From contig OZ241883.1 of assembly GCA_965203445.1 (NCBI GenBank), forward strand, positions 2,240,001 through 2,304,000: DNA of 64,000 bases, in the 5' to 3' direction. Positions 1-64,000 of the stretch are shown here, one piece after another (position 1 is the first letter of the stretch; every line of letters begins with the position of its first letter). The notes beneath the pieces are model-generated. The model was not told the DNA's origin and searched no databases. It was given only the letters and a program-made list of their open reading frames with translations. The position numbers were made by a program, and so were the translations under genes. The DNA comes from Candidatus Oxydemutator sp. (GTDB taxonomy: Bacteria; Pseudomonadota; Gammaproteobacteria; Poriferisulfidales; Oxydemutatoraceae).

Positions 1-1284
1 ACCGGTCAATTCCACCGACCAACTCATCGTCACCACGGCGCTGACGCCGGCATCCCATTCCACCGCGTACCTTACCGTCGAGCCTTCCGCTACCACAGCG
101 TCGCCTCGCTGCGACAACGCCACCAATACCGGCGACTGCAAGCGCCACTGCACGCCGGTAGCGGTGGTGTTGCCGTGGGGATAGCGCGCGCTCACGCCAC
201 GCAACACCGGATATTGGAACGGACTGCCAAAATCCCACGGGCTGTCATCGTTCAACGTCACAACGCCCATAGCCGTGCTCGCCACGCCGTCCACGTTCAA
301 CTTGTCCCAACCATCGTAGATGCCCGTCGCCGTGGTCGGCTCGCGCAACTTCCCCACACTCCTGGCCGGCGACCCCGGCACACCCACGCCACCCCCGCCC
401 CAACCGCCGACGTCGCCGGCATAGTAACTGCTCTGGATCACGTCAAATCTATGTCTATCACCGCTTCCCTCGTTCAAACCCACCACACCGCCAACTCCCG
501 TTGCAGCCGGACTGTAGGGCAGCCGCTTCAACCGGGAGCGCGCATAACTCGCTATGATCCTGCCGCCACGGTTCCAACCCACCAGACCACCAGCCCGATC
601 TCTTCGCACTGCCACGGTCACGTCGGCGTAAGAAGCGACGATCTCCTCTCTATTCTCATTCCTCTCATTCCTGCCCGTCAGACCGCCTACACCATAATGG
701 CCCCTCACCATACCGCCCACCACGTAGCTCGCCGCCACCTGGCCGAAGTTGGCACCCACCAGCGCACCCACCCAGAAGCTGATCGACTCGGCCACGTCGA
801 CGTTCACGTTCACCAGACCCACGTTGCGGACGACACCGTCGGAACCCAGAACACCGAACAAACCCACGGAATTCAAGTTCCTGACCGTACTCGACAAATG
901 CAAACGTTCGATGACGTGGCCGTTACCCTCAAAGACCGCGTTGTAGCGATTCCCGGGCGGATTGGCAAACGGGCCGAGTACGCGCCCGCCCCCTATCGGC
1001 GTCCAGTTGACGCCGGACAGGTCTATGTCGTTCAACAGTTCATAACCTTTGCAAGTGCCGGGACAACCCATGCCCTGCACGGCATCGGGAAACGCAGCGC
1101 CATAGGCGGCGGCGGCGGCGTTGCCGGCGCCCGCCAGATCGTGGGCGATGGCCTGCAACTGCGTCGAGGTCTCGACGTCTATCAAATTGTTGTCATTCAC
1201 GTCATAGTCGACGCCCCCGGGAGGGGTTTGGGCCGCGGCGCCGACGGTAAAAACCATCAGCGCCAGACACGCAGCAATTCTCAT
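1..1284 (-). CDS. Secreted GLUG-motif surface protein, possibly followed by a Calx-beta-like domain; runs off the left edge
   Basis: Manual translation (not in ORF track): MRIAACLALMVFTVGAAAQ signal peptide, DYDVNDNNLIDV, GYELLNDIDL, FEGNGH, VGLFG, VGALVG, GGLVG, WDFG..QYPVL; no stop seen up to position 1. Confidence 0.75.
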   Translation of the reverse strand, partial: MRIAACLALMVFTVGAAAQTPPGGVDYDVNDNNLIDVETSTQLQAIAHDLAGAGNAAAAAYGAAFPDAVQGMGCPGTCKGYELLNDIDLSGVNWTPIGGGRVLGPFANPPGNRYNAVFEGNGHVIERLHLSSTVRNLNSVGLFGVLGSDGVVRNVGLVNVNVDVAESISFWVGALVGANFGQVAASYVVGGMVRGHYGVGGLTGRNERNENREEIVASYADVTVAVRRDRAGGLVGWNRGGRIIASYARSRLKRLPYSPAATGVGGVVGLNEGSGDRHRFDVIQSSYYAGDVGGWGGGGVGVPGSPARSVGKLREPTTATGIYDGWDKLNVDGVASTAMGVVTLNDDSPWDFGSPFQYPVLRGVSARYPHGNTTATGVQWRLQSPVLVALSQRGDAVVAEGSTVRYAVEWDAGVSAVVTMSWSVELTG

Positions 1285-1401
1285 TGCCCACACCTTGGCT
1301 ATGCGGAATTAGAGAGGGAGGGTGTAATCATCAGGATATTGTACAACAGTCGACCTTCCTCCTGAATCAGGGCCGCAGTCATTGAGAGAAATCCCATTGT
1401 A

Positions 1402-2646
1402 TCAGGCTGTTGCCCCCCAAAGCATCTGCAACGGCACGGCATACAGTCTGTCGCCGAAAGGCAGGGGTCTCTCGCCATTATAAACCAGTACCCCGCCGGC
1501 AAAGCGTTCGCCCGTTGCGTCCCTGAGTTTGCGCAGTCCGCGAAAGTCGGACTTTTTGAGCGTGGCGGACGCCTTCACTTCCACCCCCGTCAAAGCCATC
1601 GCGTCGCGCTCTATCACGATGTCCACTTCCGCGCCGCCCTTGTCTCGATAGTGGTAGAAGGTATGCGGTTCCTGATGTCCGCTTGCCTGCCGCCTCAATT
1701 CCTGCAAGACAAACGATTCCAGCATGTGACCGAACAGGGGGCCGTTGTACGCAAGTGCCGCGCCGTTCAATTTCATCAAAGCGCAGGCAATTCCGGTATC
1801 GCTGACGTGCAGTTTGGGGGTCTTTATCAAGGATTGCAGGCGATTGCTGTGCCACGCCGGCAATTTTTCCAGCAAAAACATTTTTTCCAACAGGAAAAGA
1901 TAGTCTCGGACGGCGGTGCGGCTGAGTGCAAACGACGTCGCCAAGCCGTTCACGCTCAAGAGCCGGGCGGTCTGCGCCGCGGCCATCAACAGCAACCGGG
2001 ACAGATTTTCAGGCGAGCGGATTGCGGCCACGTCCGGCACGTCGTGTTGGACGAGAGCCCTGATGTATCCGTTGTACCACGCCGTGCGCCTTCTGCCGGA
2101 ACGTTGCAGTGCCGCCGGGTAGCCGCCGGCCACAACGCGATCCGCGATTTGCTCCCGCGCGGGCCTGCCTCGTCGCGCCTGAAAGGTCGTGGCAAACAGG
2201 GAGTCAAGAAACGTGGGCGCGGTCTGGGCAAGTTCGCATTGTGAGAAAGGATGCAGGTCTATGATTTCCATGCGGCCCGCAAGCGAATCGGCAATTTGGC
2301 GCACCTGCAACACGTTCACCGAACCAGTCAGCAGAAAGCGCCCCGGCGTGCGGTTGCGGTCAACCATCAGTTTGATGGATGAGAATAACCAGGGAACCCG
2401 CTGCGCCTCGTCCAATATGACGCGCTCGGACAAGTTATTGGCAAAGCCGACGGGATCTTCTTCGACGGACTTGCGCACGTCGTCGTCGTCGAAACTGATG
2501 TACTCGTAACCCGCGGTTCGCCCAACCATCTGGGCAAGCGTCGTTTTGCCGCACTGACGCGCCCCTTGAATCAGCACGACGGGAGAATCCGCCAGCGCTT
2601 CTTTCAGACGCGGTTCGACGTGGCGTGTGTAGTCGGTTTCGATCAC
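1402..2646 (-). CDS. AAA+ ATPase with DUF4143 C-terminal domain
   Basis: Walker A GARQCGKTT, ILDEAQ, LLTGS, LAGR, KTPKLHVSDTG, YRDKGGAEVD, EVK. Confidence 0.9.
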   Translation of the reverse strand: MIETDYTRHVEPRLKEALADSPVVLIQGARQCGKTTLAQMVGRTAGYEYISFDDDDVRKSVEEDPVGFANNLSERVILDEAQRVPWLFSSIKLMVDRNRTPGRFLLTGSVNVLQVRQIADSLAGRMEIIDLHPFSQCELAQTAPTFLDSLFATTFQARRGRPAREQIADRVVAGGYPAALQRSGRRRTAWYNGYIRALVQHDVPDVAAIRSPENLSRLLLMAAAQTARLLSVNGLATSFALSRTAVRDYLFLLEKMFLLEKLPAWHSNRLQSLIKTPKLHVSDTGIACALMKLNGAALAYNGPLFGHMLESFVLQELRRQASGHQEPHTFYHYRDKGGAEVDIVIERDAMALTGVEVKASATLKKSDFRGLRKLRDATGERFAGGVLVYNGERPLPFGDRLYAVPLQMLWGATA

Positions 2647-2650
2647 AGTG

Positions 2651-2803
2651 TTCTAATTGTATATCTATAAGCCTTCTAATTGCACATTTATATGTGTATT
2701 TTTCTGGTATTTACAAGGGGAACAAACCATATATTATTGATATAAAAATATATTTTATGTCTATTATAATTGCACATTTATGGGTATTCTAATTGCACAT
2801 TTG
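2651..2803. repeat. Four TT(C/A)TAATTG(C/T)A(C/T)AT direct repeats in two pairs with 23-bp spacing
   Basis: Copies start at 2651, 2674, 2764 and 2787 in an AT-rich region upstream of the ATPase gene. Confidence 0.75.
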
Positions 2804-2817
2804 ACGGGGATATATTG

Positions 2818-4023
2818 TCATTTTTCCCTCATCCCCGCACCTTCTATCACCTCCCTGACCGCCTCCAGTTCCGCGGCTACCGTGCGTATTTTTCCCTGCG
2901 CCTGGCGCATCGCGACGTCCGGGTCTTTCAGGCCGTGGCCGGTCAGCGTGCATACAATGCGGCTGCCGGCCTCGATTTTGCCCGCCTCGACGTCCTTCAG
3001 CAATCCGGCGATAGAGATCGCCGACGCCGGTTCGCAGAATATGCCCTCGCGTTCGGCCAGCATTCGTTGCGCCGCCAGGATCTCCTCGTCGGTGCGGCAA
3101 TCGAACCACCCGCCAGATTCCTGCCCGGCGATCAGCGCCATGTCCCAGCTTTGCGGATTGCCGATGCGGATGGCGGTCGCTATCGTATCCGGGTTCTCGA
3201 CTTTCCTGCCCGACACAATCGGCGCGGCGCCCACGGCCTGGTAGCCCAACATGCGCGGACGGCGGTTCGCCCGGGCGCCGTCGTAGCCGCGCCACGCCGC
3301 GCCCAAGGCTTGCCTGGCCTTGTCCACGCAACCGCTCGGCAGGCGCGCGGCTTCGGAATAGCCCATCCAGTAGGCGGAGATATTGCCGGCGTTGCCGACC
3401 GGCAGGCAGTGGTAGTCGGGTGCGTCGCCCAACGCCTCGACGATCTCGAAGGCGGCGGTCTTCTGGCCCTGCAAGCGGTACGGGTTGACCGAGTTCACGA
3501 GCGTCACCGGCATCTCGGCGGACAGCGTCTTGACCAGTTCCATGCCCTGATCGAAGTTGCCCCGGATCTGGACGACGGCGGCGCCCTCGATGATCGCCTG
3601 CGCGAGTTTGCCCATCGCGATCTTGCCGTCCGGTATCAGCACGAACACGGCGAGGCCGGCGCGCGCCCCGTAGGCCGCGGCCGAGGCCGACGTGTTTCCG
3701 GTCGAGGCGCAGATCAACGCGCGGCTGCCCTCGGCGACGGCCTGGGTCACGGCCACCGTCATGCCGCGATCCTTGAACGAACCGGTCGGGTTCAGGCCCT
3801 CATATTTGACGTGGATTTCCAGCGGCACGCCCAAAGCCGCGGGGATATTGCGAAGGCGGATCAGCGGCGTCGCGCCCTCGCACAGGGACACCGGCGCGGC
3901 GTCGTCCGGCAGCGGCAAGCAATGCCGATAGGCGGAGATCAGGCCGTCGCGTGAACACGTGGTTTCGCCGGGAATCATTTGTAGAAAACAATCAGGGGAG
4001 GAAAAACCATCACCCCAGATCAC
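2818..4023 (-). CDS. thrC: Threonine synthase
   Basis: [32 protein letters not shown]; GTGA overlap with hom stop (alternative ATG at 3978). Confidence 0.95.
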
Positions 4024-5336
4024 CCCAGGTCTTCGACGCGGATTTGCACGACTTTATCGTCCACGCTGTCGAGCGCGCGTATCCGCCGCACGGCTTCGTC
4101 CACGTCGCGTTCGCGCACCGGGTAGGTCATCAGCACCAGCGGCACCGGTTTGCCGTCGCCGCGGGTTTCCTTTTGCATGACCGCCTCGATGCTGATCCGC
4201 AGATCGCCCAACACGCGCGTGATCGCGGCCAGCACGCCCGGCTCGTCGCGCACTTGCAGGCGCAGATAACAGGCGGTGATCACGTCGCCGATTGCGACCA
4301 CCGGGACGTCCGCCAGCGCGTCGGGCTGAAACGCCAGATGCGGCACGCGGTTCTCCGGGTCCGACGTCAGCGCGCGCACAACGTCTATCAGGTCGGCGAC
4401 CACCGCCGACGCGGTCGGCTCGGCGCCGGCGCCGGCGCCGTAATACAGCGTCGGGCCGGCCGCGTCGCCGTCCACCATGACCGCGTTCATCACGCCCTCG
4501 ACGCTGGCCAGCAGCGAGTCGCCGCGGATCAGCGCCGGGTGCACGCGCAACTCTATGCCGTCGTCGCCGCGCCTGGCCACGCCCAAGTGTTTGATACGAT
4601 AACCCAACTCGTCGGCATAAATCACGTCGTCGGTATCCAGACCGACCAGCCCCTCGATGTACACGCCGCCGAATTGCAGCGGAATGCCAAACGCGGTCGC
4701 CGCGATAATCGTCAGCTTGTGCGCGGCGTCTATACCGTCGACGTCGAACGCCGGATCAGCCTCGGCGTAACCCAGCATCTGCGCCTCGGCCAGGGCGTCG
4801 GCGAAACTGCGCCGCTTATCCCGAATCTCGGTCAGGATAAAGTTGGTCGTGCCGTTGATGATGCCGACGATGCGCTCGATGCGGTTGCCGGACAGCCCTT
4901 CGCGCACCGCCTTGACAATCGGAATGCCGCCGGCGACCGCGGCCTCGAACGCGACGACGACGCCGCGTCGTTGCGCGGCCTCGAAGATCTCGCGCCCGTA
5001 GTCCGCGATCAGCGCCTTGTTCGCGGTGACGACGTGCTTGCCGCCGTCTATCGCGCGCAGCACCAGATCGCGCGCCGGCTCGATGCCGCCGAACAGTTCG
5101 ACGACGACGTCTATATCCCGGTCGCCGATAACGTCGTTCGGGTCGCTCGACAGTTCGATGCCGGCGAGATCCGCCGGACGCTCGCGCGCAAGGTCGCGCG
5201 CGACCGCGCGCGTTACGCGGATCGTGCGCCCGGCGCGGCGCTCGATCTCGCCGGCGTTGCGCGCAAGCACGTTCAGCGTACCGCAACCGACGGTGCCGAG
5301 TCCCAGCAGGCCGACCGAAACCGGCTTCATCGTCAT
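4020..5336 (-). CDS. hom: Homoserine dehydrogenase
   Basis: [41 protein letters not shown]-terminal ACT domain. Confidence 0.97.
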
Positions 5337-6514
5337 CCCTGCAATATCCTCTTGACGTTGCGCACCGCCTGGCGTATACGCTGTTCGTTCTCTATCAGGC
5401 TGAAGCGCACGTGGCCGGCGTCGTCTTCGTGCTCGCCGAAGCCGACGCCGGGCGAGACCGCGACCCGCGCGCGCTCGAGCAGCATCTTCGAGAAACTGAG
5501 CGTGTCCACGTCGCGGTACGCCTGCGGCAACGGCGCCCACACGAACATCGTCGCGCGCGGCTTGTCGAACTCCCAGCCGGCGGCGGCCAGCCCGTCGCAC
5601 AAGACGTCGCGACGGCTGCGATACAGTCGCCGCGTCTGCTCGACGCAATCCTGCGGCCCCTCGAGCGCGCTGATCGCGGCCACCTGCACCGGCGTGAACA
5701 GACCGTAATCGAGATAGGACTTGATCCGCGCCAGCGCCGACACCAGGTCGCGGTTGCCGCACATGAAACCGACGCGCCAGCCGGGCATATTATAGGTTTT
5801 CGACAGCGAATAAAATTCCGCGGCGATTTCGCGCGCGCGCGGCACTTGCAGGATCGAGGGCGCGCGGTAGCCGTCGAACACGAGCTCGCCGTAGGCCAGA
5901 TCGTTGACGACCCAGATGCCGTGCTCCGACGCGACCTCGACCACCTGCTCGAAGAACTCGAGCTCGACGCAGTCGGTCGTCGGGTTGGTCGGAAAGTTCA
6001 GTATCAGCAACTTCGGTTTCGGCCAGCTGTCGCGGATGGCCTTGGCCAGCGCCGGAAAAAAATCCGCCATCGGCGCAATCGGGATGTAGTGCACGTCGGC
6101 ACCGGCGATAACGCAACCGTACGGATGAATCGGATAGGCCGGCGTCGGCACCAGCACGCGCTCGCCGGGTTCGAGCATCGCCAGCGCCAGGTGCGCCAGC
6201 CCTTCCTTCGAGCCCAGGGTGACGATGGCCTCGCTGTCCGGATCGAGTTCGACGTCGAACTTGCGTTTGTACCAGTTGCAGATCGCCGCGCGCAGGCGCG
6301 GGATGCCGCGCGACGTCGAGTAGCGGTGCGTGTTCCTGCGCTGCGCCACCTCGATGAGCTTGGCGGTTACGTGCGCCGGCGCCGGCTGGTCGGGATTGCC
6401 CATGCCGAAGTCCACGACGTCCTCGCCGCGCGCGCGCGCCTCCTGCTTCAGGCGATTGACGATGTCGAAGACATACGGCGGCAGGCGGCGGATGCGGTGG
6501 AATTCCCGGGTCAT
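5333..6514 (-). CDS. alaC: Alanine transaminase (class I/II aminotransferase)
   Basis: RIRRLPPYVF, DFGMGNPD, GSKEGLAH, SLSKTYNMPGWRVGF; alaC-hom-thrC synteny. Confidence 0.9.
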   Translation of the reverse strand: MTREFHRIRRLPPYVFDIVNRLKQEARARGEDVVDFGMGNPDQPAPAHVTAKLIEVAQRRNTHRYSTSRGIPRLRAAICNWYKRKFDVELDPDSEAIVTLGSKEGLAHLALAMLEPGERVLVPTPAYPIHPYGCVIAGADVHYIPIAPMADFFPALAKAIRDSWPKPKLLILNFPTNPTTDCVELEFFEQVVEVASEHGIWVVNDLAYGELVFDGYRAPSILQVPRAREIAAEFYSLSKTYNMPGWRVGFMCGNRDLVSALARIKSYLDYGLFTPVQVAAISALEGPQDCVEQTRRLYRSRRDVLCDGLAAAGWEFDKPRATMFVWAPLPQAYRDVDTLSFSKMLLERARVAVSPGVGFGEHEDDAGHVRFSLIENEQRIRQAVRNVKRILQG

Positions 6515-6528
6515 GGCGCGGCCGTTGC

Positions 6529-7296
6529 TCACGACGCCGGCAGATAGCGCAGCGCGTTGACGGCGCGACCGCGCCTCCTGATCTCGAAATACAACGCCGC
6601 TCCTCTCGTGTATATGCTTTCCCGCGCAAGAAGTCCGAGGGGCGCGCCGGCGGCGACCTGGTCTCCTTCCCGCACCAGCAGCCGGTCGTTGCCGCCGTAG
6701 GCGCTGAAGAAATCGCCGGCGTGGCGCACGATAACGAGGCCCTGGTAATGCTTCAGGCCGAAACCGCTGTAGACGACGCGCCCGGCGGCGGCGCTGTGCA
6801 CCGTCTGCCCGGCAGCGCCGCGCATCAGCAGACCGTGACCGCCGCCGGCGCGTCTCGCACGCGCCTTCAAGTGCGGCGAGCGCAACGGCCATTTCCACGC
6901 GGGTGCCTTGGCCGCGCGCGTCGTCTTGGGCGCGGGCGCGGCGCTCGGCGCGTTCTCGGCGGGCTTCGCCGGGCGTTCGTCCTCGGGCGCGACGCGGCGG
7001 TAATCGGCGGGCGGTCTCAGGCGCAGGCGCTGGCCCGGATAGATCAGGTAGCGCGGCGCCTTGACGTCGTTCCAATCGGCCAGTTCGCGGTAGTCAAGCG
7101 TGTGCAACCACGCGATCGCATACAGCGTGTCGCCCTTGCGTACGACGTGCTCGCCACTTTGCGGCGAGGGGTGCCCGTCCTCGCGCGGCTCGTCGCCGCT
7201 GAAGAACTCGTAGTCGGCGCCGCAACCGTGCAGCAAGAACGCGAGCGCGGCCAGCAGCGCGAACGCGAACACCGGAAGAGCAGAAACGCGCGGCAT
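6529..7296 (-). CDS. nlpD: LysM/M23 lipoprotein, NlpD-like
   Basis: Lipobox LHGC, LysM HVVRKGDTLYAIAW, degenerate M23 LYFEIRR; follows surE-pcm-yqaA. Confidence 0.8.
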   Translation of the reverse strand: MPRVSALPVFAFALLAALAFLLHGCGADYEFFSGDEPREDGHPSPQSGEHVVRKGDTLYAIAWLHTLDYRELADWNDVKAPRYLIYPGQRLRLRPPADYRRVAPEDERPAKPAENAPSAAPAPKTTRAAKAPAWKWPLRSPHLKARARRAGGGHGLLMRGAAGQTVHSAAAGRVVYSGFGLKHYQGLVIVRHAGDFFSAYGGNDRLLVREGDQVAAGAPLGLLARESIYTRGAALYFEIRRRGRAVNALRYLPAS

Positions 7297-7877
7297 CACA
7301 GGTAACGATAGGCGATGGCGGCGGCCAGCAGCGCGACGACGATCCAGCCGGCGACCTCGATACGCTTCTCTATATAGGAAAACAGCGCCGGGCCGAAGCG
7401 TTTCATCAAAAACCCGACCAGCCCGAAACGCGCGCCGCGCCCGAGCAACGACGCCAGCACGAACAACGCCAGGCTCTGGCCAAGCACGCCGGCGCTGATC
7501 GTGAACAGCTTGTACGGCACCGGCGTCAACGCGGCGACGAACACGATCCACACGCCCCACTCGTAGAACATTGCAACCGCGTCCTGGTATTCGCCCCAGT
7601 AGCCGGCGGCGTGCAGCCACGGCTCGATCCAGTCGAACAGGAACACGCCGACGGCGTAACCAAAGATGCCGCCCAGGGCCGAGAACACCGTCGTCCACGC
7701 GACCAGGCGCGCGGTGCGCGGCGGGTGCAGCGCGCACATCGGTGCGAGCATCACGTCGGTCGGAACCGGGAACACCACCGACTCGCAAAAACTCAGGCCG
7801 TAGAGGTACTTCTCGGCGCCGCGCCTGCCGATCAGCGACATGGTCGCGGCGTAGGGGCGGGCGAACAGCGACATCAT
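7296..7877 (-). CDS. yqaA: YqaA/DedA family membrane protein
   Basis: LSFCESVVFPVPTDVML, TPVPYKLFTI, GRGARF. Confidence 0.85.
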   Translation of the reverse strand: MMSLFARPYAATMSLIGRRGAEKYLYGLSFCESVVFPVPTDVMLAPMCALHPPRTARLVAWTTVFSALGGIFGYAVGVFLFDWIEPWLHAAGYWGEYQDAVAMFYEWGVWIVFVAALTPVPYKLFTISAGVLGQSLALFVLASLLGRGARFGLVGFLMKRFGPALFSYIEKRIEVAGWIVVALLAAAIAYRYL

Positions 7878-8572
7878 CCGCCGTTTGCGCCCACCAGCGG
7901 CACAAACCTGACCGGCAGCAGGCGGCGTTCGGAATAGCCGCGGCGGGTGCGCGTTATCAACGTCAATTCCTGGGTCTCGGTGGCGTCGCCCAGCGGCACC
8001 ACCGCGCGCCCGCCGACGGCCAGCTGATCGAGCAGCGCCGACGGCATTTCGGCGGCGGCGGCGGTGACCATGACGCCGTCGTACGGCGCGAACTGCCGCC
8101 ACCCCCTGGCGCCGTCACCGCGGCGAAAGTGCACGTTGGCGTAGCCCAGCTCCCCGAGCAGCGCGCGCGCGCGCTGGTAGAGCGCCGCGACGCGCTCGAT
8201 GGTGAACACGCGCGCCACCAACGCCGCAAGCACCGCGGTCTGGTAGCCGGAACCGGTGCCGACCTCGAGCACCTGCCGCACCTTGCCCGCGCGCAGCAGG
8301 GTCTGAGTCATGTAGGCGACGACGTACGGCTGCGAGATCGTCTGCCCGTGGCCGATGGACAGCGAGCGGTCGGCGTAGGCCAGGCTCTCGAAGCCGGTCT
8401 CGACAAAGCGGTGGCGTGGCACCTCGACCATCGCCTTCAGCACGCGCTCGTCGCCGATGCGGCGGTCGCGCAGTTTCGCGGCCAAGCCCTCGCGCAGCGA
8501 GCGCGAAAAGCGGCGCGACGCGGCGCTTTGTCCGCCGCCTCGTTCATCGAGGAAGCCACGACGCGCGCTCAT
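7874..8572 (-). CDS. pcm: Protein-L-isoaspartate O-methyltransferase
   Basis: [36 protein letters not shown]. Confidence 0.95.
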
Positions 8573-9318
8573 CGCCGTTCGAGCCAGCGCCCGACCTCGT
8601 CGAGCGACTGGTGGCGCGTCAAGTCCACCTGCAACGGCGTGACCGACACGCAATCCTCGCCGATTGCGTGAAAGTCGGTGCCGGCGCCGGCGTCCTGTTC
8701 GGGGCCGGCGGCGCCGACCCAGTAGATCGGGCGCCCCTGCGGATCCTCGGACTTGATCGCCGGTTCGGCGCGGTGGCGGCTGCCCAGGCGCGTCGCGCGC
8801 TCGCCTTTGATCGCGGACAGCGGCCGATCCGGGATGTTGACGTTGAGTATGAACTCCGCCGGCAACGGTTCGCGCTGAAGCCGCTCGACTTGGCGGCGCG
8901 CGATTTGCGCCGCGTCCTCGAGGTGGCGCGGATGGCTCGAGCAGACCGAGACCGCGATCGCCGGAAAGCCGAGAAAGCGCCCTTCCATGGCCGCGGCCAC
9001 GGTGCCCGAGTAGAGCACGTCGTCGCCCAGGTTGGCGCCGGCGTTGACGCCGGCGACCACCATGTCCGGCTCGCGCGCCTCGAGCAGCCCGGTCACCGCG
9101 AGATGGACGCAGTCGGTCGGGGTGCCGTCCACCGCGTAGCAGTTCTCGTCCATGCGGCTCACGCGCAGCGGGCGCTCGAGCGTCAGCGAATTGCTGGCGG
9201 CCGAGCGGTCGAGGGTCGGCGCCACTACCGTGACCTCGGCGACTTGCGCGAGCTGACGCGCCAGAATACGAAGACCGCGGCTGTCGTAACCATCGTCGTT
9301 ACTGATTAAAATGTGCAT
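8569..9318 (-). CDS. surE: 5'/3'-nucleotidase SurE
   Basis: [32 protein letters not shown]. Confidence 0.97.
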
Positions 9319-9330
9319 AATGAGTACGCC

Positions 9331-9843
9331 ATGATCGCCGAAAACGACAACCAGCCGAAATCCGCGCCGAATTTCAGGGAATTGCTCGCCGACCCCGGCA
9401 GGCTCGCGGACGCGCGCCCGCCGCGCCGCCGCGCCGCGAGACCGGCAGCCGCAATGCGCACAATCGCAAGGGATTATAGCCGCAACGCGCCCGAATTTCC
9501 GGTTCTCGACGCGCCGCCGCCGAGATTTGTCAAAGCCGGCGTCAACCGCGCCGACCGGCGCAAGTTCGAAAAAGGCAGGATGGCGATGCGCAAATTCGAT
9601 CTGCACGGCTGCACGCGCGACCGGGCGGTGAGCGAACTCGAGCACGAAATCCGCCAATGCGTGGCCAACGACGTGCGCTGCCTGCTGGTCGTCGTCGGCA
9701 TCGGGCGCTTCTCGAAAGGCGCGCCGGTGCTGAAGACGCACGTGCTCTCCTATCTGATGCAACACGACGACGTGCTCGCCTACGCACCCGCCAAAAGCAG
9801 AGACGGCGCCGCCGGCGCGGTGTACGTGATGCTGCGGAGATAA
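9331..9843 (+). CDS. Smr domain protein
   Basis: [25 protein letters not shown]. Confidence 0.85.
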
Positions 9844-9844
9844 C

Positions 9845-11137
9845 GTGGCGCGTACCGCCCCCGAACCGGTCGCGCACGACCATAGTTGCGGCGACGACTT
9901 CGATCCGCAATCGCTGCCGTTCGACGAGGCGCTGCGCCGGGTGCTGGAGGCGGCGCCGGCGCCGGCGCAATCGCAACGGCTGCCGCTCGGCGACGCCCTC
10001 GGGCGGGTGCTGGCACGCGACGTGCGCGCGCGCTGCGACGTGCCCGGACATACGAATTCGGCGATGGACGGCTATGCGGTGCGCGCGCGGGATCTGCCGC
10101 GCGCCGGCGCGGCGCGTTTCAAGGTCATCGGCGCGGCGTTCGCCGGACGTCCTTTCGACGGCGCGGTCGGCGCCGGCGAATGCGTGCGCATCATGACCGG
10201 CGGCGTCATGCCGCGAGGCGCCGACACCGTCGTGATCCAGGAGCACGCGGCCGCCGACGGCGACGGCCCGGGCGCGCGCGTTGCGATCAACGCCGGGCAC
10301 CGCGCCGGGCAGAACGTGCGCCGCGCCGGCGAAGACGTAGCCCACGGCGACGTCGCACTGATGCGCGGCAGACGCTTGTCGGCGGCCGACGTCGGCCTGC
10401 TCGCGGCACTCGGCGTCGGCGAGGTCGAGGCGTTCCGAAGGCCCAAGGTGCTCCTGTTCTCGACCGGCGACGAACTGCGCCCGGTCGGCGCGCCGCTCAA
10501 AGCCGGCGAGGTGTACGACAGCAACCGCCATACCATCGCGTGTATGTTGCGGCGCCTGGGCGCGGACGTCGGCGACCTCGGCGTCGTGCGCGACGACCGC
10601 GAACAACTGCGCGCGGCGTTCGCCGAAGGCGCGCGCGGCCACGACGCGGTCATCACCTCGGGCGGCGTCTCGGTCGGCGAGGCCGATTTTACGAAGCGCA
10701 CGCTGGACGAGCTGGGCGAGGTCGGCTTCTGGAAGATCGCGATGAAACCAGGGCGGCCTTTTGCATTCGGGCGCATAGCCGACGCCGTCTATTTCGGGCT
10801 GCCCGGCAACCCGGTGTCGGTCATGGCGACGTTCTACGTGCTGGTGCAGCCGGCGCTCCGGAAGATGATGGGCGAGAACGACGTCGCGCCGTTCAAGCTG
10901 CGCGCGCGCTGCACGTCGGCGTTGCGCAAACGCCCGGGGCGCGTCGAGTTTCAGCGCGGCATCCTGACCGCCGGCAGCGGCGCCGGGTTGCCCGCGGTCG
11001 AGTCCACCGGCGCGCAGGGTTCCGGCATCCTCAGTTCGATGTCGCGCGCGAACTGTTTCATCTTTCTGCCGGAGGACGCGGGCGAGATCGCCGCCGGCGG
11101 CGAAGTAACGGTGCTGCCTTTCGCCGGACTGGCGTGA
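9845..11137 (+). CDS. moeA: Molybdopterin molybdotransferase
   Basis: [38 protein letters not shown]. Confidence 0.96.
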
Positions 11138-11138
11138 A

Positions 11139-11723
11139 TCAGGAGGACACGAACACCACGTTCAGGCTGACCGGTATCGTCGTCGGTATCTTGAACAATC
11201 CGACCAACGCGCGCAGCGTCTCGAAGCCGTCGAGCATGCCGTAGGCCTTTGCGTCCACCAGGATCGGCTCGACCGTCTGCACCAGCAGGCCGCCGCCGTC
11301 GAGACCGGTGACGCGCACCTTTGCGCTGAGCGGGCGCGTCTGCCCGCGCAGGTTCAACTCGGCGGACAAGTCGTGCAACGCGGTGCCGCCGGGCGCCAAG
11401 CCGCGTCGCACCGCCTGCGGCAGCGACAGCGACACCGTCGCCCGCGGATACCGGGCGACGGCAAAAGCATGCTCCTTGACGCGCTCGTCGCGGAGCGCGA
11501 CGCCGGTATCCACGCTGTCGAGGTCTACGACGACGCGCACGCCGCCGTTCTCGTCTATGGTTCCCGAGAAGCGGTGAAAACGGTTCGGCTCGAAGATCGC
11601 GGTGTGCGCGCCGACGACGATCTTGCTCGACAGGTACGTGATCGAGGATCGCGCCGCGTCCAGCTTCCAATCGGCGAACGCGCCCGGCGACAACGCCAGG
11701 CATAAAAGAATCAGATAACGCAT
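11139..11723 (-). CDS. YceI family periplasmic protein
   Basis: Signal peptide, WKLDAARSSI, FSGTI, SVDTGVALRD. Confidence 0.85.
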   Translation of the reverse strand: MRYLILLCLALSPGAFADWKLDAARSSITYLSSKIVVGAHTAIFEPNRFHRFSGTIDENGGVRVVVDLDSVDTGVALRDERVKEHAFAVARYPRATVSLSLPQAVRRGLAPGGTALHDLSAELNLRGQTRPLSAKVRVTGLDGGGLLVQTVEPILVDAKAYGMLDGFETLRALVGLFKIPTTIPVSLNVVFVSS

Positions 11724-12208
11724 CAGACTGCCTCCATGACCGCCGGTTCGCTCGCGGGCGGCGTATTGTGCTCGACCCAACGTTCCTCGCTCGGGCCGTC
11801 GCCGGGGGCGCCACCGGCGAGTCTTTCCTTTTTCCAGAACGGCGCCCTCGCCTTCAATTCCTCGACCAGCAAGCGATTGACGGCACAGGCCGCGCGCCGG
11901 TGCGCGGCCCAGACCGCGACCGCGACAATCGCATCGCCCGGATAGACCCAACCGACGCGGTGCGCGATGAACAGGTCCTCGACGGCGTGCAGTCGGCGCG
12001 CCTCCCGCGCCGCGCGACGCAGGAAGCGCTCCGTCATAGCGGGGTAATGCTCAAGCCACATCGCCTCGACGGCGGCGCCTTCGTTGCAGTCGCGCATCGT
12101 GCCGACGAACAGCGACTGCGCGCCGAAACTGCCGCGCCGCAAACGCTCCTGGTGCGCCCGCACCTTGCGCCACGGATCGAACGGTTTTTCAAGGATCTCT
12201 ATTTCCAA
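11723..12208 (-). CDS. moaE: Molybdopterin synthase catalytic subunit
   Basis: GAQSLFVGTMR, LEHYPAM, HRVG, AHRR, LKARAPFWKKE. Confidence 0.93.
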   Translation of the reverse strand: MEIEILEKPFDPWRKVRAHQERLRRGSFGAQSLFVGTMRDCNEGAAVEAMWLEHYPAMTERFLRRAAREARRLHAVEDLFIAHRVGWVYPGDAIVAVAVWAAHRRAACAVNRLLVEELKARAPFWKKERLAGGAPGDGPSEERWVEHNTPPASEPAVMEAV

Positions 12209-12275
12209 CGAAACCTCCGTCTGCGCAAGGAATTATATAGGAGATCCATGGGAATGATGGGAATTACACACGGCT

Positions 12276-13514
12276 TCAGGCGGGACAGCGGCGGTGCAGC
12301 AGCAGCGCGGTCAGCAGCATCAGCACGGCGGTGACTACGAAGGCTGCTTGCAGGCCGTCGTAGAATACCGCGACCGCGCCCAAGGTGCCGCTGCCGGCGG
12401 CGTAGCCGAAATCGCGCCAGAAACGATACACGCCCATCGCCGGCGCGCGCAGCGCGGGCGAACTGAAGCGGCTGATGACCGTGCTCAACGTCGGGTAGAG
12501 CAGGCCCATGCCGACGCCCATTATCAGCGCGTTGGCGTACCACCACGCCGGATGGTCGAACGCGAGTATCGTGAGCGCGGTGACGCCGCACAGCACCATG
12601 CCGGAGTTGATAAGCCACTTCAATGAGACGCGGTCCGCGAGCAATCCCGACGGCAGTTGCACGACGCCCCACGCGACCGCGTAGGTGCCGGTGATCAGGC
12701 CGATCTGCGGCAGCGAAAATCCGCGCCGGTAGAGATAGACCGGAAACACGACCCACACCAGCACGTCTATGAATTTCTCGACCAGGCCGGCCAGGCACAC
12801 CACCGACGAAACCTTGTCGCCGAAACTGACGTGCCAAAACGTGCCGCGCCCCGTGCCGGCCTTTTGCGCGCTATCGCGTCTTGCGCCGGCGTCCTTGACG
12901 GCCGCGGGCAGCGTCTCGAAACACAATATCGAGGCCAACGACAATGCGACGCCTATCATCAACGTGCTGAATACGAGCAGTCCGGCGCGGGTACCGAGCG
13001 CCAGCACCAGTTCCGGCGTCAGGTAGCCGCCGAGCGCGACGCCGAAATAGCCGGCGAATTCGTTCCAGCCGATGACGGTGCCGTGGCGCTCGCGCGCGAC
13101 CAGATCGAGTTTGGCGATCTGCGACATGGACCAGCAGCAACCCTGCTGCGCGCCGAGCAGCACGGTGGCGACGACGATCCACCACCAGTCGGCGGCGTAC
13201 ACCAGCATCGCCGGGATCGGCACCGCGAACAGCCAGCCGACGACGAGGACACGCTTGCGTCCGTGGAGATTCGACAGGCCGCCGGCCCACAGGTTCGCAA
13301 AACTCTTGACAACGCCGAAAGCCAGGACGAAACTGGCGAGCAACAGGTACGAGTCGCGCGGCACCTGGAACTCGGTCTCGGACATGACCGGAATGACCGT
13401 GCGAAACAAACCCAGCGTCATGCCGGTGAAGAAAACCTGCAATACGAACTGCGCCAGTTGGAAGCGCCGCGAACGGACGTCGAAGCGGGCGAGGTTTTCG
13501 ATGGCATACCGCAT
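12276..13514 (-). CDS. MFS transporter
   Basis: ~12 hydrophobic segments, G..S..HGRKRV motif A, GVYRFWRDFGY. Confidence 0.9.
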   Translation of the reverse strand: MRYAIENLARFDVRSRRFQLAQFVLQVFFTGMTLGLFRTVIPVMSETEFQVPRDSYLLLASFVLAFGVVKSFANLWAGGLSNLHGRKRVLVVGWLFAVPIPAMLVYAADWWWIVVATVLLGAQQGCCWSMSQIAKLDLVARERHGTVIGWNEFAGYFGVALGGYLTPELVLALGTRAGLLVFSTLMIGVALSLASILCFETLPAAVKDAGARRDSAQKAGTGRGTFWHVSFGDKVSSVVCLAGLVEKFIDVLVWVVFPVYLYRRGFSLPQIGLITGTYAVAWGVVQLPSGLLADRVSLKWLINSGMVLCGVTALTILAFDHPAWWYANALIMGVGMGLLYPTLSTVISRFSSPALRAPAMGVYRFWRDFGYAAGSGTLGAVAVFYDGLQAAFVVTAVLMLLTALLLHRRCPA

Positions 13515-13541
13515 GGTGTATCCCGCCGATTATAAAGCGCC

Positions 13542-14294
13542 GTGAAGAAACACCCGTTCATTGCCGCCGGCGTGGTGCTCGCGCTGCTCGCGTGGGGCGG
13601 CTACACGCTGCTGGGGCCGGGGTCGCCGTGGCGCGCGCCCGAAATCGGCGCCGGCAACGGCGACGGATTGTGGCGCGGGCACTTCGACATCAACCGGCGC
13701 GGTCGTTACGAGTTCACCGCGCTGCACGTCGGCGGGCGGCTCATCGCGCTCAGTCCCGACGCGCGCGTCGCCTACCGCGGCGACGTCGCTTTCGACGACG
13801 GCCGCTACCACGCCGAGATGGACATGTACTTCATCAACGGTTCGCCGTTTGATCGGGTGACGCTCGACGGCGACGTGACGTCCGCGCAGCGTATCGAGGC
13901 GCGCTTTACGACGCTCGGCGCCAAGGACGAAGGCAGCCTGGTGCTCGAATACGACCGGGCGCTGTACGAGAAAGGCGCTTCGCTCGAACGAGTACGCGGA
14001 CGGTGGATACTCTACGAAGGATTCACGATCGCCAGGTTCACGATCAAGGATGACGGCAAATTCCACGGCGCCGACGCCAACGGCTGCGACTACCAGGGCC
14101 TGATCGAGGTCATCAACCCCGACTACAACGCGTACCGCACGAGGCTGCTGGCGTCGTCGTGCGACGGCCTAGGCGGAGAGTTTGCGGGCATGGCGTTTTT
14201 GACCGGCAGCCTCGCCGAGGACGACACCCTGCACGTGCAGGTCGCGAACGACAACCGCGGGCTGTACATGCCGATCGTGCGTGACCGCGGCTGA
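13542..14294 (+). CDS. Hypothetical exported protein
   Basis: N-terminal hydrophobic segment, beta-rich body; fills the gap between the MFS gene and the tRNA. Confidence 0.65.
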   Translation: MKKHPFIAAGVVLALLAWGGYTLLGPGSPWRAPEIGAGNGDGLWRGHFDINRRGRYEFTALHVGGRLIALSPDARVAYRGDVAFDDGRYHAEMDMYFINGSPFDRVTLDGDVTSAQRIEARFTTLGAKDEGSLVLEYDRALYEKGASLERVRGRWILYEGFTIARFTIKDDGKFHGADANGCDYQGLIEVINPDYNAYRTRLLASSCDGLGGEFAGMAFLTGSLAEDDTLHVQVANDNRGLYMPIVRDRG

Positions 14295-14336
14295 GGCGGC
14301 GGCGACCGCTACGCCGACACTTGTATCCAGCGACGG

Positions 14337-14412
<76 letters not shown>

Positions 14413-14454
14413 ACGCGACGGACGCGCGCAATGTAGCACACGCGCCGCGCGTGC

Positions 14455-15234
14455 TCAACCGGTCACGCCGCGCGTGCTCGATTCGAGGAACTCTATCAGG
14501 ACTTTTACCTCGGGATGTTCGCGCGCGACTTCGAGGTGCCTGTCCAAATAACTACGCAGTCCGCCCGGCGTGCGCACCAGATCGAGATAAGCGTTGTGCA
14601 GCGCGCGGATTTTGTCGTCGGCGAAACCGGCGCGACGCAGCCCGACCTTGTTCAGGCCGTGGGTCCTGGCGGGGTTGCCCGAGGCCAGCGTGTACGGCGG
14701 CAGATCCTTCGAGAAGGCGCTGCCCTTGCCGCTGAACGCATAGGAGCCGACGCGGCAAAACTGGTGGATCAGGCTGAAGCCGCCGAGCGTCGCGTGGTCG
14801 CACACCTCGACGTGGCCGCCGAGCGACGCGCCGTTGGCGAAGATCACGTGGTCGCCGACGACACAGTCGTGGGCGACGTGCACGTAGGCCATCAACAGGT
14901 TGTCGTCGCCGACGACGGTCTTGCCAAGCGCCACGCCGGTGCCTCGGTGGAGCGTGCAGTATTCGCGGATGACGTTGCGCTCGCCGATGATCAGTTCGGT
15001 GCGCTCGCCGCGAAATTTCTTATCCTGCGGTTCCTCGCCGACCGAGGCGAACTGAAAAATGCGGTTGTCGCGGCCGATCGAGGTCGGCCCCTTGACGACG
15101 ACGTGGGGGCCTATGCGGGTGCCGGCGCCGATCACGACGCCGGCGCCGATGACGCTGTAGGCGCCGACCGAGACGTCGGGCGCAAGTTCGGCCGCGGCGT
15201 CCACTATCGCGGTCGAATGTACGTCGGCGCCCAC
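14455..15234 (-). CDS. lpxA: UDP-N-acetylglucosamine acyltransferase
   Basis: Hexapeptide repeats, PQDKKF, HRGT, HVAHDC. Confidence 0.96.
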   Translation of the reverse strand: MGADVHSTAIVDAAAELAPDVSVGAYSVIGAGVVIGAGTRIGPHVVVKGPTSIGRDNRIFQFASVGEEPQDKKFRGERTELIIGERNVIREYCTLHRGTGVALGKTVVGDDNLLMAYVHVAHDCVVGDHVIFANGASLGGHVEVCDHATLGGFSLIHQFCRVGSYAFSGKGSAFSKDLPPYTLASGNPARTHGLNKVGLRRAGFADDKIRALHNAYLDLVRTPGGLRSYLDRHLEVAREHPEVKVLIEFLESSTRGVTG

Positions 15235-15249
15235 GTCCGTTCCGCGCGG

Positions 15250-15677
<428 letters not shown>

Positions 15678-15681
<4 letters not shown>

Positions 15682-16721
15682 CGTCGCTCCCCGCCCCCGA
15701 CGGCGTCCCCTTTCTCGAGCGCGCCGACGCGCCTTGCCAATTCGTCGAGGCGCCGGTGCCGCGAGGCACTGCGCAACCATTCGCGGTGCGGCTGGTGCGG
15801 CAGGCACGACGTATAGCGCCCGGCCCTGGGGATGGACTTGGTGACCGCGGTCATGCCGGAGATGACGACGTCGTCGCCGATCTCGACGTGGCCCTGGATA
15901 CCGGAGTGGCCGCCGATCATGCAGCGCCTGCCGATGACGGCGCTGCCGGCGATGCCGACGCAGCCGGCGATCGCGGTGTCATCGCCGATGCGCACGTTGT
16001 GCCCTATCTGAACCAGGTTGTCTATCTTGACCCCATTGCCGATGACGGTGGCGTCGAGGGCGCCGCGATCTATCGTCGTGTTGGCGCCGATCTCGACGTC
16101 GTCGCCGATCTCGACGCCGCCCAGCTGCTCGATCTTGACCCAGCGCCCGGCGCGGTTGGCATAGCCGAAACCGTCGGCGCCGATGACCGCGCCCGGATGG
16201 ATCACGACCGCGCACCCCAGGCGCACCCCGCGTTGCAGCGTGACCCGCGCGACCAGGCGGCAACGGCGGCCGATGCGGCAATTCTCCATCAGCACGCAAT
16301 TCGGGCCTATGACCGTGCCGTCGCCGAGGCGGCAGCCGGAGGCGACGACGCTGCCGGCCGCGATCGCGACGTCCTCGCCCAGAACGGCGTCGGCGGCGAC
16401 GACCGCGGTCGGATGCAGGCCTGGGCACGGTGCGTGATCGCGGCGGAACAACCGCGAGATGTCGGCGAAGGCCAGGTAGGGATCGTCGCAGACCAGCGCC
16501 GGCAGACGGCACGCGGCGCCGTCGGCGGCGCGCAGCACGATGGCCGAGGCGCGCGTCCCGGCGAGCAGATGGCGGTGCCTGGAGTCGCCGAGAAACGTCA
16601 GCTGGCCGGCGCGCGCGCGGTCGAGACTGCCGAGGCCGCGGATCTCCGGATCGCCCGCGCCCCTGCGCTCGGCACCGGAGTACTCCGCCAGTTCGGACAG
16701 CGTGTAGCTCCTTGTTTGCAT
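15678..16721 (-). CDS. lpxD: UDP-3-O-acylglucosamine N-acyltransferase
   Basis: [30 protein letters not shown]. Confidence 0.97.
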
Positions 16722-16747
16722 CGGCGCGGACGGCGGCGCGGCGGCGG

Positions 16748-17356
16748 CTACCGCGCGCGTTTCTCCAACACTTTGAGCACGCGGTCGGTGACGTCTATGC
16801 GCTCGCTCGCGTAGATGACGGGTTCCGATACGATCAGGTCGAACTTGTCCTTCTTCGCAATATCCGAGATCACCTTGGCCACCATCTTCCGGATCTCGGC
16901 CAGTTCCTCGTCTCTGCGCTCGGTGAAATCGCTCTGGAAGTCCTCCTTGCGCGAGCGCAGTTTGCGCCCCTTCGATATGATCTCGCGCTCGAGGCGTTTT
17001 TTCCGCTTCGCCTCCATCTTGTCGCGGTTGCGGCGCAGCCGGTCCTCAAGCCTGCCGATCTGCTCCTCGCTCTCGCGCAGTTTGTCGCCACGACCGGAAA
17101 ACTCCTTCTCGAGACGCTCTTTCGCGGCCTTCGCCTGCGGTGCCTCCTGCATCACGCGCCCTAGGTTGACGAAACCGACGGTGAGGGATTTCTGCGCCGC
17201 CAGCGGCTGCCACGACAGCGCCGCGCCCAGGCACAGCGCCAGCGCCGCTTTCGGCGTCGTCCGCGGCGCGCGCGCCGCGGCTTCAGAAACTCGCGCCGAA
17301 GTCGAACTGAAAGGATTCGGTATCGTCATCGCGTTCGTCATTATAATGCGTCGCAA
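16748..17356 (-). CDS. skp: Skp/OmpH chaperone (start uncertain)
   Basis: VGFVN, coiled coil, [12 protein letters not shown]; between bamA and lpxD. Confidence 0.88.
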
Positions 17357-19664
17357 AGTTAAAAGTAACCGCGCCGATGGCGGTCAGCCAGCTTACGTTC
17401 AAGCCGGCCGAACCGCGCAGGTCGCCCAGCGAAAAATCGCTGAATTTCTCGGTCACGTTGCCGACGTCGGTGAACAGGCTCAGGCGCAGTCTTGCCGGGT
17501 CGTAGACCACGCCGCTCGGGAAAAACAAGTCGAAATTTCCGAGCAGCCTGAAATTCCCGCCGATGGCGTCGTCCGGATCCACCGGATCCTTCGGGCCGAT
17601 CGAGTTGTTCTGGTAGCCGCGCACGCTGCGGGTACCGCCGGCGTAGTAGCGGTCGTAAAACGGCACGTCCGGGGTGTCGCTGAGCGCGCTCGCGTACGAT
17701 ACGGTGGCGCGCGGCGAAAACACGAACCTGCGCTTGTCGTCGAGCGGCAGATAATGGTTTTGCGAATAATTCAGCTTGACGTAGCTCAAGCCGCCGCCGG
17801 GGCCGTATATTTCCGCCGAGCTGCGGATGCGCGCGCCCTCGGTCGTGAACAGCGAACGGTCGCGCGTGTCGTACACCAGGTTGGCGCTCACGATGTAGTT
17901 TCTGAACCGGAGGGCGTAGTCGTAGGGACCGCCGACGTCGGTGCCGACCTCGGGAATAAAGTCCTCGGCGAAGGCGCACAAATCGGTGCGGCGCCCGCTG
18001 GTGCAAGGCACGTCGAGACGTATGTCCTGAAAGCGGACGCCGAGTCCCAGCACGTCCGATTCGGAAATCGGAACGCCGTAATTGAGCGACAAGTTCAGCT
18101 CGTCGGTGTCGGCCGCGGTCAGGTTGAGACGATTGTTGCCGTAATCCACCGAGCGGTAGCTCATCCGCCACGAGCGACTGACGCCGTCCATCGTGTGATA
18201 GGGATCCAAAAAGCCGAGCGCATAGCGCGCGCTCGAGGCGCTGTTGTCGAAGGCGAAATCCACGCGGTTGCCGCTGCCGAGAAAATTGTCCTGGGCGACG
18301 CTCAGAGACAGAACGCCGCCTTCGTTGTCGGAGTAGCCGGCGCCGACGTTGAAATTGCCGGACAGGCGCTCGCTGACCTCAAAACCGAGATCCAGCTGGT
18401 CGCCGGTGTCCACGACCGGCTTCTCCTCGATCGAGACCTCGGATACGTACGGAAGCCGTTGCAGGCGGCGGCGCGACAGTTCGACGTTTCCGGCCGAGTA
18501 GGCCGCACCCTCGAGCTGGCGCAGCTCGCGCCGAAACACCTCGTCGTCGGTGGTCTCGTTGCCGTGAATTTCGATGCGGCGCACGTAGGTGCGCTTGCCG
18601 GGGACTACGAAAAACGCAAGATCCACGCTGGAGGTTCCCGGCTGCTGCTCGGGCATAACCTGGGTCTTGGCGAACGCATAGCCCTGGTCTTTCAAGCGCC
18701 GCGTGATCTCGTCGCTGAGCGCCAGCGTCTCGCCGCGCGAGAAAATCCTGCCCTCGAGCGGACGCACCAGCTTGCGCAAGGCGCCGCGCCCGGGCACGCG
18801 CGCGCCGGTCACGTGCACGTCGCGGATACGGTAGCGGCGTCCCTCGACGACCTTGATCAGCACGTCTATGTAGCGCTTGTCCGGCGTCAGCGTAACGCGC
18901 GTCTCGGCGACCTCGAAATCGAGATAGCCGCGGTCGAAGTAGAGGTTGCGCAAGCGCTCGAGGTCGCTTTCGAGCTTGAACTTCGAGTACTGATCCTTGC
19001 TGCCCCAGAAGTCGTACCAGGCCCTGGCGCCGGACTCGAAATCCTCCTTGATCTGGTCCTCGGGAATGACGCGGTTGCCGGCGATGCGAACGCCGCGGAT
19101 GATCGCGCTCTCGCCCTCGTCTATCGTGATCACCAGGCGCACTTGGTGCTCCGGCGCCTCCAGCGCCTGAAGACGCACTTTCACGCCGTACTTGCCAAGC
19201 GCGTAATACTGCTGCTTGAGTTCCTGGCGCAGCCGCTCGAACGTGGCGCGGTCGTAGATGCGCCCGACCGCGACCTCGATCTCGGCCAGCCCCTCGAGCA
19301 GCGCCTCGTCCGGGATCGCCTCGTTGCCGCTGATCTCGAGCGCCGCGATGCCCGGCCTCTCGCGCACGACGAACACCAGCTTGCGGCCTTCGCGGCGCAG
19401 CACGAGGTCCTCGAACAATCCCGAACCGTAGAGTTCGTTCATGACGCCGGGCGCGTCGGCCGGATCGAAGGAATCGCCGACCCGCACCGACAGATTCGAG
19501 AACACCTGGCCGGGGCGGACGCGCTGCAGGCCCTCGACCTCGACGTCGCTTATGACAAAGCGCGCGGCGTCGCGCTGGGCCGCGGCCGCGGCCGCCAGCG
19601 TCAGCAGGCAAAGCGCAAGCGCGCCTCGGCGCAAGCGCCCGCTTCGCGTAGTCCCCCGTGGCAA
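17283..19664 (-). CDS. bamA: Outer membrane protein assembly factor BamA (start approximate)
   Basis: POTRA repeats (VEGLQRV, GNETTDDEVFRRE), SVRGY, C-terminal FQFDFGASF. Confidence 0.95.
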   Translation of the reverse strand: MPRGTTRSGRLRRGALALCLLTLAAAAAAQRDAARFVISDVEVEGLQRVRPGQVFSNLSVRVGDSFDPADAPGVMNELYGSGLFEDLVLRREGRKLVFVVRERPGIAALEISGNEAIPDEALLEGLAEIEVAVGRIYDRATFERLRQELKQQYYALGKYGVKVRLQALEAPEHQVRLVITIDEGESAIIRGVRIAGNRVIPEDQIKEDFESGARAWYDFWGSKDQYSKFKLESDLERLRNLYFDRGYLDFEVAETRVTLTPDKRYIDVLIKVVEGRRYRIRDVHVTGARVPGRGALRKLVRPLEGRIFSRGETLALSDEITRRLKDQGYAFAKTQVMPEQQPGTSSVDLAFFVVPGKRTYVRRIEIHGNETTDDEVFRRELRQLEGAAYSAGNVELSRRRLQRLPYVSEVSIEEKPVVDTGDQLDLGFEVSERLSGNFNVGAGYSDNEGGVLSLSVAQDNFLGSGNRVDFAFDNSASSARYALGFLDPYHTMDGVSRSWRMSYRSVDYGNNRLNLTAADTDELNLSLNYGVPISESDVLGLGVRFQDIRLDVPCTSGRRTDLCAFAEDFIPEVGTDVGGPYDYALRFRNYIVSANLVYDTRDRSLFTTEGARIRSSAEIYGPGGGLSYVKLNYSQNHYLPLDDKRRFVFSPRATVSYASALSDTPDVPFYDRYYAGGTRSVRGYQNNSIGPKDPVDPDDAIGGNFRLLGNFDLFFPSGVVYDPARLRLSLFTDVGNVTEKFSDFSLGDLRGSAGLNVSWLTAIGAVTFNFATHYNDERDDDTESFQFDFGASF

Positions 19665-19672
19665 AAGCTCTA

Positions 19673-21043
19673 TCAGAAATTCGACAACAGCAGGCGGTCT
19701 ACGTCGTTGTAGATCGCGAGCAGAAAGAGCATACCGAGCAGCGCGATACCGATAATCTGCGCGCGCGCCTCGGCGCGCCTCGACAACGGCGATCCTTTGA
19801 TCCACTCGATCAGGTAATACAGCAGGTGGCCGCCGTCCAACACCGGAATCGGCAGCAGGTTGAGGATACCGATACTGATGCTGAGCAGGGCCATGGTCGT
19901 GAGATACGCCACAAACCCCATCAAAAACGAAGCGCCGGCGAATTCCGCGATCGTCAGCGGGCCGCTTACGTGCTCGAAGGACACGTGTCCCGTCAGCATG
20001 CGCCCGATGAACTTGAGCGTCATCCACGACATCGCGACGGTCTCGGAAAACGCGCGCGCCACCGCCGCAAGCGGGCCGTAACGCACCAGCACCCGATAGC
20101 GCTGCAACGACTCCGGCGACGCCTCGGGCGCGGCGCCGATGCGTCCGATCCGCTCGCCGCCCTGGGCGACTTCGTCTATCGCCAGCGACAGCGACAGCAG
20201 CGCGCCGTCGCGCTCGATCACGACCGGCACGACGCGCCCCGGGCGCGCGCGCACGTCCTCGACCAGAGCACGCCAGCCGGACACGTCGCGCCCGTCGAAA
20301 ACCGCGACGCGGTCGCCGACCATGACGCCGCTGCGCAGCGCCGAGCCGGAAGGCGTCAGCTCGCCAATCACCGCCGGCAACGAAGGCACTTGCGGCGTAA
20401 CGCCGAGGCGCGCAAGCAGCGAGCTTTTGACGTCATACATGTCCTGTCCCGCCAAGTCGAGCACCAGGCGCCTGCGTTCGCCGGCGTTTGTGACCTCGAG
20501 CGGCACGCGCGTGTCGGCGTCGAGCGACGCGTCCAGCAACGTCAACACCACGTCCTTCCAACCGTGCACGTCGCGCCCGGCGACCGCTACGATCTCGTCG
20601 TCGGCGACCAGCCCGGCGCGCATCGCCGCGCTGTCGGGCGCCACCGCGCCGACCAGCGGGCGCACCTGATAAACGCCGACCACGGCGATGACGAAGTACA
20701 ACAAAAACGCGAGCAGCAGGTTGGCGGCCGGCCCGGCGGCGACGATGGCGGCGCGCGCGTGGAGCGGCTGGTTGTTGAACGCGCGCGACGCCTGCTCCGG
20801 CGCGACCTCCCCTTCGCGCTCGTCAAGCATCTTGACGTAGCCTCCGAGCGGCAGCATGCCGACCACGTACTCGGTGCGGTCGGCGCCGGCGATTCGGCGG
20901 TACAGGGGTCTGCCGAAACCGATGGAAAACCGGATTACCTTGACGCCGAAACGCCGCGCCACCCAATAATGGCCGAATTCATGAAAGGCGATCAGTATGC
21001 CGATGGCAACGATGAACCCTATGGCGCCGAACAAAAATGACAT
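19673..21043 (-). CDS. rseP: RIP metalloprotease RseP
   Basis: HEFGH, PLGGYVKM, AGPAAN, two PDZ domains, NLLPIPVLDGGH. Confidence 0.97.
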   Translation of the reverse strand: MSFLFGAIGFIVAIGILIAFHEFGHYWVARRFGVKVIRFSIGFGRPLYRRIAGADRTEYVVGMLPLGGYVKMLDEREGEVAPEQASRAFNNQPLHARAAIVAAGPAANLLLAFLLYFVIAVVGVYQVRPLVGAVAPDSAAMRAGLVADDEIVAVAGRDVHGWKDVVLTLLDASLDADTRVPLEVTNAGERRRLVLDLAGQDMYDVKSSLLARLGVTPQVPSLPAVIGELTPSGSALRSGVMVGDRVAVFDGRDVSGWRALVEDVRARPGRVVPVVIERDGALLSLSLAIDEVAQGGERIGRIGAAPEASPESLQRYRVLVRYGPLAAVARAFSETVAMSWMTLKFIGRMLTGHVSFEHVSGPLTIAEFAGASFLMGFVAYLTTMALLSISIGILNLLPIPVLDGGHLLYYLIEWIKGSPLSRRAEARAQIIGIALLGMLFLLAIYNDVDRLLLSNF

Positions 21044-21102
21044 GTCTGCTCCCGCTTGCCTCAGACCGCGCCATTATACGGCAACCGCGCGCCCCGGCCG
21101 CG

Positions 21103-22278
21103 CTATCGGCGCCAGGAGCGCGTCAGACGCGCCGCGTGGGCGCGCGCCCTGGCGCCGGCCTCGAGCACCTCGTCGAGGGTGCCGGCCGGCGCGGCGCCCA
21201 ACGCCGACAAGGTTTCCTCGTTGACGCGGGCGATCGCGGGAAAGGCGACGTCGCCGGCCAGGAAGGCGCGCACCGCCTCCTCGTTGGCGGCGTTGAGCAC
21301 CGCGGGCGCGGCGCCGCCCGCTTCGAGCGCGGCGTAGGCCAGCGCCAAACACGGGAAACGCGCGCTCTCGACCTCGCCGAACGCGAGCGCCCCGCAGCGC
21401 GCCAAGTCGAGCGTCGCGACGCCGCTGGTGATACGCCGCGGCCACGCCAGCGCGGCGGCAATCGGCACGCGCATGTCCGGCGCGGCCATGTGCGCCAACG
21501 TGGTGCCGTCGCGCAGCTGCACGAGGCCGTGGACGATGCTCTGGGGGTGGATCCAGACGGCGATACGCGCACGCTCGAGGCCGAACAGCCAATGCGCTTC
21601 GATGACCTCCAGGCCCTTGTTCATCATGGTCGCCGAGTCCACCGAGATTTTGCGCCCCATGCGCCAGTTCGGGTGTGCGCACGCCTGATCGGGGGTAATC
21701 GCGTCAAAATCTTCGAGCGGGCGCGTCAGAAAAGGGCCGCCCGACGCCGTCAACACGATCCTGTCCACGTCGCTCCCCGCGCGCAACCCCCCCAGGCACT
21801 GGAAGATCGCGTTGTGCTCGCTGTCTATCGGCAGCAACTCGGCGCCGCCGTCGCGCACGGCGCGCATGAAGAACTCGCCGGCGGTGACCAGCGCCTCCTT
21901 GTTCGCGAGCAGCAATCGCTTGCCGGCGCGCGCCGCCGCCAGCGCCGCCGGCAGGCCGGCGGCGCCGGCAATGCCGGCGACGACCGTGTCGCAATCGTCA
22001 GCCGCGGCGACCTCGACCAGCGCCCGTTCGCCGGCGGCGGCGCGCGCCTTCAGTTTGCGCTCGCGCAGACATTGTTCCAGGCGCGGCAGACTCGCGGCGT
22101 CGGCGACGACCGCAAGCCGCGGGTGGAACTCGGCGCACAGCCCGGCCAGACGCTCGGCGTCGCGGTGTGCGGTCAGCGCGAACACGCGCATGCTTTCGCG
22201 GTTGCCGCGCACGACCTCGAGCGTGCTGGCGCCGATGCTGCCGGTGGCGCCCAGTAGCGCGAGCGAGCGCGTCGTCAT
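21103..22278 (-). CDS. dxr: DXP reductoisomerase
   Basis: LGATGSIG, LANKE, PIDSEH, TASGGPF, HPNWRMGRKISVDS. Confidence 0.97.
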   Translation of the reverse strand: MTTRSLALLGATGSIGASTLEVVRGNRESMRVFALTAHRDAERLAGLCAEFHPRLAVVADAASLPRLEQCLRERKLKARAAAGERALVEVAAADDCDTVVAGIAGAAGLPAALAAARAGKRLLLANKEALVTAGEFFMRAVRDGGAELLPIDSEHNAIFQCLGGLRAGSDVDRIVLTASGGPFLTRPLEDFDAITPDQACAHPNWRMGRKISVDSATMMNKGLEVIEAHWLFGLERARIAVWIHPQSIVHGLVQLRDGTTLAHMAAPDMRVPIAAALAWPRRITSGVATLDLARCGALAFGEVESARFPCLALAYAALEAGGAAPAVLNAANEEAVRAFLAGDVAFPAIARVNEETLSALGAAPAGTLDEVLEAGARARAHAARLTRSWRR

Positions 22279-23081
22279 CACAGGTACGACAGGCCGAGCA
22301 GGAAAACCGGCGCCGCCGCCAGTTGCGAGTCCAGGCGGTCGAGCACGCCGCCGTGTCCGGGCAACGCGCGGCCGCTGTCCTTGACACCGGCGCGGCGCTT
22401 GGCCATGCTCACGGTCAAATCGCCGACGACGCCCATCAGACAGACGAACAGGCTCAGCAACAGGAGATACACGGCGTCGAGGACGCCGAGGCCGAGCCAC
22501 GACGCGGCGAGCGCGCCGAGCACGAAGGCCGCGGCAAGCGCACCGAGCAGCCCTTCGCGGGTCTTGCCGGGACTCAGGTCCGGACATAGCCTGCGTCGCC
22601 CGAAGCGGCGTCCCGCGTAATACGCCGCGACGTCGCAGGCGGCCGTCAGCAGTATCACGTACAGCAACCAGCCACGATGCAGCAGGTGCAGACCCGCGAC
22701 CGCGTGCCAAAAAGCCGCGGCCGCGACCACGAAGTGCGCCGACAAGGCCCACAAGAACCAGGTGCGCCCGCAAAACCCGCTGGAAAACGCGGCGACCAGC
22801 ACCGTCATCGCCAGCCACCAGGACACCGCCACGAACAGCCAAGTGCGGTCGGGCGACGGCGCCAGAAGAATCCACAGCGACGCCGTGAACGCGGCGCATA
22901 TCGCCGGATACAGCCAGCGCGGGGCGCGCGCGGCGACCAGGGCGCCCCATTCATAAGCACCCCAGGCGGCTATGAGCGCGACGGCGACCAGCAGCGCGTC
23001 GCGCGGCAGCCACCAGACCGCCGGCGCCACGACCGCCGCCAGCGCCGCGCCGACCGCCAGGCGCATGCGCCGATCGTCCAT
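22278..23081 (-). CDS. cdsA: Phosphatidate cytidylyltransferase
   Basis: SPGKTREG, KRRAGVKDSG..LPGHGGVLDRLDS. Confidence 0.95.
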   Translation of the reverse strand: MDDRRMRLAVGAALAAVVAPAVWWLPRDALLVAVALIAAWGAYEWGALVAARAPRWLYPAICAAFTASLWILLAPSPDRTWLFVAVSWWLAMTVLVAAFSSGFCGRTWFLWALSAHFVVAAAAFWHAVAGLHLLHRGWLLYVILLTAACDVAAYYAGRRFGRRRLCPDLSPGKTREGLLGALAAAFVLGALAASWLGLGVLDAVYLLLLSLFVCLMGVVGDLTVSMAKRRAGVKDSGRALPGHGGVLDRLDSQLAAAPVFLLGLSYL

Positions 23082-23101
23082 GCCCGGCCTAGGCCTCGAC
23101 T

Positions 23102-23848
23102 CTAGGCCTCGACGCCGCCGAAGCGCCGTTCGCGCCGTGCGAACCAAGCCAGCGCCTTGTCGTATTCAGCACGGTCGAACGCGGGCCACGGCACCGGCGT
23201 GAAATACAGCTCGGCGTAGGCGCACTGCCACAACAGGAAGTTGCTGAGGCGTGATTCGCCGCCGGTGCGGATCAGCAAGTCCACGTCGCCGGCGCCCGAG
23301 TCGTCGAGATGGCGGGTAATGAAAGCCTGTATCGCATCGTTGTCGGGAAGGTCGCGCGCGGCCGCGCGCTCCCGGCGCGGCCCGTCGCACAGCAGGCGCG
23401 CGACCGCGTCGGCGACGTGCCAGCGCCCGCCGTAGTTGGCGGCGACGTTCAGGCGTAGGCGGCGCAGAGCGGCGGTGCGCCGTTCGGCGTGGCGGATCTC
23501 CCTTTGCAGCACCGGGCCGAAGGCCGAGACGTCGCCGATGAAGGAGACGCGCACGCCGTTGCCGGCCAGCTCCTCGATCTCGTCGCGCAACGCGCGCACG
23601 AACAAATCCATCAGGCCGCGCACCTCGCGGCGCGGGCGCCGCCAGTTCTCGCTGCTGAACGTGAACAGCGTCAGCGCCGCGATGCCGTACTCGACGCTGG
23701 TCTCGATGACCATGCGCACGCTGTCCAGGCCCTTGCGGTGGCCGTGGCCGCGCTCCTTGTGGCGCGCCTCGGCCCAGCGGCCGTTTCCGTCCATGATGAT
23801 GGCCACGTGCCGCGGCCGCCTCTGCTCCATCGCGTCGCTCGAACTCAA
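23102..23848 (-). CDS. uppS: Undecaprenyl diphosphate synthase
   Basis: HVAIIMDGNGRWA, FSSENW, IRTGGESRLSNFLLWQ. Confidence 0.97.
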   Translation of the reverse strand: MSSSDAMEQRRPRHVAIIMDGNGRWAEARHKERGHGHRKGLDSVRMVIETSVEYGIAALTLFTFSSENWRRPRREVRGLMDLFVRALRDEIEELAGNGVRVSFIGDVSAFGPVLQREIRHAERRTAALRRLRLNVAANYGGRWHVADAVARLLCDGPRRERAAARDLPDNDAIQAFITRHLDDSGAGDVDLLIRTGGESRLSNFLLWQCAYAELYFTPVPWPAFDRAEYDKALAWFARRERRFGGVEA

Positions 23849-23869
23849 AACCGCGGGCGCCGGGCGCGC

Positions 23870-24427
23870 TCACATCTCCGTCAGTTCTTTCTCTTTCTCG
23901 GCGAGCATGCGGTCTATCGAAGCGACGTGCTCGGCGGTCACCTTGTCGATCGCGGCGTGCGCCGTTTTCTCGTCGTCCTTGCCGAGTTCCTTCTCCTTCA
24001 GCGCCTCCTTGATCTTGTGATTGGCGTCGCGGCGCACGTTGCGCACCGCCACCCGCGCCGCCTCGCCCTCGCGCCGCACCAGCCTGACCAGCTCCTTGCG
24101 CCGTTCGCCGGTCAGCGACGGCATCGTCACGCGCACGACGCTGCCGTGCACCGCCGGGTTCAGCCCCAGGTCCGATTCGGCTATGGCCTTCTCGACCTGC
24201 TTGACCAGGGCCTTTTCCCAGACGTGCACCGCCAGCGTCCTGGCCTCCTCGACGGTGACGTTGGCGACTTGGTTCAGCGGCGTCTCGTTGCCGTAGTACT
24301 CGACCGACACGTGGTCAAGCAGGCTCGCGTGCGCGCGCCCGGTGCGGACTTTCGCCAACTCCGAGCGCAGCGACGCCGTGCTCTTTTTCATGCGCTCGCC
24401 GGTGGCGCGCGCAAGTTCGTCAATCAT
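23870..24427 (-). CDS. frr: Ribosome recycling factor
   Basis: [27 protein letters not shown]. Confidence 0.97.
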
Positions 24428-25154
24428 CGTTCTCCCCCCGCTCCGACACCAGCGTGCCGACGTCGCGGCCGGCGACGGCGCGCGCAAGCGCGCCCGCCTC
24501 GTTCATGTTGAAAACCCGGATCGGTATGCGGTTGTCGCGGCACAGCACGATGGCGGTGGCGTCCATGAAATCGAGGCGGTCGCGCAATACCCGGTCGTAG
24601 CTCAGGCGCCGGTAGCATTTGGCGCGCGGGTTGTTCGCGGGGTCGGCGTCATAGACGCCGTCCACCTTGGTGGCCTTCAGCAGCAGCTCGGCGCCGATCT
24701 CGACGGCGCGCAGGCTCGCCGCCGAGTCGGTCGTAAAGAACGGGTTGCCGGTGCCGGCGGTGAACACGACGACGCGCCCCTTTTCGAGGTGGCGCACCGC
24801 GCGGCGGCGGATGTAGCCTTCGCACACCGCCTTGACCTCGAGCGCGGACATCACGCGCGTATGCAGGTGTTCGCGTTCCAGCGCCTGCTGCAACGCCAGC
24901 GCGTTGACGATGGTGGCGAGCATGCCCATGTGGTCGGCGGTCACGCGATCCACGCCGGTGGCGGCGAAATCGTCGCCGCGCACGATGTTGCCGCCGCCGA
25001 TGACGAGCGAGACCTGAACGCCGGTGTCCTTGAGCGCCTTGATTTCGCCGACCAGGCGTTCGACCGCGCCGATGTCTATACCGCGCGTGCCGCCCGGGGA
25101 CAGCGCCTCGCCGCTCAGTTTCAGGAGGATGCGCGAAGCCGCCACCGGCGTCAA
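24420..25154 (-). CDS. pyrH: UMP kinase
   Basis: [32 protein letters not shown]. Confidence 0.97.
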
Positions 25155-26023
25155 CCGCCCCGGGCTTGCGCCATGACCTCTGCGGCGAAGTCCTCCTTTT
25201 TCCTTTCGATGCCCTCGCCGACTTCGTAGCGGTGAAACGCGAGCACCGCGGCCGAGTGCCCGGCGAGCAGCGCGCCGACCGTGTGCTCGCCGTCCTTGAC
25301 GAACGGCTGTTCGAGCAGCGCGATCTCGCGTATATATTTGTCGAGGCGCCCCTCGACCATCCTGGCGACGATGTCGGCGGGCTTGCCGCTGTCCTCGGCC
25401 TGCGCCGTCAGGATTTTGCGTTCGCGCGCGAGCAATTCGGCGGGTGCGTCGTCCCTCGTCAGACACAGCGGGCGGGTCGCGGCGACGTGCATTGCGAGGT
25501 CGCGCGCAAGTTCGTCGTCGCCGCCGGCGACGTCTACGAGGACGCCGATGCGCGAACCGTGGCGGTAGGCGCCGCAGCACGAACCCGCGGGTTGCAGCCG
25601 CAGAAAACGCCGCACCTGAACGTTCTCGCCGATCTTCGAGATCAGTTCCAGGCGTGCGGCTTCGACGTCGCCACCGCCGACGTCGAGTTGTGCCAACGCC
25701 ACGGCGTCGCGCGGCGCGTGCTCGAGTATCGCGCGTGCGACCCTGGCGCAAAAGTCGTTGAATTGCGCGTCCTTGGCGACGAAGTCGGTCTCGCAGTTGA
25801 CTTCGAGCAGCACGAACGCATCGGCGGCCCGCTCGAGCACGACCACGCCCTCGGCCGCGGTGCGCGCGCCGCGACCGTCGGCCTTTGCCTGCCCCGACTT
25901 GCGCAACAGCTCGACGGCGCGTTCCACGTCGCCGCGCGCCTCGACCAGCGATTTCTTGCACTCCATCATGCCGACCCCGGTCCTGTCGCGCAGGGCCTTG
26001 ACCATGGCTGCCGTGACTTGCAT
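25151..26023 (-). CDS. tsf: Elongation factor Ts
   Basis: [31 protein letters not shown]. Confidence 0.97.
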
Positions 26024-26055
26024 TGCTTGGCGGGCGGGCGGCGGCCAGGAACCGC

Positions 26056-26796
26056 TCAGGCGGTCTCGGCGGCGACCTCGACGTAGGCGCCCTCGTCCGA
26101 CGGAAGGTCCTTCGCCTCGGCGATGCTCTCGATGATGGTGTCCGCGACCAGCGTCGCGTACAGCTGCACTGAGCGGAGCGCGTCGTCGTTGCCGGGAATC
26201 ACGTAATCCACGTTGTCGAGCGAACCGTTGGTATCCACGATCGCGACTATCGGAATCTCCAGCTTCGCGGCTTCCTTGACCGCGATGTTCTCGCGGCCCA
26301 CGTCGACGATGAACAACGCGTCCGGCGGGCGCTCGAGGTCGCGTATGCCCTCGAAACTGCGACTCAGCTTTTGCAACCTGCGGCGCATGCGCTGCGCTTC
26401 CTTCTTGCGCATCGTCTCGAGCTTGCCGTTCTCGACCATGTCCTTCAGCTCGCCGTAGCGAACGATGGACCTGCGCACCGTCTTGAAGTTGGTCAGCGCG
26501 CCGCCCAGCCAGTGGTGGTGCACGTACGGCATGCCGCAACGCTCGGCGTTCTCGCGGATCGCGCGCGACGCGGTTCTTTTGGTGCCGACGAACAACACGC
26601 GCCCGCCGCTCGCCGCCAGCGACGACAGAAAATTCAGCGCCTCTTTCAGCAGCGGCAGGGTTTTGTCTAAATCAATGATATGGACGCCGTTGTGCTCCCC
26701 GTAGATGTAGGGAGCCAGCTTCGGGTTCCAGAACCGCGACCGGTGTCCGAAATGCGCGCCCGCCTCGAACAGTTGCCGGACGGTTACTTCAGTCAT
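26056..26796 (-). CDS. rpsB: 30S ribosomal protein S2
   Basis: AGAHFGH, WNPK, FVGTK, WLGG.LTN, IPGNDDA. Confidence 0.98.
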
Positions 26797-26833
26797 ATCG
26801 GGTATCCATCCCCATAGTATAGCATGTGGGCCT

Positions 26834-26922
26834 TCGGGAACGCTCATAGGGGCGTTCCCTTGCTTTTTGGGGACCCCGGGGTGGTGTTCCCTTGCTTTTT
26901 GGAGACGCCCGGGGCGTTCCTT
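26834..26922. repeat. About three degenerate copies of the ~33-bp palindromic repeat also found at 58157-58300
   Basis: TCGGGAACGCTCATAGGGGCGTTCCCTTGC...; GTTCCCTTGCTTTTT recurs at 26854 and 26886. Confidence 0.75.
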
Positions 26923-27102
26923 CTCGATGGCTTGGCACGATGATATTCCCCGAACTCCGGTGCGGGCGCTCGGCGTTGTAGCGTTTGGGTCGTCCGTGGC
27001 CACGTGCTATAATTCACTGAAGACTCCGTCGAGTATCTTTCCGGCCTTATACATGCGCTATCCCGCCGGTATGGACACTGGCGCGACACCTCGTCCCGGA
27101 CA

Positions 27103-27867
27103 ATGGCCGGCGTTAAATCACCCGAAGAAATAGAGAAGATGCGCGTCGCCGGGCGCCTGGCCGCGCGCGTGCTCGAGATGCTCGGCGCGCACGTCGCGCC
27201 GGGCGTCACCACCGACGCCGTCAACGACGTCTGTCACGAATACATCGTCGGCAAGCTCGGCTGCACGCCGGCACCGCTGCACTACAAGGGTTTCCCGAAA
27301 TCCGTCTGCACCTCGGTCAACCACCAGGTCTGCCACGGCATCCCGGGGCCGCGACGGCTGAAGAACGGCGACGTCCTGAACGTGGACGTCACCGTCATCA
27401 AAGACGGCTACCACGGCGACACCAGCCGCATGTTCCTCGTCGGCAAGCCGGGAGTACAGGCGCGGCGCCTGGTCGAGACGGCCTACGAGGCGTTGTGCCG
27501 CGGCATCGAGGCGGCGCGGCCCGGCAACCGCTTAGGCGACGTCGGCCACGCGATCCAGCAGTGGGCCGAGAGCCGCCACTACAGCGTCGTGCGCGAGTAC
27601 TGCGGCCACGGCATCGGCGTCGAGTTTCACGAAGAACCGCAGGTGTTGCATTACGGCGAACCCGGCACCGGCCTCGCGCTGGAGCCGGGCATGACCTTCA
27701 CCATCGAACCGATGATCAACGCCGGCGGGCGCCACGTGCGCCTGCTGCCCGACGGCTGGACCGTGGTTACCCGCGACCATTCGCTGTCGGCACAATGGGA
27801 ACACACCATTTTGATTACCGAATCCGGAAACGAGGTGCTGACGCGGCGTTCGGAGGAAACGCTGTAG
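27103..27867 (+). CDS. map: Methionine aminopeptidase
   Basis: CTSVN..VCHGIP, YHGDTSRM, GHGIG, FTIEPM, SAQWEHT. Confidence 0.98.
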   Translation: MAGVKSPEEIEKMRVAGRLAARVLEMLGAHVAPGVTTDAVNDVCHEYIVGKLGCTPAPLHYKGFPKSVCTSVNHQVCHGIPGPRRLKNGDVLNVDVTVIKDGYHGDTSRMFLVGKPGVQARRLVETAYEALCRGIEAARPGNRLGDVGHAIQQWAESRHYSVVREYCGHGIGVEFHEEPQVLHYGEPGTGLALEPGMTFTIEPMINAGGRHVRLLPDGWTVVTRDHSLSAQWEHTILITESGNEVLTRRSEETL

Positions 27868-28126
27868 CGGCGGCACACCGGCGTACTCCGTTCGTCAGAT
27901 TTATTTCGCTGCCATGCTCTGCACTTAACGATTTTCTATTGCAAAACAAGCCTTTCGGGGCTGGTTTTTCCCTCGCGCCACACTATAATCCTTGCATGTC
28001 TCTCTACTCCGTCATTCGTCGGCCAAATCCCACCTCTCGTCGGCGCGCGGCGACGGCGACCGGTATCGGCCCTTATAAACACCGAAACCGGTTTGTCCAT
28101 CAATAACAACGCAACGGGAGGATTCC

Positions 28127-29005
28127 ATGGGCGAAGAAAAAAAGGGGGAAGTGCGCGAACCAGCCGTGCAGGAGGCAATCGAATGGAGCGCGCCAGTCGC
28201 GCAAGGCGAGTTCAGAGAGGCGATGGCCGAGATCCGCGGCAAATTTGTCGAGATACGTGCCGAGCGCAAGGAGGACATCAACGATCTACGTCTCGAGATC
28301 ATGGAAGACTTCAACGCCTTGCGCATCGAAGTCAAAGAAGACATCCAGGCTCTGCAAATCGAAATCGAACGGGACATCGAAGTCCTGCGCGATGAAACCA
28401 GACAGGAAATCCAGGTTCTGCGCGATGAAACCAGACAGGAAATCCAGGTTCTGCGTGATGAAACCAAACAGGAAATCCAGGCCCTGCGGATCGAAGTCAA
28501 GGAAGGCATCCAGGCCCTGCGAATCGAAATCAAACGGGACCTCGAAGTCCTGCGCGATGACACCAAACAGGAAATCCAGGCTCTGCGCATCGAAGTCAAG
28601 GAAGACATCCAGGCCCTGCGAATCGAAATCAAACGGGACCTCGAAGTCCTGCGTGATGAGACCAAGCAGGAAATCCAGGCTCTGCGCATTGAGATCAAAG
28701 CAGACGTTGCCCGACTCGCATGCGAAATCGACAACCTGAGAGATGAAGTCGTCACCCTGCGCAATGAAATGGGAAGAGAGATCGCCACCCTGCACATTCA
28801 AATGAGAGCAGGCATCGCCACCCTGGGCAATGACACGAGAGGGGGCTTCACCATCCTGCGCGGTGAGATGGAAGGACACGTCGCTACTCTGCAAAGCGAG
28901 TTCAGAGAGGCTATCACCAGATCACAAAACACCATCATCCTGTCTTTTATCAGCATCGCCGCGCTCCTGGCCGGGATCGTATTCGGCATGGTGCGCTATC
29001 TGTGA
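28127..29005 (+). CDS. Coiled-coil protein with 11-aa tandem repeats and a C-terminal TM anchor (apolipoprotein/CCDC90-like)
   Basis: [11 protein letters not shown] / [11 protein letters not shown] repeats (33-bp period); hydrophobic tail [23 protein letters not shown]; GGAGG RBS. Confidence 0.75.
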
Positions 29006-29069
29006 CGGAAAATCCGCCGCGCGCCGCGGGCGCTCCCGTCGCCGGCGGCGTCGAAGTTATAATCCCCCG

Positions 29070-29918
29070 ATGGATACCCCCATGGATAACTTGATAGAGA
29101 CCATCGAACGCGCGTTCGAGGAGCGCGATACGATCACGCCGGCGGACGCGCCGCCCGAAGTGACGGCGGCGGTCGAGCGCTGCCTGGCGGGGCTTGACGA
29201 CGGCAGTCTGCGCGTCGCCGAGAACAGCGACGGCACATGGCGCGTTCACGAGTGGCTGAAGAAGGCGGTGCTGCTGTCGTTCCGGCTGTTCGACAACCGC
29301 GTCACCGACGCCGGCTACACGCGCTTCTACGACAAAGTGCGCCTCAAATACGCGCACCACGACGAGGCCGCGCTGAAGGCAAGCGGCGTGCGCGTCGTGC
29401 CGGCGGCAATCGCGCGCTACGGTTCCTACCAGGCGCCGGGGGTCGTGATGATGCCCTGCTACGTCAACGTCGGCGCCTACGTCGGGCGCGGGACGATGGT
29501 GGACACGTGGGCGACGGTCGGATCGTGCGCCCAGATCGGCGCCAACGTCCACCTGTCCGGCGGCGTCGGCATCGGCGGCGTGCTCGAACCGTTGCAGGCG
29601 GCGCCGACCATCATCGAGGACGACTGCTTCATCGGCGCGCGTTCCGAAATCGTCGAGGGCGTCATCGTCGAGCGCGGCGCGGTCGTCTCGATGGGCGTCT
29701 ATATCGGGCGCAGCACGCGCATCTACAACCGCATGACCGGCGAAATCGGCTACGGGCGGATACCGGCGGGCGCGGTCGTCGTGCCCGGCAATCTGCCGGC
29801 GGCGGACGGCAGCCACAGTCTGTACTGCGCCGTCATCGTCAAGCAGGTGGACGAGAAGACGCGCGGCAAGGTCGCGCTCAACCAGCTGTTGCGCGATCCT
29901 GGGGAATTATATATCTGA
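29070..29918 (+). CDS. dapD: Tetrahydrodipicolinate N-succinyltransferase; last residues come from the inserted element
   Basis: [40 protein letters not shown]. Confidence 0.97.
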
Positions 29919-31188
29919 CACCACCAAACGATATTGAATGAAGACGCACCGAACAATCAGATACCGACTGCATCCACGTACACGGGCCAAGGCGCACAAG
30001 TTGGCAGGCACCGCCGGTGCGTGCCGTTATGTATGGAATCATTTTGTGGGGAAGTTGAGGGACGAGTATCGTTACTATGGCAAGAGTAATTTGGAGTTGG
30101 GTATCGTGGATTACAGGTTTTATTCCATGGGCAAGTTGTTCACTGTATTGCGCAGGTATTCCGTGCCCTGGTTGCAGGGGTATTCGATGCCGATAGTGCG
30201 CGGGGCGCTGAAACCGATAGAGACCGCATACAGGCAATTTTTCAAGGAGGAAGGCGGCCTGCCAAAATTTCACGCCAAGTATGTGCGTCCCGATAGTTTC
30301 CCGTTAGTGGCAGGGACGTTCCGTCTGACAGGCTGTTATCTGCATATCGCCAGGGTAGGTGAGGTGCTGTTGTCGGGACACAACCCGTATCCTGATGCCA
30401 AACCTGTATCGGGTACTGTAAAGAAGGAATGTGGGAAGTGGTACGCCTATATCGTATATGGGGTTGGACAGGCAGAGGCGCCAAGGTCGGACAAGTCCGT
30501 GGGTATAGATAGGAATGTAGGCCAGGTTACATGTTCCGATGGTATTGTGTACCGTATGCCGGACGCGTCGAAGCATGAACGGCGTGTCAAGCGTTATCAG
30601 AGAATGATGGCCAGGCGGCAGGGGCCGAACCGCAAGAAGGGGATCAAGGCGTCGAATAGATGGCTGCGTGCACAGTTGCTGCATCAAAAGGCGCAAGCCA
30701 CGTTGCGCCACGTCAGACAAAATTGGTGCCACGGCGTATCAAGACGTGTTGCCGTCAGATACTCTCACGTGCACCTGGAGAAATTGAGCAATCGGGACAT
30801 GACGGGAAGCGCCAAGGGCACGAAGGAGAAGCCTGGGACGGATGTCCGCGCGAAAGCGGGGTTGAACCGCGTGATACTTGCTTCCTGCTGGGGCAAGTTT
30901 CATCAATGCCTGGACTACAAAACGAATACGAACTACGTGAACCCCGCGTACACGAGCCAGACGTGCAACAAGTGCGAGAACGTGGACAAGAACAACAGAA
31001 AGACGCAGGCGGTATTCGAGCGTACCGTTTGCGGTCATCGGGATAATGCGGATGTGAATGCCACGCTGAACATATTGGCCCTCGGGAATAGGGCTGCTGG
31101 ACGTGGTAAAGCCGGAGGGGAGACTCATCCGGTGGAACGTCAAATGGATACACGGCATCGCTCGGTGGCGTCATGTATATAATTCCCC
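29901..31188 (+). mobile_element. Non-autonomous tnpB-only element with 32-bp imperfect terminal inverted repeats
   Basis: GGGGAATTATATATCTGACACCACCAAACGAT (29901-29932) versus the reverse complement of 31157-31188, 27/32 identical; removal restores dapD ...RDPGLD* overlapping the dapE TTG. Confidence 0.8.
29938..31182 (+). CDS. tnpB: RNA-guided endonuclease TnpB
   Basis: RYRLHP..AGACRYVWN, RuvC-I GIDRN, RuvC-II LEKL, PAYTSQTCNKC, RuvC-III NADVNA; second Zn motif reads RTVC instead of CxxC. Confidence 0.93.
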   Translation: MKTHRTIRYRLHPRTRAKAHKLAGTAGACRYVWNHFVGKLRDEYRYYGKSNLELGIVDYRFYSMGKLFTVLRRYSVPWLQGYSMPIVRGALKPIETAYRQFFKEEGGLPKFHAKYVRPDSFPLVAGTFRLTGCYLHIARVGEVLLSGHNPYPDAKPVSGTVKKECGKWYAYIVYGVGQAEAPRSDKSVGIDRNVGQVTCSDGIVYRMPDASKHERRVKRYQRMMARRQGPNRKKGIKASNRWLRAQLLHQKAQATLRHVRQNWCHGVSRRVAVRYSHVHLEKLSNRDMTGSAKGTKEKPGTDVRAKAGLNRVILASCWGKFHQCLDYKTNTNYVNPAYTSQTCNKCENVDKNNRKTQAVFERTVCGHRDNADVNATLNILALGNRAAGRGKAGGETHPVERQMDTRHRSVASCI

Positions 31189-31192
31189 GGTC

Positions 31193-32347
31193 TTGACTGA
31201 CGACGCCCTGCGGCTTGCGAAGGAACTGATTCGACGTCCGTCGGTGACGCCCGACGACGCCGGTTGTCAGCGACTGATCGCCGACTATCTGGCCGATTGC
31301 GGTTTCGCGCGCGAGGCGCTCGACTGCGGCGACGTCGCCAACTCGTGGCTGCGGCGCGGCGACGAACCGCCGCTGCTGACGTTCGCCGGCCACACCGACG
31401 TCGTGCCTCCGGGCGACGCCGCGCGCTGGAAGCATCCGCCGTTTCAACCGACCGAGGACGGCGGCCTGCTCTACGGACGCGGCAGCGCCGACATGAAAGG
31501 CGGCCTCGCGGCCATGGTTTGCGCGTGCCGGCGCTTCGTCGCCGAACACCCGAACCACCGCGGCTCGATTGCGCTGCTGCTTACGAGCGACGAAGAGGGC
31601 GCCGGCCGCGACGGCACGCGCCACGTGATCGAGACGCTGATGCAGCGCGGCGAGGAGATCACGTGGTGCGTCGTCGGCGAACCATCGAGCGAGGAGCATC
31701 TCGGCGACGTCATCAAACACGGGCGTCGCGGATCGCTGTCGGCGACGCTGACGGTGCGGGGCAAGCAAGGGCACGTCGCCTACCCGCATCTTGCGCGCAA
31801 CCCGGTGCATCTCGCGGCACCGCTGCTTATGAAACTGTGCGCCCAAAAGTGGGACGACGGCGACGAAAACTTCCCGCCGACCGGCTTTCAAATATCGGCG
31901 GTGCGCGCCGGCACCGGCGCCGACAACGTGATCCCGGGCGAACTCGAAGTGGACTTCAACTTCCGCTTCTCGCCGCGCACCGGCGAGGACGAGTTGCGGC
32001 GGCGCGTTACTTCGATGCTCGAAGCCGAGGGCCTCGACTACGCCATCGAGTGGCGGCTCTCGGGGCAACCGTTCCTGACGCCGGCGGCGCCCGGGCCGGA
32101 CGGCGCGACGAGCCTGCTTGCGGCGGCGCGCGCCGCGGTGCGCGAGGTGGCCGGACGCGAACCGCGCCTGTCCACCGGCGGCGGCACGTCGGACGCGCGC
32201 TTCATCGCGCCGCACGGTATCCAGACGATAGAGCTCGGCGTCGTCAACGCGAGTATCCACCAGACCGACGAGCACGTGCGCGTCGGCGATCTCGAACTGC
32301 TGACGGAAATCTACCTGCGCCTGACCGCCAAGCTACTGCTTCATTGA
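31193..32347 (+). CDS. dapE: Succinyl-diaminopimelate desuccinylase
   Basis: FAGHTDVVP, GRGSADMKG, TSDEEG, GEPS, GGGTSDARF. Confidence 0.96.
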   Translation: MTDDALRLAKELIRRPSVTPDDAGCQRLIADYLADCGFAREALDCGDVANSWLRRGDEPPLLTFAGHTDVVPPGDAARWKHPPFQPTEDGGLLYGRGSADMKGGLAAMVCACRRFVAEHPNHRGSIALLLTSDEEGAGRDGTRHVIETLMQRGEEITWCVVGEPSSEEHLGDVIKHGRRGSLSATLTVRGKQGHVAYPHLARNPVHLAAPLLMKLCAQKWDDGDENFPPTGFQISAVRAGTGADNVIPGELEVDFNFRFSPRTGEDELRRRVTSMLEAEGLDYAIEWRLSGQPFLTPAAPGPDGATSLLAAARAAVREVAGREPRLSTGGGTSDARFIAPHGIQTIELGVVNASIHQTDEHVRVGDLELLTEIYLRLTAKLLLH

Positions 32348-33100
32348 GGCGGCGAACTCGCACAGATGCTCCTTGCCCGAGGCCTCGAGCACGGCGCGCA
32401 AGCCGGCGACGTGCCGCGCGCAGGCGTCGGCGGAAAGGTGCCCGCGCATCCGCTGGAAGCGCAGATAAACCAGATAGGTGTTGAGCACGTCGGTCTCGCA
32501 GTAGTCGCGTATGCGCTGGAGTTCGCCGGCGCGGAACAAGTCCGCCACCTGAGCGCCGTCGACCCCCTGCTTGCCGGGTGCGCCGATCAATCTGGCGACG
32601 CCGTCGAGCGGCGCCACCGCGTGGAAGTCGTACAACGACAGCACGTCCATCAGATCGAGGTGGCGCGCGTGATAGCGATTCAGATAGTTGTTGTAGCGAA
32701 ACTCGCGGTCGTCCTCGCCGGTATCCCAATAGCGCGGCGCGGCGACGCCGTGCAGCAGCGAACGGTAGTGTATGACCGGCATGTCGAAATGCGCGCCGTT
32801 CCAACTGACCAACTGCGGCGTGTATTTCTCGATGCCGTGAAAGAAACGTTCGAGCATCTCGGCCTCGCCGCCGTCGAGCGACCACAGTTGCGGCTCGTCG
32901 CCGGACGACGACAGCAGCAGCGAGACCGCGACCACGCGGTGCAGATAATGCGGCAGAAAGGTTCTGCCGTTTTTTTGGAACTGGATCTGCTCGAGCGCGC
33001 GCACCACGTCCTCGTCGGGCAGGTCGTCGCCCAGATCGAACATGCGCCGCCCGGCGTCGGCGTCGGGCACCGTCTCGATGTCGAACACCAGCACTCTCAC
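32333..33100 (-). CDS. PolB-type 3'-5' exonuclease
   Basis: VFDIETVPD, LVSWNG..FD, YCETDVLNT; GTGA overlap with cysM. Confidence 0.88.
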   Translation of the reverse strand: MRVLVFDIETVPDADAGRRMFDLGDDLPDEDVVRALEQIQFQKNGRTFLPHYLHRVVAVSLLLSSSGDEPQLWSLDGGEAEMLERFFHGIEKYTPQLVSWNGAHFDMPVIHYRSLLHGVAAPRYWDTGEDDREFRYNNYLNRYHARHLDLMDVLSLYDFHAVAPLDGVARLIGAPGKQGVDGAQVADLFRAGELQRIRDYCETDVLNTYLVYLRFQRMRGHLSADACARHVAGLRAVLEASGKEHLCEFAASMKQ

Positions 33101-33993
33101 GACGGAAACACCCCGGTCGAGATATAGCGGTCGCCGCGATCGCAGACGATCGCGACGACGGTGCGCGCGGGCGCCTCGCGCGCGACGCGCAGCGCCGCGT
33201 GCACGCAACCGCCCGACGAGACGCCGCAGAATATGCCTTCCTCGCGCGCCATGCGGCGCATCGTCCGCTCGGCGTCCTCGCGCGAGACTTCCAAAGTGCG
33301 GTGGACGCACGAGGCGTCGTATATCTTCGGCAGATACGCGGGCGGCCACGCGCGGATGCCGGGGATCTTCGAGCCTTCCGCCGGCTGCACGCCGACGATC
33401 TCCACCTCGGAATTCTTCTCCTTCAGAAAACGCGATACGCCGACGACGGTGCCGGTGGTGCCCATCGAACTGACGAAGTGCGTCAACTCGCCGTCGGTGG
33501 CGCGCCAGATCTCGGGCCCGGTGCCGTGATAGTGCGCGGCCGGGTTGTCGGGGTTTGCGAACTGGTCGAGCACGCGCCCCTTGCCGGCGGCGGCCATCTC
33601 GGCCGCCAGGTCGCGCGCGCCTTCCATGCCGGCCTGCTCCGACACCAGGACGATCTCGGCGCCGTAGGCCTTCATGCAGGCGCGCCGCTCCTCGCTCATG
33701 TTCTCCGGCATGATCAGAATCATACGATATCCCTTGATCGCGGCGGCCATCGCCAGCGCGATGCCGGTGTTGCCGCTGGTGGCCTCGATCAGTACGTCGC
33801 CGGGAGCGACGTCGCCTCTGCCCTCGGCGGCCGCGATCATCTGCAAGGCCGGGCGATCCTTGACCGAACCGGCCGGGTTGTCGCCTTCGAGCTTGACCAG
33901 CACCTCGCCGTCGGCGTCGGCGGCGATGCGCTGCAAGCGCACCAGCGGCGTATTGCCGACGCAGTCGGCTATGGTCGGGTAATCACGCATCAC
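33097..33993 (-). CDS. cysM: Cysteine synthase B
   Basis: GNTPLVRLQR, NPAGSVKDR, EATSGNTG, MGTTGT, IPGIR. Confidence 0.95.
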   Translation of the reverse strand: MMRDYPTIADCVGNTPLVRLQRIAADADGEVLVKLEGDNPAGSVKDRPALQMIAAAEGRGDVAPGDVLIEATSGNTGIALAMAAAIKGYRMILIMPENMSEERRACMKAYGAEIVLVSEQAGMEGARDLAAEMAAAGKGRVLDQFANPDNPAAHYHGTGPEIWRATDGELTHFVSSMGTTGTVVGVSRFLKEKNSEVEIVGVQPAEGSKIPGIRAWPPAYLPKIYDASCVHRTLEVSREDAERTMRRMAREEGIFCGVSSGGCVHAALRVAREAPARTVVAIVCDRGDRYISTGVFPS

Positions 33994-34045
33994 GAAGAAT
34001 TATATAGGAGAGTCGGCGGGCGCTTCAGGGCCGCCACCGAGACTC

Positions 34046-34408
34046 TCAGTCGTCGCGCAGCGCGGTGGCCTGGGCCACCGCGTAGCGCTTCTCGGCGGAG
34101 ACGCTGACGAGCACGCGGCGGCGTTCAAAACCGCAGGGCAACACCGCGTACGGACAACCGGCGCCGTCGCGTCCGACGAAGATGTTCGCCGGGTACAGGC
34201 CACGCGCAAAACCGCGGCCGAGGGCCTTGGCAACGGCCTCCTTCAAGGCCCACTGCCGCGCGAGAAAGGCGCCCGGGTCGCGCTGTCCGGCATAGAGCAC
34301 GCGCTCGCGCCGGTGCAGGACTCTTGCGGGAAAGCGCGACGGGTGCCGCCGCAGCGCGCGTCGCACCCGCTCGATGTCGACGACGTCTATGCCGACGCCG
34401 CAGATCAC
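34046..34408 (-). CDS. acpS: Holo-ACP synthase
   Basis: GVGIDVV, WALKEAVAKALG; follows pdxJ. Confidence 0.92.
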   Translation of the reverse strand: MICGVGIDVVDIERVRRALRRHPSRFPARVLHRRERVLYAGQRDPGAFLARQWALKEAVAKALGRGFARGLYPANIFVGRDGAGCPYAVLPCGFERRRVLVSVSAEKRYAVAQATALRDD

Positions 34409-35133
34409 GGCGCCGCCATGGCCGCGCGCATACGGCGCACCGCTCCCGCCAATCCATGGAAGACCGCGTCGGCAATAATCGAGTGGCCGACGTTGAGTTC
34501 GGCGATCACCGGCACCGCGGCGACCGCGGCCACGTTGCCCAGGTGCAGGCCGTGCCCGGCGTTGACCTGCAGGCCGACGTGCGCGGCGCGCGCCGCGGCG
34601 TCCTCGATACGGCGCAACTGGCGCCGTCGCTCGGCGCCGTCGGCCAGCGCGTATTCGCCGGTATGCAGCTCGACTATCGCCGCACCCAACTTGGCGCAGC
34701 GTTCGACGACCGCGACCTCCGGCTCGACGAACAACGACACACGGATGCCGGCCTCACCCAGCGCCGCGCAGGCCTCGCCGACGCGCGCCGCGTGGGCGGC
34801 GACGTCGAGTCCGCCCTCGGTCGTCAGTTCCTCGCGCTTCTCCGGCACCAGGCAGCAGTAATCGGGCTGCACGTCGAGCGCGATCGCTATCATCTCCGCG
34901 GTCGCCGCCATCTCCAGATTCAGATGGGTCGTGATCTTCTCGCGCGCCGCGTGGACGTCGGCGTCCTGCACGTGGCGACGGTCCTCGCGCAGGTGCATCG
35001 TGATGCCGTCGGCGCCGGCCGCCTCGACGATCTCGATGGCGCGCGCAAAATCGGGGTACGGCGTGCGCCGCACCTGGCGCAGCGTCGCGACGTGATCCAC
35101 GTTGACGCCGAGGCGGGTGTCGTTCGCGCTCAC
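34405..35133 (-). CDS. pdxJ: Pyridoxine 5'-phosphate synthase
   Basis: LGVNVDHVATLRQ, HLREDRRH, TTEGGLD, NAGHGL. Confidence 0.97.
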   Translation of the reverse strand: MSANDTRLGVNVDHVATLRQVRRTPYPDFARAIEIVEAAGADGITMHLREDRRHVQDADVHAAREKITTHLNLEMAATAEMIAIALDVQPDYCCLVPEKREELTTEGGLDVAAHAARVGEACAALGEAGIRVSLFVEPEVAVVERCAKLGAAIVELHTGEYALADGAERRRQLRRIEDAAARAAHVGLQVNAGHGLHLGNVAAVAAVPVIAELNVGHSIIADAVFHGLAGAVRRMRAAMAAP

Positions 35134-35864
35134 GTCAGCCGCTGCAAATAATCGAAAATCTGCCGCGCCCGCAACACGCGCCCGCGCAGGTGGTAGTCTA
35201 TGACCGCGCGCAGCAGACGTTTGCTCTCCGGCAGGACCGCGGGCGCCCAGGTGCGTGGTTCGTCGCGCAACGCCAGCAGCGTCGCGCCTCGGCACACCGG
35301 CAAGGCGCGCGCCGCGTCGTCGTCGGCGCCCGTGGCCAGCGCCGGCCCGCGCCCCGGATAGTAACGGTAGTCGGCGTCGGCCGCGACCGGGCGCATGTCG
35401 CAATCGTGCTCCAGTTGCAGGCCGTTGCCGACCAAGTCGAGCAGGCGCAGCTCGAAATGGCGCAGCACGCGCTCGACACCGGCGCCCGCGCGGTTCGCCG
35501 GCGCCGCCAGCAAGTACAGGCATTGTCGGTACAACTCGAACAACCGGCGCGACGGACTCGCCGGCGGCGTCAACCTTACGACCAGCTCGTTGACGTACAT
35601 GCCGACCATGCGCCGGCGGGTATCGCCGAGCAGACCGACGCCGCGCGGCTCGAAGTGGCGCAGGTTGAGCAGGCTGCCGCGCCCGCTGCACGCGAGGCGC
35701 GCCGGGATGAATGGTTGCAGCGTCTTGCCGAGCAGCTTCGACGACTGGCGCGCGACGACCGTGATGCGTCCGTGGCCGGGCGTCAGAAACTGCACCAGAC
35801 TGGCGTCGTCGCGGTACGGGCGTTTGTGGATGACGAACGCCGGTTCGCCCTCGAACACGAGCAT
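35130..35864 (-). CDS. recO: DNA repair protein RecO
   Basis: AFVIHKRPYRD, LQPF, YVNEL, LRHFELRLL; era-recO-pdxJ synteny. Confidence 0.92.
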   Translation of the reverse strand: MLVFEGEPAFVIHKRPYRDDASLVQFLTPGHGRITVVARQSSKLLGKTLQPFIPARLACSGRGSLLNLRHFEPRGVGLLGDTRRRMVGMYVNELVVRLTPPASPSRRLFELYRQCLYLLAAPANRAGAGVERVLRHFELRLLDLVGNGLQLEHDCDMRPVAADADYRYYPGRGPALATGADDDAARALPVCRGATLLALRDEPRTWAPAVLPESKRLLRAVIDYHLRGRVLRARQIFDYLQRLT

Positions 35865-35868
35865 CGCC

Positions 35869-36765
35869 CTACTCCAGGTAGCCGCGCGCCACGGCCGGGT
35901 CGTCGCGCCAGCGCGGCTTGACGCGCACCGACAATTTCAGGAACACGCGCCTGCCGAAGGCGCGCTCGAGCGCCTTGCGCGCGGCCGTGCCGATCAACCC
36001 CAGACGCGCGCCGCCGGCGCCGACGACGATACCGCGCCGCCCCGGTTTGTCCACGTAAAGCACGGCCGCTATGCGCAGCAGCGACGCGCGCTCGTCGAAC
36101 GACTCGATCTCGACGTGGACGCTGTACGGAATCTCCTGGTGCAGCATCTGCATGACCTTCTCGCGGATCAATTCGGCGGCGACGAAGCACGGCGCGCGAT
36201 CGCTGGTCTGCTCCGGCGGAAACAGGAAGTCCGCCTCGGGCAGGGACTGGGCGATCTCGTTCTGCAAACGGCGAACACCCGCGCCGGTGCGCGCCGACAC
36301 CGGAACGACGCGCCTAAGGCCGTAGTCGGCGGAAAGCTTCTCGATGGCCGGCAGCAGCCGCTGCTTGTCCCTCAGAAGGTCCACCTTGTTGAACGCCAAC
36401 AGGCAGTCTTTGCCGGCTTTCCTGGCCAGCGCGAATACCGCCTCGTCGGCGGCGCCCCATTGCGGCGCGGGCGTCACCAGCACCACTAGATCCACCGCGG
36501 CGACCGCGTTCGCCGCGTTCTTGTTGAGCACGCGCGACAGGAAACCGCGGCGCCCGCGGCACAGTCCCGGCGTATCCACGAAAATGGTCTGGCTGGCGCG
36601 ATCCGTGACGATGCCGCGCACGTTGTAGCGCGTCGTCTGTGGCTTGTGCGTGACCGACGACAGGCGGCGCCCGACCAGGCGGTTGAACAGCGTGGATTTG
36701 CCGGCGTTCGGCCTGCCGGCGAGCGCCACCGTGCCACAGCGCGTCGGCGTGCGCGCCTCAGACAT
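35869..36765 (-). CDS. era: GTPase Era
   Basis: GRPNAGKST, QTTR, DTPG, NKVD, EIPY, KH domain. Confidence 0.96.
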   Translation of the reverse strand: MSEARTPTRCGTVALAGRPNAGKSTLFNRLVGRRLSSVTHKPQTTRYNVRGIVTDRASQTIFVDTPGLCRGRRGFLSRVLNKNAANAVAAVDLVVLVTPAPQWGAADEAVFALARKAGKDCLLAFNKVDLLRDKQRLLPAIEKLSADYGLRRVVPVSARTGAGVRRLQNEIAQSLPEADFLFPPEQTSDRAPCFVAAELIREKVMQMLHQEIPYSVHVEIESFDERASLLRIAAVLYVDKPGRRGIVVGAGGARLGLIGTAARKALERAFGRRVFLKLSVRVKPRWRDDPAVARGYLE

Positions 36766-37429
36766 TGGCCACGGCCTCGGTGATGCTTTGCAGCGCGGAT
36801 TCGGCGGCGCGTTGCTCGGCCTTGCGCTTCGACGCGCCGCTGCCGCAAGCCTCGAGGCGCAGATCGGAAACCCTGCACGCGACCTCGAAAAACTTCTGGC
36901 CGTCGCGTCTGTGCTCGCACAGCACCTCGTAGATCGGCAATCCGGCGCCGCGCGCCTGCGTGTATTCTTGCAACCTGCTCTTGGCGTCCTTCAGATCATC
37001 ACCGGAAAGCGACGCCAGCGGGCCGGCGAAAAGCGCGCCGACAAAGTCGCGCGCCGCCGCCAAACCGCGTTCCAGATAGAGCGCGCCGATGACGGCTTCG
37101 AGGGCGTCGGCGAGTATCGAGTCGCGCACGCCGTCGCCTTTGTCCTCGCCAGGCCCCAGCACCAGGAACTCGCCCAAGGCGACCGCACGCGCCAATTCGG
37201 ACAAGGTCTCGCCGCGCACCAGGCGCGCACGCAACTTGCTCAAGACGCCCTCATCGGCGTCGGCGAAGCGCGCGTAAAGCAGCTCGGTTACGACCAACTG
37301 CAACACCGCGTCGCCCAGAAACTCGAGACGCTCGTTGTGCGCCGCGCCGGCGCTTCTGTGGGTGACGGCCGCGCGGGACAGCGGCCGTTTCAGAAAATCC
37401 GGATCGAGCAGGTCTGATAGTTTCGGCAT
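36758..37429 (-). CDS. rnc: Ribonuclease III
   Basis: NERLEFLGDAVL, ADALEAVIGA, dsRBD. Confidence 0.97.
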   Translation of the reverse strand: MPKLSDLLDPDFLKRPLSRAAVTHRSAGAAHNERLEFLGDAVLQLVVTELLYARFADADEGVLSKLRARLVRGETLSELARAVALGEFLVLGPGEDKGDGVRDSILADALEAVIGALYLERGLAAARDFVGALFAGPLASLSGDDLKDAKSRLQEYTQARGAGLPIYEVLCEHRRDGQKFFEVACRVSDLRLEACGSGASKRKAEQRAAESALQSITEAVANV

Positions 37430-37438
37430 ATCGGCGCG

Positions 37439-38203
37439 TTAGCGAACGACTTCGCCGATCCTCGAGAAATCAAAGTGTCCGGCCGCGTAGTCCCAGTGCA
37501 TCCAGACAAAAAAAGCCTTGCCGACGAGGTTGGCTTCGGGCACGAATCCCCAGGCGCGGCTGTCGTTGCTGTTGTCGCGGTTGTCGCCCATGACGAAGTA
37601 GTGGCCGGGTGGCACGCGCCACTGGCGCGGCGGCTGAGTCACCGCCGGCGCCAGCAGCACGTCGTGCTCGGCGCCGGGCAGCGCCTCGGTTTTGCGCCGC
37701 AATTCGATCAGGTGCGACGACGGCGCCGCGGGCGCGACGCTCTCGTGCTGTGCAATCTCGCGGCCGTTGATATAGAGCCGCTTGTCGCGGTACACGAGGT
37801 GATCGCCGGGGGTGCCGATGACGCGCTTGATGTAGTCCTGCGATGCATCGTGCGGATAACGGAAAACGACGACGTCGCCGGTGCGCGGCGCGCCTGCCGG
37901 GATCAATTCGTCGTGCAGGACCGGCAGTCTCAGACCGTAGGTGTACTTGTTGACCAGGATGAAGTCGCCGATTTGCAGCGTCGGCAGCATCGAACCGGAC
38001 GGGATGCGGAAAGGTTCGACGACGAAGCTGCGCAACAGCAGGACGATCAGCAGCACCGGGAAAAACGAGCGTGCCCCGTCCACGATCCAGGCGCCGCGCG
38101 AGGCGCCACGCGCGCGCGCCGGAAACGGCAGGCGCGCGGCCAGCACGACAAGCCCGGTGAGCAGCGTCGCCAACGTCAGGAAAAATTCAAGGTCGAAATG
38201 CAT
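37439..38203 (-). CDS. lepB: Signal peptidase I
   Basis: IPSGSMLPTL, YIKRVIG, MGDNRDNSNDSR. Confidence 0.97.
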   Translation of the reverse strand: MHFDLEFFLTLATLLTGLVVLAARLPFPARARGASRGAWIVDGARSFFPVLLIVLLLRSFVVEPFRIPSGSMLPTLQIGDFILVNKYTYGLRLPVLHDELIPAGAPRTGDVVVFRYPHDASQDYIKRVIGTPGDHLVYRDKRLYINGREIAQHESVAPAAPSSHLIELRRKTEALPGAEHDVLLAPAVTQPPRQWRVPPGHYFVMGDNRDNSNDSRAWGFVPEANLVGKAFFVWMHWDYAAGHFDFSRIGEVVR

Positions 38204-38280
38204 GTGAAACCAGGAACGACGGGGGATAAAACGCGCCCGCAAAAGAAACGCCGCGGGCGTCAAACACGCGCGCATAAAAC

Positions 38281-38398
38281 GCCTGGCGGTGTCCTACTCT
38301 CACACGGGGAGGCCCCGCACTACCATCGGCGATGTGCCGTTTCACTTCCGAGTTCGGAATGGGATCGGGTGGTACCAGCACTCTATGGCCGCCAGGCA
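38281..38398 (-). rRNA. rrf: 5S rRNA, not linked to a 23S gene
   Basis: TGCCTGGCGGCCATAG...CCCATTCCGAACTCGGAAGTGAAAC...CGCCGATGGTAGT...GAGAGTAGG..CCGCCAGGC. Confidence 0.97.
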
Positions 38399-38544
38399 AA
38401 CCGGTTGTCGCGCGCTTCAATGCGTGGTGGCAATCAGATAATCCAGAAAACCCAGTATCGAGAAAAAGATGAGCGGCGAGATCATGTTCTCCGGAGGCGC
38501 TTTCGTCATCGCAATTCTCGTTTCTGGTTGATCGGTAACCGCCG

Positions 38545-38572
38545 ATTATAGCGCATCAAAAAAACATCGCAA
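38545..38572 (-). promoter_or_regulatory. Sigma70 promoter for the 5S rRNA (and possibly the lepB operon)
   Basis: TTGCGA-N16-TATAAT followed by GC-rich CGGCGG. Confidence 0.6.
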
Positions 38573-39109
38573 AACGGGATGTATGGGCTTGTCAAACCGA
38601 AGCACAAATGTCCTATTGTTTCCAAAGCGCAGATGTCCTGTTGTTGGCAGGGCTTAGCGCTTTCATGGTCTCCCCGCCAGCGTCTCCACGGGTGATCCGG
38701 CGCCGGTCTGTGGCCTGAACCGCAGCGCCGCCTGGTTGTCGCCTTATCCACTACAGATGGCAATTGTTTTGCGTCCACTGGCGCCGCCGGTGCCTCGCCC
38801 AGGCGATGCACCTAGTAGGCAGTTCGCGCGTGTTTCAGTTGTTGAGGGATTGGCTATACTGGTGATGCTACGGGAAAGCGATCGCCCTTCGATCCGAGGA
38901 GAAGTTTCAGTTGTTGAGGGACTGGCTATACTGGTGATGCTGCTATCTGCGGGCGCGCGGGCACGGGCAGATCGGGTTTCAGTTGTTGAGGGATTGGCTA
39001 TACTGGTGATGCGCCGCCGCGCGCGAGACCGACGCCGAGGATACCGCATGTTTCAGTTGTTGAGGGATTGGCTATACTGGTGATGCCGAGGGGTACGCGG
39101 GGTAGGCGC

Positions 39110-39137
39110 TTGCGGACGGGCAGGGTTGTGATACACT
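39110..39137 (+). promoter_or_regulatory. Putative sigma70 promoter inside the array insert
   Basis: TTGCGG-N16-TACACT with extended -10 TG. Confidence 0.5.
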
Positions 39138-39143
39138 TCGCCC

Positions 39144-39286
39144 GTCACTCTTTGGGATTGGTTATACTGGTTTGAGGGCGGTGACGCCATCTTCTGCGGG
39201 TGGCGGAACCGATGGCAGAAGATGTGCAAGCGTCAGGAGACCGTCCTCCTCCTGCAATTTAGTAGCCGCCCTCATTCCTTTTGTTT
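39144..39286 (+). ncRNA. Candidate structured small RNA with a degenerate half repeat
   Basis: GGGATTGGTTATACTGGT (17/18 to repeat nt 15-32); stems TGAGGGCGG/CCGCCCTCA, TGACGC/GCGTCA, CATCTTCTGC/GCAGAAGATG; T-rich end. Confidence 0.45.
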
Positions 39287-39604
39287 CGCCCTTTTTCTTT
39301 GGTACAGCAGAATCCCGACGCGGCGCCTGTCAATGTATTCCCACTTCGCGCGCAGCACGGTCACAAACACCGAGCCGTCCTCGTGCTCCTGCGCGACCCC
39401 GAGAATGGGACGCGCCTTGTCCTCGCCTCGGAACACCTTGATATAGTGCCTGCGGTATTCGCCTGGCCACGAATACCAGGCCAGCCACTCCTCGTCGGCA
39501 TCCTTCAGCGTCGGTAAATAGAAGTTTGCGTATCGCTCGCGCCAAGTGCGCCTCCCCTTTTTGCCGACGACGACGTGGGTTGCGCCCCCCCAGCCGAATC
39601 TCAC
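39272..39604 (-). CDS. PBECR2-like RNase toxin domain (phage MuF C-terminal type), standalone or a gene fragment
   Basis: H...K....RERYANFYLPTL...EEW....YRRHYIKVF...DRRRVGILLY; frame stays open to the repeat at 39636. Confidence 0.65.
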   Translation of the reverse strand: MRFGWGGATHVVVGKKGRRTWRERYANFYLPTLKDADEEWLAWYSWPGEYRRHYIKVFRGEDKARPILGVAQEHEDGSVFVTVLRAKWEYIDRRRVGILLYQRKRAKQKE

Positions 39605-42600
39605 GCCCCCGGCGGGCTCTCCCCGCGTTTTGATGGTTTCAGTTGTTGAGGGATTGGCTATACTGGTGATGCGGTCGGCGCCGGTGGCGAACCACCAGAA
39701 CTTGCGGTTTCAGTTGTTGAGGGATTGGCTATACTGGTGATGCCGAAATCCAGGGGCGCGTGCTCGCGCCCGACGACGGGTTTCAGTTGTTGAGGGATTG
39801 GCTATACTGGTGATGCAGAGGTTTCCTTTGCCGAGTTGGACAAGCGTTGGGGTTTCAGTTGTTGAGGGATTGGCTATACTGGTGATGCGCTTGTGCCAAC
39901 GCCTGCGCACGCGGCGCATTGATGTTTCAGTTGTTGAGGGATTGGCTATACTGGTGATGCCTTTTGCTCGACGCCCTGCAACATTTCCACGTTCGTTTCA
40001 GTTGTTGAGGGATTGGCTATACTGGTGATGCCGCAGCGCGCCGAAGTTCCGCAGCACCCACTCCACGTTTCAGTTGTTGAGGGATTGGCTATACTGGTGA
40101 TGCCCGGCGCCGGCAGCGCGAGCGGCGGCAGGTCAATCGTTTCAGTTGTTGAGGGATTGGCTATACTGGTGATGCCGACGACGCGCTCTACGACGCGGAG
40201 CTTCATGAGTTTCAGTTGTTGAGGGATTGGCTATACTGGTGATGCGATCGCGCAGATGCCGAAGGCCGACATCTATGGCGTTTCAGTTGTTGAGGGATTG
40301 GCTATACTGGTGATGCCGCAAGGTCAAGACTTCCGCGGCGCATAGCCGACGCCAGGCGCATAGCCGACACGGCTATACTGGTGATGCCGCAAGGTCAAGA
40401 CTTCCGCCCCAGGTTTGTGGATGTTTCAGTTGTTGAGGGATTGGCTATACTGGTGATGCTGTTTGGTGTTGTCGAGCGCGGTGGCAGAACTGGTGTTTCA
40501 GTTGTTGAGGGATTGGCTATACTGGTGATGCATACCCGCCCGGCCAATACCACTATATCCCCGGGTAGTTTCAGTTGTTGAGGGATTGGCTATACTGGTG
40601 ATGCGTCAAGTATGGGCGTTCGACGGCCTCCAGCCTATGTTTCAGTTGTTGAGGGATTGGCTATACTGGTGATGCACGGCGCAGGGGAAAACGCGCCTGA
40701 GGTTATGCCGTGTTTCAGTTGTTGAGGGATTGGCTATACTGGTGATGCGGCGCGCTGACTTTGTTCTTGGTCACCTTCGCGGTTTCAGTTGTTGAGGGAT
40801 TGGCTATACTGGTGATGCTCTCACAAACAGTCTGGCCGCGTTTCACATCCCAGTTTCAGTTGTTGAGGGATTGGCTATACTGGTGATGCCGCGTTGGCCG
40901 ACACCGCCGCGCGTGTGCTCGGCAGTTTCAGTTGTTGAGGGATTGGCTATACTGGTGATGCTGATGAAGGCGATTGTGGACATGAGGCCGGCGCCGTTTC
41001 AGTTGTTGAGGGATTGGCTATACTGGTGATGGCCGCGACTGGCGATCAATGCGTGGCGGGGAAGCCGCGTTTCAGTTGTTGAGGGATTGGCTATACTGGT
41101 GATGCTGGGTGTTCGCCAAATCGAAATACGCGGTCAACGCAGTTTCAGTTGTTGAGGGATTGGCTATACTGGTGATGCGAAGTGATCCGCAAGTTCCCCG
41201 CGCACATGACAAGTTTCAGTTGTTGAGGGATTGGCTATACTGGTGATGCCTCCAGCATGGCTTTCTGTTTCGAGTCCAGCCCGCGTTTCAGTTGTTGAGG
41301 GATTGGCTATACTGGTGATGCAGCTCTACACCTCCGTCGTGGCAAATAATGTCCGGAGTTTCAGTTGTTGAGGGATTGGCTATACTGGTGATGCTCCCGT
41401 GCGCGTTCCGCTGGTCGAAAAGAGGCGGCGTTTCAGTTGTTGAGGGATTGGCTATACTGGTGATGCTGTCGTACACGAGCGACGACGGCGACAAGTTTTA
41501 TCGTTTCAGTTGTTGAGGGATTGGCTATACTGGTGATGCATCCCGACTCGTCCGGCAGTCTTTGGGCTCAGGGGTTTCAGTTGTTGAGGGATTGGCTATA
41601 CTGGTGATGCTGCGCTCGGATGGCTGGCGGCGTCGAAGGTCTTGACGTTTCAGTTGTTGAGGGATTGGCTATACTGGTGATGCGCGGGAGGTGATGACGG
41701 CCCTTTCCGAAAACGTGTAGTTTCAGTTGTTGAGGGATTGGCTATACTGGTGATGCATAAAGCAAGGTGTTGATGAGACTATTAGTTTCGGGTTTCAGTT
41801 GTTGAGGGATTGGCTATACTGGTGATGCAATCTCGAAGTGGACATCGCCGACCTGCTGAACGAGCAGTTTCAGTTGTTGAGGGATTGGCTATACTGGTGA
41901 TGCCGTAGCCGCACAAAGATTAAACAGAAAATGGATGTTTCAGTTGTTGAGGGATTGGCTATACTGGTGATGCCGGCGCCGACCCCGCCCCCGGATCCCG
42001 TCCGCGACCGTTTCAGTTGTTGAGGGATTGGCTATACTGGTGATGCGCTGGACCTTCTGCACGAGGCGGCGGTCGGCGCAGGTTTCAGTTGTTGAGGGAT
42101 TGGCTATACTGGTGATGCGTGATGCGCGCTCTTGACCTCTTCTGCGGCGTCGGGTTTCAGTTGTTGAGGGATTGGCTATACTGGTGATGCTTAGAAGTGA
42201 AACAATTATGGTTCGAGGACGCCAGTTTCAGTTGTTGAGGGATTGGCTATACTGGTGATGCGGACGGCACGGCAATCAGAATAAAAGACGTACCGAGTTT
42301 CAGTTGTTGAGGGATTGGCTATACTGGTGATGCCGGTGATAGAGAGAATCAAGAGGGAGGAAAAGTGAGTTTCAGTTGTTGAGGGATTGGCTATACTGGT
42401 GATGCGGCACGTTTGCAGGCACGACCTTGTCGGCGGCACGTTTCAGTTGTTGAGGGATTGGCTATACTGGTGATGCGCGGCTACGCCGTTCGGCCAGGGC
42501 ACCAGGGTCTGTTTCAGTTGTTGAGGGATTGGCTATACTGGTGATGCCGGGGCCGCCGCCGACGTTCCCTTTGTCTCAACAAGTTTCAGTTGTTGAGGGA

Positions 42601-42694
42601 TTGGCTATACTGGTGATGCAGAAAGGCACGCAGAGTTCAGAGATGCTTATCGCAGTTTCAGTTGTTGAGGGATTGGCTATACTGGTGATGCCCC

Positions 42695-42727
42695 ATCCCA
42701 AGCCCTTGTTTTACAAGGGCTTGGGAT
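42695..42727. repeat. Perfect 15-bp inverted repeat right after the last CRISPR repeat (leader element or array terminator)
   Basis: ATCCCAAGCCCTTGT-TTT-ACAAGGGCTTGGGAT. Confidence 0.8.
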
Positions 42728-42784
42728 ATTTCACAGGGGGCAGAATTTTCGCAAGTAGAGCTATTGCACCAAAGCACGGCGAAT

Positions 42785-42812
42785 TTGCGAAAAGTAACGA
42801 TTGTGCTACGAT
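42785..42812 (+). promoter_or_regulatory. Promoter of tracrRNA-1
   Basis: TTGCGA-N16-TACGAT with extended -10 TG, just before the anti-repeat. Confidence 0.6.
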
Positions 42813-42818
42813 CATGAC

Positions 42819-42946
42819 TCCAGTATAGCCAATTCTTGATACTCTGTAATCATAAAAAAGTATCTTGAACGGACCTCTGCATTTTTGCACGTCTGCCTTC
42901 ACTCGATGAAGGATTAAGAAACCGCCTCCGGGCGGTTTCTTTTTTT
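42819..42946 (+). ncRNA. tracrRNA-1, Francisella II-B-type scaffold
   Basis: Anti-repeat CCAGTATAGCCAATTCTTGATACTCTG, then TAATCATAAAAAAGTATCTTGAACGGACCTCTG...CACGTCTG, close to the F. novicida tracrRNA as recalled. Confidence 0.9.
42916..42946 (+). terminator. Intrinsic terminator of tracrRNA-1, possibly also serving cas4
   Basis: AAGAAACCGCC-TCCG-GGCGGTTTCTT-TTTTT. Confidence 0.85.
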
Positions 42947-42953
42947 CCGACTC

Positions 42954-43547
42954 TCACAATCGGTCATTACAAAAATTCACGTATTCGCAGGTGCAGCACT
43001 GGGCGACCGTCGCACTCGATTCCGGCTTCAGTCCACGCCGCAGCATCCGCCTGATTTTATCCGCCACCTCTGCAACCAGCCGACGCTTGTCCGCGTCAAT
43101 GTCAATCGTATGCAGAACCTTCCCTTTCCCGACCAAGAATCCGGCCGTGCTCGGCTTGGAAAAATGCTCCTCTAACAGCAAGGCATAAGCCGCCAGTTGC
43201 AGTTGGTCGCCGCGCTTCCCGCGGTTTGCGGAAAGCTTGAACTCGACGGCGTACACCGCCTCGTCGGTTTCCACCGCCATGTCCGCGATGCCATGCAGTC
43301 CCAACGCATCGCTGCGCACCGCCAGATTGTGATGGGTTTTCCCGCTCCGCAAATTGAATCTGGAGAGATTGCGACGCTGCCATAATTTTTCCTCTGCCCG
43401 GTGGAAGTGCTCTCCCTGCCCGACCCAGACGGGGCGATGAAAAGCAACATCGGTCAACTCCATGTAATACACGACCCGCGGGCAGTAGCACCACTGCCGG
43501 ATTAAATTTACCGGAATGCTATATGGCAAGGGTTTCCTCCCAATCAT
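42954..43547 (-). CDS. cas4: CRISPR-associated Cas4
   Basis: RQWCYCPR, HGIAD, VEFK, QLAAYA, CCTCEYVNFC Fe-S cysteines. Confidence 0.95.
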   Translation of the reverse strand: MIGRKPLPYSIPVNLIRQWCYCPRVVYYMELTDVAFHRPVWVGQGEHFHRAEEKLWQRRNLSRFNLRSGKTHHNLAVRSDALGLHGIADMAVETDEAVYAVEFKLSANRGKRGDQLQLAAYALLLEEHFSKPSTAGFLVGKGKVLHTIDIDADKRRLVAEVADKIRRMLRRGLKPESSATVAQCCTCEYVNFCNDRL

Positions 43548-43821
43548 GGAAATCGCTCTTTTCGTGGCCGACAAAATAACTCCGCCCCCGCCCGTTGAAG
43601 TTGGTATGCGTAATAAATGCCTTGTCCGCCTGCCCCAGGCTATCGTGCAGGTAGCGTTTAATCGCCTCCAGCTCCGCCAGCGTCAGATACCCCCAAAACA
43701 CCGACTTCTGCACGGCTCTGAGCCCGTGCTTCCCCAACTCCATAAAAACGCGGGCGCGCGTTTTATTGTCTTCCACGTCGTAGCTGACCAGATACTCCTG
43801 CCGCAATGGATAATTCTTCAT
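43519..43821 (-). CDS. cas2: CRISPR-associated Cas2
   Basis: YLVSYDVEDNKTR, VQKSVFWG. Confidence 0.95.
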   Translation of the reverse strand: MKNYPLRQEYLVSYDVEDNKTRARVFMELGKHGLRAVQKSVFWGYLTLAELEAIKRYLHDSLGQADKAFITHTNFNGRGRSYFVGHEKSDFHDWEETLAI

Positions 43822-43830
43822 GCCGCCAAA

Positions 43831-44787
43831 TCACCACTTGAACAAATAAGGCCGATAGTTTTGCTCGCCGTAGAAATGACCGCACAAACGATAAACTTGG
43901 CGCTGGATAATATGTTCCAATTTGTGCTTCTTTCTGCGATACGTGTATTTCTTGGCGCACGTTTTCTGTATTTCCCCTATCAACGCCTTCTTCAGGGCGA
44001 CATCCAGAACCGTTCGCCCCTCGCTGCGGGAGCGCAACTTGACTACGGCGCGATCAACCACCCACGCGCGGTATTCTTCCATGACGTCGAGCACCAGCGC
44101 CATTTTCCCCGGCCGCCGGACGTGCATGACGCCGAGATAAGGCTCCAGCCCGGCGTTGATAATCGCGCTCAGGATATAACTGCTCAACACCGCGTAACCG
44201 AGATTGAGCATGGCGTTGTTGATTTCCCCGCTTCCCCGCCCCTCGCGCCTCGTGAACGAAGCCGAAAACAGCCGCGCTTGCCGCAAACCCTGAAAATAGG
44301 CATTGGCGCCGGCACCCTCGAAACCGAGCAAGGTCTCGAGGTCTCTCGCGTGTGGCGCCTTGTCCGCGTGTGCCCGCAATTCATCGGCGGCGGAGCGCAG
44401 AAACGGATGCCTGTGATATTTGTCGAGATGGTTCAGCACGGCGCGCTGATTTTTCAGTTTTGCGACGACGATCCTCCGCGCCAGCGGCATCGTGTCGCGC
44501 TGGCAAAAAGCCATCTGCGCCTGGCGCACCGCCACCACACCGTGTTGCGACTGTCCCAAAATCGCCGAGTGTGCGACACCGCGAAAATCCAAAAAAAATA
44601 ACTTGATGCCGCGGCTGCTGAAAGCCTCGATCAGATCGCTCGATATGCTGACGCCGCGTTTGGCGATGGAGACGGTGCACAGGCGATTGAGCGGATAGTG
44701 CCTGCTTTCTCCATCCTGCCTGACCACCAAGCGATGGCTGTTCAGCCCCAAAAAAGCCCCATAGTCGCCGATGACAAGGTGTTTCAT
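43831..44787 (-). CDS. cas1: CRISPR-associated Cas1, II-B type
   Basis: MKHLVIGDYGAFLGL...GIKLFFLDFRG, GFEGAGA..YF, NAMLNLGYAVL, GLEPYLGVMH, LDVMEEYR. Confidence 0.96.
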   Translation of the reverse strand: MKHLVIGDYGAFLGLNSHRLVVRQDGESRHYPLNRLCTVSIAKRGVSISSDLIEAFSSRGIKLFFLDFRGVAHSAILGQSQHGVVAVRQAQMAFCQRDTMPLARRIVVAKLKNQRAVLNHLDKYHRHPFLRSAADELRAHADKAPHARDLETLLGFEGAGANAYFQGLRQARLFSASFTRREGRGSGEINNAMLNLGYAVLSSYILSAIINAGLEPYLGVMHVRRPGKMALVLDVMEEYRAWVVDRAVVKLRSRSEGRTVLDVALKKALIGEIQKTCAKKYTYRRKKHKLEHIIQRQVYRLCGHFYGEQNYRPYLFKW

Positions 44788-44827
44788 GGTGTGATCGTGC
44801 CGGCCAGCCGCGGGCTTGGCCGCGTAC

Positions 44828-44862
44828 TTGACCTGGTCTATAGACCGGTATTATAGTCTATA
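44828..44862. promoter_or_regulatory. TA promoter/operator overlapping a possible divergent cas1 -10
   Basis: TTGACC, palindrome GGTCTATAGACC (44835-44846), TATAGT on +, TATAAT on - (44850-44855). Confidence 0.5.
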
Positions 44863-44880
44863 TAACACAGGGAGCAGGCC

Positions 44881-45123
44881 ATGACCAAAGAAAACATCGG
44901 ATCTTACGAGGCGAAAACGAAGCTGCCCGAACTGTTGAGGCGGGTGCAGGCGGGCGAGGCCTTTACGATAACCAGACGTGGCAAGCCCATAGCGGACCTG
45001 CTGCCCAGCCAGGCCGGGGCGCGACAAAAGACGGCGGCCGCCATTGACAACATCGCTGCCATGGGCAAACGGACGGTCTCCGAGCGTCGCCTGAAAGAAT
45101 ATAGAGACAAAGGCCGCGAGTGA
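44881..45123 (+). CDS. Phd/YefM family antitoxin
   Basis: IGSYEAKTKLPELLRRVQAGEAFTITRRGKPIADL. Confidence 0.92.
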   Translation: MTKENIGSYEAKTKLPELLRRVQAGEAFTITRRGKPIADLLPSQAGARQKTAAAIDNIAAMGKRTVSERRLKEYRDKGRE

Positions 45124-45545
45124 CGACCTTCGTGCTGGATAATTCAGTGGCAATGCGTTGGCTGCTCGCAACTCCCAGCCCTTCGGGGCAGAAGTATGCC
45201 GGGAAGGTCCTGCAAAGCATGAAAGACGCGGACGCGCTCGTGCCCGCGCTCTGGCACCTCGAAGCGGCCAATGTCCTGCTCCACGCCGAAAGAGACGGCC
45301 AGATAACGACCGGCCAGGCACAAGCGTTTGTCTCACAACTGAAAAATCTGCCCATTACGATTGATTCACCGACCCAGACAAATTCGGTCGACCGAATTAT
45401 GGCGCTGGCTCGGTCATACAACCTCAGCAGTTACGACGCCGCCTATCTGGAGATTGCCACCCGCAATTCGGTACGGCTCGCCACCCTGGACAGATCGCTG
45501 GCAAAAGCAGCGAGGAAAGCGGGAGTAGGTATCTATCTGAAATAA
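45120..45545 (+). CDS. vapC: VapC PIN-domain toxin
   Basis: FVLDNSV, WHLEAANVL, LSSYDAAYLE, LATLD; GTGA overlap with the antitoxin. Confidence 0.92.
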   Translation: MTTFVLDNSVAMRWLLATPSPSGQKYAGKVLQSMKDADALVPALWHLEAANVLLHAERDGQITTGQAQAFVSQLKNLPITIDSPTQTNSVDRIMALARSYNLSSYDAAYLEIATRNSVRLATLDRSLAKAARKAGVGIYLK

Positions 45546-45561
45546 GAAAGCACCAGTGTGC

Positions 45562-45828
45562 TCAAGTAGTCTTCGCCTTCAGCGGGAACCGCGCAGGATT
45601 TCGGATGATTTCTCTGCTCAGATCAACGTCTATCATCGGCCAGTAATAATGATCCGCAGATAATTGCTCCACTTTAAGGATCGCCTCAACGGGCTGCCCC
45701 TTGAACCAGGGAAAATCCTCGTAGGACAGAAATAACTCCTCATCATGTGCAAGCAGCCATATACCGTGGGTAGATATATGGGTAACTTCAACTTCTGAAG
45801 TAGTCTTTCCAGGCATTGATGAGTTCAT
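45562..45828 (-). CDS. DUF2442 family protein
   Basis: THISTHGIWLL...ELFLSYEDFPWF...WPMIDVDLS..P.RFPL; ATGA overlap with the cas9 stop. Confidence 0.85.
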   Translation of the reverse strand: MNSSMPGKTTSEVEVTHISTHGIWLLAHDEELFLSYEDFPWFKGQPVEAILKVEQLSADHYYWPMIDVDLSREIIRNPARFPLKAKTT

Positions 45829-48800
45829 TGTGATGGTTCTCTATAGATTTCCAATTCCTTATAACCTATCTCAGTTTCTTCCATCGTTTCATCATCCCTA
45901 AGTGTTGCTCGGGGACCCAGTTTGGTGATAGCCCACGGCCCACTTTTCCCATCAATACGAACCCTATCACCCCGTTTGAATATTTTGAGTATTTTATAAT
46001 TCACTGGAAGTTCTTTATCTATTTCATTTCTTTCATAAACTGGCTGAGACTTATCCTTCCAATAAAACTTATTCGTAATACGAACAGCATCTATTTTATC
46101 TTTTCCATCTTTATTATATTGAATAACCATAACTTTATCCCAAGAAACCGTCCGTCTAAAGTGATGCATGCCTTTTGTATTTTTATCTTTTCTTCGCCAC
46201 ATCTGTTGAACTCCCATGCCCCCTCGGACACCAGGACCCACCCTTACGCAACGAACTGACCGTGTATTCTTGGGGTGTAAAATATGCTCCTGGGGCAGCC
46301 TCAGAAAATAAGAATGCGTAATTGTTCTCTTATCACCGCTTCCATTTGTCATTTCTTTTTTTCTGTCATCCGGCATATCATCGATTTTTTCCCATGCTTT
46401 TTCCATTGCCATCCTGATAGGCTCGGACTGTATATTCCCGATATTCTTTTTTTGAATCTTCTCCAACGGTTTTCTTTGTGTAATCATGCCGTCCAAACAA
46501 CGCAAAGGTTCAGTATCCGTTTTGCTGCATTCGATCTTTCCTTCATTTCTCTTGTCTTCAACATACCAACCCGAAGATTTATCGGGAGCCAACAAATTCC
46601 CTCTGCCGTCTTCTCTTAGATTGATAAAAGCAGGGGCATTTTCCTTCCTTGCCTGCTTACGAACATCACTATTCAAGCGTTTGATCGCTTCCCAATCTAC
46701 ATTTGCTGCCAAGACCACAGCATCAAGGGCATGGTGGAACTCTCTGATGGGATCATCTTTCGCTGGCTCAACAATCACCTTAAACCTTTTCACGGCAATT
46801 TTGGTCTTTATCATAACTTTGATATTCGAGATCTCCCCCGTACTTTTGTCTACAACTTCCACATCGCACCATGGTACATATTTACCATTACCTCTTTTCC
46901 TGTAACACTTCTTCAGTGTCCCAACCAATTTATTACCCTTGACAGATAGCCAATCATTACCTGCTTCCTCATCATTCTTACGATATTTAAGCTTTACAGA
47001 AGCATTAGCACCTTCCAACAATTTACTTAGTTTTTTATCCTTTGAGAAAACATCTTCCAATAACAACTCTAATTCTTGATCAAGCTGTCCTTTTGTCTCA
47101 TAGAGAGTTTCATCTTTCTTTTTTCCACTCGTTTTGCCTTCCTTTACTACTTCAAGGACGAAGTTTTTATTGTTACAGTTCTCTAACCAAAACTGGTTTG
47201 TCCCTACTGCATTATCATCCGGAGTCCCGACAAGCATCACTTTCCCATTATTTTTGTCCGTTCGAATTTCCAGCCAGTCAGTTACCCCTTCATCATAGTC
47301 TTTACAGATAGAAACCTCCCCATCAAATAAATACTCATCCAACTTCAGCTTTGAAAGTTCATATTTGAATTCTTCACCTGCCTTTGTTTTGTATGGATTC
47401 CTAAATCGTATAGCCCGCTTCTGCCGATCCATAAACGGAAACCAGAACCGACGAAGATAAATTGAATCACCTGAACGTATTTTGTGAATCACCTCTGATG
47501 GCAAGTTAAATTCATCCATAAAAGCCTGTTTCAAGAGTTTCGCCCCGAACATGGTGTGCTGTGGGGCAGCAAGCATATCCTCAGGCAGTCTCCTGTCTGC
47601 CTCCAAACGGGATTGAATGAATTTGTGCTTCTCAGGATTATTATTCTCAATCAAAGAAAGGACATTCTTATCCAGAGGCTCCCTCCGGTTGTGCTTATCA
47701 ATATTGCAAATTGAATGACCGATTACTTTATTCCGGGCAATATTTCCCCCACCTTTTGATTTAGGGAACAGATGATCAATATGAGCGTCACTATGCAAAA
47801 ACTCACCACAAAATATGCAACGGCCACCTTGATCCGCCCTAAGCGTGGCCATATCCCCACCCGCCGACTGTTGATACTGTTTCGGCTTGAGCTTCTTCTT
47901 CAGCTTCTTACCTTCACTCTGAGCCAGAGCACTGATATCAAAACGCGCTGTCTCTATACCTACATGTTCAATAGGTATCGGCGAATTTCTGAGGTCTCGT
48001 ACCTCCTGCTCCTTCAACATCTTGCGCACAACAACAGTGATTTTTTCAACTTTCTGCCGTATTGAGGGTGGCGCGTCATCTTTCAATGTTAAAACACGCT
48101 CTTCATGAAGCCTCGCCCATGAATTGCCCTTGGTTTCATCGCGCTCCAAAAGGTTCAGTTTTTGTTCCAGGTGCTTAATACAAAAACCTGCTCTGCCGGG
48201 CTGTTCCCCACAAATAATATCCCTGAGAATATCTTTCTTGCCTCTCGCCTCGTTCTCTGCGGGGAGAACATAGCGATTTCCCCTACTGTTAGTAAAAAAT
48301 TGATTAATAGTTTCCTGATTTTTATTTTTGATAACTCCGTCTAGTTCTTTCACAAACTCCAAACTATTCATCAACTTCTGTATTTCACTCTCATCCAACT
48401 TGTCTTTATTCCCATTGGCACGCCTCACATTCATTTGACGCAACTCAATTTCAAACTGAAGTCTGCGAACGTCTTTCCTGCGCTTTTTAGGGAGATTAAG
48501 TCCGCAACGTGTTCCATCATCGTCAGTAGCTGCCGGGCATTTGCCCATGCTATTGCGGTTGTTGAATCTTTTCTTGCGATATTCACGATTGACTACCTTT
48601 GTTGCTGCCTTAATCCATCGCTTTTTTATTTCTGTAGGGGTAGTACCTGCTCTATGAGCGATTTCACTGGCCTTATTATGAACATCCGCCATTGATTGTT
48701 GCCAATCCTGTTTTATTTTGGCCATAGACAAGATCTGTCTGTTCTGATTGACTTTGCTTTTCTTCAAACCCTGGAAGGTTTCATCCAGGCAAATTTGAAA

Positions 48801-49790
48801 GCGATCCTGCTCCAAGCCACAGGCGACTTTCATCAGGTTTTCCAACCCGCTTAGCATTTCCTCACGATGGCGATTACGATGTGGACGATAAACTTTGCCT
48901 TCCTCAAAAAGCTTCTCACCTGTTTGTAGGCCAAGCATAGTCATAATGCGAGTAACAATTTCTTCTTCCTGAGGTATGGTACTTCCAGCCCCATAGACCA
49001 AACCAAGGCGTTCTTTGATCCAGCTCTTTATATCCTCTGGCACAGCATCTTGAAGTTTTATTTCCAGTGCCTCATAAACCACTTCCTGCCTGGCAAGCTC
49101 CTCCATGACTGAAGAATCTTTTTCGGCTTTTTTTCTGAGATCGTGAATCTCTTTAGCTTTCTCATAAAGCTCACCCAGGCAGCTCCGTTCCTCTTTTATT
49201 TTTATAAAGGAAACAGTTTTGTCAGAAAATTTTTGAGACTCACTATGCCTTGAACGCCTGTTGAATTCTTGTCTTGCGTTGTCTTGGGCTTGTTTGTATT
49301 CCTCGTCTGATTCATTCTTGTATTTCCTACGCCCTTTCTCGTTAAATTCCGCGGGCGCATTAAATTCCTGAAGAAGAATCCTGTCAACTTCTTTAACTAT
49401 TAGAGGGCATTTAGGAGATTTACCATCATCAGTTTTGACAACGAGCAATTCAAGCAAGCTCGCATAGTCCCATCCACGATAATGGGCTAGCGCATAAAGG
49501 CGGTTTCCAAGAGAAGCCTTATCTCTCTCAGTCTGTTTCTCCCCCGGTTTCGCATTTCTTGGCTCCAACCCCATGCCTTTAAGAAGCGCATAGAAGTCGC
49601 GTAGCCGCCTCGCCTTGGAAAGTTTCCGCCTGCGTTGTCCCCTGTTGACGCGACGTTTTTGGAGAGTATCCGATAGCGTAGTGCGATGTTTGAGAACTTT
49701 ATAATCCAGGACTTCATTACTTGAACTCAACAAGCCAACGCCTGTATATGCGTAACCGAAGTCAATCCCTAATCTGAAGGACTTATTCAT
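45825..49790 (-). CDS. cas9: Divergent Cas9, 1321 aa
   Basis: RuvC-I LGIDFG, Arg-rich bridge helix, RuvC-II GIETARF, HNH CIFCG..HIDHLFPKS..N..HSICN, RuvC-III HHALDAVVLA; start at MNKSF with AGGTGG RBS. Confidence 0.93.
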   Translation of the reverse strand: MNKSFRLGIDFGYAYTGVGLLSSSNEVLDYKVLKHRTTLSDTLQKRRVNRGQRRRKLSKARRLRDFYALLKGMGLEPRNAKPGEKQTERDKASLGNRLYALAHYRGWDYASLLELLVVKTDDGKSPKCPLIVKEVDRILLQEFNAPAEFNEKGRRKYKNESDEEYKQAQDNARQEFNRRSRHSESQKFSDKTVSFIKIKEERSCLGELYEKAKEIHDLRKKAEKDSSVMEELARQEVVYEALEIKLQDAVPEDIKSWIKERLGLVYGAGSTIPQEEEIVTRIMTMLGLQTGEKLFEEGKVYRPHRNRHREEMLSGLENLMKVACGLEQDRFQICLDETFQGLKKSKVNQNRQILSMAKIKQDWQQSMADVHNKASEIAHRAGTTPTEIKKRWIKAATKVVNREYRKKRFNNRNSMGKCPAATDDDGTRCGLNLPKKRRKDVRRLQFEIELRQMNVRRANGNKDKLDESEIQKLMNSLEFVKELDGVIKNKNQETINQFFTNSRGNRYVLPAENEARGKKDILRDIICGEQPGRAGFCIKHLEQKLNLLERDETKGNSWARLHEERVLTLKDDAPPSIRQKVEKITVVVRKMLKEQEVRDLRNSPIPIEHVGIETARFDISALAQSEGKKLKKKLKPKQYQQSAGGDMATLRADQGGRCIFCGEFLHSDAHIDHLFPKSKGGGNIARNKVIGHSICNIDKHNRREPLDKNVLSLIENNNPEKHKFIQSRLEADRRLPEDMLAAPQHTMFGAKLLKQAFMDEFNLPSEVIHKIRSGDSIYLRRFWFPFMDRQKRAIRFRNPYKTKAGEEFKYELSKLKLDEYLFDGEVSICKDYDEGVTDWLEIRTDKNNGKVMLVGTPDDNAVGTNQFWLENCNNKNFVLEVVKEGKTSGKKKDETLYETKGQLDQELELLLEDVFSKDKKLSKLLEGANASVKLKYRKNDEEAGNDWLSVKGNKLVGTLKKCYRKRGNGKYVPWCDVEVVDKSTGEISNIKVMIKTKIAVKRFKVIVEPAKDDPIREFHHALDAVVLAANVDWEAIKRLNSDVRKQARKENAPAFINLREDGRGNLLAPDKSSGWYVEDKRNEGKIECSKTDTEPLRCLDGMITQRKPLEKIQKKNIGNIQSEPIRMAMEKAWEKIDDMPDDRKKEMTNGSGDKRTITHSYFLRLPQEHILHPKNTRSVRCVRVGPGVRGGMGVQQMWRRKDKNTKGMHHFRRTVSWDKVMVIQYNKDGKDKIDAVRITNKFYWKDKSQPVYERNEIDKELPVNYKILKIFKRGDRVRIDGKSGPWAITKLGPRATLRDDETMEETEIGYKELEIYREPSQ

Positions 49791-49803
49791 AACCCACCTG
49801 AAT

Positions 49804-49939
49804 GTAAAACAATACCCTGCATAAAGCAGGGTATTGTAGATTTTGCTCGCCCTCAAGCGGTGACTTACTGAAAACAGAGCATCGCCTGCAAAAAACGATG
49901 GTGCCAGCAAGCACCTCGGACTTTTTTCAGTTGTTGAGG
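49804..49939 (-). ncRNA. tracrRNA-2 candidate, non-Francisella scaffold
   Basis: CCTCAACAACTGAAA is the perfect complement of repeat nt 2-16; hairpins GGTGC/GCACC, CATCG/CGATG, GCTTG/CGAGC; 12-bp terminal hairpin. Confidence 0.7.
49805..49837 (-). terminator. Terminator-like hairpin between tracrRNA-2 and cas9
   Basis: ACAATACCCTGC-TTTAT-GCAGGGTATTGT-TTTA. Confidence 0.7.
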
Positions 49940-49943
49940 CCTG

Positions 49944-49971
49944 ATTGTAACGACGAAGAAAAAACTGTCAA
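49944..49971 (-). promoter_or_regulatory. Near-consensus sigma70 promoter for tracrRNA-2/cas9
   Basis: TTGACA-N16-TACAAT; predicted start site falls within the anti-repeat. Confidence 0.75.
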
Positions 49972-49987
49972 GCCCTGATGTGTTGTT

Positions 49988-50638
49988 CTACATTGGCGTC
50001 GCAGGGGTTGCGAAGTCGTCGTCGTAGAAATAGTGTCCCTTCAGCCGTTTGACGTTGAAAATGAGTATTTCGCTATGGAACAGTATGCCGTCGAACACGT
50101 TCTTCGGGAGGCTGATTATCGAGCATATCTCGGGATAAGTGCCGTCTACAAACTTGATCCAGCGCCTCGATTGTTGCGTCTGGTTCAGGCGCAATCCGTA
50201 AGGGGTGAACAGCACAATCGGGATGCTTTTGCCGAACAGTTCTATCGCTTTTTGCAGCCACACTTCCGGCAGCAATGGCCTGCCACCATAATTTTCTACC
50301 AGATGCGCTTTCGTCTTCGGGTCAATGTTGAACGGGGGGTTCATTATCACGAGGCCAGGCTCCTTCAGCTCTCCCTTCTTTACCTTCAGATAATTCCTGA
50401 CCCGCGTCCTCGGAAAACCCTGCTTTTCTATATCAATGCCGACAACGTCAAACCCGTTCTCCTCGAAAGGCCGCAGCAACGAACCCTCGCCCACGCACGG
50501 GTCGAGCACCGGCTTCGACTTGTCAATGCGCTTGCCGACCAGTTCATACAGGAACCGGCTGACACCTTCCGGCGTCTGTATCGTGGATTTCTTTTGTCGG
50601 TTGTAAAAATTATTGCGATCAACTCTGTACATCGTCAT
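49988..50638 (-). CDS. Small orphan amino (N6A/N4C) DNA methyltransferase
   Basis: IQTP, VLDPCVGEGSLL, GIDI, IMNPPF; GGAGGAG RBS. Confidence 0.85.
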   Translation of the reverse strand: MTMYRVDRNNFYNRQKKSTIQTPEGVSRFLYELVGKRIDKSKPVLDPCVGEGSLLRPFEENGFDVVGIDIEKQGFPRTRVRNYLKVKKGELKEPGLVIMNPPFNIDPKTKAHLVENYGGRPLLPEVWLQKAIELFGKSIPIVLFTPYGLRLNQTQQSRRWIKFVDGTYPEICSIISLPKNVFDGILFHSEILIFNVKRLKGHYFYDDDFATPATPM

Positions 50639-51632
50639 CAACTCCTCCGATTGTATTCCTTCGCCCGCTCCCCCACAAACTCCGAATCGCCGCGATTCCG
50701 TGGCCGCCGTGATGTCGGCATTGTGCCAAATCTTCCGGGCCAAGGCCGCCCAATCCGTACACCGGCATCGGCGCGTCTTGCACCAGCGTCGCAAAAGCAT
50801 CCCATCCCAATCCGCGCGCGCCGGGGTGTCCCGGCGTCTCCCGCACCGGTCCCAGCACCGCGAAGTCGGCGTCGAGCGAGGCCGCCGTTTTCAGTTCGTC
50901 CGCGTTGTGGCACGAGGCGCCAAACCAACGGCCCGCGGCCACCGGGCGACGGCGGCAGCGTCGCAATGCGGCGGCGCTCAGGTGCACGCCGGCGGCACCG
51001 GCGCCCGGGTGCGCAAGCAATGCGGGGTCGCGGTCGTGCAGCAGGACGCGCGCATGAAAAGCAGCGGCATCAGTCGCCATGCGACGAGCCAGTTCCTCGT
51101 AATCGTCGTCGTCCAGGCGATTGTCCCTGAACACGGCGAGGCGCACGCCGCGTTCCAGCGCGCGGCGGAAGCATTGCAGAAAGCGCGCGGGGTGTTCGAC
51201 GTTCGGGGTGATCAGGTAGCGGTCGGGAAGCCTCAGCGCGTTGATCATGGCGCGGCTTGCGGGCGGAAAGTCCGGCGCGCGCAGGGCCTCGATTTTCGTC
51301 CAGCGCAAGTCGTTGTCGCCGGCCAGGCGCGGGGCGCCGTCGAAGTCGCGCACCGTGAACACGTGAAAACGCAGGCGGCGCTCCCGGTAGCGCCACGGAA
51401 ATTGAATCAGGGGTTCGGAATTGCGCGCGACGACGCCGGTTTCTTCCTTCAGTTCGCGGGCAAGCGCCCGCTCGGGGGATTCGCCCGGCTCGATCTTGCC
51501 GCCGGGAAACTCGCGCAGGCCGCCCTGATGAACTTCGGGACGGCGCACAGAGGTCAGAACGGAGTCGGCGCGTCGCACCAGGCCGATTGCGATGGAGATC
51601 ACGGGGAATGGATCGGAGTCGGGCAAGAACAA
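50619..51632 (-). CDS. mutT: MutT Nudix hydrolase fused to a thiamine-phosphate-synthase-like domain
   Basis: EFPGGKIEPGE..ALARELKEETG, FPPAS, ASCHNADEL, GPVRETPGH, YGLGG. Confidence 0.85.
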   Translation of the reverse strand: MFLPDSDPFPVISIAIGLVRRADSVLTSVRRPEVHQGGLREFPGGKIEPGESPERALARELKEETGVVARNSEPLIQFPWRYRERRLRFHVFTVRDFDGAPRLAGDNDLRWTKIEALRAPDFPPASRAMINALRLPDRYLITPNVEHPARFLQCFRRALERGVRLAVFRDNRLDDDDYEELARRMATDAAAFHARVLLHDRDPALLAHPGAGAAGVHLSAAALRRCRRRPVAAGRWFGASCHNADELKTAASLDADFAVLGPVRETPGHPGARGLGWDAFATLVQDAPMPVYGLGGLGPEDLAQCRHHGGHGIAAIRSLWGSGRRNTIGGVDDDVQS

Positions 51633-51733
51633 AAGCGTCGGAACGCGCTATATCGAAACGCACCCGGATCGAATCGGCGAGCCAGCGAAGCGGCCGCGTC
51701 GTCGCCGACGCTCGATACGCAATTCGGCGCTCC

Positions 51734-52951
51734 TCAACTACGGTAATCGGCGTTGATCCGTACGTAGTCCTCGGTCAGGTCGGACGTCCAGACGACGGCG
51801 GCCGCGTCGCCGCGCCCCAATTCGACGCGGATCGCAATCTCGGGCGCGGACATGATCTCTTTGGCGCGCGCCTCGTCGTAGTCGCGGGCCACGGCGCCGT
51901 CTCGGAAAATGCAGTGCTCCCCCAAAAAACAGCGCACGCGCGCCATGTCCAGCGCCGCGACCGGGCTGCGCCCGAGGGCCGCGACGATGCGGCCCCAGTT
52001 GGGGTCGCCGGCGTAGCACGCGGTCTTGACCAACGGCGAATGGGCGACGGTGCAGGCGACGGCGCGCGCCTCGTCGTCCGAGGCGGCGCCGCGCACCTCG
52101 ATCTCGATCAGGCGCGTCGCGCCCTCGCCGTCGCGCACAATCGCCTTCGCCAGATCCTGCATCACCGCGCTCAACGCGCCGGCGAAACGGCGGCGATCGT
52201 CGTCGCCGAGCGCCCCCCAGGCCACTCCGGCGCGCCCGCTCGCAAGCAACACGCAGGCGTCGTTGGTCGAGGTGTCGCCGTCCACCGTGATCGAGTTGAA
52301 CGAAACGGCGCACGCCTCGCGCAGCAGCGCGCGCGCGGCGTGCGCGTCCATCTGCATATCGGTGGCGACGAACCCCAGCATCGTCGCCATATCGGGGCGG
52401 ATCATGCCGGCGCCCTTGGCGATGCCGGTCAGCGTAACCGTACCCGCGCCACACGCGACGCGCCGGCTGCTCCATTTCTCGGCGTTGTCGGTCGTCATCA
52501 TCGCGCGCGCGGCGGTCAGCCACGCGTCGTCCGACAACGCCGCGAGCAAATCCGGCAGCCGCGACGTGATCTTCGCGCACGGCAGGCGCTCGCCGATGAC
52601 GCCGGTCGAGAACGGCAACACTTCCTGCGCGGCGACGCCCGCCAAGTCCGCCAGCGCCGCGCAGCAGGCGTCGGCGTCGGCGATGCCGGCGTCGCCCAGA
52701 CCGGCGTTGGCGTTGCCGGCGTTGATCAGCAAATAACGCGGCCGCGCGCGCGCCAGATTCCTCTTCGCAACGACGACCGGCGCCGCACAAAAACGGTTGC
52801 GCGTGAACACCGCGGCCGCAACGCTCCGCGGCGCGACTTCGATCAACGCCAAGTCGTCGCGGTCATGGCGTATGCCGGCGGCCGCCGCGGCCGTGCGCAC
52901 ACCCGCGACCGGCAGCGGCGCGCGCGTCTCGCGCGCGTCAGGTGGCGCCAT
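51734..52951 (-). CDS. argJ: Ornithine acetyltransferase / N-acetylglutamate synthase
   Basis: [42 protein letters not shown]. Confidence 0.97.
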
Positions 52952-55712
52952 GACAGCGTTTGTATTTCTTTCCGGAACCGCAGAAGCACGGGTCGTTGCG
53001 ACCGATTTTCGGATGGTCGCGCCGCACCGTGCGCGGCTTGGCGACGGTGCGCGGTCTCGGCGGCATGAACTCGCCCGGCGCGTCGGCCACGGCCTCGGCG
53101 ACGGGCGCAGCGGCGGGCACGGCCTGCGGCAAGTCGCCGTTCCCCGCGCTCCCCGGGTGCAGCGCGTCCGACGCCGGCTGGTGCTGGAAGCTGAGCTGCC
53201 GTTCGCCGGCGGCGGCGCGTCTTTGCAGGTCCTGTTCCGGCGCCTCCAGCTCCAGTTTCATCAGGCGCGTGACAAACTCATAACGAATCACGTCGAACAT
53301 GCGCCCGAACATCTGAAAAGCCTCGCGCTTGTATTCCTGCTTCGGATTCTTCTGCGCGAAGCTGCGCAGGCCGATGCCCTGGCGCAGGTGCTCCATCCGC
53401 GCCAGATGCTCCTTCCAGTGGTGGTCTAGGATCTGCAGCATGCAAAAATCCTCCAGCCGTTGCGCGTGCTCGGCGCCGATCACTCCGGCCTTCTCGCGGT
53501 AGGCGGCCTCGACGCGCTCGCGCACGCGCTCGCCGATGGTCTCGCGCGTCAGCTCGGGATTCTCGGCAAGCCACTCCGAGACCGGGCACGGCGCGTTGAA
53601 ATCTCGCTCCAGTACCCGTTCCAGGTTGGCGGCGTCCCACTCCTCGTCCACCGCGTACGCCGGCACGTGCGTATCGAGCACGCTCTCAACTATCTCCGGC
53701 AGCATCGTCTCCATCGCGCTGCCGCCCTCCTTCGACTCCATCAGTTCGCGCCGCTGCTGGTAGATGATCTGGCGCTGCTCGTTGGCGACGTCGTCGTACT
53801 CGAGCAGGTGCTTGCGGATGTCGAAGTTGTGCGCCTCGACCTTCTTCTGCGCGTTCTCAATCGCGCGCGTAACCCACGGGTGCTCGATCACCTCGTCCTG
53901 CTCCATGCCCAGCTTCTGCATCATGGACTTGACCTTGCCGCTTGCGAAGATGCGCATCAGGTTGTCCTCGAGCGACAGGTAGAAACGGCTCGAACCGGGG
54001 TCGCCCTGGCGCCCCGAGCGCCCACGCAGCTGGTTGTCCACGCGCCGCGACTCGTGACGTTCGGTACCGACGATGCGCAGGCCGCCGGCCTCGACCACGC
54101 CGCGGTGGCGTTCCTCCCAGGCGGCGCGGATCTTGTCCGTATCGCGCTCTTCGCCCGCGCCCGCAAGCTCGGCGTCGAGCGAGCCGCCCAGCACGATGTC
54201 GGTGCCGCGCCCGGCCATGTTGGTCGCTATCGTAACCGTGCCCGGGCGCCCGGCCTGCGCGATGATCTGCGATTCGGCCTCGTGGTGCTTCGCGTTCAGC
54301 ACCTGGTGGCCTATCTTGCGCTTGTTCAGCAGGCCGGACAGGTATTCGGAGACCTCGATCGAGGCGGTGCCGACCAGCACCGGCTGGTGCTGCGCGACGC
54401 ACGACTCGATGTCCTCGACTATCGCGGCGAACTTTTCGTCGGCGGTCATATAGACCAGATCGGGCTGGTCGTCGCGCACCATCGGATGGTGGGTCGGGAT
54501 CACGACCACCTCCAGCCCGTAGATGTCCTGGAACTCGAACGCCTCGGTGTCGGCGGTTCCGGTCATGCCGGCGAGCTTGTCGTAGAGCCGGAAGTAATTC
54601 TGGAACGTGACCGACGCCAGCGTCTGGTTCTCCTGCTCGACGCGCACGCCCTCCTTGGCCTCGACCGCCTGGTGCAGGCCGTCGCCCCAGCGCCGCCCGG
54701 CCATCACCCGCCCGGTGAACTCGTCCACGATCAGCACGCGCCCGTCGCGCACGATGTAGTCCACGTTCTTCTTGAACAGCGCGTGCGCGCGCAGCGAGGT
54801 GTTGACGTGGTGCAACAGGCCGATGTTGGCGACGTCGTAGAGGCCGCCCTCGTGCAGCAGCCCTTCGCGCACCAGCATGTCCTCGATGCGCTGGTAGCCG
54901 CCCTCGCTCAGCATCGCTTGGCGCGCCTTTTCGTCCACCGTGAAGTCGCCGTCGTCGTCCTCGTCGGCGGCGGCGCGCAGGCTCCTTACCAGGCGGTCTA
55001 TGCGCAGATAGACGTCGGCGCCGCCCTCGGACGGCCCCGAGATGATCAGCGGTGTGCGCGCCTCGTCTATCAGGATCGAATCCACTTCGTCGACGATGCC
55101 GAAGTGCGCGCCGCGCTGCACCCGCTGCCCGGCCTCGAACACCATGTTGTCGCGCAGATAGTCGAAGCCGAACTCGTTGTTGGTACCGTAGGTGACGTCG
55201 GCCTGGTACGCGGCGCGGCGCTGCTCGCCGCCCTGTCCGGAGACGACGACGCCGGTCGTGAGGCCCAGGCGTTCGTACACCGCGCCCATCCATTCGGCGT
55301 CGCGGCGCGCCAGGTAGTCGTTGACGGTGACGACGTGCACGCCGTCGCCGCCGAGGGCGTTCAGATAGACCGGCAACGTCGCCACCAGGGTCTTGCCCTC
55401 GCCGGTGCGCATCTCGGCGATCCTGCCGTCGTGCAGCACCATGCCGCCGATCAGCTGCACGTCGAAATGGCGCATACCGAGCGCGCGCCCGGCGGCCTCG
55501 CGCACCACCGCGAATGCCTCGGGCAGCAGCGCGTCGAGACTTTCGCCGTGCCCCAGGCGCTCCTTGAACTCGCCCTTCTTCGCGCGCAGCGCGGCGTCGT
55601 CAAGCGCGCGGCAGGTTTCCTCCAGGCGGTTGACGTGCGCGACCCTGCGACGGTAACGGGCAAGCAGCCGCTGGTTGCGCGACGGGAGAATATTGTTCAG
55701 CGGGTTCCACAT
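52938..55712 (-). CDS. secA: Preprotein translocase SecA
   Basis: [43 protein letters not shown]. Confidence 0.99.
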
Positions 55713-55900
55713 CGGAAAACGTCGGTGATGGGCGCGATTATACCCGCAGCATCCAGCCCTTCGGGTGCGGCGTCGCCCACCCGTCGCCGCTTCGGCGTTA
55801 CCGCCCCCTCGCCCGATCCGGCGGTCGCTCCTTCCCGCAAAAGCAGGAAGAAGCGACCGCCGGAGACAACCTGATTACGAAAAGCGAACCACGGGCGGCG

Positions 55901-56830
55901 TCAACGACGCGGGCCGTGCAAATACGGCATGGGGTTCAGCCTGCGGCCGTTTTTCTGTATCTCGAAATGCAGGTGGGGGCCGGTGGAACGGCCGCTGTTG
56001 CCGAGCAGCGCGATGACCTGGCCTTTCTTTACGACGTCGCCCTCGCGCACGATGATCCTGTCGTTGTGCGCATACAGCGTGGTGTAGCCGTCGGCGTGGT
56101 CGACCTCGACCAGCTTGCCGTAGTGCGGCAGACGTTCGGTACGGCGCACGACGCCGCTTGCGACTACGCGCACCGGATCGCCGATGCGCCCGATGATGTC
56201 CACGCCGGCGTGAAATTCCCTGTTGCCGGTGAACGGGCTGCGGCGCGCACCGTAACCCGACGAGATCATAGCGCGCCTGACCGGCCAGCCGAACGGCCGC
56301 ATCTCGGCGGACAACTGGCGCGTGCCGACGACGTCCTCGAGCACCGAGAATTTTCTTTCGATTGCGTTCACGCTCCGCCGAAAACCGTCCACCGTCGCCG
56401 GCGTCCGCGAGAAACCGACGCCGCCGACGCCCGGCGCGTCCGGGAAATGGAACTCGGCGGGATCGAGACCGTAATCCTCGATCATGCGGTCGCCGACCGC
56501 CTCGACGCGCGCGAGCCGCGCCTCGAGGGCCGCGACTTTGCGAATCAACAGCGAGCTCTCGATTTCGCGCGAGCGCCCGGCGTCGTCCGCGACCGAAGCC
56601 TGGCCCGGGGCGCCGGCGACCGCGCCCGGGCGCCCGGGCGCGCCCTGCAGCTGCAACAGCGCGGCCACGTAGCCGAAACCGCCGGCCAGCACCAGCCACA
56701 CGCCGAACGCGAGCGCGCGCCTGGCGACGGCGGCTTCCCATCGGCGCGCGACACGGGCAGAATAGGCGCGACGCGGAAATCGCGCCAAACGCGCACCACG
56801 GGGGCGAAAACTTGAAGAAAATCGGTTCAT
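55901..56830 (-). CDS. M23 family metallopeptidase (start uncertain)
   Basis: HAGVD, TLYAH, GRSTGPHLHFE; between lpxC and secA. Confidence 0.9.
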   Translation of the reverse strand: MNRFSSSFRPRGARLARFPRRAYSARVARRWEAAVARRALAFGVWLVLAGGFGYVAALLQLQGAPGRPGAVAGAPGQASVADDAGRSREIESSLLIRKVAALEARLARVEAVGDRMIEDYGLDPAEFHFPDAPGVGGVGFSRTPATVDGFRRSVNAIERKFSVLEDVVGTRQLSAEMRPFGWPVRRAMISSGYGARRSPFTGNREFHAGVDIIGRIGDPVRVVASGVVRRTERLPHYGKLVEVDHADGYTTLYAHNDRIIVREGDVVKKGQVIALLGNSGRSTGPHLHFEIQKNGRRLNPMPYLHGPRR

Positions 56831-57141
56831 TGATGCCGCGCATCCACCCCGGACTGGGCGAGCGCGCGCGCCTGCTGGCCGAGATGACCGCCAGCGCGCG
56901 CAGCCGCCTGTCGCCGCGCCTCGCGCACCATTGCTGGATCAGCGGCTTTGGCGAGCGCCGCGTGACGCTGGTAACCGACCAGCCCCATCTGGCGATGCAC
57001 CTGCGCCATCACCAACGCGAGATCATCAAGCAGCTCAACGAGGAATTCGGCCGCCGGTTGCACCAGAATTTCACCGCGATAAAAGTGAAGGTTGCCCGCG
57101 AACCGCTGGCGCCGTCTCAGCCCTCGGAAAGGGGCGTGTAA
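56812..57141 (+). CDS. DciA / DUF721 family protein
   Basis: LSPRLAHHC...VTLVTD...[13 protein letters not shown]...IKVKV; usual position between lpxC and secA. Confidence 0.65.
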
Positions 57142-58028
57142 AAGATCGGGGTCGCATCGCTCTCGTCCTCGAACGAGACTTCCTCCCACGCCTTGCGCTC
57201 GGCCAGCAGTTTGTTGAGCAGCATGTTGTTCAACTCGTGGCCGGATTTGTAGCCCTCGAACGCGCCTATCAGGCCGCACCCAAGCAGGTAGAGGTCGCCG
57301 ATAACGTCGAGCACCTTGTGTTTGACGCACTCGTCCTCGACGCGCAGGCCCTCCTCGTTGATGACGCGGTGATCGTCTATCACGATCGCGTTCTCGAGGC
57401 TGCCACCGCCCGCCAGGTCCATGTCGCGCAGTTTCTCGTAGTCCTTCAAAAACCCGAAGGTGCGGGCGCGGCTGACGCTGGTGACAAACGAGGTGCTCGA
57501 GAAGTCCACCTCGACGCTTTGCGCCTTGTCGCGGAAGGCCGGGTGGTCGAAATCTATCGTGAAATGAACCTTGAAGCCTTCGTACGGCCTGAAACGCGCC
57601 CACTTGTCGTCTTTTTTCGCCTCGACCGTTCTGCGAATGCGGATGAACTTCTTCGGCGCGTTCTGTTCCTCTATCCCCGCCGACTGCAACAAGAACACGA
57701 ACGGCCCGGCGCTGCCGTCCATGATCGGCACCTCGGGCGCGTCGACGTCTACGTGCAGATTGTCTATGCCGAGGCCGGCCACCGCCGACAGCAGATGCTC
57801 GACCGTGGACACGCGCACGTCGCCGCGCCCGAGCGTCGTCGACATGCGCGTGTCCACGACGTAGCCGGTGGACGCCGGAATGTCGAACGGGTGGTCGAAG
57901 TCCACGCGGTGGAAAACGATGCCGGTGTTCGGAGCGGCCGGACGCAGGGTCAGATATATTCTCTTACCCGTGTGCAGACCGACTCCGACGGCCTGGATGG
58001 AGTTCTTGAGAGTTCGTTGTTTCAGCAC
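57117..58028 (-). CDS. lpxC: UDP-3-O-acyl-GlcNAc deacetylase
   Basis: [36 protein letters not shown]. Confidence 0.98.
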
Positions 58029-58156
58029 GACGACAAATAAGGAGATGCAACAACCGGTTGTGAAAAAGGCGGAACCACGCGCGAAGCACTGGTCGCCGCT
58101 GCCGGAGATTGGAAGCGCATTATAGCGGCAGGGCGCGGGACCGCAAGTACGGACCT

Positions 58157-58300
58157 TCGGGAACGCCCATGGGGGCGTTCCCTCACCCCTCGGGAACGCC
58201 CATGGGGGCGTTCCCTCACCCCTCGGGAACGCCCATGGGGGCGTTCCCTTGCCTCTCGGGGGCGCCCGTGGGGGCGTTCCCTTGCCTCTCGGGGGCGCCC
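58157..58300. repeat. Tandem 33-bp palindromic repeat, ~4.3 copies
   Basis: TCGGGAACGCCCATGGGGGCGTTCCCTCACCCC units at 58157, 58190, 58223, 58256, 58289; 10-bp stem GGGAACGCCC/GGGCGTTCCC. Confidence 0.9.
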
Positions 58301-58336
58301 GCCCTGGCGCGCGGACAGCGGCATATGCGCCGGCAT

Positions 58337-59500
58337 TTAATCCACCTGTTTCCTTAAAAACGCCGGTATTTCAAGGTATTCATCGTAATTTTCGTCCGAA
58401 CCTCGAGACTCCCGCCGGGGCAGGCGCGCCACCGCCGGACTGTCGAGGTCACCGTAGTCGTCGCCGTGCGACGCCGCCGACGGCTTCTGCACCGCCGCCT
58501 GCTCATGGCGCACAACCTCGGCGCGCGCGTCGGCGGCGCCGAGACCGGTGGCGACCAGCGTCACCCGCAGTTCGTCCTCCAGACCCTCGTCCACGACGGT
58601 GCCGACGACCACGTTGGCGTCCTCGGTCGTAAGCTCGGACAGGCACGCTCCGATCTCCTCGAACTCGCCGATAGAGACGTCGGCGCTGGTGATGTTGACC
58701 AGCAGGCCGCGCACGTTCGACAGATCCATGTCCTCCAGCAGCGGATTGTGGATCGCCGCCTGCGCCGCCTCGTAGGCGCGTCCTTCGCCGCGCGCCGAAC
58801 CGGAGCCAATCATCGCCATGCCCATTTCCGACATCACCGTGCGCACGTCGGCGAAATCGAGATTGACCATGCCGTCGCAGGTGATCAACTCGGCGATGCC
58901 TTGGACCGCGCCGTAGAGCACGTCGTTGGCCCTCTCGAACGCCTCCGTTATCGTCACGTCGGAACCGAACACCGCGCGCAGCTTGTCGTTCGGAATCGTG
59001 ATCAGCGAATCCACGTACTTCGACAGGTTGTCTATGCCCTGTTCGGCCACGGTCATGCGCTTGCGCCCCTCGAACGAGAACGGCCTGGTCACGACGGCGA
59101 CCGTCAGGACGCCGAGACTCTTTGATATTTCGGCGATGACCGGGGCCGCGCCGGTGCCGGTGCCGCCGCCGAGGCCGGCGGTGATGAACACCATGTCGGC
59201 GCCGTCGAGCACGTCGCGCAAACGCTCGCTGGCCTCGTTGGCGGCGTCGCGCCCGAGCTCCGGGTCGGCGCCGGCGCCGAGGCCGCCGGTGAGTTTCTCG
59301 CCCAGGCGCACGACGGTGCCGGCGCGGCTGTTGCCGAGCGCCTGCACGTCGGTATTGGCGACGACGAACTCGACGCCGTCTATATCCCTGGCGACCATGT
59401 GATTGAGCGCGTTGCCGCCGCCGCCGCCGATGCCGATGACCTTGATGACCGCGCCCTGCGGGCGCGTCTCTTCCTCTACCAGTTGAAACGGAAATGACAT
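58337..59500 (-). CDS. ftsZ: Cell division protein FtsZ
   Basis: [31 protein letters not shown]. Confidence 0.99.
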
Positions 59501-59531
59501 GATGACCTCCTTGCCTAAGCCGTCGTTGTGG

Positions 59532-60743
59532 TTAAAAATTATCCTTGAGCCAGGCTCTGGTCTTGCGCCAGGCTCCCTGTATGCGGCCTTCGGACGGCCG
59601 CTCCTCGACGTTGTCGAAACCGACTTCCGCGGCATAGCGCAGCAGCCCCAGCCCGGTCGCGTGCACCGGGTCGTTCGACAGCGACGGAAAACCCTCCACC
59701 GCCGCCGGCCGACCTATGCGTACCGGCATGTGCAGCACGCTCTCGGCCAGTTCGGCGGCGCCCTCGAGCTTGGCGCTGCCGCCGGTCAGGACGACGCCCG
59801 ACACGACCGCGTCCTCGAACCGGTGGCGCACCAGTTCGCGGCGCACCAGCGAGAACAGTTCCTCGTAGCGCGGCTCTATGATCTCGGCCAGCATCTGGCG
59901 GCGGATGCGCGAGCGCGGCCTCTCGCTCGACAGGCCGGCGACCTCTATCGTCTCGTCGTCGTCGGCGAGGCGCTTCAGCGCGAAGCCGTACTGCAATTTG
60001 ATCTCCTCGGCGCTGTTCGTCGGCGTGCGCAGCGTCACCGCGACGTCGGTGGTCACGTGGTCGCCGGCAATCGGAATGACCGCGGTGTGCACGACCGCGC
60101 CGCGCGTGAACACCGCGACGTCGGTGGTGCCGCCACCGACGTCCACCAGGCAGACGCCGAGTTCGCGCTCGTCGGGCGTCAGCACCGCGAGGCTAGAGGC
60201 GAGCGACTCGAGCACGAAGCTCTCGACCTCGAGACCGCAGCGGCGCACGCACTTGGCGATGTTCTGTATCGGGTGGGTGCCGCCGGTGATCAGGTGCACC
60301 GTGGCCTCGAGGCGGTAGCCGGACATGCCGACCGGTTCCTTGATGCCCTGCTCGCCGTCTATCGCGAAGTCGCGCGGCAGCACGTGCAGCACCTGCTGGT
60401 CGCCGGCGATCTGAATCGCCTGCGCGGTCTCGATCGCGTTGCGCACGTCGCTCGGGGTGACCTCGCCGTTGCGTATCGGCGCGGCGCCGTGGCAGTTGAG
60501 GCTCTGGATGTGCTTGCCGGCGACGCCGGCGTACACCGACGACACCTTGCACTCCGCCATCAGCTCGGCCTCCTCGACGGCGCGGCGGATCGAGTCCGCC
60601 ATCTCCTCGACGTTGACGACCACGCCCCTCTTCATGCCGCGCGACGGGCACGTGCCGACCGACAGCACCTTGACGTCGTCGCCCGCGGCCTCGCCGACGA
60701 TGACCGCGATCTTGCTGGTGCCGATGTCGAGCGCCGTCAGCAC
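59532..60743 (-). CDS. ftsA: Cell division protein FtsA
   Basis: LDIGTSK, DVGGGTTD, VLTGGSA. Confidence 0.97.
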   Translation of the reverse strand: MLTALDIGTSKIAVIVGEAAGDDVKVLSVGTCPSRGMKRGVVVNVEEMADSIRRAVEEAELMAECKVSSVYAGVAGKHIQSLNCHGAAPIRNGEVTPSDVRNAIETAQAIQIAGDQQVLHVLPRDFAIDGEQGIKEPVGMSGYRLEATVHLITGGTHPIQNIAKCVRRCGLEVESFVLESLASSLAVLTPDERELGVCLVDVGGGTTDVAVFTRGAVVHTAVIPIAGDHVTTDVAVTLRTPTNSAEEIKLQYGFALKRLADDDETIEVAGLSSERPRSRIRRQMLAEIIEPRYEELFSLVRRELVRHRFEDAVVSGVVLTGGSAKLEGAAELAESVLHMPVRIGRPAAVEGFPSLSNDPVHATGLGLLRYAAEVGFDNVEERPSEGRIQGAWRKTRAWLKDNF

Positions 60744-61468
60744 GCCGTCTCCTCGCGCGCGCGCACCGCGAACCCGTCCGGGTAGCGCAAATCTATGCAG
60801 GCGGCGCGCCGCGGGCGCTCGAAACCGGCGCGCCGCGCGGCGACGAAGCGATGCACGCGCGCGCGCAGGCGGTCGCGCCCCAGCACCAGGCGCGTCCCGT
60901 CCGCCAGCCGCAGGCTCCACGAACCGCGCCGGTCCAGCCGCAGCGCCGCGACCTCGGCGCCGGCGTCGCCGAACGCCGGCGCCACCCAGCGGTAGAAGGC
61001 AAGCACCTCGCGCCGACGCCGCAACGGCGCCTCGAACAACGGCAGATCGTAGGGCTGGCTCAGCGGCGGCGCGAAGACCTCGCCGTCGCCGCTCAGCAGC
61101 GCGTCGCGGCCCCAGTAGGCGAGCGGCTCGTATTCGTGCAGCCTGATCCGTAGCGTCCCCGGCCACACGCGCCGCACGACGGCGCCGCGCACCCACGGGA
61201 TCTCGGCGAGTTCGCGCGCGACCTCGTGTACGTCCACCGACATCAGCCGCTGCTCGTAGAGGCTCTCGAAGATGCGCTCGACGCGAAAGCGGTCAATGTG
61301 GCGGTATTCCCCGGTAAGGTGCACGACCGCGACCTTGCCCGACACCAGAGCGCGCCAATCGGGCCGAAACGCCACCGCGGCCGCGATCACGGCGCCCGCG
61401 GCCGCGGCCAGAGTCAGCCACTCGAACCACGGCGCGGCGCGCGCCGGGCACGCCGCCGCCCTACCCAT
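60737..61468 (-). CDS. ftsQ: Cell division protein FtsQ
   Basis: TM, PWVRGAVVRRVWP, IDLRYPDGFAV. Confidence 0.93.
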   Translation of the reverse strand: MGRAAACPARAAPWFEWLTLAAAAGAVIAAAVAFRPDWRALVSGKVAVVHLTGEYRHIDRFRVERIFESLYEQRLMSVDVHEVARELAEIPWVRGAVVRRVWPGTLRIRLHEYEPLAYWGRDALLSGDGEVFAPPLSQPYDLPLFEAPLRRRREVLAFYRWVAPAFGDAGAEVAALRLDRRGSWSLRLADGTRLVLGRDRLRARVHRFVAARRAGFERPRRAACIDLRYPDGFAVRAREETAC

Positions 61469-62390
61469 CGTCGCGCTCCTCCGATGTGCGCAAAATCTCG
61501 AGCGCCAACTCGTCGAAACCGATTCCCTCCGCGGCCGCCGCCATCGGCACCAGGCTGTGGCCGGTCATGCCGGGCACGGTGTTGACCTCGAGCAGGCGGA
61601 ACTCGCCGCTGGCGTCGCGCATCACGTCCACGCGCGCCCAGCCGCGCACGCCGAGTACGTCGCAGGCGCGCCGGCACAGGGCCTGCAATTTTTCGACGTC
61701 GCCGGCGGGCAGACCGCACGGGCAATGATAGCGAGTCGCGCGGTCCTCGTACTTGGCGACGTAGTCGTAGAATGGACGCGCCGGCTCCAGGAGAATCGGC
61801 GCGAGTATCCGTGTCCGCAACAGCGCGACCGCGTATTCGCGGCCCTCGATCCAGCTCTCGGCGATGACGTCGCCGAAACGCGCGGCCTCGCGCAACGCGG
61901 GCGCCCATTGCCCGAGGTCCTCGACCTTGCCGACGCCGATGCTCGAACCCTCGCGCCTCGGCTTCAACGCAAGTGGCAGACCGAGGGCCTCGGCGATGCG
62001 CGCCGGATCGCTGTCTTCGTCCACTTCGGCGTAGGCCGGCATCGGCAGCCCGAACGCGCCCCACAGGCGCTTGGCCGCAAGCTTGTCCATGCACGTGGCC
62101 GAGGCCAGCACGCCGCTGCCGGTATACGGAAGGCCGAGCGTCTCGAGCAGGCCCTGCACGGCGCCGTCCTCGCCCCCCCTGCCGTGCATTGCGACGAACG
62201 CGCGATCGAAAGCGTGCGCACCGAGACGCGCCGCCGACGCGCGCGTCACGTCGAAGGCGAAGGCGTCGACGCCGCGGCGGCCCAGCGCCTCGGTAACCGA
62301 GGCGCCGGTCTCGAGCGAGATCGCGCGTTCCGACGACCAGCCGCCCATCAACACGCCGACGCGCCCGAAATCGCGCGCTGCGCGCGTCAC
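61461..62390 (-). CDS. ddl: D-alanine-D-alanine ligase
   Basis: GGWSSER, HGRGGEDG, EGSSIG, LEVNTVPGMT. Confidence 0.97.
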   Translation of the reverse strand: MTRAARDFGRVGVLMGGWSSERAISLETGASVTEALGRRGVDAFAFDVTRASAARLGAHAFDRAFVAMHGRGGEDGAVQGLLETLGLPYTGSGVLASATCMDKLAAKRLWGAFGLPMPAYAEVDEDSDPARIAEALGLPLALKPRREGSSIGVGKVEDLGQWAPALREAARFGDVIAESWIEGREYAVALLRTRILAPILLEPARPFYDYVAKYEDRATRYHCPCGLPAGDVEKLQALCRRACDVLGVRGWARVDVMRDASGEFRLLEVNTVPGMTGHSLVPMAAAAEGIGFDELALEILRTSEERDDG

Positions 62391-63288
62391 GCCCGTTCCC
62401 CGATGATGCACACTTCCGGGTGCAGGCGTACGCCGGTGCCGCGCTCGACCGCGTCGCGCACGCGCTCTATCAGCCGCTCGATGTCGGCGGCGGTCGCACG
62501 GCCGCGGTTGACGATGAAATTGGCGTGTTTTGCGGACACCTCGGCGTCCCCCACCGAGCACGACTTCAAGCCGCATTGCTCTATCAGGCGCGCGGCGTGG
62601 TCGTTCTCCGGATTCCTGAACACCGAACCGCAGCTGTACTCCCCCAACGGCTGCGCGCGCGCGCGCGTGCGCAGCAGCCTCTTCAGGCGCGCGCGCAGCG
62701 CGACGGCGTCGGCGCCGCGGCGCAGTGCGAACTCGGCGGACAGAAACCATTCCTCGTCCGGCATGTCGACGCGCCGGTAGGCGACGACGAAATCGCGCGC
62801 TTCGCGCCGCCGTCGCCGTCCGTCGCGCGCCATCGTCTCGACCGACGACACCCGCCGCCAGGTCTCGTCGCCGAAGGCACCGGCGTTCATGCGCAGCGCG
62901 CCGCCGACCGTGCCCGGGATACCGGCCATGAACTCCAGCCCCTCGAGACCCGCGCCCACGCAACGGCGCGCGAGCCGCGTGCACGCGGTGCCGGCGGCGG
63001 CGCGCACACGGTCGCCGTCCAGCATCTCGATACGATCGAAACCCTTGCGCAACGAGATAACGACGCCGCGCACGCCGCCGTCCCTGATCAGCACGTTGCT
63101 GCCCAGCCCCAGATACGTGACCGGATGGCCGGCGGCGCAGTCCGACAGAAAATACGCCAGGTCGTCGGCGTCGCGCGGCTCGAACAGGCAGTCGCCGGTG
63201 CCGCCGACGCGCCAGGAATTGAGGCGCGCCAGCCGGCAGTCGAAGTGCAAGCCGCCGCGCAGCGCGGCCGTGTCGCAGGCCAGACGGA

Positions 63289-63292
<4 letters not shown>
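62387..63292 (-). CDS. murB: UDP-N-acetylmuramate dehydrogenase
   Basis: GLGSNVL, GIPGTVGG, MNAGA, GSVFRNP, KHANFIVN. Confidence 0.97.

Positions 63293-64000
<708 letters not shown>

Follow-up and report, generated by a model that had tools for sequence, protein, structure and literature searches.

The length of spacers in CRISPR arrays is regarded as tightly set, through the Cas1-Cas2 ruler and trimming by Cas4, and Cas4 takes part in spacer acquisition in type II-B systems. During crRNA maturation in type II systems, the 3' end of a spacer is joined with the 5' end of the next repeat. In 2019, Varble and colleagues (Nat Microbiol) reportedly observed recombination between phage protospacers and CRISPR spacers, and the resulting phage-CRISPR hybrids are said to be packaged for transduction. 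The CreTA modules of the Haloarcula type I-B system are toxin-antitoxin RNA pairs that safeguard CRISPR-Cas; their toxin, the small RNA CreT, is kept in check when CreA, a guide flanked by repeats and bound to Cascade, matches the CreT promoter.

MuF head proteins, which resemble phage Mu gp30 and SPP1 gp7, can carry a C-terminal PBECR2 domain and are counted among the 'polyvalent proteins' in the passages that Iyer et al. (2017, PMC5512222) devote to them; the RNase activity of PBECR2 is presented there as a prediction. Jamet et al. [quoted passage not shown] Phage-borne solitary repeat units, or RNA anti-CRISPRs (Racrs), are described in PMC10651486.

Here we describe a piece of a MuF-PBECR2 gene that occupies one spacer slot of a type II-B array in Candidatus Oxydemutator sp. 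The insert resembles a scar left by DNA capture gone wrong more than it does a functional toxin gene.

An over-long interval in a type II-B array

The locus lies in a window of 64,000 nt, the whole stretch of DNA analysed (positions 2,240,001 to 2,304,000 of contig OZ241883.1); coordinates of its features are collected in Table 1. The array consists of 46 copies of a 37-nt repeat, of which 44 are perfect and two have one mismatch, with a terminator-like hairpin directly 3' of the last copy. On its far side lie a tracrRNA-like gene with an anti-repeat and a converging operon with cas9, cas1, cas2 and cas4, and we take the presence of cas4 to assign the locus to subtype II-B. The adaptation genes cas1, cas2 and cas4 are intact and adjoin the array, which looks active. 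In Rfam the tracrRNA-like gene weakly matches the Francisella sRNA FtrA on the plus strand (E 0.003, 41 bits against a gathering score of 134). Since its anti-repeat and terminator lie on the plus strand, the repeats are read on this strand too. The ORF in the over-long interval is therefore antisense to the crRNA, as the first-pass annotation had stated.

Spacer intervals measure 33-38 nt in 43 of 45 cases; the two outliers are 106 nt (40317-40422) and 549 nt long. The latter separates repeats 4 and 5, correctly described in the first-pass annotation as intact and 549 bp apart: both are perfect, and their starts are 586 nt apart. The insert has a GC content of 0.61 (genome, 0.636) and occurs once in the 2.38-Mb genome.

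As arrays are hard to assemble, a fragment wrongly placed in the array had to be considered. The genome is one closed contig, and the insert is found nowhere else in it. Moreover, a 607-nt contig assembled independently from the short reads of a public run, perhaps of the very sample behind the genome, corresponds to 39058-39664 with zero differences. Its depth is that of the chromosome (26.4 compared with 24.1 for the left flank in X1, 5.7 compared with 5.9 in X2). The contig extends 29 nt into each flanking repeat and thus shows the insert between two repeats, leaving the neighbouring spacers unfixed. A misassembly is extremely improbable; in the sample the insert is fixed, and there is one copy of it.

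Table 1 Features of the array, the insert and the neighbouring cas locus (window coordinates).
Feature	Position	Strand	Basis or remark
CRISPR array, type II-B, 46 x 37-nt repeats	38832..42691	+ (crRNA sense)	Repeat positions and spacing; orientation by tracrRNA anti-repeat and terminator-like hairpin
Repeat 4, perfect	39050..39086	+	
549-nt interval in one spacer slot, between repeats 4 and 5	39087..39635	.	Repeat positions
Left segment, 67 nt	39087..39153	+	No homologue found
Scrambled repeat remnant	39154..39178	+ (array orientation)	39154-39171 = repeat positions 15-32; 39172-39178 = repeat positions 11-17
Perfect 10-bp inverted repeat	39188..39224 (arms 39188-39197, 39215-39224)	.	In the ~100 nt 3' of the gene's stop
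MuF-PBECR2 gene, 3' fragment, 120 codons + stop, whole PBECR2 domain	39272..39634	-	Pfam, BLASTP
Longest ORF with a start codon, GTG, 110 aa	39272..39604	-	Only protein database entry is the genome's own predicted protein
Predicted guide part, last 24 nt before repeat 5	39612..39635	+	Predicted; matches MuF-PBECR2 gene at start of PBECR2 domain
Repeat 5, perfect	39636..39672	+	
tracrRNA-like gene	42812..42945 (about)	+	Anti-repeat 42820-42833; terminator hairpin with T-run
cas operon, converging on array	42954..49910	-	Pfam and ORFs
cas4	43574-42954	-	Pfam Cas4, E 6.8e-13
cas2	43821-43519	-	Pfam Cas2, E 7.1e-11
cas1	44787-43831	-	Pfam Cas1, E 3.4e-61
cas9	49910-45825	-	Pfam HNH and RRXRR matches, 1361 aa

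Identity of the gene fragment

The minus strand has a frame that is open from 39709 to a stop codon at 39272-39274. Its openness up to repeat 5 had been recognized before, but not its extent, as the frame continues through that repeat. The first in-frame start codon is a GTG at 39604. GC contents of 0.61, 0.46 and 0.77 at codon positions 1, 2 and 3 of the fragment are the coding pattern of a GC-rich host. The likeness to PBECR2, previously proposed, was recovered by a Pfam search with a match to PF18810 well above the cut-off (E 6.8e-12, 46.1 bits compared with 27.1) over profile positions 38-120 of 120, the sole such match in the genome. The full-length relative P0002 covers positions 35-120 of the same profile, so the absence of the first third does not stem from truncation.

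P0002 is a metagenomic protein of 425 aa with a Phage_Mu_F domain at residues 39-165 and PBECR2 at 333-420 (Pfam). BLASTP aligned the fragment to its residues 309-425 without gaps, with 74 of 117 positions identical (63%, E 1e-49). Query residue 26, encoded by the first codon past repeat 5, pairs with residue 309, and the alignment ends at the C-terminus. In total, 142 library proteins match the fragment at E<=1e-3, many of them about 400-470 residues long and matched at their C-terminal end. The aligned full-length homologues bear a long N-terminal part, in which the MuF domain is Pfam-confirmed for P0002 only. The best relative is known as a protein alone, from a 1397-nt contig.

Judged by these alignments, the ORF makes up the 3' third of a phage head-protein gene of the MuF-PBECR2 type, and the cut coincides with the repeat boundary. 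It is a fragment of a MuF polymorphic toxin or polyvalent protein gene, not a member of that group: the C-terminal 117-120 residues are present, whereas nothing corresponds to residues 1-308 of the relative, which comprise the Phage_Mu_F domain (PF04233) and the linker, and the frame upstream consists of CRISPR repeat and spacer. Nor does it lie in a head-morphogenesis cluster of portal, MuF and G-like genes, being flanked by CRISPR units instead.

The domain itself appears unbroken. His20 lies within a predicted helix (residues 15-22) in a column that holds His in 52 of 58 sequences, and Thr92 falls in a column of Asn (33/60) or Thr (26/60), together 59/60, so that both conserved residues of the family are represented. 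Two of 18 conserved family columns deviate in the fragment; the other 59 sequences have a median of one and a maximum of four. An AF2 model (pLDDT 83.7) shows two helices followed by a four-stranded sheet. Foldseek found no match to this model in the PDB at E<=0.001; the best, weak match was a CdiA-CT toxin-immunity complex (6cp9_A, E 0.059, probability 0.98, TM 0.42), and a Salmonella toxin-antitoxin entry and RelE followed at E 0.3-0.8. The fragment retains the whole predicted domain with its catalytic His and may be toxic if expressed.

The insert was found in no other genome searched: 40 relatives gave no DNA match except one 25-nt hit, and 400 other genomes sampled from the class gave no protein match at E<=1e-8. 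A related array in another genome (G006) has regular units only.

Junctions and extent of the phage DNA

The right junction is exact: the insert is joined to position 1 of repeat 5. On the left the picture is more complex. An 18-nt repeat fragment, missed in the first-pass annotation, begins 100 nt past the gene's stop codon. It agrees with the repeat in 17 of 18 nt (C23 -> T) and contains the 14 core nt that form a perfect duplex with the tracrRNA anti-repeat; the changed base would still form a G-U pair. The first 14 nt of the repeat were not detectable in the 67 nt to the left of the remnant, where the local alignment score was reached by 42% of shuffles.

Among eight related loci of phages or prophages, seven have a Mu G-like gene (PF05069) next in line, which starts 103-145 nt past the MuF-PBECR2 stop. 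These PBECR2-type relatives directly precede the G-like gene, and in this they differ from the MuF toxins with a small downstream ORF in Jamet et al. (PMC5576092). Given this spacing, phage homology is expected to leave non-coding DNA near the remnant. The N-terminus of a G-like protein was not detectable to the left of the remnant, which is weak evidence as such N-termini are poorly conserved. The phage-derived part most likely spans 39172-39635 (~464 bp) and would comprise the last 120 codons and ~100 nt past the stop. The 67 nt before the remnant may stem from an old spacer with filler or from further foreign DNA.

Origin of the insert

We consider it most probable, at roughly 60%, that a late-region piece of a Mu-like phage was captured in a half-regular manner, became fixed in a spacer slot of the type II-B array and is now a passenger. 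This agrees with one of two earlier proposals, a phage-derived capture. One end would have followed the rules of spacer insertion or spacer homology, while the other was closed by illegitimate repair. At the right end, Cas1-Cas2 may have attacked at the repeat border, or a crossover may have occurred within a prior 35-nt spacer that matched the gene. At the left end, an irregular join inside a repeat copy would have left repeat positions 15-32 and the 7-nt repeat scrap. The same array carries a second scar in its 106-nt interval, where a piece of the repeat's 3' part is combined with filler and with a spacer start that is duplicated; together with the 549-nt insert it indicates that irregular joining happened in this array more than once. 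The ungapped, stop-free frame, the small number of deviating columns and the lack of a promoter-like site suggest that the capture is recent and the piece passive.

Some observations speak against half-regular capture. There are 32 nt of filler (39122-39153) that it leaves unexplained, and with the undetectable first 14 nt of the repeat the left side would take at least two steps or else a complex event of template switching. For homologous recombination, an anchor of 35 nt offers little length. It is also mildly coincidental that the cut lies no more than about 24 residues from where the domain starts.

Compared with Cas1-Cas2 acquisition, ordinary or ectopic, the insert is similar in that a phage gene fragment lies with exact borders between two perfect repeats, close to the array's leader end; for the left 67 nt no homologue was found. 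It differs in the scrambled internal repeat fragment and in its length, which the ruler of the integrase should forbid. All 549 nt may nevertheless be one over-long prespacer, inserted by a normal two-site Cas1-Cas2(-Cas4) reaction that duplicated the repeat, the 18-nt piece having come along with it, be it from a phage-array hybrid molecule or as a repeat mimic carried by the phage. In favour of this, both outer junctions fall exactly on repeat borders, the MuF homology begins at the first codon past repeat 5 and the adaptation genes are intact. However, an array-oriented repeat fragment and a second 7-nt scrap are unexpected inside phage late-region DNA, and a collinear phage segment should carry G-like coding sequence where none was detected, a weak point for the reason given above. 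The slot is fourth from the leader end, and so three to four later acquisitions or an ectopic insertion would be required. We regard a single giant spacer as possible but doubtful. If the whole insert is foreign, the repeat fragment arrived with the phage DNA and reading it as a broken repeat is wrong.

The phage-borne Racrs of PMC10651486 resemble the insert in that a lone repeat-like piece adjoins phage-derived DNA and keeps the core that pairs with the tracrRNA. In contrast to them, the piece here covers internal repeat positions only, has no promoter-like site, runs antisense to the phage gene and lies within the host array; a broken host repeat is the simpler reading. In the recombination ascribed to Varble and colleagues, crossing over inside a spacer would leave phage sequence running to the repeat border, as seen at repeat 5. 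The phage piece here differs in being fixed in a chromosomal array, where the anchoring spacer is not present twice.

Integration of Mu-like phages is nearly random, and another MuF gene is present elsewhere in the genome (1441374-1441751). It is still highly unlikely that the insert is what near-complete deletion left of a Mu-like prophage transposed into the array: the fragment is internal to the phage genome, so that two independent deletions ending on or in a repeat would be needed, phage end sequences are absent and the insert has no similarity to the rest of the genome. Equally improbable are two arrays with a decayed gene between them. The sequences 5' of repeat 1 and 5' of repeat 5 are unrelated, and repeat 5 therefore has no leader of its own. 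For this reason, and for want of a complete gene with its own signals, the previously suggested gene island between two sub-arrays is also unsupported.

Expression signals and fate of the fragment

The other earlier proposal was a toxin silenced by antisense RNA in the manner of CreTA. PBECR2 would be kept as a toxin whose expression is repressed either through antisense pre-crRNA or through a guide of Cas9, and loss of the array or of Cas9 would kill the cell. The insert shares with CreTA a potentially toxic element inside a CRISPR-cas locus with a repeat-like fragment beside it. In favour of a safeguard are the entire domain with His20 and Thr92, the confident predicted fold with its weak likeness to BECR/RelE-type toxins, the lack of decay and the antisense position of the ORF.

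The expression signals point the other way. Neither strand of the insert contains a promoter-like site, nor was one found on the minus strand to its right. The GTG start has a GGAG 14 nt ahead and a G-run abutting it, but no well-spaced Shine-Dalgarno sequence. While CreT is controlled from its own promoter by a repeat-flanked guide, the candidate here is a protein domain with no matching guide: among 48 candidates (46 repeat-adjacent guides and two repeat-like elements elsewhere, comprising the spacers, the guide of an orphan mini-array and a repeat-like element upstream of cas9), none has a seed of at least 10 nt to the insert region apart from self matches. Absence from the 40 relatives, the 400 class genomes and the regular G006 array leaves no conservation across CRISPR loci that would argue for function. 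No intact immunity gene lies downstream of the fragment, and seven of the eight related phage loci lack one behind MuF-PBECR2, so the domain is perhaps not self-toxic at all. The RNase activity, too, is a prediction in the passages of Iyer et al. (PMC5512222). A safeguard toxin is thus very improbable, and the proposal was not supported.

Under half-regular capture, pre-crRNA transcription would cross the gene fragment on the opposite strand and leave it a passive relic. We call it a passenger because expression signals are absent, the protein itself being unbroken. Processing by tracrRNA and RNase III at repeat 5 would yield a crRNA with the last 20-24 nt of the insert as guide, and the unit may still act as an ordinary spacer against its source phage.

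Implications

Gene-sized phage DNA between perfect repeats may be a natural exception to the length rule or, alternatively, the natural footprint of phage-array recombination, which to our knowledge has so far been demonstrated mainly in laboratory staphylococci. Array-calling software rejects long 'spacers' and may split or miss such arrays. Several properties make this case useful: the captured piece is precisely identifiable, one junction is exact and the other scarred, and the predicted crRNA would still target its own source gene. As a toxin gene it has no practical importance unless expression is demonstrated.

It is conceivable, if rather unlikely, that Cas1-Cas2-Cas4 of this system can insert DNA about 15 times too long and that arrays occasionally store whole, still-foldable phage protein domains, in this case a predicted RNase effector domain in full, as a general and undescribed failure mode or side activity of the integrase. 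If true, an over-long unit would still function as a spacer, since only its last ~20 nt enter the crRNA. The rest of the unit would be raw material for domestication by the host, which could turn it into, for instance, a toxin under antisense control and so render the array addictive. Exception to the length rule or footprint of recombination, either reading bears on the evolution of CRISPR arrays.

A gene-sized interval in a type II-B CRISPR array

The intervals between the 46 repeats of the array are 33-38 nt long in 43 of 45 cases, the remaining two measuring 106 nt (40317-40422) and 549 nt (39087-39635, the insert). The cas genes occupy the minus strand to the right of the array, and Cas9 combined with Cas4 makes up the type II-B gene set. 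Within the tracrRNA-like gene, 14 nt pair perfectly with repeat positions 18-31, and the gene ends in a GC-rich hairpin with a T-run. At this site Rfam gives a weak match to the Francisella sRNA FtrA on the + strand (E 0.003, 41 bits, gathering score 134), and the region presumably resembles the Francisella novicida tracrRNA. This gene, together with the hairpin after the last repeat, indicates that crRNA is made from the + strand, which places the leader left of repeat 1 and the open reading frame (ORF) of the insert antisense to the pre-crRNA, bearing out the orientation proposed in the first-pass annotation.

Coordinates of the CRISPR array and neighboring features
Feature	Position	Strand	Details
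5S rRNA gene	38281-38396	-	Rfam, 102 bits
Presumed leader	38590-38829		immediately left of repeat 1
CRISPR array	38832-42691		46 copies of a 37-nt repeat; 44 perfect, 2 with one mismatch
Repeat 4	39050-39086		perfect
Repeat 5	39636-39672		perfect
Hairpin with T-rich tail	42695-42730		directly after last repeat
tracrRNA-like gene	about 42812-42945	+	between last repeat and cas4
cas4	43574-42954	-	Pfam Cas_Cas4, E 6.8e-13
cas2	43821-43519	-	Pfam, E 7.1e-11
cas1	44787-43831	-	Pfam, E 3.4e-61
161-aa ORF	44851-45336	-	between cas9 and cas1; no Pfam match at E<=1
cas9 (taken to be)	49910-45825	-	1361 aa; Pfam HNH and RRXRR matches

Contigs from public sequencing runs support the insert as assembled. 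Two runs of one sample, which may be the genome's own source reads, hold the stretch, and a third (X3) does not cover it. In the first run (X1), a 607-nt contig corresponds to 39058-39664 with zero differences at a depth of 26.4, compared with 24.1 in the left flank and 33.5 in the contig beyond the array. The second (X2) covers 293 nt of the insert at a depth of 5.7, with 5.9 in the flank. The insert is therefore confirmed between repeats, as a single copy and fixed. As the X1 contig reaches only 29 nt into each repeat, the order of the neighboring spacers is not fixed by these contigs.

Several features surround the array. The GC content of cas9 is ~43% over 45600-49900 (codon positions 0.51, 0.35 and 0.42) in a genome of 63.6%, which suggests a low-GC donor for cas9 and perhaps also for the AT-rich tracrRNA and repeats; cas1-cas2-cas4 have ~57%. 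Repeat positions 2-16 are copied at 49925-49939 on the + strand, which is antisense to cas9, ~15 nt ahead of the cas9 start codon. The adjoining 24 nt have no other match in the genome, and the copy may be an element derived from the repeat that regulates cas9. The presumed leader, with a doubled ~20-nt motif near its left end, belongs to a repeated family with seven matching segments at six other genome loci (84-90% identity, 54-241 nt); for the copy at 1840237-1840477, homology reaches to 2 nt before the repeat. The family could consist of the ends of a mobile element, or of promoters or sRNAs. The 5S rRNA gene, ~435 nt left of the array, has no 23S on its upstream side, where the CRISPR array is found instead.

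Elsewhere in the genome, on the minus strand (L018:1427-1530, equal to 143427-143530 of genome contig C1), there is an orphan mini-array with repeats of the type II-B family, immediately upstream of a different array whose ~28-nt repeats are type I-E-like. The mini-array comprises the 3' part of a repeat, one spacer of 35 nt and a degenerate repeat with 7 mismatches. Its 12-nt seed has one other genome match (1719140), not followed by GG, with an estimated ~0.3 expected by chance. It could represent a scaRNA-like regulatory guide.

The insert encodes the 3' third of a MuF-PBECR2 gene

The first-pass annotation described the insert and its ORF correctly, as evidenced by the repeat spacing, the frame and the GTG start. 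On the minus strand, the frame runs without interruption from 39709 across repeat 5 and terminates at the stop codon 39272-39274. The GTG at 39604 is its first start codon, with none further upstream, and would give 110 aa. A Pfam search confirmed the earlier identification as PBECR2 (PF18810, E 6.8e-12, 46.1 bits with a cut-off of 27.1, profile positions 38-120). Searching 1.84 billion representative proteins using HMMER, we obtained 142 matches at E<=1e-3, 15 at E<=1e-10 and two at E<=1e-30, one of the latter being the window's own predicted protein. The best foreign match is P0002, a metagenomic protein of 425 aa whose residues 39-165 match Phage_Mu_F and 333-420 match PBECR2 (profile positions 35-120). 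In BLASTP, the insert frame aligns ungapped to P0002 residues 309-425 with 74 of 117 residues identical (E 1e-49), and the alignment starts at the first codon after repeat 5. On this alignment, the ORF is not a small gene but the 3' third of a gene for a MuF-PBECR2 head protein, truncated at the border of the repeat. GC by codon position in the frame (0.61, 0.46 and 0.77) is consistent with coding sequence of a GC-rich background, as in this genome.

We aligned the fragment with 59 relatives. It holds the entire conserved block of the family, which begins close to the 'TP' motif at which solo versions of the domain start as well. Two positions are kept, the N-terminal helix His, shared by 52 of 58 sequences, and the Thr/Asn position (59 of 60); they match the active-site pattern that Iyer et al. 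(PMC5512222) give for PBECR domains. Of 18 strongly conserved columns the fragment deviates at two, within the range of the other sequences (median 1, maximum 4), so the frame appears free of decay at the sequence level. The AlphaFold2 model calculated from the family alignment is confident (pLDDT 83.7) and displays two helices followed by a four-stranded sheet. Foldseek found no match in the PDB at E<=0.001; the best matches were the CdiA-CT toxin-immunity entry 6cp9 (E 0.059, probability 0.98, TM 0.42), a Salmonella toxin-antitoxin entry and RelE, in weak agreement of the predicted fold with the BECR assignment. PBECR2 homologues also occur as short ORFs without an upstream MuF in two metagenome-assembled genomes recorded as Ca. 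Porisulfidus and Bryobacterales (L013:3968-4474 and L016:3977-4282), showing that isolated PBECR2 pieces or solo versions exist in other genomes.

The fragment is foreign to its host lineage

The insert is single-copy in the closed 2.38-Mb genome, in which PF18810 is found nowhere else. The one other MuF gene (1441374-1441751) has neither a PBECR2 match nor DNA similarity to the insert. Using a 1301-nt query against 40 related genomes, the insert part remained unmatched except for one 25-nt stretch, and none of 400 other genomes sampled from the class gave a protein match at E<=1e-8. Among 50,697 phage records, neither tblastn with the fragment nor a blastn protospacer search with the whole array returned anything. 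An IMG/VR scan with the single protein likewise found nothing; with a 5-sequence alignment it yielded nine loci, only 31-34% identical. Scanning metagenomes with P0002 gave one locus, matching in the MuF part only, and a scan of genome contigs gave five loci with best-segment identities of 37-54%. In a word-index search, proteins of similar length comprised only the window's own and longer ones only P0002. Given the single copy, the absence from relatives and class sample, and the distance of all relatives in phages, IMG/VR, metagenomes and genome contigs, these comparisons indicate that the fragment is foreign to this lineage. When the spacers were compared with their own genome by blast, no match exceeded 25 nt among the matches listed.

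One junction is exact and the other scarred

The right junction is exact, falling at position 1 of the perfect repeat 5. It could have formed by Cas1-Cas2 strand transfer at the repeat border, or by a crossover inside a pre-existing spacer matching the MuF gene; we liken the latter route to the phage-array recombination reportedly described by Varble et al. The left junction lies within a repeat copy and is scrambled, a pattern suggestive of illegitimate end joining or of template switching. Here an 18-nt remnant (39154-39171), ~100 nt past the stop codon, matches repeat positions 15-32 at 17 of 18 nt in array orientation and continues directly into 7 nt identical to repeat positions 11-17. 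The 14 nt expected before it in a whole repeat were not detectable, 42% of shuffles reaching the alignment score.

At seven of eight related loci in phages or prophages, the MuF-PBECR2 stop is followed after 103-145 nt by the start of a Mu G-like gene for virion morphogenesis, leaving no space for an immunity gene (PF05069 was assigned by Pfam for two of the G-like genes and by alignment for four more). In the insert, stop codon and remnant are 100 nt apart and no G-like N-terminus is seen beyond. Based on these two observations, the most economical reading places the end of the phage DNA at ~39172, at a broken repeat. We favor it by about two to one over a foreign origin of all 549 nt. For the 67 nt from repeat 4 to the remnant, relatives were sought and none found. 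The left 185 nt gave chance-level tblastx matches only against the genome and related loci, no Pfam or PHROGs match for a 37-aa ORF (ATGA overlap with the stop codon) or other open frames, and a probability below 1% in profile comparison of the left part with Mu G-like proteins. The codon-position GC of the 37-aa ORF gives no support for a coding sequence, and a relation of the left part to the orphan mini-array failed on alignment.

The 106-nt interval is a second scar. After a full repeat come 20 nt that duplicate the beginning of the next spacer, 34 nt of filler with an internal 14-nt direct duplication, only positions 21-37 of a repeat and lastly the normal spacer of 35 nt. The arrangement resembles a scar of template switching or mis-sited integration, and its presence in the same array indicates that irregular joining occurred more than once. 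The filler of both scars has no source longer than 20 nt elsewhere in the genome. The literature searched, mainly as listings and abstracts, holds no description of gene-sized inserts in spacer slots. We regard the insert as a variation on known spacer capture and array rearrangement.

A probable passive relic that should still work as a spacer

The first-pass annotation weighed phage capture against a toxin module retained as a CreTA-like safeguard of the array. As the PBECR2 domain is whole, such a safeguard keeps a low probability, but the idea is unsupported. No sigma-70-like site was found on either strand of the insert, the GGAG upstream of the GTG is poorly spaced at 14 nt with a G-run abutting the start, and no intact neighboring gene accompanies the ORF. 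Moreover, 48 candidate guides (the 24 nt before each of 46 repeats, the guide of the orphan mini-array and the repeat-like element upstream of cas9) gave no seed match of at least 10 nt to the region except self matches. A terminator-like hairpin on the + strand (39612-39626) was given no weight, with 1 observed vs 2.1 in shuffles. Both the observation and the PBECR2 identification are confirmed, and the spacer slot contains a piece captured from a phage head-protein/effector gene.

Counted from the leader end, this slot is the fourth. Most systems add spacers at the leader; if this holds here, the capture would be recent, which fits the undecayed frame. Type II crRNAs mature to the 3' part of a spacer and the 5' part of the next repeat, so the insert unit should still yield a crRNA. 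Its predicted guide, at about 39612-39635, is directed against the beginning of the source gene's PBECR2 domain. In that case the over-long unit would still act as an ordinary spacer, and the insert is most likely a passive relic that continues to work as one.

Follow-up and report, generated by a model that had tools for sequence, protein, structure and literature searches.

[quoted passage not shown] The scaRNA of Francisella novicida and of its predicted relatives is an array-oriented, repeat-like segment with its own promoter-like and terminator-like signals and with complementarity to the anti-repeat (PMC6199352; bioRxiv 10.64898/2026.06.01.729453; PMC12231574), and both scaRNA and tracr-L are described as guiding Cas9. 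The criteria given by Feussner et al. for scaRNA searches ask for a repeat-like piece of at least 20 nt with more than 80% identity, in which the first repeat nucleotide is included (bioRxiv 10.64898/2026.06.01.729453). Lone repeat-derived pieces that have their own promoter, lie beside phage genes and compete with crRNA have been reported as solitary repeat units (SRUs) or RNA anti-CRISPRs (Racrs) and as viral scaRNAs and mini-arrays (PMC10651486; Shmakov et al. preprint). Racrs mimic the repeats of CRISPR arrays (PMC10651486), and viral sgRNAs sequester Cas9. Arrays can also receive phage DNA: phages of the PhiAP1.1 type in Streptococcus pyogenes integrate into type II-A repeats via a repeat-like attP, and spacer-repeat units are deleted, duplicated and transferred (bioRxiv 10.1101/2020.10.09.333658). 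In CreTA (CRISPR-repressed toxin-antitoxin) and in the cargo-regulating mini-arrays, as far as these have been described, a repeat-derived RNA is found beside a toxin-type gene in a CRISPR locus. The toxin gene of a CreTA module has a promoter of its own that the effector represses, and the spacer of a repeat-spacer-repeat RNA partly matches this promoter.

The window analysed here (the whole 64,000-nt stretch of DNA from Candidatus Oxydemutator sp.) contains a type II-B CRISPR-Cas9 locus that resembles each of these systems in some respect. One spacer slot of its array is filled by a block of 549 bp, of which the left third is a half-repeat unit and the right two thirds are a cut-off phage gene. 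This left third is tentatively read as a solitary-repeat small RNA unit of scaRNA-like or SRU-like build, which would act only by binding the tracrRNA, either as a decoy or as a modulator. That reading is ranked first; nearly as likely, the block is an inert scar, i.e. a remnant of phage DNA in the array. In that case the half repeat would be debris from a junction or an att site, and neither the promoter-like site nor the fold would serve an RNA.

The CRISPR-Cas locus

The genes cas9, cas1, cas2 and cas4 and a tracrRNA gene are all present in the locus, whose main features are the following.

38832-42690, + strand: CRISPR array with 46 copies of a 37-nt repeat
42785-42947, + strand: tracrRNA gene, with a promoter-like site at 42785-42812, the anti-repeat from 42820 and an end made of a hairpin and a T run
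42954-43574, - strand: cas4 (Pfam; TIGR00372 match)
43519-43821, - strand: cas2 (Pfam)
43831-44787, - strand: cas1 (Pfam)
45825-49910, - strand: Cas9-like ORF of 1321-1361 aa (NCBIfam Cas9d and IscB models, scores below the cut-offs)

Between cas9 and cas1 there are a Phd/PIN pair and a DUF2442 gene, according to Pfam. The anti-repeat of the tracrRNA gene, from 42820, reads CCAGTATAGCCAAT, and the body of this tracrRNA resembles the Rfam family of the Francisella sRNA FtrA with E = 0.0035, a match below the gathering score. The pairing of the full repeat with the tracrRNA consists of a short lower stem (repeat nt 1-7), an internal loop and then a long upper helix. A second anti-repeat (tracr-2) is found upstream of cas9 and is complementary only to nt 1-16 of the repeat.

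The G+C content of cas9 and of the tracrRNA gene is 42%, compared with 63.6% for the genome, and no relative of this cas9 was found in any of 400 other genomes of the phylum, so the CRISPR-Cas island has probably been acquired horizontally; cas9 had no match among plasmids either. On its left the array directly adjoins a repeat that is dispersed in the genome and has 9 other matches of 83-90% identity. When the array was compared with phage and plasmid collections no protospacer was found, and the PAM had to be assumed in all scans for guide targets: it was taken as NGG, the PAM of the Francisella enzyme.

A 549-bp block in a spacer slot

The block lies exactly between two perfect repeats.

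39050-39086, + strand: intact repeat, the fourth of 46, left border of the block (0 mismatches over the 36-nt pattern; the same 37-mer as 39636-39672)
39087-39635, no strand assigned: non-array block of 549 bp that fills one spacer slot
39636-39672, + strand: intact repeat, right border of the block and first repeat of the 42-repeat main array

When the array is parsed with a 36-nt repeat, 43 spacers measure 34-39 nt and two units are aberrant, namely the block and the unit at 40316-40422, in which the start of a spacer is duplicated and a further repeat is present only in part (40364-40380). This second rearranged unit bears on both of the leading explanations, since it supports an inert scar and speaks against a functional small RNA by showing that scars of rearrangement with pieces of repeat arise in this very array. 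A scar is also favoured by the dispersed repeat that adjoins the array on its left.

The block is unlikely to have been created during assembly. A Logan contig of 607 nt spans 39058-39664 without differences, at a depth of 26 versus 25 in the flank, and this repeat-to-repeat continuity at chromosomal depth rules out an assembly artefact, with the proviso that the sequencing run may be the sample from which the assembly itself was made. In a run from another study (X3), there is a contig of 151 nt, with a depth of 2.3, in which the last 39 nt on the right of the block and the repeat are connected to unlike sequence, so a related strain may have lost the intact block. Such variation between strains would suit a scar, and it counts against a maintained RNA unit.

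Related to the origin of the block, its G+C content is 60-64% (64% in the region of the promoter-like site and 60% in the fold). These values match the spacers (63%) and the genome and differ from the 42% of the RNA gene of the island, which favours a foreign, G+C-rich origin for the whole block. The half-repeat unit is set in G+C-rich DNA of phage type and not, as the type II-B scaRNAs, in an A+T-rich CRISPR island. By gene content and composition the block is phage-like, yet it is chromosomal: Racrs differ from this unit, whose copy sits in the array of a host chromosome and for which no phage copy was found in the collections scanned.

Several routes could have left an inert scar: a crossover at one or two spacers, the aberrant integration of a long fragment, or the decay of a prophage that had entered a repeat by means of an att core copying part of it. 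When 35-36 nt at the left end of the block are counted as an ordinary spacer, they are followed by AGG or GGG, a motif of NGG type (the PAM of this Cas9 being assumed); this fits contiguous phage DNA that recombined into the array through its spacers. None of the spacers in either array of this genome matched the block. Integration of the PhiAP1.1 type is a described precedent for temperate phages inside type II-A repeats (bioRxiv 10.1101/2020.10.09.333658), and the likeness extends to phage DNA inside a type II array and bounded by repeats, to identity with part of the repeat and to rearranged spacer-repeat units. The differences are the following: only 549 bp remain, there is no integrase inside the block, both flanking repeats are whole, and the identity covers 18 nt with one mismatch as against the 8 bp reported there. 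The lack of an integrase also weighs against the block being the remnant of an integration.

Whatever becomes of the RNA, the block is a clean case of about 0.5 kb of phage DNA placed exactly in a spacer slot with intact repeats on both sides, and it bears on recombination between arrays and phages. Should the block be a scar, it would serve as a practical warning: the debris in an array may include promoter-like sites, pieces of repeat and strong folds, and a neighbouring ORF with a toxin domain may be a gene fragment.

The cut-off MuF-PBECR2 gene

39272-39635, - strand: 3' fragment of a phage gene for a MuF-PBECR2 protein (117 codons that align, followed by the stop), cut off at the repeat edge

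Phage MuF proteins that carry a toxin domain at the C-terminus are known as polyvalent or polymorphic toxins. The ORF in the block has the PBECR2 domain (PF18810, E = 5.2e-12, 46.5 bits against a Pfam cut-off of 27.1) that is found at the C-terminus of Phage_Mu_F proteins, and it keeps all the invariant residues of the family; the N-terminal Phage_Mu_F domain, of about 300 residues, is absent from it. The reading frame is open to 39640, i.e. up to and into the repeat, and its 117 residues align without gaps, with 74 identities, to the segment 309-425 of P0003. P0003 is a protein of 425 aa in which Phage_Mu_F is followed by PBECR2, and its MuF part matches, at about 40%, the F genes for head morphogenesis in Mu-like phages of Pseudomonas. 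The alignment starts within a few codons of the repeat edge. The open frame and the residues covered in P0003 therefore identify the ORF, on sequence grounds, as the last 117 codons of a phage head-protein/nuclease gene of about 425 codons that was cut at the repeat, and not as a stand-alone gene with a start region of its own. Long proteins with the domain at the extreme C-terminus occur elsewhere in the family: about 50 of the 143 homologues found with HMMER (hand count of the table) are of this kind and have 280-470 aa, and among 22 metagenome loci there are 11 with an open frame of 400 aa or more.

The original prediction described the half-repeat unit as convergent on a toxin ORF and offered an RNA antitoxin as one of its possible roles. 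The convergence with a PBECR2 domain stands, but the antitoxin has lost its partner, which turns out to be a promoter-less fragment of 117 codons; for this reason a toxin-antitoxin pair is unlikely. In its full form this explanation states that the + strand RNA, or read-through transcription antisense to the PBECR2 ORF, blocks the expression of an active stand-alone nuclease of 110 aa that starts at GTG 39604, and it is hardly probable. Family members of about 100 aa do exist on their own (P0004 with 104 aa, P0005 with 99 aa, P0008 with 108 aa and P0016 with 112 aa), so expression from GTG 39604 may be possible, and nothing argues for it. The conserved invariant residues, the convergent orientation with 3' overlap and the lack of an immunity ORF after the PBECR2 ORF are also in line with such a pair. 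Nevertheless, the MuF homology runs upstream of this GTG as far as the repeat edge, so the start is accidental; the standard scan gave no promoter-like site upstream of the ORF on the - strand, where the space is occupied by the CRISPR repeat; and the overlap would amount to merely 3-29 nt if the RNA stopped at the U-rich tract described below. The gene fragment is plainly non-functional debris, as would be expected if the whole block were an inert scar. CreTA, as described, differs in the same respects: here the toxin is a promoter-less fragment, there is one partial repeat, the sequence adjacent to it has no promoter match and the system is type II instead of type I. Neither the ORF on the - strand at 39053-39229 nor two ORFs on the + strand had a Pfam hit.

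The half repeat and its predicted pairing with the tracrRNA

39154-39171, + strand: half repeat, corresponding to repeat positions 15-32 (17/18 match)

The half repeat reads GGGATTGGTTATACTGGT and has non-repeat DNA on either side. Its match of 17/18 is as originally predicted, and the expectation for matches with up to 3 mismatches is 0.01 in the window. The sole difference, C to T, was proposed to keep pairing with tracr-1, the tracrRNA at 42820, as G-U, and the calculation agrees: the half repeat and the 5' end of the tracrRNA form a duplex of 17 bp with -25.0 kcal/mol, as compared to -27.4 for the segment of the true repeat and to -9.8 +/- 2.2 (best -20.2) for 500 shuffled 18-mers. It was likewise correct that the unit could barely pair with tracr-2, a poor partner because it complements only repeat nt 1-16, which the unit lacks but for two positions. 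The predicted partner of the half-repeat unit is consequently the tracrRNA of 42785-42947.

The ends of the half repeat are the ends of the continuous upper helix between repeat and tracrRNA. This coincidence, together with a change that is compatible with G-U pairing, counts in favour of an RNA unit that would bind the tracrRNA. Besides, co-folding of the candidate RNA with the tracrRNA yields a gain of 14.8 kcal/mol; the predicted pairs involve the tracrRNA 5' end and do not disturb the stem junction, which is another point for the tracrRNA-binding reading. If the block were an inert scar formed by phage integration, the half repeat should be part of a junction; flanked as it is by non-repeat DNA on both sides, it is of neither attL nor attR type and resembles an attP instead.

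The part of the repeat that lies next to the guide (nt 1-14, which contains the lower stem) is missing, with only 2 of 14 positions matching in that register. Since the piece is the half that forms the upper helix and is without the guide-adjacent part that Cas9 needs, tracrRNA binding is the sole activity that can be predicted for it. The unit differs here from the type II-B scaRNAs, because it has the distal half of the repeat only, does not include the lower-stem part and shows neither a guide nor a target that could be recognised. It also differs from the Racrs as described in PMC10651486: only the tracrRNA-pairing half is present, positions 15-32 of 37, and the target would be the tracrRNA and not a Cas protein.

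These observations also bear on the idea, present in the original prediction, of a scaRNA-like RNA, which in its guiding form would take Cas9, together with the tracrRNA, to a target with a partial match and silence that target without cutting it. The layout does resemble that of the type II-B scaRNAs in position, direction, putative signals of its own and complementarity to the tracrRNA. The unit shares the + strand with all 46 repeats and precedes the main array of 42 repeats, with 4 repeats further upstream; this placement, comparable with that of the repeat-like units in the type II-B loci of PMC6199352, also supports an RNA unit that would only bind the tracrRNA. On the other side, the piece is 18 nt long, covers positions 15-32 and does not include the first repeat nucleotide, and therefore falls outside the criteria of the 2026 preprint (bioRxiv 10.64898/2026.06.01.729453). 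The 9-14 nt that precede the half repeat have no second match in the genome with an adjacent NGG, the PAM being assumed, and the 8-mer likewise has no other site flanked by NGG. With no target for a short guide, a guiding scaRNA is the least probable of all the explanations considered. A mimic built like a single-guide RNA was also considered and rejected: compared in the same sense with the tracrRNA scaffold, the RNA showed no similarity, with a local score of 14 against a mean of 15.2 for shuffled sequences.

The promoter-like site

39110-39137, + strand: promoter-like site TTGCGG-N16-TACACT with TGn (TTGCGG at 39110-39115, TACACT at 39132-39137), recognised from sequence only

The original prediction gave this site as TTGCGG-N16-TGaTACACT. 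The site is present, but the TGa was counted twice, since the 16-nt spacer already ends in it; 7 of the 12 consensus positions agree, and a standard promoter scan did not call the site. Transcription would presumably start from here. A loose definition of sigma-70 sites (TTG, a spacer of 16-18 nt, TGn and a -10 element with at least 4/6 matches including A2 and T6), drafted after the site had been seen and hence post hoc, is satisfied by 130 sites on both strands of the 2.38-Mb genome with its 64% G+C, or 0.027 per kb per strand. The + strand of 38000-43500 contains no more than two of them, one 16 nt upstream of the half repeat and the other 7 nt upstream of the anti-repeat of the tracrRNA.

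The sites at 39110-39137 and 42785-42812 are identical in 18 of 28 positions and have in common TTGCG, TTGTG, TAC, the final T and the same spacing. Because 30 other genomic sites reach at least 18/28 identity to the site of the tracrRNA, the identity itself is without weight, and only the location and the kind of shared positions carry weight. The motif TTGCG-N10-12-TTGTG-N-TA-N3-T occurs twice in the genome, counting both strands, at 39110 and at 42785, whereas about 0.06 occurrences are expected from the base composition, a figure that has to be read as post hoc given that the motif was built from these same two sites. This pair, with one copy in front of the tracrRNA, is counted in favour of an RNA unit that would bind the tracrRNA; the 7/12 score, the silence of the standard scan and the 30 genomic sites that equal or beat 18/28 are counted against it.

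A third promoter-like site of the window, at 38572 on the - strand, has TTGCGA, so TTGCG may simply be a common -35 form here.

The fold and the U-rich tract

39173-39274, + strand: multi-stem fold closed by a G+C-rich stem of 9 bp
39275-39300, + strand only: U-rich tract after the closing stem; the opposite strand codes for the Lys/Arg-rich tail of the ORF

The multi-stem fold that had been proposed downstream of the half repeat contains two perfect inverted repeats at the expected places, 39173-39181/39266-39274 (9/9 bp) and 39188-39197/39215-39224 (10/10 bp). The RNA of 39144-39300 folds with -60.6 kcal/mol, as against -46.8 +/- 3.6 for 200 shuffled sequences, none of which was as good (z = -3.88). 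For the region 39172-39290, z is -4.26 on the + strand and -3.09 on the - strand (100 shuffles). The proposed overlap of the 3' end with the ORF is likewise real, the stop codon at 39272-39274 (- strand) being located in the 3' arm of the closing stem. Neither a tRNA nor a tmRNA was detected at the fold by ARAGORN, and Rfam gave no family in 39050-39350 at E <= 10.

Transcription may terminate at the U-rich tract. The terminator scan did not call it, since the "loop" would have 84 nt, and a multi-branched fold of 102 nt is atypical as an intrinsic terminator. The fold and the tract are evidence on two sides. The perfect stems, the z values of -3.9 to -4.3 on the + strand versus -3.1 on the - strand and a U tract on the + strand only support a structured RNA that binds the tracrRNA, but the fold is unlike an intrinsic terminator and the U tract is the antisense of Lys/Arg codons. 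For an inert scar, a rare promoter-like site 16 nt upstream on the right strand, ends that match those of the helix and perfect stems with z around -4 are together more than is expected of a random scar.

The same elements could be seen as the start of the main array: the site at 39110 would drive the pre-crRNA of the 42 downstream units, and the half repeat and the fold would be its 5' leader, perhaps a regulated attenuator. Co-transcription of scaRNA and array has been proposed for the type II-B loci of PMC6199352, what flanks the array on the left is a dispersed repeat with no recognisable leader, and in the loose scan the site is the sole promoter-like one on the + strand between this flank and the tracrRNA. 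In spite of this, a leader role is very unlikely: most transcripts would probably be halted by the closing stem and the U tract, the fold is separated from the first repeat by 335 nt of phage gene in antisense, and the repeats may have their own -10-like element, TATACT, as read from the sequence.

A candidate RNA that would bind the tracrRNA

To return to the reading ranked first, the proposed unit would comprise, in order, a promoter in the style of the tracrRNA gene, about 10 nt of 5' sequence, the repeat piece of 18 nt, the stem junction of about 100 nt and a U-rich tail. If made, the candidate RNA would bind the 5' anti-repeat of the tracrRNA in competition with the repeats of the pre-crRNA, and the binding would generate a double-stranded stretch of the kind that is cut by RNase III. 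Any effect on the tracrRNA is a prediction from this pairing. One objection concerns numbers: there is one such site against 46 full repeats, and it would matter only if the RNA far exceeded the pre-crRNA. Moreover, no homologous locus was found among the relatives searched.

Provided that the RNA exists, it would regulate or inhibit the system as a repeat-derived molecule directed at the tracrRNA itself, which is not among the points of attack of the known repeat-derived RNAs considered here. An extension of this idea, which is unlikely, is that the 549-bp block is the fossil of a phage that carried, beside its MuF head gene, a promoter-driven "anti-tracr" RNA anti-CRISPR aimed at the tracrRNA and not at a Cas protein. 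This RNA would consist of the upper-helix half of the host repeat and a stem junction that stabilises it, and the piece would have entered a spacer slot of the array, perhaps through recombination at two adjacent spacers derived from the same phage. The host would then have archived a weapon of its enemy, possibly one that is still active.

Relatives of the block and of its gene

The searches with the protein of the ORF gave distant relatives. A protein word-index search at near length returned only the protein of the window itself, and for longer proteins it returned P0003 (63%) and P0145 (58%), both on short contigs. The best of the 143 HMMER hits, after the protein itself, has 64% identity. 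Scans of the genome collection and of IMG/VR with P0003 or P0001 gave no close relative. A metagenome scan with an alignment of 10 sequences revealed the 22 loci mentioned above, with 30-47% identity, and 14 of 400 other genomes of the phylum have a match to the ORF, with 44% identity at most.

At the level of DNA, the block had no match in the phage collection, and none of 40 relatives contained it (0/40), save for one hit of 25 nt. The 185 nt beyond the stop codon were compared with 26 loci by blastn; the best E value, 0.015, corresponds to the 18-mer match of L006 itself. With nhmmer, the downstream regions of the homologues gave nothing at E <= 10. When 21 of these regions were folded, 3 had z values of -2.8 or below on the sense strand and none reached -4.26. 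Since these relatives are too distant (30-47%), the null result downstream of the homologues does not count against the RNA.

Exact scans of IMG/VR with the half-repeat/stem junction, with the 10-bp stem pair and with one spacer were all without match. The pattern of the half repeat had one match in IMG/VR, in L006, where it reads as coding sequence; with an 18-mer that includes one two-fold position, chance is a plausible origin for this match. The head of the repeat (22 nt) gave one solitary hit in the genome collection, located outside any array.

Phage DNA at CRISPR repeats in other sequences

The phage-type DNA that occupies one spacer slot of the window array (the block, 39087-39635) is not the only stretch of its kind found beside a CRISPR repeat. 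In a metagenome contig (L012, positions 2875-3609) a truncated PBECR2 ORF lacking the MuF part and a phage virion-morphogenesis ORF represented by its 5' part (Pfam Phage_tail_S, a weak match at E = 0.0026 that stays below the cut-off) continue directly into the first of the 37 repeats of an array with I-E-like repeats. An integrase-core (rve) match adjoining them is also weak (E = 0.0033, below the cut-off). The same arrangement is present in two further loci, L011 and L014. L012 is a second instance of the phage region seen in the block bordering a CRISPR repeat.

The right end of the block is also found in X3, a sequencing run from another study, where a contig of 151 nt (depth 2.3) carries the final 39 nt of the block followed by 26 nt of repeat (39597-39661); the 86 nt 5' of the block end have no match on the window. 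This run also contains the spacer 39889-39923 with its flanking repeats, and the contig may derive from a related strain with a different left part at the block position.

The own genome encodes a 383-aa protein (L003 1126-2277, at about 1440885-1442036) whose MuF-like part matches at 60% residues 2-235 of P0003, the 425-aa MuF+PBECR2 homologue of the block ORF; it has an unrelated N-terminal region ahead of that part and no PBECR2 domain. As for the 22-nt repeat head, its sole exact match in the genome collection (L041 536-557, in a contig labelled Akkermansia muciniphila MAG) is solitary, with no array, and the chance expectation for such exact matches is roughly estimated at 0.07.

Left edge and internal structure of the window array

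The 240 nt at 38590-38829, which end 2 nt before the first repeat, are part of a dispersed repeat that has 9 other matches elsewhere in the genome (83-90% identity), and no leader was recognisable on the left side of the array. Beyond them lie:

38572-38545, - strand, promoter-like site TTGCGA-N16-TATAAT, with the 5S rRNA gene
38281-38396, - strand, 5S rRNA gene, 435 nt from the array

Across the array the spacer G+C drops from left to right, from 0.69 to about 0.5-0.6 (rho = -0.27, p = 0.08). Within it, 40316-40422 is an aberrant unit in which the first 20 nt of one spacer are present twice, the two copies being separated by a 14-nt tandem duplication and by a piece of the repeat (its positions 21-37). 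These duplications and the partial repeat are evidence for slippage or rearrangement within the array.

Other CRISPR arrays of the genome

Outside the window, a long array whose repeats resemble type I-E occupies about 138.4-143.3 kb of the genome, and some 115 nt past its end there is a small array:

143427-143536 of the genome, - strand, orphan mini-array, two diverged repeats of II-B type separated by a 35-nt spacer

In an ungapped comparison its repeats match the II-B repeat at 30/37 and 24/37 positions, both retaining TTGGCTATACTGGTGA; no target was found for its spacer. The II-B spacer 39961-39994 shares an overlap of 23 identical nt, in the opposite orientation, with one of the spacers in the I-E-like array (138431-138453 of the genome); one stretch of an invader was sampled by both of these CRISPR systems of the cell.

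Surroundings of cas9

The element that the original prediction named 'tracr-2' corresponds to 49790-49975 on the - strand, with the following promoter:

within 49790-49975, - strand, upstream of cas9, strong predicted promoter TTGACA-N17-TACAAT

The predicted transcript begins CCTCAACAACTGAAA, perfectly complementary to nt 2-16 of the repeat; the + strand opposite this anti-repeat (49924-49939) reads TTTTCAGTTGTTGAGG. Towards its 3' side follow a hairpin with U6, another degenerate stretch resembling the repeat (GTTTTCAGT...TTGAGGG) and the cas9 start, likely the ATG near 49790. No PAM-flanked target (NGG assumed) for adjoining sequence was found in the genome. The element may be a second RNA with an anti-repeat, or it may act as a leader of cas9 that senses crRNA.

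Between cas9 and cas1 there are additional genes:

within 44881-45828, + strand, inserted Phd/YefM-PIN toxin-antitoxin pair
within 44881-45828, DUF2442 gene, along with this pair

Follow-up and report, generated by a model that had tools for sequence, protein, structure and literature searches.

A probable hybrid type II CRISPR locus of Candidatus Oxydemutator sp. with a Cas9d-related effector and a second predicted tracrRNA

Results

The CRISPR-Cas locus described here lies in a 64,000-nt stretch of the genome of Candidatus Oxydemutator sp. (GCA_965203445.1, OZ241883.1:2240001-2304000; hereafter the window), and positions are counted from its first letter. The locus is probably a natural hybrid, in which a II-B adaptation module, array and tracrRNA (tracr-1) are joined to a Cas9d-related cassette bringing its own tracrRNA (tracr-2), such that tracr-2 would load Cas9 and tracr-1 would be a resident passenger. 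An earlier note on this DNA had proposed that a foreign Cas9 and its tracrRNA stand in the place of the II-B effector. This chimera reading is strongly supported by 22 related loci of the Csx12 type, a Cas9d-like effector, the end of homology at 45855 and the lack of any such leader at the II-B loci searched. The features of the locus are as follows.

38832-42691, plus strand: CRISPR array, 46 copies of a 37-nt repeat, GTTTCAGTTGTTGAGGGATTGGCTATACTGGTGATGC
42785-42812, plus strand: putative tracr-1 promoter, TTGCGA-16-TACGAT, with its -35 inside TTTGCGAAA
42819-42946, plus strand: tracr-1, a Francisella/II-B-type tracrRNA (anti-repeat 42820-42851; core TGAACGGACCTCTG...CACGTCTG 42866-42895; terminator 42916-42941)
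42954-43574, minus strand: cas4 (TIGR00372, 97.5 bits; 54-76% identity to the 22 II-B loci)
43519-43821, minus strand: cas2 (TIGR01573; counterpart at the 22 II-B loci)
43831-44787, minus strand: cas1 (TIGR00287, 202 bits; 62-83% identity to the 22 II-B loci)
44881-45123, plus strand: Phd antitoxin gene, between the DUF2442 gene and cas1
45120-45545, plus strand: PIN-domain toxin gene, also between the DUF2442 gene and cas1
45562-45828, minus strand: DUF2442 gene (PF10387), its start overlapping the cas9 stop
45825-49790, minus strand: cas9, 1321 aa, Cas9d-related
49803-49941, minus strand: predicted tracr-2, also the cas9 leader, with promoter, 15/15 anti-repeat, hairpins and terminator (anti-repeat 49939-49925; hairpins 49915-49900 and 49900-49880; terminator 49837-49809)
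49971-49944, minus strand: predicted promoter of tracr-2 and cas9, TTGACA-16-TACAAT, 11/12 sigma-70 consensus positions

All cas ORFs at the locus are open. The array has 44 of its 46 repeat copies identical, spacers mostly of 33-38 nt, and two interruptions: a 106-nt scar (40317-40422) and a 549-nt insertion (39087-39635) that includes part of a nuclease gene. Its repeat belongs to the 37-nt GTTTCAG... family common to II-B loci, here in a locus-specific variant (T11, A14, G16) where most relatives instead have TTGCTGGG. One spacer overlaps a spacer of the type I-E array of the same genome by 23 nt, and therefore the same invader was sampled by both arrays. A search for protospacers of the array spacers found none.

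The tracr-1 anti-repeat begins with a 14-nt exact complement to repeat nt 18-31 (CCAGTATAGCCAAT, 42820-42833). The predicted duplex of tracr-1 with the whole repeat has an energy of -32.2 kcal/mol, and the fold has a z-score of -5.1. In Rfam the region matches FtrA (Francisella sRNA A) with an E value of 0.0029; the 41.4 bits of this match fall short of the family's gathering score, 134. The earlier claim that this RNA pairs with most of the repeat and has its own terminator (42916-42941) holds. The claim of an own promoter was borne out in part: the -35 block TTTGCGAAA is kept in the 22 related loci, whereas the promoter site itself falls below the threshold of our promoter scan. That its signals are intact was confirmed: of 70 positions, 2 deviate from a strongly conserved column, within the range of 0-11 seen in the 22 II-B loci. 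As tracr-1 is free of signs of decay and its anti-repeat suits the local repeat variant, it may still be in use.

A search of public sequences with the tracr-1 core pattern recovered 22 loci. In all of them cas1, cas2 and cas4 adjoin the core, a large ORF occupies the cas9 position and the same 37-nt repeat family is found (complete in 21/22). Moreover, where tracr-1 lies, 16 of 21 loci have an anti-repeat that matches their own repeat exactly over 10 nt or more. All ten of the cas9-position ORFs that were scanned match TIGR03031 (Cas9/Csx12), nine of them above the cut-off, and no relative of the 1321-aa Cas9 was found at any of the 22 loci. The resemblance of tracr-1, the repeat and cas1/2/4 to II-B, as first noted from the sequence, is thus upheld by features common to the 22 loci, by the FtrA match and by the Csx12 assignments.

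Homology to the 22 loci by blastn covers 42784-44796 and 45566-45855, with none within 45856-51000; it stops at 45855, the DUF2442/cas9 junction. A DUF2442 homologue lies immediately upstream of cas1 in 9/22 II-B loci (8 intact), and this gene is the last piece held in common. The Phd/PIN pair is inserted here and is found in close relatives too. At 19 II-B loci, the 400 nt upstream of cas9 contained no exact match to the repeat longer than 9 nt. GC content does not part the modules, the cas1-minus-cas9 gap being 0.146 here and 0.006-0.141 in 20 II-B loci.

The earlier note had also described a second anti-repeat on the minus strand, complementary to repeat nt 2-16, starting after TTGACA-N16-TACAAT and continuing into hairpins and a terminator. 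Every element of this description was recovered. The anti-repeat CCTCAACAACTGAAA at 49939-49925 is complementary to repeat nt 2-16 at 15 of 15 positions, follows the 11/12 promoter and fits the locus-specific variant. The terminator is a 12-bp stem followed by TTTT, the ribosome-binding site AGGTGGG and the cas9 ATG at 49790, with 12 nt between terminator end and RBS. A cas9 start at the TTG at 49910, giving the longest ORF, was rejected in favour of this ATG, and so tracr-2 lies entirely upstream of the gene. The minimum free energy of tracr-2 is -52.4 kcal/mol (z -4.5; 0/200 shuffles fold as well). For the 15-mer with up to 2 mismatches, 0.03 occurrences are expected in the window against 47 found, namely the 46 array copies and the tracr-2 copy; no other 12- to 15-mer copy exists outside the array in the whole 2.38-Mb genome.

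The two RNAs address neighbouring parts of the repeat. Pairing of tracr-2 with repeat nt 2-16 is predicted at -24.2 kcal/mol, against only -7.4 for tracr-1 with nt 1-17; tracr-1 pairs with nt 17-31 at -23.8 kcal/mol, adjoining the tracr-2 site without overlap. Assuming a normal discriminator of 6-8 nt, tracr-2 would start at about 49938-49935, and the RNA may therefore contain 11-14 of the 15 anti-repeat bases. For RNase III, the duplex of tracr-2 with the repeat, of 15 bp or, in the transcript, perhaps 11-14 bp, is a short one. The remaining scaffold of about 105 nt has predicted hairpins, and its letters allow a candidate UUGCU-loop/AGCAA pseudoknot. An internal pseudo-repeat pairing is marginal, being reached by 28/500 shuffles. 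No Rfam family matched tracr-2; a marine metagenome contig spans 49805-49894 and then goes on with a related hairpin and an RBS in a similar setting, showing that tracr-2 has relatives.

The 1321-aa Cas9 has no match to TIGR03031, the Cas9/Csx12 model of II-B. Its best NCBIfam matches are to Cas9d (NF049971, 114 bits against a cut-off of 375) and also to IscB, and ten other scanned members of its family score 84-132 bits on the Cas9d model. In an alignment of 17 family members, no variation is seen at the catalytic residues D10, E613, D672/H673, N696, H1020 and D1023 or at the Zn-ribbon residues C418, C429, C537 and H540. A profile of 17 family members found Cas9d structures in the PDB at E 5e-42 to 2e-36, and FnCas9 gave no match at E up to 1. 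When AlphaFold models of residues 1-620 and 1001-1321 were compared by fold, the best matches of both were again Cas9d, with 9k32 (2.9e-6) and 8zq9 (3.6e-5) for the N part and 9auf (1.8e-10) and 9lgi (9.8e-10) for the C part. II-C Cas9s matched the C part at about 1e-4, and FnCas9 was absent from the best 50 matches for either part. Judged by these profiles and models, the nearest characterised relatives of the protein appear to be the type II-D Cas9d enzymes.

The family is rare and unannotated. It has 27 cluster representatives at E 1e-30 among 1.84 billion, and public records label its members only 'HNH endonuclease' or 'hypothetical protein'. When residues 1-1200 were used as a phmmer query, E values stepped from 7e-30, for the last match belonging to the family group, to 1e-15, for the first ones outside it; NCBIfam assigns two of these latter best to Cas9d.

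At least six other family members share a contig with a II-B-type Cas1, on contigs of 562525, 1336783, 21613, 195136, 2443843 and 6212 nt (matched on identical size), although sharing implies adjacency of Cas9 and Cas1 only for the 6212-nt contig. The six shared contigs indicate that the hybrid recurs and is not a one-off. Contigs from another sample match the window at 95-97% over 42700-45789, are then unlike it, and match again only from about 49996. Since these contigs break off at the cassette, this relative could have a version of the cas9 less than 80% identical instead of a II-B gene. Cas1s that are 93% and 97% identical to the one here occur on 388831- and 26981-nt contigs without a listed member of this Cas9 family. 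Near-identical adaptation modules are thus found in other samples without this Cas9 cassette. From such sequence comparisons the effector exchange looks recent. The Cas1 tree is poorly resolved and exchanges cannot be counted from it.

Lastly, we searched the genome for other Cas9s. A second cas9 lies at genome positions 1463602-1466706 and encodes 1034 aa matching TIGR01865 (Csn1, II-C-like) at 655 bits. The gene is accompanied by a separate array, in which a different 36-nt repeat occurs 40 times, and is closely preceded by its own anti-repeat of 16 nt. The repeat of this II-C-like locus matches neither the tracr-1 nor the tracr-2 region over 8 nt or more. No csx12 gene (TIGR03031) was found in the complete genome, which does encode RNase III.

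Discussion

We propose that the adaptation side of the locus (cas1-cas2-cas4, the DUF2442 gene, the array and tracr-1) would derive from a widespread II-B lineage, in which a roughly 4.1-kb cassette (about 45856-49980) would have taken the place of Cas9/Csx12. This cassette would comprise the 1321-aa Cas9 and, upstream on the same strand, tracr-2. The near-consensus promoter would drive tracr-2, with most transcripts ending at the terminator as an RNA of about 135 nt and read-through yielding the cas9 mRNA. The 5′ anti-repeat of tracr-2 would pair with repeat nt 2-16, the portion left 3′ of each spacer; its scaffold would be bound by the Cas9d-like REC, WED and PI parts, and the complex would cleave DNA through the intact RuvC and HNH sites. 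On this account tracr-1 would be the resident tracrRNA of the II-B module, lacking a II-B Cas9 partner in the genome and most likely a passenger. Most likely it is intact because the exchange is recent and because the module serves II-B effectors in sister lineages.

It is unlikely, in our judgement, that the two RNAs divide the labour, with tracr-2 loading Cas9 on nt 2-16, and tracr-1 on nt 17-31 either giving RNase III a longer duplex to set the 3′ end of the crRNA or aiding adaptation. Such an arrangement would suit the strongest pairings being adjacent and non-overlapping (-24.2 and -23.8, with only -7.4 for tracr-1 on nt 1-17), a whole tracr-1 suited to the local repeat variant, an encoded RNase III and a hybrid layout in at least six other contigs. 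However, a 14-nt perfect segment with an imperfect 5′ half is the usual II-B design across the 22 loci, and thus the pairing pattern of tracr-1 requires no special explanation, while the recent-looking exchange alone accounts for its intactness. Moreover, a truncated repeat:anti-repeat stem is enough for Cas9d in vitro according to the available part of PMC12339737. Alternatively, tracr-2 might be a cas9 leader only, whose pairing with pre-crRNA tunes termination or RNase III decay, with Cas9 using the intact tracr-1. The tracr-2 promoter is the only one found upstream of cas9, which would thus be read through the tracr-2 terminator, 12 nt before the RBS. We nonetheless regard this as improbable: the REC, WED and PI parts of the effector are Cas9d-like without detectable similarity to II-B Cas9, the tracr-1 scaffold is near-invariant and occurs only with Csx12 among the 22 loci, such a leader was seen in 0/19 II-B loci, and leader and tracrRNA roles are compatible in any case.

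The locus might instead be a dead recombinant, with the array and both tracrRNAs as relics and the 15-nt match a leftover fragment of repeat. Against the insertion with its nuclease-gene fragment, the scar, the toxin-antitoxin pair within the cas operon and the protospacer search that found none, there stand 44/46 identical repeats, open cas ORFs with all Cas9 catalytic residues retained, a 15-mer located where transcription from an 11/12 promoter would begin, followed by a structured RNA and terminator, and the 23-nt spacer overlap with the type I-E array, from the same invader. We therefore hold this to be very improbable. The suggestion in the earlier note that tracr-1 serves another Cas9 elsewhere was right in that a second cas9 exists. 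That protein is of the Csn1, II-C-like type and not Csx12, which the complete genome lacks; it has its own array (40 x 36-nt repeat) and 16-nt anti-repeat, and its repeat shares no match of at least 8 nt with either tracr region, so that we give this explanation almost no credence.

A broader reading, which we offer tentatively and with more doubt than belief, is that in natural populations the II-B module is common to two unrelated Cas9 cassettes swapped at the DUF2442 junction, that guides mature in a three-RNA complex, and that the effector marks a new subtype between II-D and the large Cas9s. If effectors are swappable in this way, tracr-1 would be kept for Csx12 carriers and the Cas9d-like cassette would bring tracr-2. 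If there is a three-RNA complex, both RNAs would sit on every repeat, tracr-2 loading the effector and tracr-1 supplying the RNase III substrate.

The hybrid shares with type II-B of Francisella novicida (cas9/csx12-cas1-cas2-cas4, tracrRNA and array) the order of adaptation genes, cas4, the repeat family and an FtrA-matching tracrRNA. It differs in that the effector is not Csx12, in the extra, unrelated tracrRNA-like gene upstream of cas9, and in the DUF2442 gene and Phd/PIN pair between cas9 and cas1.

The literature searched has eight papers that name two tracrRNAs together with Cas9; going by their titles and the opening of their abstracts, they deal with screens, library construction and mouse or clinical genetics and none with a natural locus. 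Extra Cas9-associated small RNAs, scaRNA and the long-form tracrRNA, occur in Francisella and Streptococcus, and a repeat-like segment of scaRNA pairs with tracrRNA. Like tracr-2, these are extra small RNA genes of type II loci that have a promoter and a terminator to themselves and are complementary to a CRISPR RNA; tracr-2, unlike scaRNA, has an anti-repeat complementary to the crRNA repeat, in the fashion of a tracrRNA.

Type II-D Cas9d (8zq9, 9auf, 9lgi, 9k32) offers the nearest solved relatives for the N-terminal lobe, the nuclease core and the WED/PI end. The conserved Cys and His residues of the family fit the Zn ribbons described for Cas9d in the accessible text of PMC9755519. In the portions of PMC11903963 and PMC12339737 at hand, Cas9d tracrRNAs consist of an anti-repeat followed by a pseudoknot-bearing scaffold of about 95-115 nt, and shortening the repeat:anti-repeat stem leaves it functional; tracr-2 is likewise predicted to have a 5′ anti-repeat and then a long structured scaffold. 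Unlike Cas9d, of about 600-970 aa, the protein here has 1321 aa and reaches 114 bits against the cut-off of 375. A full cas1-cas2-cas4 module also sets this locus apart, since II-D is said to be without an adaptation module in the available part of PMC11706934, and to have one in few cases only in that of PMC9755519. According to the available text of PMC3936727, a Cas9 will work with dual RNAs only if these come from a close relative. Cas12l, a type V effector, has a locus arranged like II-B, with a different effector and its own tracrRNA before cas1-cas2-cas4 and the array (available part of PMC9724661). That likeness is in layout only, whereas here homology to Csx12 loci is demonstrable for the adaptation module, the repeats and a complete II-B tracrRNA, the incoming effector is a Cas9, and two tracrRNAs stand side by side.

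In summary, the locus would represent a natural exchange of Cas9 effectors within one adaptation and array module, with the seam located to within a few tens of bases and the old tracrRNA still beside the new one. Two matters become testable here: the fit of a new effector to a resident array, brought about here by a short anti-repeat to the repeat's conserved 5′ portion, and the competition or cooperation of two tracrRNAs on one crRNA. The Cas9 family is large like the II-A, II-B and II-C Cas9s, yet closest to the miniature Cas9d, and so bears on the growth of Cas9 from IscB-like ancestors. Moreover, the family together with tracr-2 would provide a new enzyme, along with its guide, to characterise.

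Organisation of the locus

The CRISPR-Cas genes of the window form one island, with a G+C content of 0.37-0.60 against 0.64 for the genome. As a sign of separate origin G+C content was rejected, the gap between cas1 and cas9 lying at the top of the ordinary II-B range but within its reach. The features are as follows.

36785-37396, - strand, RNase III gene, about 1.4 kb from the array
38281-38396, - strand, 5S rRNA gene, a lone gene, the first repeat lying about 435 nt away
38832-42691, CRISPR array, 46 repeats of 37 nt
42819-42946, + strand, tracr-1, the Francisella-type (II-B) RNA beside the array
42954-43574, - strand, cas4
43519-43821, - strand, cas2
43831-44787, - strand, cas1
44881-45545, + strand, Phd/PIN toxin-antitoxin pair
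45562-45828, - strand, DUF2442 gene
45825-49790, - strand, cas9, 1321 aa

The gene cas9 in fact begins with the ATG at 49790 (MNKSFRLGIDFGY...), preceded by the ribosome-binding site AGGTGGG, and its stop is overlapped by the start of the DUF2442 gene. The array is broken twice, by a 549-nt insertion (39087-39635) holding a degenerate repeat piece and an ORF for a PBECR2 phage-type nuclease domain (39272-39604, - strand), and by a 106-nt scar (40317-40422) consisting of a half repeat with a duplicated spacer piece flanking it. The Phd/PIN pair is inserted between the DUF2442 gene and cas1 in the window and in its close relatives.

The adaptation module is shared with type II-B loci

The earlier note likened tracr-1, the repeat and cas1, cas2 and cas4 to those of type II-B, and this set proved common to a group of public loci. 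A scan for the tracr-1 core (TGAACGGACCTCTG, 3-10 nt, CACGTCTG), in which each species was represented by a single genome, identified 22 loci, found in metagenome-assembled genomes from several phyla. In all 22, cas1, cas2 and cas4 adjoin the core match, with Cas1 62-83% identical to that of the window. In 21 the repeat is complete, 37 nt long and of the window's family (GTTTCAG...TATACT...), the array of L015 being cut off by the contig end. In 16/21 loci, 10 nt or more at the tracr-1 anti-repeat position are exactly complementary to the locus's own repeat, and the tracr-1 anti-repeat therefore follows the repeat.

Every one of the 22 loci carries a large ORF in the cas9 position. Nineteen of these are of 1583-1874 aa, and the three shorter ones (894, 1384 and 1442 aa) appear truncated or miscalled. 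The model for the II-B Cas9, Csx12 (TIGR03031), matched all 10 ORFs scanned, nine above the cut-off and one as a 189-bit fragment, whilst tblastn of the window Cas9 against the 22 loci gave no match at E up to 1e-3. A DUF2442 gene lies directly upstream of cas1 in 9/22 loci, intact in L007, L009, L012, L013, L015, L016, L020 and L022 and disrupted in L014. Its place between cas9 and cas1, both there and in the window, makes it a candidate for an accessory gene of this II-B lineage.

Decay is visible within the II-B lineage, the 189-bit match being the 894-aa cas9 fragment of L005 (5319-8003), and the DUF2442 gene of L014 (around 11925-12180) containing stops. In L011, with the tracr core on the + strand, an inverted copy of repeat nt 1-17 at 8891-8928 abuts the first repeat with 4 nt between them, which makes a perfect hairpin of 17 bp at the far array end; a lone 17-nt piece of the repeat 3′ half lies ~740 nt upstream of cas9. 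Extra anti-repeat fragments of 11-13 nt occur within coding-like sequence in L018 and L024.

The effector is related to Cas9d

The RuvC and HNH motifs of the window Cas9 are intact, with D10, E613, D672/H673, N696, H1020 and D1023 invariant amongst 17 aligned homologues, as are C418, C429, C537 and H540. An NCBIfam scan gave no match to the II-B or Csn1 models; the best matches were Cas9d, the type II-D Cas9, at 114 bits (cut-off 375), and IscB. The definition of type II-D reportedly goes back to Altae-Tran et al. in 2021. A profile of the family matched Cas9d structures over the RuvC-II/HNH region (E 5e-42 to 2e-36); up to E 1, Francisella Cas9 was not among its matches. An AlphaFold model of residues 1-620 (pLDDT 79) matched 9k32 (2.9e-6) and 8zq9 (3.6e-5). 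The model of residues 1001-1321 (pLDDT 69, first 93 residues poor) matched 9auf (1.8e-10) and 9lgi (9.8e-10), as well as 9k32, 8w2z and 9k31, with II-C Cas9s trailing by four to five orders of magnitude. Francisella Cas9 was absent from the top 50 fold matches of both models, which point to a resemblance to type II-D structures.

On sequence searches the family is small and isolated. It has 23 other proteins among 5.8 billion clusters, and at 50% clustering 27 representatives reaching E 1e-30 among 1.84 billion. The E-values then jump from 7e-30 to 1e-15, and the next proteins are best assigned by NCBIfam to Cas9d (one above and one below the cut-off). On the Cas9d model the 10 other family members scanned reach no more than 84-132 bits, and NCBI records call two members 'HNH endonuclease' and 'hypothetical protein'. 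The only matches among 401 genomes from the phylum and 61 relatives were the gene in the window itself and a weak HNH match. Searches for loci of the Cas9 relatives in genome, metagenome and viral contigs, and by tblastn in plasmids, confirmed none. N-terminal extensions of miscalled homologues, tried as a proxy for upstream DNA, gave no usable similarity.

A probable cassette exchange at the DUF2442/cas9 boundary

Blastn of 42700-51000 against the 22 loci found homology at 42784-44796 and 45566-45855, and none within 45856-51000. The shared module thus ends at the DUF2442 start. In one other public sample, compared over 42700-50050, contigs are 95-97% identical to the window over 42700-45789, continue in unlike sequence, and match again only from ~49996, just beyond the stop of an upstream methyltransferase-like gene. 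Moreover, two contigs of 388831 and 26981 nt carry Cas1s with 93% and 97% identity to that of the window, and neither has a listed member of this Cas9 family. Judging by the contig breaks and these Cas1s, sister lineages whose adaptation modules are almost alike and occupy one and the same place in the chromosome would differ in a ~4.1-kb cassette comprising cas9 and tracr-2, the second anti-repeat RNA directly upstream of it. The methyltransferase-like gene, a 270-aa ORF (49988-50800, - strand), adjoins the tracr-2 promoter on its upstream side. Its match to N6-adenine methyltransferases is weak and its G+C content intermediate (0.54); it is absent in the 22 II-B loci and present in the sister lineage lacking the cassette.

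The hybrid architecture appears to recur. Using identical nucleotide size as a fingerprint for shared contigs, we found members of this Cas9 family together with a II-B-type Cas1 on contigs of 562525, 1336783, 21613, 195136, 2443843 and 6212 nt, the last of which necessarily places cas9 and cas1 within ~2.7 kb of each other. Where measured, the Cas1s on these hybrid contigs are 70-73% identical to the window's. On the Cas1 tree the hybrid label needs three changes, of which well-supported branches force only one. The tree is too poorly resolved to count exchanges and is compatible with a single origin of the hybrid.

Two predicted tracrRNAs for one array

Both predicted RNAs lie where the earlier note had placed them; no RNA run is listed as containing the stretch. 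Tracr-1 holds a 14-nt exact complement to repeat nt 18-31, and its predicted duplex spans nt 1-32 at -32.2 kcal/mol. Its fold has a z of -5.1 and its 3′ end is an 11-bp terminator stem. It matches the Rfam Francisella sRNA A family, which we take to be the Francisella tracrRNA, at 41.4 bits (E 0.0029), under the gathering score. Along its full extent it aligns with the 22 loci (-35 block TTTGCGAAA, scaffold core and terminator), deviating at 2/70 strongly conserved columns where the II-B loci themselves deviate at 0-11. By this alignment tracr-1 appears free of decay, with an anti-repeat that also fits the local repeat variant; recent exchange would explain this intactness, as would continued use.

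A TATACT-like box (repeat nt 24-29), 8 nt before the repeat 3′ end, is kept in nearly all repeats of the window array and of L003-L024. In Neisseria type II-C systems crRNA transcription is driven from inside each repeat. The box may act as a -10 element from which crRNAs are transcribed within each repeat, or may simply belong to the segment that pairs with tracr-1.

The tracr-2 promoter (TTGACA-16-TACAAT, 11/12 consensus) is the sole promoter-like site in 49650-50150. The RNA begins with the anti-repeat CCTCAACAACTGAAA (49939-49925), followed by two local hairpins and a terminator with a 12-bp stem (49837-49809) and TTTT, 12 nt upstream of the cas9 ribosome-binding site. Given the usual discriminator length, transcription may start 1-4 nt inside this 15-mer. 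With 0.03 matches expected in the window, the 15-mer match is beyond chance, and outside the array a 12-mer of the anti-repeat has no other copy in the complete 2.38-Mb genome. The tracr-2 fold is better than 200/200 shuffles (z -4.5). Rfam gave no match near any gathering score for tracr-2. A marine metagenome contig spans 49805-49894, and both flanks go on with a related hairpin, its GGUG...CACC stem preserved and its loop different, and a similar ribosome-binding-site context, indicating that tracr-2 has relatives; the visible overhang ends one base before the anti-repeat. A split pseudo-repeat within tracr-2 (49872-49848, - strand; UUUUCAGU, 10 nt, UUGAGGG) can pair with its own anti-repeat. 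This internal pairing is marginal, being reached by 28/500 shuffles with a gain in the fold of only ~3.7 kcal/mol, and was set aside, as was a whole-RNA tracr-1:tracr-2 duplex computation, which is not meaningful (7/200 shuffles equally good).

Which tracrRNA serves which protein

Several lines of evidence suggest that this Cas9 works with tracr-2, and that tracr-1 is the RNA resident in the module. Tracr-2 is part of the exchanged cassette and immediately precedes the effector gene. None of the 19 II-B loci examined has an exact repeat match longer than 9 nt in the 400 nt upstream of cas9. Its anti-repeat fits the locus-specific repeat variant (TTGTTGAGG in the window versus TTGCTGGG in most relatives). 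Cas9d guide RNAs have a 5′ anti-repeat followed by a scaffold with a pseudoknot, and still support cleavage with a shortened repeat:anti-repeat stem (PMC11903963, PMC12339737). Tracr-2 parallels that layout: its 5′ anti-repeat measures ~15 nt and its scaffold ~105 nt, and a pseudoknot is possible. Lastly, the tracr-1 scaffold is nearly invariant and, across the 22 loci, found only with Csx12, to which this Cas9 has no detectable similarity beyond the nuclease motifs. Predicted energetics would also allow both RNAs to act together on one repeat, with tracr-2 on nt 2-16 at -24.2 kcal/mol and tracr-1 on nt 17-31 at -23.8, against only -7.4 for tracr-1 on nt 1-17; RNase III is moreover encoded in the window. 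However, the same split of the repeat is the normal II-B design. The assignment of tracr-2 to Cas9 and of tracr-1 to the module is the one we infer from these comparisons.

Other CRISPR systems of the genome and the spacers

The earlier note had called for a search for another cas9, and one was found, with no csx12 in a genome scored 100% complete. The systems outside the window, on contig 1 of the host genome (G000 C1), are as follows.

G000 C1 1459715-1466755, second type II system
G000 C1 1463602-1466706, second cas9, Csn1-type, 1034 aa, TIGR01865 at 655 bits
G000 C1 130305-131327, type I-E Cas7e
G000 C1 134210-143289, type I-E array, ~147 repeats

The second type II system has a cas1 and an array of 40 repeats, whose 36-nt repeat, starting GTTGTGAATTGCGG, differs from the window's and has no match of at least 8 nt to tracr-1 or the tracr-2 region. 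Its cas9 has its own 16-nt anti-repeat ~35 nt upstream on the opposite strand. Searching the whole window array against phages and plasmids gave no protospacer match, and therefore no PAM could be inferred. One type I-E spacer has 23 consecutive bases in common with spacer 9 of the window array (39961-39994), so that two systems within the same cell have sampled overlapping parts of one invader; the overlap yields only the 5′ flank.

Taken together, the reading of the locus as a chimera is strongly supported by the II-B module, the Cas9d-related effector and a homology that ends at the DUF2442/cas9 boundary. By its effector the system falls outside type II-B, and by size, score and adaptation module outside type II-D. 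It is best described as a II-B adaptation and array module that still bears its II-B tracrRNA and houses a large Cas9d-related effector together with that effector's own tracrRNA.

Follow-up and report, generated by a model that had tools for sequence, protein, structure and literature searches.

Type II-D Cas9 proteins (Cas9d) are compact enzymes, for which PMC9755519 and PMC11706934 give a size of 600-1050 aa, and they are represented here by Cas9d-MG34-1 (747 aa, PDB 8zq9/9auf/8w2z), NsCas9d (9lgi) and NbaCas9 (9k32). According to the relevant part of the 2025 classification, a cas1-cas2-cas4 module alone is also a hallmark of type II-D, and a locus is counted as II-D when its Cas1 lies on the II-D Cas1 branch (PMC12669027). 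A Cas9d has also been enlarged by engineering, in that residues 172-306 of SpyCas9 were placed between E102 and E103 (PMC11903963).

The locus described here lies in a stretch of 64,000 nucleotides from Candidatus Oxydemutator sp. (GCA_965203445.1 OZ241883.1:2240001-2304000), which was analysed as a whole and is called the window in the following (Table 1). A preliminary description had noted a Cas9 with hallmarks of II-D and IscB beside a II-B adaptation module and had taken it for an enlarged member of a deep Cas9 lineage. We think, with about an even chance of being right, that this is a composite type II locus, which kept its II-B adaptation genes, array and tracrRNA while the Csx12-type cas9 was replaced by a Cas9d-related cassette with its own anti-repeat leader.

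Table 1. Features of the locus in window coordinates
Feature	Position	Strand	Remarks
CRISPR array	38832..42691	+	46 II-B-type repeats (37 nt each); 43 normal spacers (33-38 nt)
II-B tracrRNA, typical	42817..42942	+	anti-repeat, conserved blocks, terminator
cas4, II-B type	42954..43574	-	PADLOC Cas4_II, 209 bits
cas2, II-B type	43519..43821	-	PADLOC Cas2_II, 91.5 bits
cas1, II-B type	43831..44787	-	PADLOC Cas1_II, 400 bits
Phd/YefM antitoxin and PIN (VapC-like) toxin pair	44881..45545	+	at the junction of cas1 and the cas9 cassette, on the opposite strand
DUF2442 gene	45562..45828	-	start overlaps the cas9 stop (ATGA); GC3 0.506
cas9	45825..49790	-	1321-aa large Cas9d-related effector; RuvC-I/II/III and HNH intact
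KOW/SH3-like C-terminal part of PAM-interacting (PI) domain	45837..45980	-	alignment and VIA
Insertion 2, ~residues 784-1018	46737..47441	-	beta-rich, Ig/cadherin-like; directly before RuvC-III HHALDA motif
HNH core	47706..47819	-	C658-x2-C661 ... D672-H673 ... H692-x2-C695-N696
REC2-like segment with predicted CCCH zinc ligands	48171..48569	-	C418, C429, C537, H540; alignment to Cas9d
Insertion 1, ~residues 115-355	48726..49448	-	all-helical REC-lobe expansion after bridge helix; not in the 747-aa Cas9d
Candidate tracr-like RNA or cas9 leader	49793..49941	-	anti-repeat, A-run, two hairpins; directly before cas9
Second anti-repeat	49925..49939	-	15 nt, perfect complement to repeat positions 2-16
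Putative sigma-70-like promoter	49944..49971	-	TTGACA-16-TACAAT; 11/12 matches; best in 42600-50100

A large Cas9 related to Cas9d

Among known families, compact type II-D Cas9d appears to be the sole relative of the window's Cas9 that can be detected. Only two NCBIfam models match the protein, those of Cas9d (NF049971, 114.3 bits) and IscB (NF040563, 60.6 bits), and both matches stay below the curated cut-offs of 375 and 175 bits, respectively; none of the PADLOC Cas9 models matches it. On other members of the same large-Cas9 family NF049971 scores 105-132 bits, and among five compact or archaeal-type Cas9d it reaches 408-470 bits for three and falls under the cut-off for two (151 and 290 bits). 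A profile of the family finds six Cas9d structures in the PDB (E 5e-42 to 2e-36), followed by matches that cover only the HNH domain (E of at least 1e-8). At the level of the fold, the best Foldseek matches are Cas9d for both protein halves, and the best 7 chains in VIA (Z 9.6-13.5) include six Cas9d-type entries, with YnpsCas9 (9k31) in fifth place.

The window's Cas9 belongs to a family of large enzymes that has not been described before; of the characterised proteins, the compact II-D Cas9d are closest to this family. This supports the preliminary description, which had proposed an enlarged member of a deep lineage. The family comprises 27 metagenomic clusters at E<=1e-30 among 1.84 billion representatives, 18 of the 27 cluster representatives have at least 1000 aa (1095-1359 aa), and below these members a gap in score is followed by compact Cas9d at 66-73 bits. 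In the tree, whose deep forks are weakly resolved, the large-Cas9 family forms a group of its own with compact II-D as the nearest group by path length, and a split that puts this family and II-B together on one side is not rejected by an AU test (p 0.275).

As this test leaves a sister position to II-B unrejected, as the rest of the locus is all II-B, and as 1321 aa lie within the range of ~1300-1600 that a review table gives for II-B (PMC10734277), the protein could be a very divergent type II-B Cas9 (Csx12) in an ordinary II-B system, but this reading is highly improbable and close to refuted. The whole genome contains no match at E<=10 to the Cas9/Csx12 model TIGR03031, although this model detects 7/7 large open reading frames beside the same tracr motif elsewhere with 344-592 bits, five of them, as truncated fragments, above its 399.4-bit cut-off. 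In BLASTP the lowest E against 8 II-B Cas9s is 0.57, and in hhalign the family and II-B share 34 HNH columns at 10% probability. In 21 pairs of II-B loci Cas1 is 67-81% identical and Cas9 46-60% over 1443-1650 columns, whereas the window's locus shares 67-82% of Cas1 with 7 II-B loci and 22-30% of Cas9 over only 63-256 columns, so that II-B Cas9s which resemble each other align with it at noise level only. The outcome that the preliminary description had named as refuting it was thus not obtained: there is no full-length alignment to II-B Cas9, and the tree does not place the protein inside II-B. Its matches in sequence, fold and zinc site are to Cas9d. Also the CxxC-type HNH, which the preliminary description had called typical of IscB and compact II-D, is common to the window's Cas9, II-D and IscB and is not found in II-B or II-A/C; at the position of its second cysteine, C661, the aligned II-B Cas9s have T, S or N.

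The translation of the window from the ATG at 49790 results in 1321 aa with intact catalytic motifs, as had been described before: D10, E613, D672, H673, N696, H1020 and D1023 are invariant in 17/17 full-length family members, and six of these RuvC and HNH residues (D10, E613, H1020, D1023, H673, N696) are aligned across all Cas9 groups compared. The cysteines C418, C429, C537, C658, C661 and C695 as well as H540 are likewise invariant in 17/17, and at H692 conservation reaches at least 90% in the same set, which is well above what chance would give. A CCCH zinc motif in REC2 and a zinc-ribbon (CxxC) HNH are both present, and the zinc site is predicted, since C418/C429/C537/H540 align one to one in phmmer with C182/C187/C264/H267, which are zinc ligands in the solved Cas9d site according to PMC11903963. 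Of the motifs on which such a site had been proposed, GRAGFCIKH (residues 532-540, window 48171-48197) stands as it was given, and RFNNRNSMGKC...C is present (residues 408-429, window 48504-48569) with a C-x10-C spacing and not the x9 that had been stated. The HNH elements CIFC (658-661, window 47808-47819) and HSIC (692-695, window 47706-47717) were also found.

The core of the protein is that of a Cas9d, with RuvC-I, an Arg-rich bridge helix, a REC lobe with the CCCH zinc site, RuvC-II, the CxxC HNH, RuvC-III, WED and a KOW-like PI domain, and it is enlarged by a helical insertion in REC (~240 aa) and an Ig-like one at RuvC-III (~235 aa). The limits of the first insertion follow from phmmer, which aligns Cas9d residue 102 to residue 114 and Cas9d 120 to 356; this insertion is helical in the AF2 model of the N-half (mean pLDDT 84), in which the helical REC region extends over ~500 aa. 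VIA relates the second insertion to Ig-like domains found in GH107 fucoidanase and in dystroglycan (Z 7.1-7.7), and a distant family member (L065) lacks it. The WED-PI region aligns with Cas9d residues 543-743 in VIA, and R1273 and K1290 align with R698 and K715, which PMC11706934 and PMC11903963 describe as PI residues of Cas9d. The C-terminal FKRGDRVRIDG...WAITKLG segment (residues 1271-1292, window 45915-45980) had been read as SH3-like, which agrees with the match of model residues 672-719 (protein 1271-1318) to KOW domains (VIA, Z 7.4, rmsd 1.6 A over 47-48 residues). As to the traits listed for II-D Cas9d, namely many RRXRR motifs, much R and K and little M, Pfam RRXRR covers residues 3-64, literal RRXRR motifs number zero, and the protein contains 8.3% R, 11.5% K and 2.3% M; a sequence scan found no PLMP motif in this Cas9.

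Adaptation genes, array and resident tracrRNA

By their sequences, cas1, cas2, cas4, the repeat and the tracrRNA are of II-B type. Compared with 8 loci that carry a TIGR03031 Cas9, Cas1 is 66-82%, Cas2 57-81% and Cas4 59-74% identical, and 66-82% is also the range for Cas1 of 10 II-B loci or fragments, whereas identity to the compact II-D locus L064 is 31% for Cas1 and 29% for Cas4. Judged by these identities, the Cas1 would not belong on the II-D branch that defines membership in PMC12669027, and the adaptation module that had been called II-B is truly so by sequence, even though its gene content alone would fit II-D as well. The II-B loci compared have the same order of genes, and their tracrRNA lies at the same place.

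The tracrRNA contains a 14-nt perfect anti-repeat to repeat positions 18-31 and scores 123.7 bits on a model (R1) built from 23 II-B tracrRNAs with the window's own excluded, where the comparison loci at 100-127 bits were part of the training set; the II-D locus L064 has no match to this model. It matches Rfam FtrA over the full model length (41.4 bits), and its fold has a z of -4.38. With this score and an intact terminator the RNA shows no decay, which is compatible with continued use and with a recent swap alike.

Because the Cas9 is without usable II-B similarity while Cas1, Cas2, Cas4, repeat and tracrRNA are II-B, we infer that the effector was replaced. The Csx12-type cas9 would have been swapped for a cassette of ~4.4 kb (roughly 45562-49975) containing the promoter, the anti-repeat leader, the 1321-aa Cas9 and the DUF2442 gene. 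In favor of a swap, the Cas9 family is absent from the genomes of relatives (0/40), whereas a normal II-B Cas9 occurs in 3/18 same-family genomes, and the Cas9 of the window aligns far less well with II-B Cas9s than the identity of its Cas1 to theirs would lead one to expect from pairs of II-B loci. It counts against a swap that the old cas9 has left no remnant and that no flanking repeats were found around the cassette. As noted before, cas9 is AT-richer than its neighbors and the host (GC 0.424 and GC3 0.414, as against GC 0.54-0.57 and GC3 0.69-0.72 in cas1/cas2/cas4 and a genome GC of 0.636), but this proves nothing by itself, because the bona fide II-B locus L037 has a similar gap (GC3 0.42 in cas9, 0.68 in cas1).

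The sharp jump in composition at 45550-45830 might also suggest an assembly chimera that joins type II loci of two organisms. We consider this the least credible of all explanations, as a separately assembled Logan contig of 9619 nt spans 42663-50600 with 0 differences and even depth, and 43409-45601 and 49346-50600 are each crossed by contigs from another run, although both runs may stem from the genome's own sample and are thus not fully independent. Also the anti-repeat upstream of cas9 fits the local repeat variant.

Another reading takes the locus as a recent, non-functional mosaic that is decaying because the array already present is of no use to the newly arrived cas9, the 15-nt match upstream of cas9 being a recombination scar from a repeat. 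The GC3 break would suit a recent arrival, the array is damaged at two places by a 549-nt insert with a PBECR2 nuclease gene and by a truncated, duplicated unit, and a separate II-C Cas9 is encoded in the genome. Nevertheless, we regard such a mosaic as improbable, since every gene is intact, 44/46 repeats are identical and the catalytic and zinc residues are all conserved; moreover, the analogous element of the other family locus examined (L065, see below) has a different sequence that fits the repeat of that locus, and this speaks against a scar. No protospacers were found for the spacers of the array.

The anti-repeat upstream of cas9

The preliminary description mentioned neither that the repeat and the tracrRNA are II-B nor that there is a second anti-repeat upstream of cas9. 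This element is the longest exact repeat complement in the window outside the array, and it follows the best promoter-like site of the region. Apart from 46 copies in the array, the 2.38-Mb genome has its 15-mer only at this site upstream of cas9, and 0/64 other loci have it, so that it matches the local repeat variant. The surrounding candidate RNA (fold of -55.1 kcal/mol, z -4.39) has a hairpin followed by U6 at 49915-49900 and a 12-bp hairpin at 49837-49809, just 5' of the cas9 ribosome-binding site (RBS).

In L065, whose Cas9 is 38% identical and whose repeat is a different one, an upstream element contains an 11-nt complement of that locus's own repeat. Both loci share a GGCTTGACA box in the promoter region and the block TGAAAAAA(G/A)TCC(G/C)AGG in the candidate RNA, and no II-B-type tracrRNA was found beside the L065 cas9. 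Such an element is absent within <=200 nt upstream of cas9 in 4/4 correctly oriented II-B loci. The covariation of anti-repeat and repeat rests on two loci, as one other family locus was compared. The degenerate repeats of L065 are cas9-distal, which suggests the opposite reading direction and makes the polarity of its array ambiguous.

It is also conceivable, with a distinctly smaller chance than our preferred explanation, that the locus is composite in the same way but the Cas9d-like enzyme uses the resident II-B tracrRNA, and that the 15-nt element merely belongs to the leader of the cas9 mRNA, where abundant repeat RNA might, for example, pair with it and tune cas9 expression. That tracrRNA is fully intact and fits the II-B consensus no less well than other members do, the 12-bp hairpin ends ~10 nt before the RBS, so that transcription from the same predicted promoter must run on into cas9, the AU test does not separate the family from II-B, and the NNR...C motif and some cysteines at aligned zinc positions also occur in II-B Cas9s. 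However, Cas9 and tracrRNA co-evolve as a rule, and the window's Cas9 has no detectable similarity to II-B Cas9 outside HNH. The L065 locus likewise speaks against this use of the II-B tracrRNA, having none of that type adjacent and possessing the same element upstream of cas9, adapted to the repeat of that locus.

In the replacement by a cassette with its own leader, which we prefer, Cas1-Cas2-Cas4 would insert spacers of ~35 nt into the array, which would be transcribed on the + strand. The anti-repeat RNA transcribed immediately 5' of cas9 may then base-pair with the spacer-proximal 15 nt of each repeat, a role in which the resident II-B tracrRNA is less likely, and the resulting ribonucleoprotein would cleave PAM-flanked DNA with RuvC and HNH.

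Comparison with known systems

With the II-B systems of the Francisella type, the locus shares the order cas1-cas2-cas4 at 57-82% identity, the 37-nt repeat family, and the position, strand and conserved blocks of the tracrRNA, including the full-length match to Rfam FtrA ("Francisella sRNA A"). In contrast, the effector is unrelated by BLAST, HMM and profile-profile comparison, and the II-B Cas9s compared measure 1650-1728 aa in the stop-to-stop open frame and lack the second HNH cysteine.

In IscB systems the omega RNA lies directly upstream of the nuclease gene in the same orientation, and the candidate RNA of the window, which is guide-scaffold-like, is likewise co-oriented and directly 5' of cas9. 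The HNH CxxC, the RRXRR-type N-terminus and the weak HMM match are further likenesses, whereas the absence of PLMP, the score below the IscB cut-off, the large REC lobe, and the CRISPR array with adaptation genes set the window's Cas9 apart.

The closest likeness of the protein is to II-D Cas9d, with colinear domains from RuvC-I to PI, zinc ligands that correspond one to one, and retained equivalents of R698 and K715; it differs by a length outside the compact range and by two insertions of ~240 aa each. In L064, the compact II-D locus, the anti-repeat separates cas9 from the array, whereas that of the window is upstream of cas9. Finally, the helical insertion of the family starts at the site that aligns with the one used in the engineered REC-insertion Cas9d (Cas9d 102, residue 114 here), and it is likened to that design by position, the family's own insertion being natural and ~240 aa long.

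Locus layout and II-B components

Judged from its sequences, the single type II CRISPR-Cas locus of the window is II-B in everything except its effector, which comes from an undescribed family of large Cas9d-related proteins (hereafter the large family). A separately assembled 9.6-kb contig covers all junctions of the locus with no difference.

Features of the type II CRISPR-Cas locus, in window positions
Feature	Position	Strand	Remarks
Promoter and leader	49971-49793	-	upstream of cas9
cas9 (1321 aa)	49790-45825	-	
DUF2442 gene	45828-45562	-	ATG overlaps cas9 stop (ATGA), translationally coupled; GC3 0.506, intermediate
Phd/YefM antitoxin and PIN-domain toxin pair	44881-45545	+ (opposite strand)	exactly at the junction of cas1 and the low-GC cas9 cassette
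cas1	44787-43831	-	
cas2	43821-43519	-	
cas4	43574-42954	-	
tracrRNA, II-B type	42817-42942	+	
CRISPR array	38832-42691	+	46 repeats of 37 nt

The candidate tracrRNA downstream of cas4 matches the full length of the Rfam model FtrA ("Francisella sRNA A") with 41.4 bits. A search pattern made from two conserved blocks of this RNA retrieved 23 loci from species-representative genomes; the large neighboring ORFs tested there were TIGR03031 Cas9/Csx12, the II-B model, in seven out of seven cases, and no ORF of the 23 loci matches the profile of the large family. The covariance model R1, built from 23 II-B tracrRNAs with that of the present locus left out, scores the latter at 123.7 bits, within the range of its own training members (100-127 bits), and finds no match in the compact II-D locus L064. 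Eight complete II-B loci used for comparison have the same gene order, the same tracrRNA position and repeats of the same family, and Cas1, Cas2 and Cas4 are 66-82%, 57-81% and 59-74% identical to theirs, whereas Cas1 and Cas4 of L064 reach only 31% and 29%. The II-B locus of one same-family genome (L052 in G017, 5932-9427) looks decayed, with cas1 split into two ORFs and a tracrRNA that scores only 31 bits on R1.

The array itself is interrupted after the fourth repeat by a 549-nt insert (39087-39635) that is single-copy in the genome and carries a 110-aa ORF (39272-39604, minus strand) matching Pfam PBECR2 (E 5e-12), a family of phage Barnase/EndoU/ColicinE5-D/RelE-like nucleases. A rearranged unit at 40317-40422 consists of a truncated repeat, of which only the 3' half is present, followed by a second copy of the beginning of the previous spacer. 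At its far end, the array adjoins a lone 5S rRNA gene (38281-38396, minus strand), with no 23S or 16S rRNA in the 64-kb window. The 43 normal spacers gave longest matches of 13-21 nt to their own genome (E of at least 0.003, none full length), and the whole array matched none of 50,697 phage records; two marginal matches among 72,556 plasmids (E 0.03 and 0.09) were taken as chance. These searches yielded no protospacer from which a PAM could be read. At the other end of the locus, a 270-aa ORF with host-like GC3 of 0.686 (49988-50800, minus strand) lies directly upstream of the cas9 promoter and shows weak matches to N6-methyltransferases (Pfam E 8e-7; PADLOC mad2 E 1.5e-6).

A family of large Cas9d relatives

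The preliminary description had assigned the effector to a deep Cas9 lineage with II-D/IscB-like hallmarks, an interpretation that is supported at the level of profiles, structure sequences, predicted fold and zinc site. In Pfam, nothing but the RRXRR-type N-terminus and the HNH domain is recognized, and no PADLOC Cas9 model matches. The only NCBIfam models that respond are those of Cas9d (114 bits against a cut-off of 375) and IscB (60.6 bits against 175), with no match to those of II-A/C and II-B Cas9. A single-sequence search of solved structures returned six Cas9d entries (E about 1e-21 to 3e-19) in a colinear alignment from RuvC-I through the C-terminal KRGDxV...KLG segment; with the large-family profile these reach E 5e-42 to 2e-36, and structures other than Cas9d give HNH-only matches of E 1e-8 or weaker. 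AlphaFold models of the two protein halves have mean pLDDT values of 84 and 81. With these predicted models, Cas9d-type structures rank first in Foldseek, and six of the top seven chains in VIA-align (Z 9.6-13.5) are Cas9d-type, the fifth being YnpsCas9 (9k31); no FnCas9 chain is among the matches listed in either fold search. A full-length alignment to II-B Cas9, named at the outset as the finding that would speak against a separate lineage, did not emerge: BLASTP against the eight II-B Cas9s gave no significant match (best E 0.57), and a profile-profile comparison of the large family with II-B aligned 34 HNH columns only, at 10% probability.

All motifs that had been listed for this protein are found where they were placed, the sole correction being that the first cysteine pair, itself present, is spaced C-x10-C and not C-x9-C. 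The predicted CCCH zinc site corresponds to the one in the Cas9d cryo-EM structure, since a phmmer alignment puts the four putative ligands C418, C429, C537 and H540 on exactly C182, C187, C264 and H267, which lie in REC2 and face sgRNA stem 3 (PMC11903963). These ligands are invariant in an alignment of 17 full-length relatives, as are all RuvC and HNH catalytic residues and the HNH cysteines; the catalytic motifs are intact. At the second cysteine of the HNH (C661), the large family, II-D and IscB share Cys, and II-B and II-A/C have T, S or N. Five bona fide II-B Cas9s (L037-L041) all carry PPYQ(D/N)NNNRRPP(K/R)CQS at about residues 480-505, which resembles the RFNNR...C motif of Cas9d and the large family; in II-B, Cys occupies three of the four aligned zinc positions, a hint that these proteins may have a related site.

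Relative to the 747-aa Cas9d, the protein has two large insertions. The first (about residues 115-355) is all-helical and starts at the position at which others put the SpyCas9 REC2 into Cas9d, an engineered REC domain intended to speed cleavage (PMC11903963). The second (about residues 784-1018) is beta-rich, lies just before the HHALDA motif and, as modeled, resembles Ig/cadherin-like domains (Z 7.1-7.7); the Protein Atlas offers only leads from a RuvC-III context, which score 0.80-0.88 and are below trust level. The WED-PI region of the model aligns in VIA-align to Cas9d residues 543-743, and Cas9d R698 and K715 have conserved counterparts in R1273 and K1290; for the Cas9d WED residues no alignment to the protein was obtained.

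In 5.8 billion clustered proteins, 24 relatives were found, all of them metagenomic, none named and none from NCBI or UniRef. An exhaustive HMMER search over 1.84 billion representatives yielded 27 matches at E<=1e-30, 18 of which are 1095-1359 aa long, and below them the scores drop across a gap to the compact Cas9d (66-73 bits). As to loci of other members, search pattern A1 gave none in genome or metagenome contigs, viral contigs gave none either, and pattern A6 gave none in metagenome contigs and a single further locus, L065, in genome contigs. The large-family protein P0003 has the search patterns and yet was not matched, which means that its contig is absent from the searched collections. 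In the portions of the literature available to us, no large Cas9d-like clade and no II-B/II-D hybrid locus was seen; large members could be among the Cas9d lists of PMC9755519 or in the data files of PMC12669027, and printed reports of such a clade or hybrid may still exist. One mining study, a preprint, kept proteins of 400-1000 aa only, and such a length filter would have discarded large Cas9d relatives.

The 25 large-family rows form one group in a tree built from 52 sequences (724 columns), where a branch with SH-aLRT 94 splits them from II-D, II-B and II-A/C. No nesting of the large family within II-B is seen in this tree, in which the II-B branch has a length of 4.0 substitutions per site and the deep forks are not resolved. 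An AU test on 28 of the 52 rows (LG+G4) did not reject a split that puts the large family and II-B on one side (p 0.275), so that on these alignments a sister relation between the two is possible. The source genome (2.38 Mb) also encodes a second type II effector (G000:C1:1463617-1466688, minus strand), a 1049-aa open frame with 655 bits on TIGR01865 that groups in the tree with other TIGR01865 Cas9s, labelled II-A/C.

Two anti-repeats as candidate guide RNAs

Outside the array, the window holds only two exact repeat complements of at least 12 nt. One is the 14-nt anti-repeat of the II-B tracrRNA, which pairs with repeat positions 18-31. The other, of 15 nt, lies on the cas9 strand at 49939-49925 and pairs with positions 2-16, which are spacer-proximal if the array is read on the plus strand, as the II-B tracrRNA implies. 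Several of its properties fit a functional element. It lies behind TTGACA-16-TACAAT, the most promoter-like site of the region, and is followed on its 3' side by a hairpin with U6 and then by a hairpin of 12 bp, the end of which is just ahead of the cas9 ribosome-binding site; a 149-nt stretch of this leader folds at z -4.4. The genome contains 46 copies of the 15-mer in the array and a single one elsewhere, upstream of cas9. It is absent from 64 other loci, and therefore copies the local repeat variant.

The second large-family locus, L065, encodes a Cas9 of 1100 aa that is 38% identical to the present one and is without insertion 2. There, cas9 is accompanied only by an array of eight repeats, which are of another type; cas1, cas2, cas4 and a II-B tracrRNA are missing and, unlike in the present locus, no DUF2442 gene lies beside cas9. 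Upstream of cas9, both loci have the GGCTTGACA box and the block TGAAAAAA(G/A)TCC(G/C)AGG, and in L065 a stretch of 11 nt is complementary to the repeat of that locus. Within 200 nt upstream of cas9, four correctly oriented II-B loci lack any anti-repeat element of this kind. It is the promoter-like site, the hairpins, the repeat match, the counterpart in L065 and the absence from these four II-B loci that make the candidate upstream RNA, as seen in two loci, the more likely partner of the large Cas9; by sequence, the undescribed effector family brings this putative second anti-repeat RNA with it. The genome of L065 also has a complete II-B locus elsewhere (L026), and co-residence of both kinds of system therefore occurs.

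Orphan repeats were found in two loci. In L065, a copy with one mismatch (14944-14981) lies 1.2 kb past the small array, parted from it by a gene for a cyclic-nucleotide-binding protein. In the II-B locus L041, a repeat-like copy on the cas9 strand (1507-1543, about 720 nt upstream of cas9) has exact matches of 17 and 10 nt to the two repeat ends, and it may resemble the Francisella small CRISPR-associated RNA.

A proposed effector replacement and comparison with known systems

The layout is best explained by an effector replacement, in which the cas9 of a II-B locus would have been exchanged for that of the large family. Pairwise comparison gives the strongest argument for it: in 21 pairs of II-B loci, Cas1 identities of 67-81% are accompanied by Cas9 identities of 46-60% over about 1500 columns, whereas the present locus shows the same Cas1 identities to II-B loci with Cas9 similarity at noise level only. 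The distribution among relatives fits such a replacement, as the large family is absent from 40 of 40 relatives (HNH-level matches only, about 28 bits) and an ordinary II-B Cas9 occurs in 3 of 18 same-family and in none of 3 same-genus genomes. The lower G+C content noted earlier for cas9 is borne out by a GC3 of 0.414 against 0.69-0.72 for cas1, cas2 and cas4 (genome GC 0.636), with the GC3 break between the DUF2442 gene and the toxin-antitoxin pair; one true II-B locus has a similar gap between cas9 and cas1, and composition is therefore supporting evidence only. By tblastn at E<=10, the window shows no remnant of a II-B cas9; the cassette is not flanked by direct or inverted repeats of at least 9 nt, and its flanks share no synteny with II-B loci from three same-family genomes.

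Overall, the finding is stronger than the preliminary description stated. It is possible, albeit somewhat doubtful, that the locus is a natural inter-subtype chimera, in which a large Cas9d-like nuclease with its own omega-RNA-like tracrRNA in the 5' leader captured a II-B adaptation module and array and its anti-repeat was adjusted to the II-B repeat variant of this locus. If so, two different tracrRNAs would compete for one crRNA pool, the large family would be a new type II lineage at subtype level, and it would illustrate the growth of Cas9 out of a Cas9d-like core, which gained REC and RuvC insertions as its RNA shortened. The locus offers a natural experiment on a Cas9 that changes its RNA partner, besides documenting an undescribed family of large Cas9d relatives.

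As its helical insertion sits at the engineered REC position, the large family may show the use that evolution has made of the same idea, and it may yield editors that combine Cas9d-like fidelity with a short guide scaffold. The definition of Cas9 subtypes assumes that effector, guide RNA and adaptation genes move as a unit. This locus breaks that rule in a testable way, as its II-D-like effector stands beside adaptation genes, a repeat and a tracrRNA that are all of II-B type, together with a second candidate tracrRNA.
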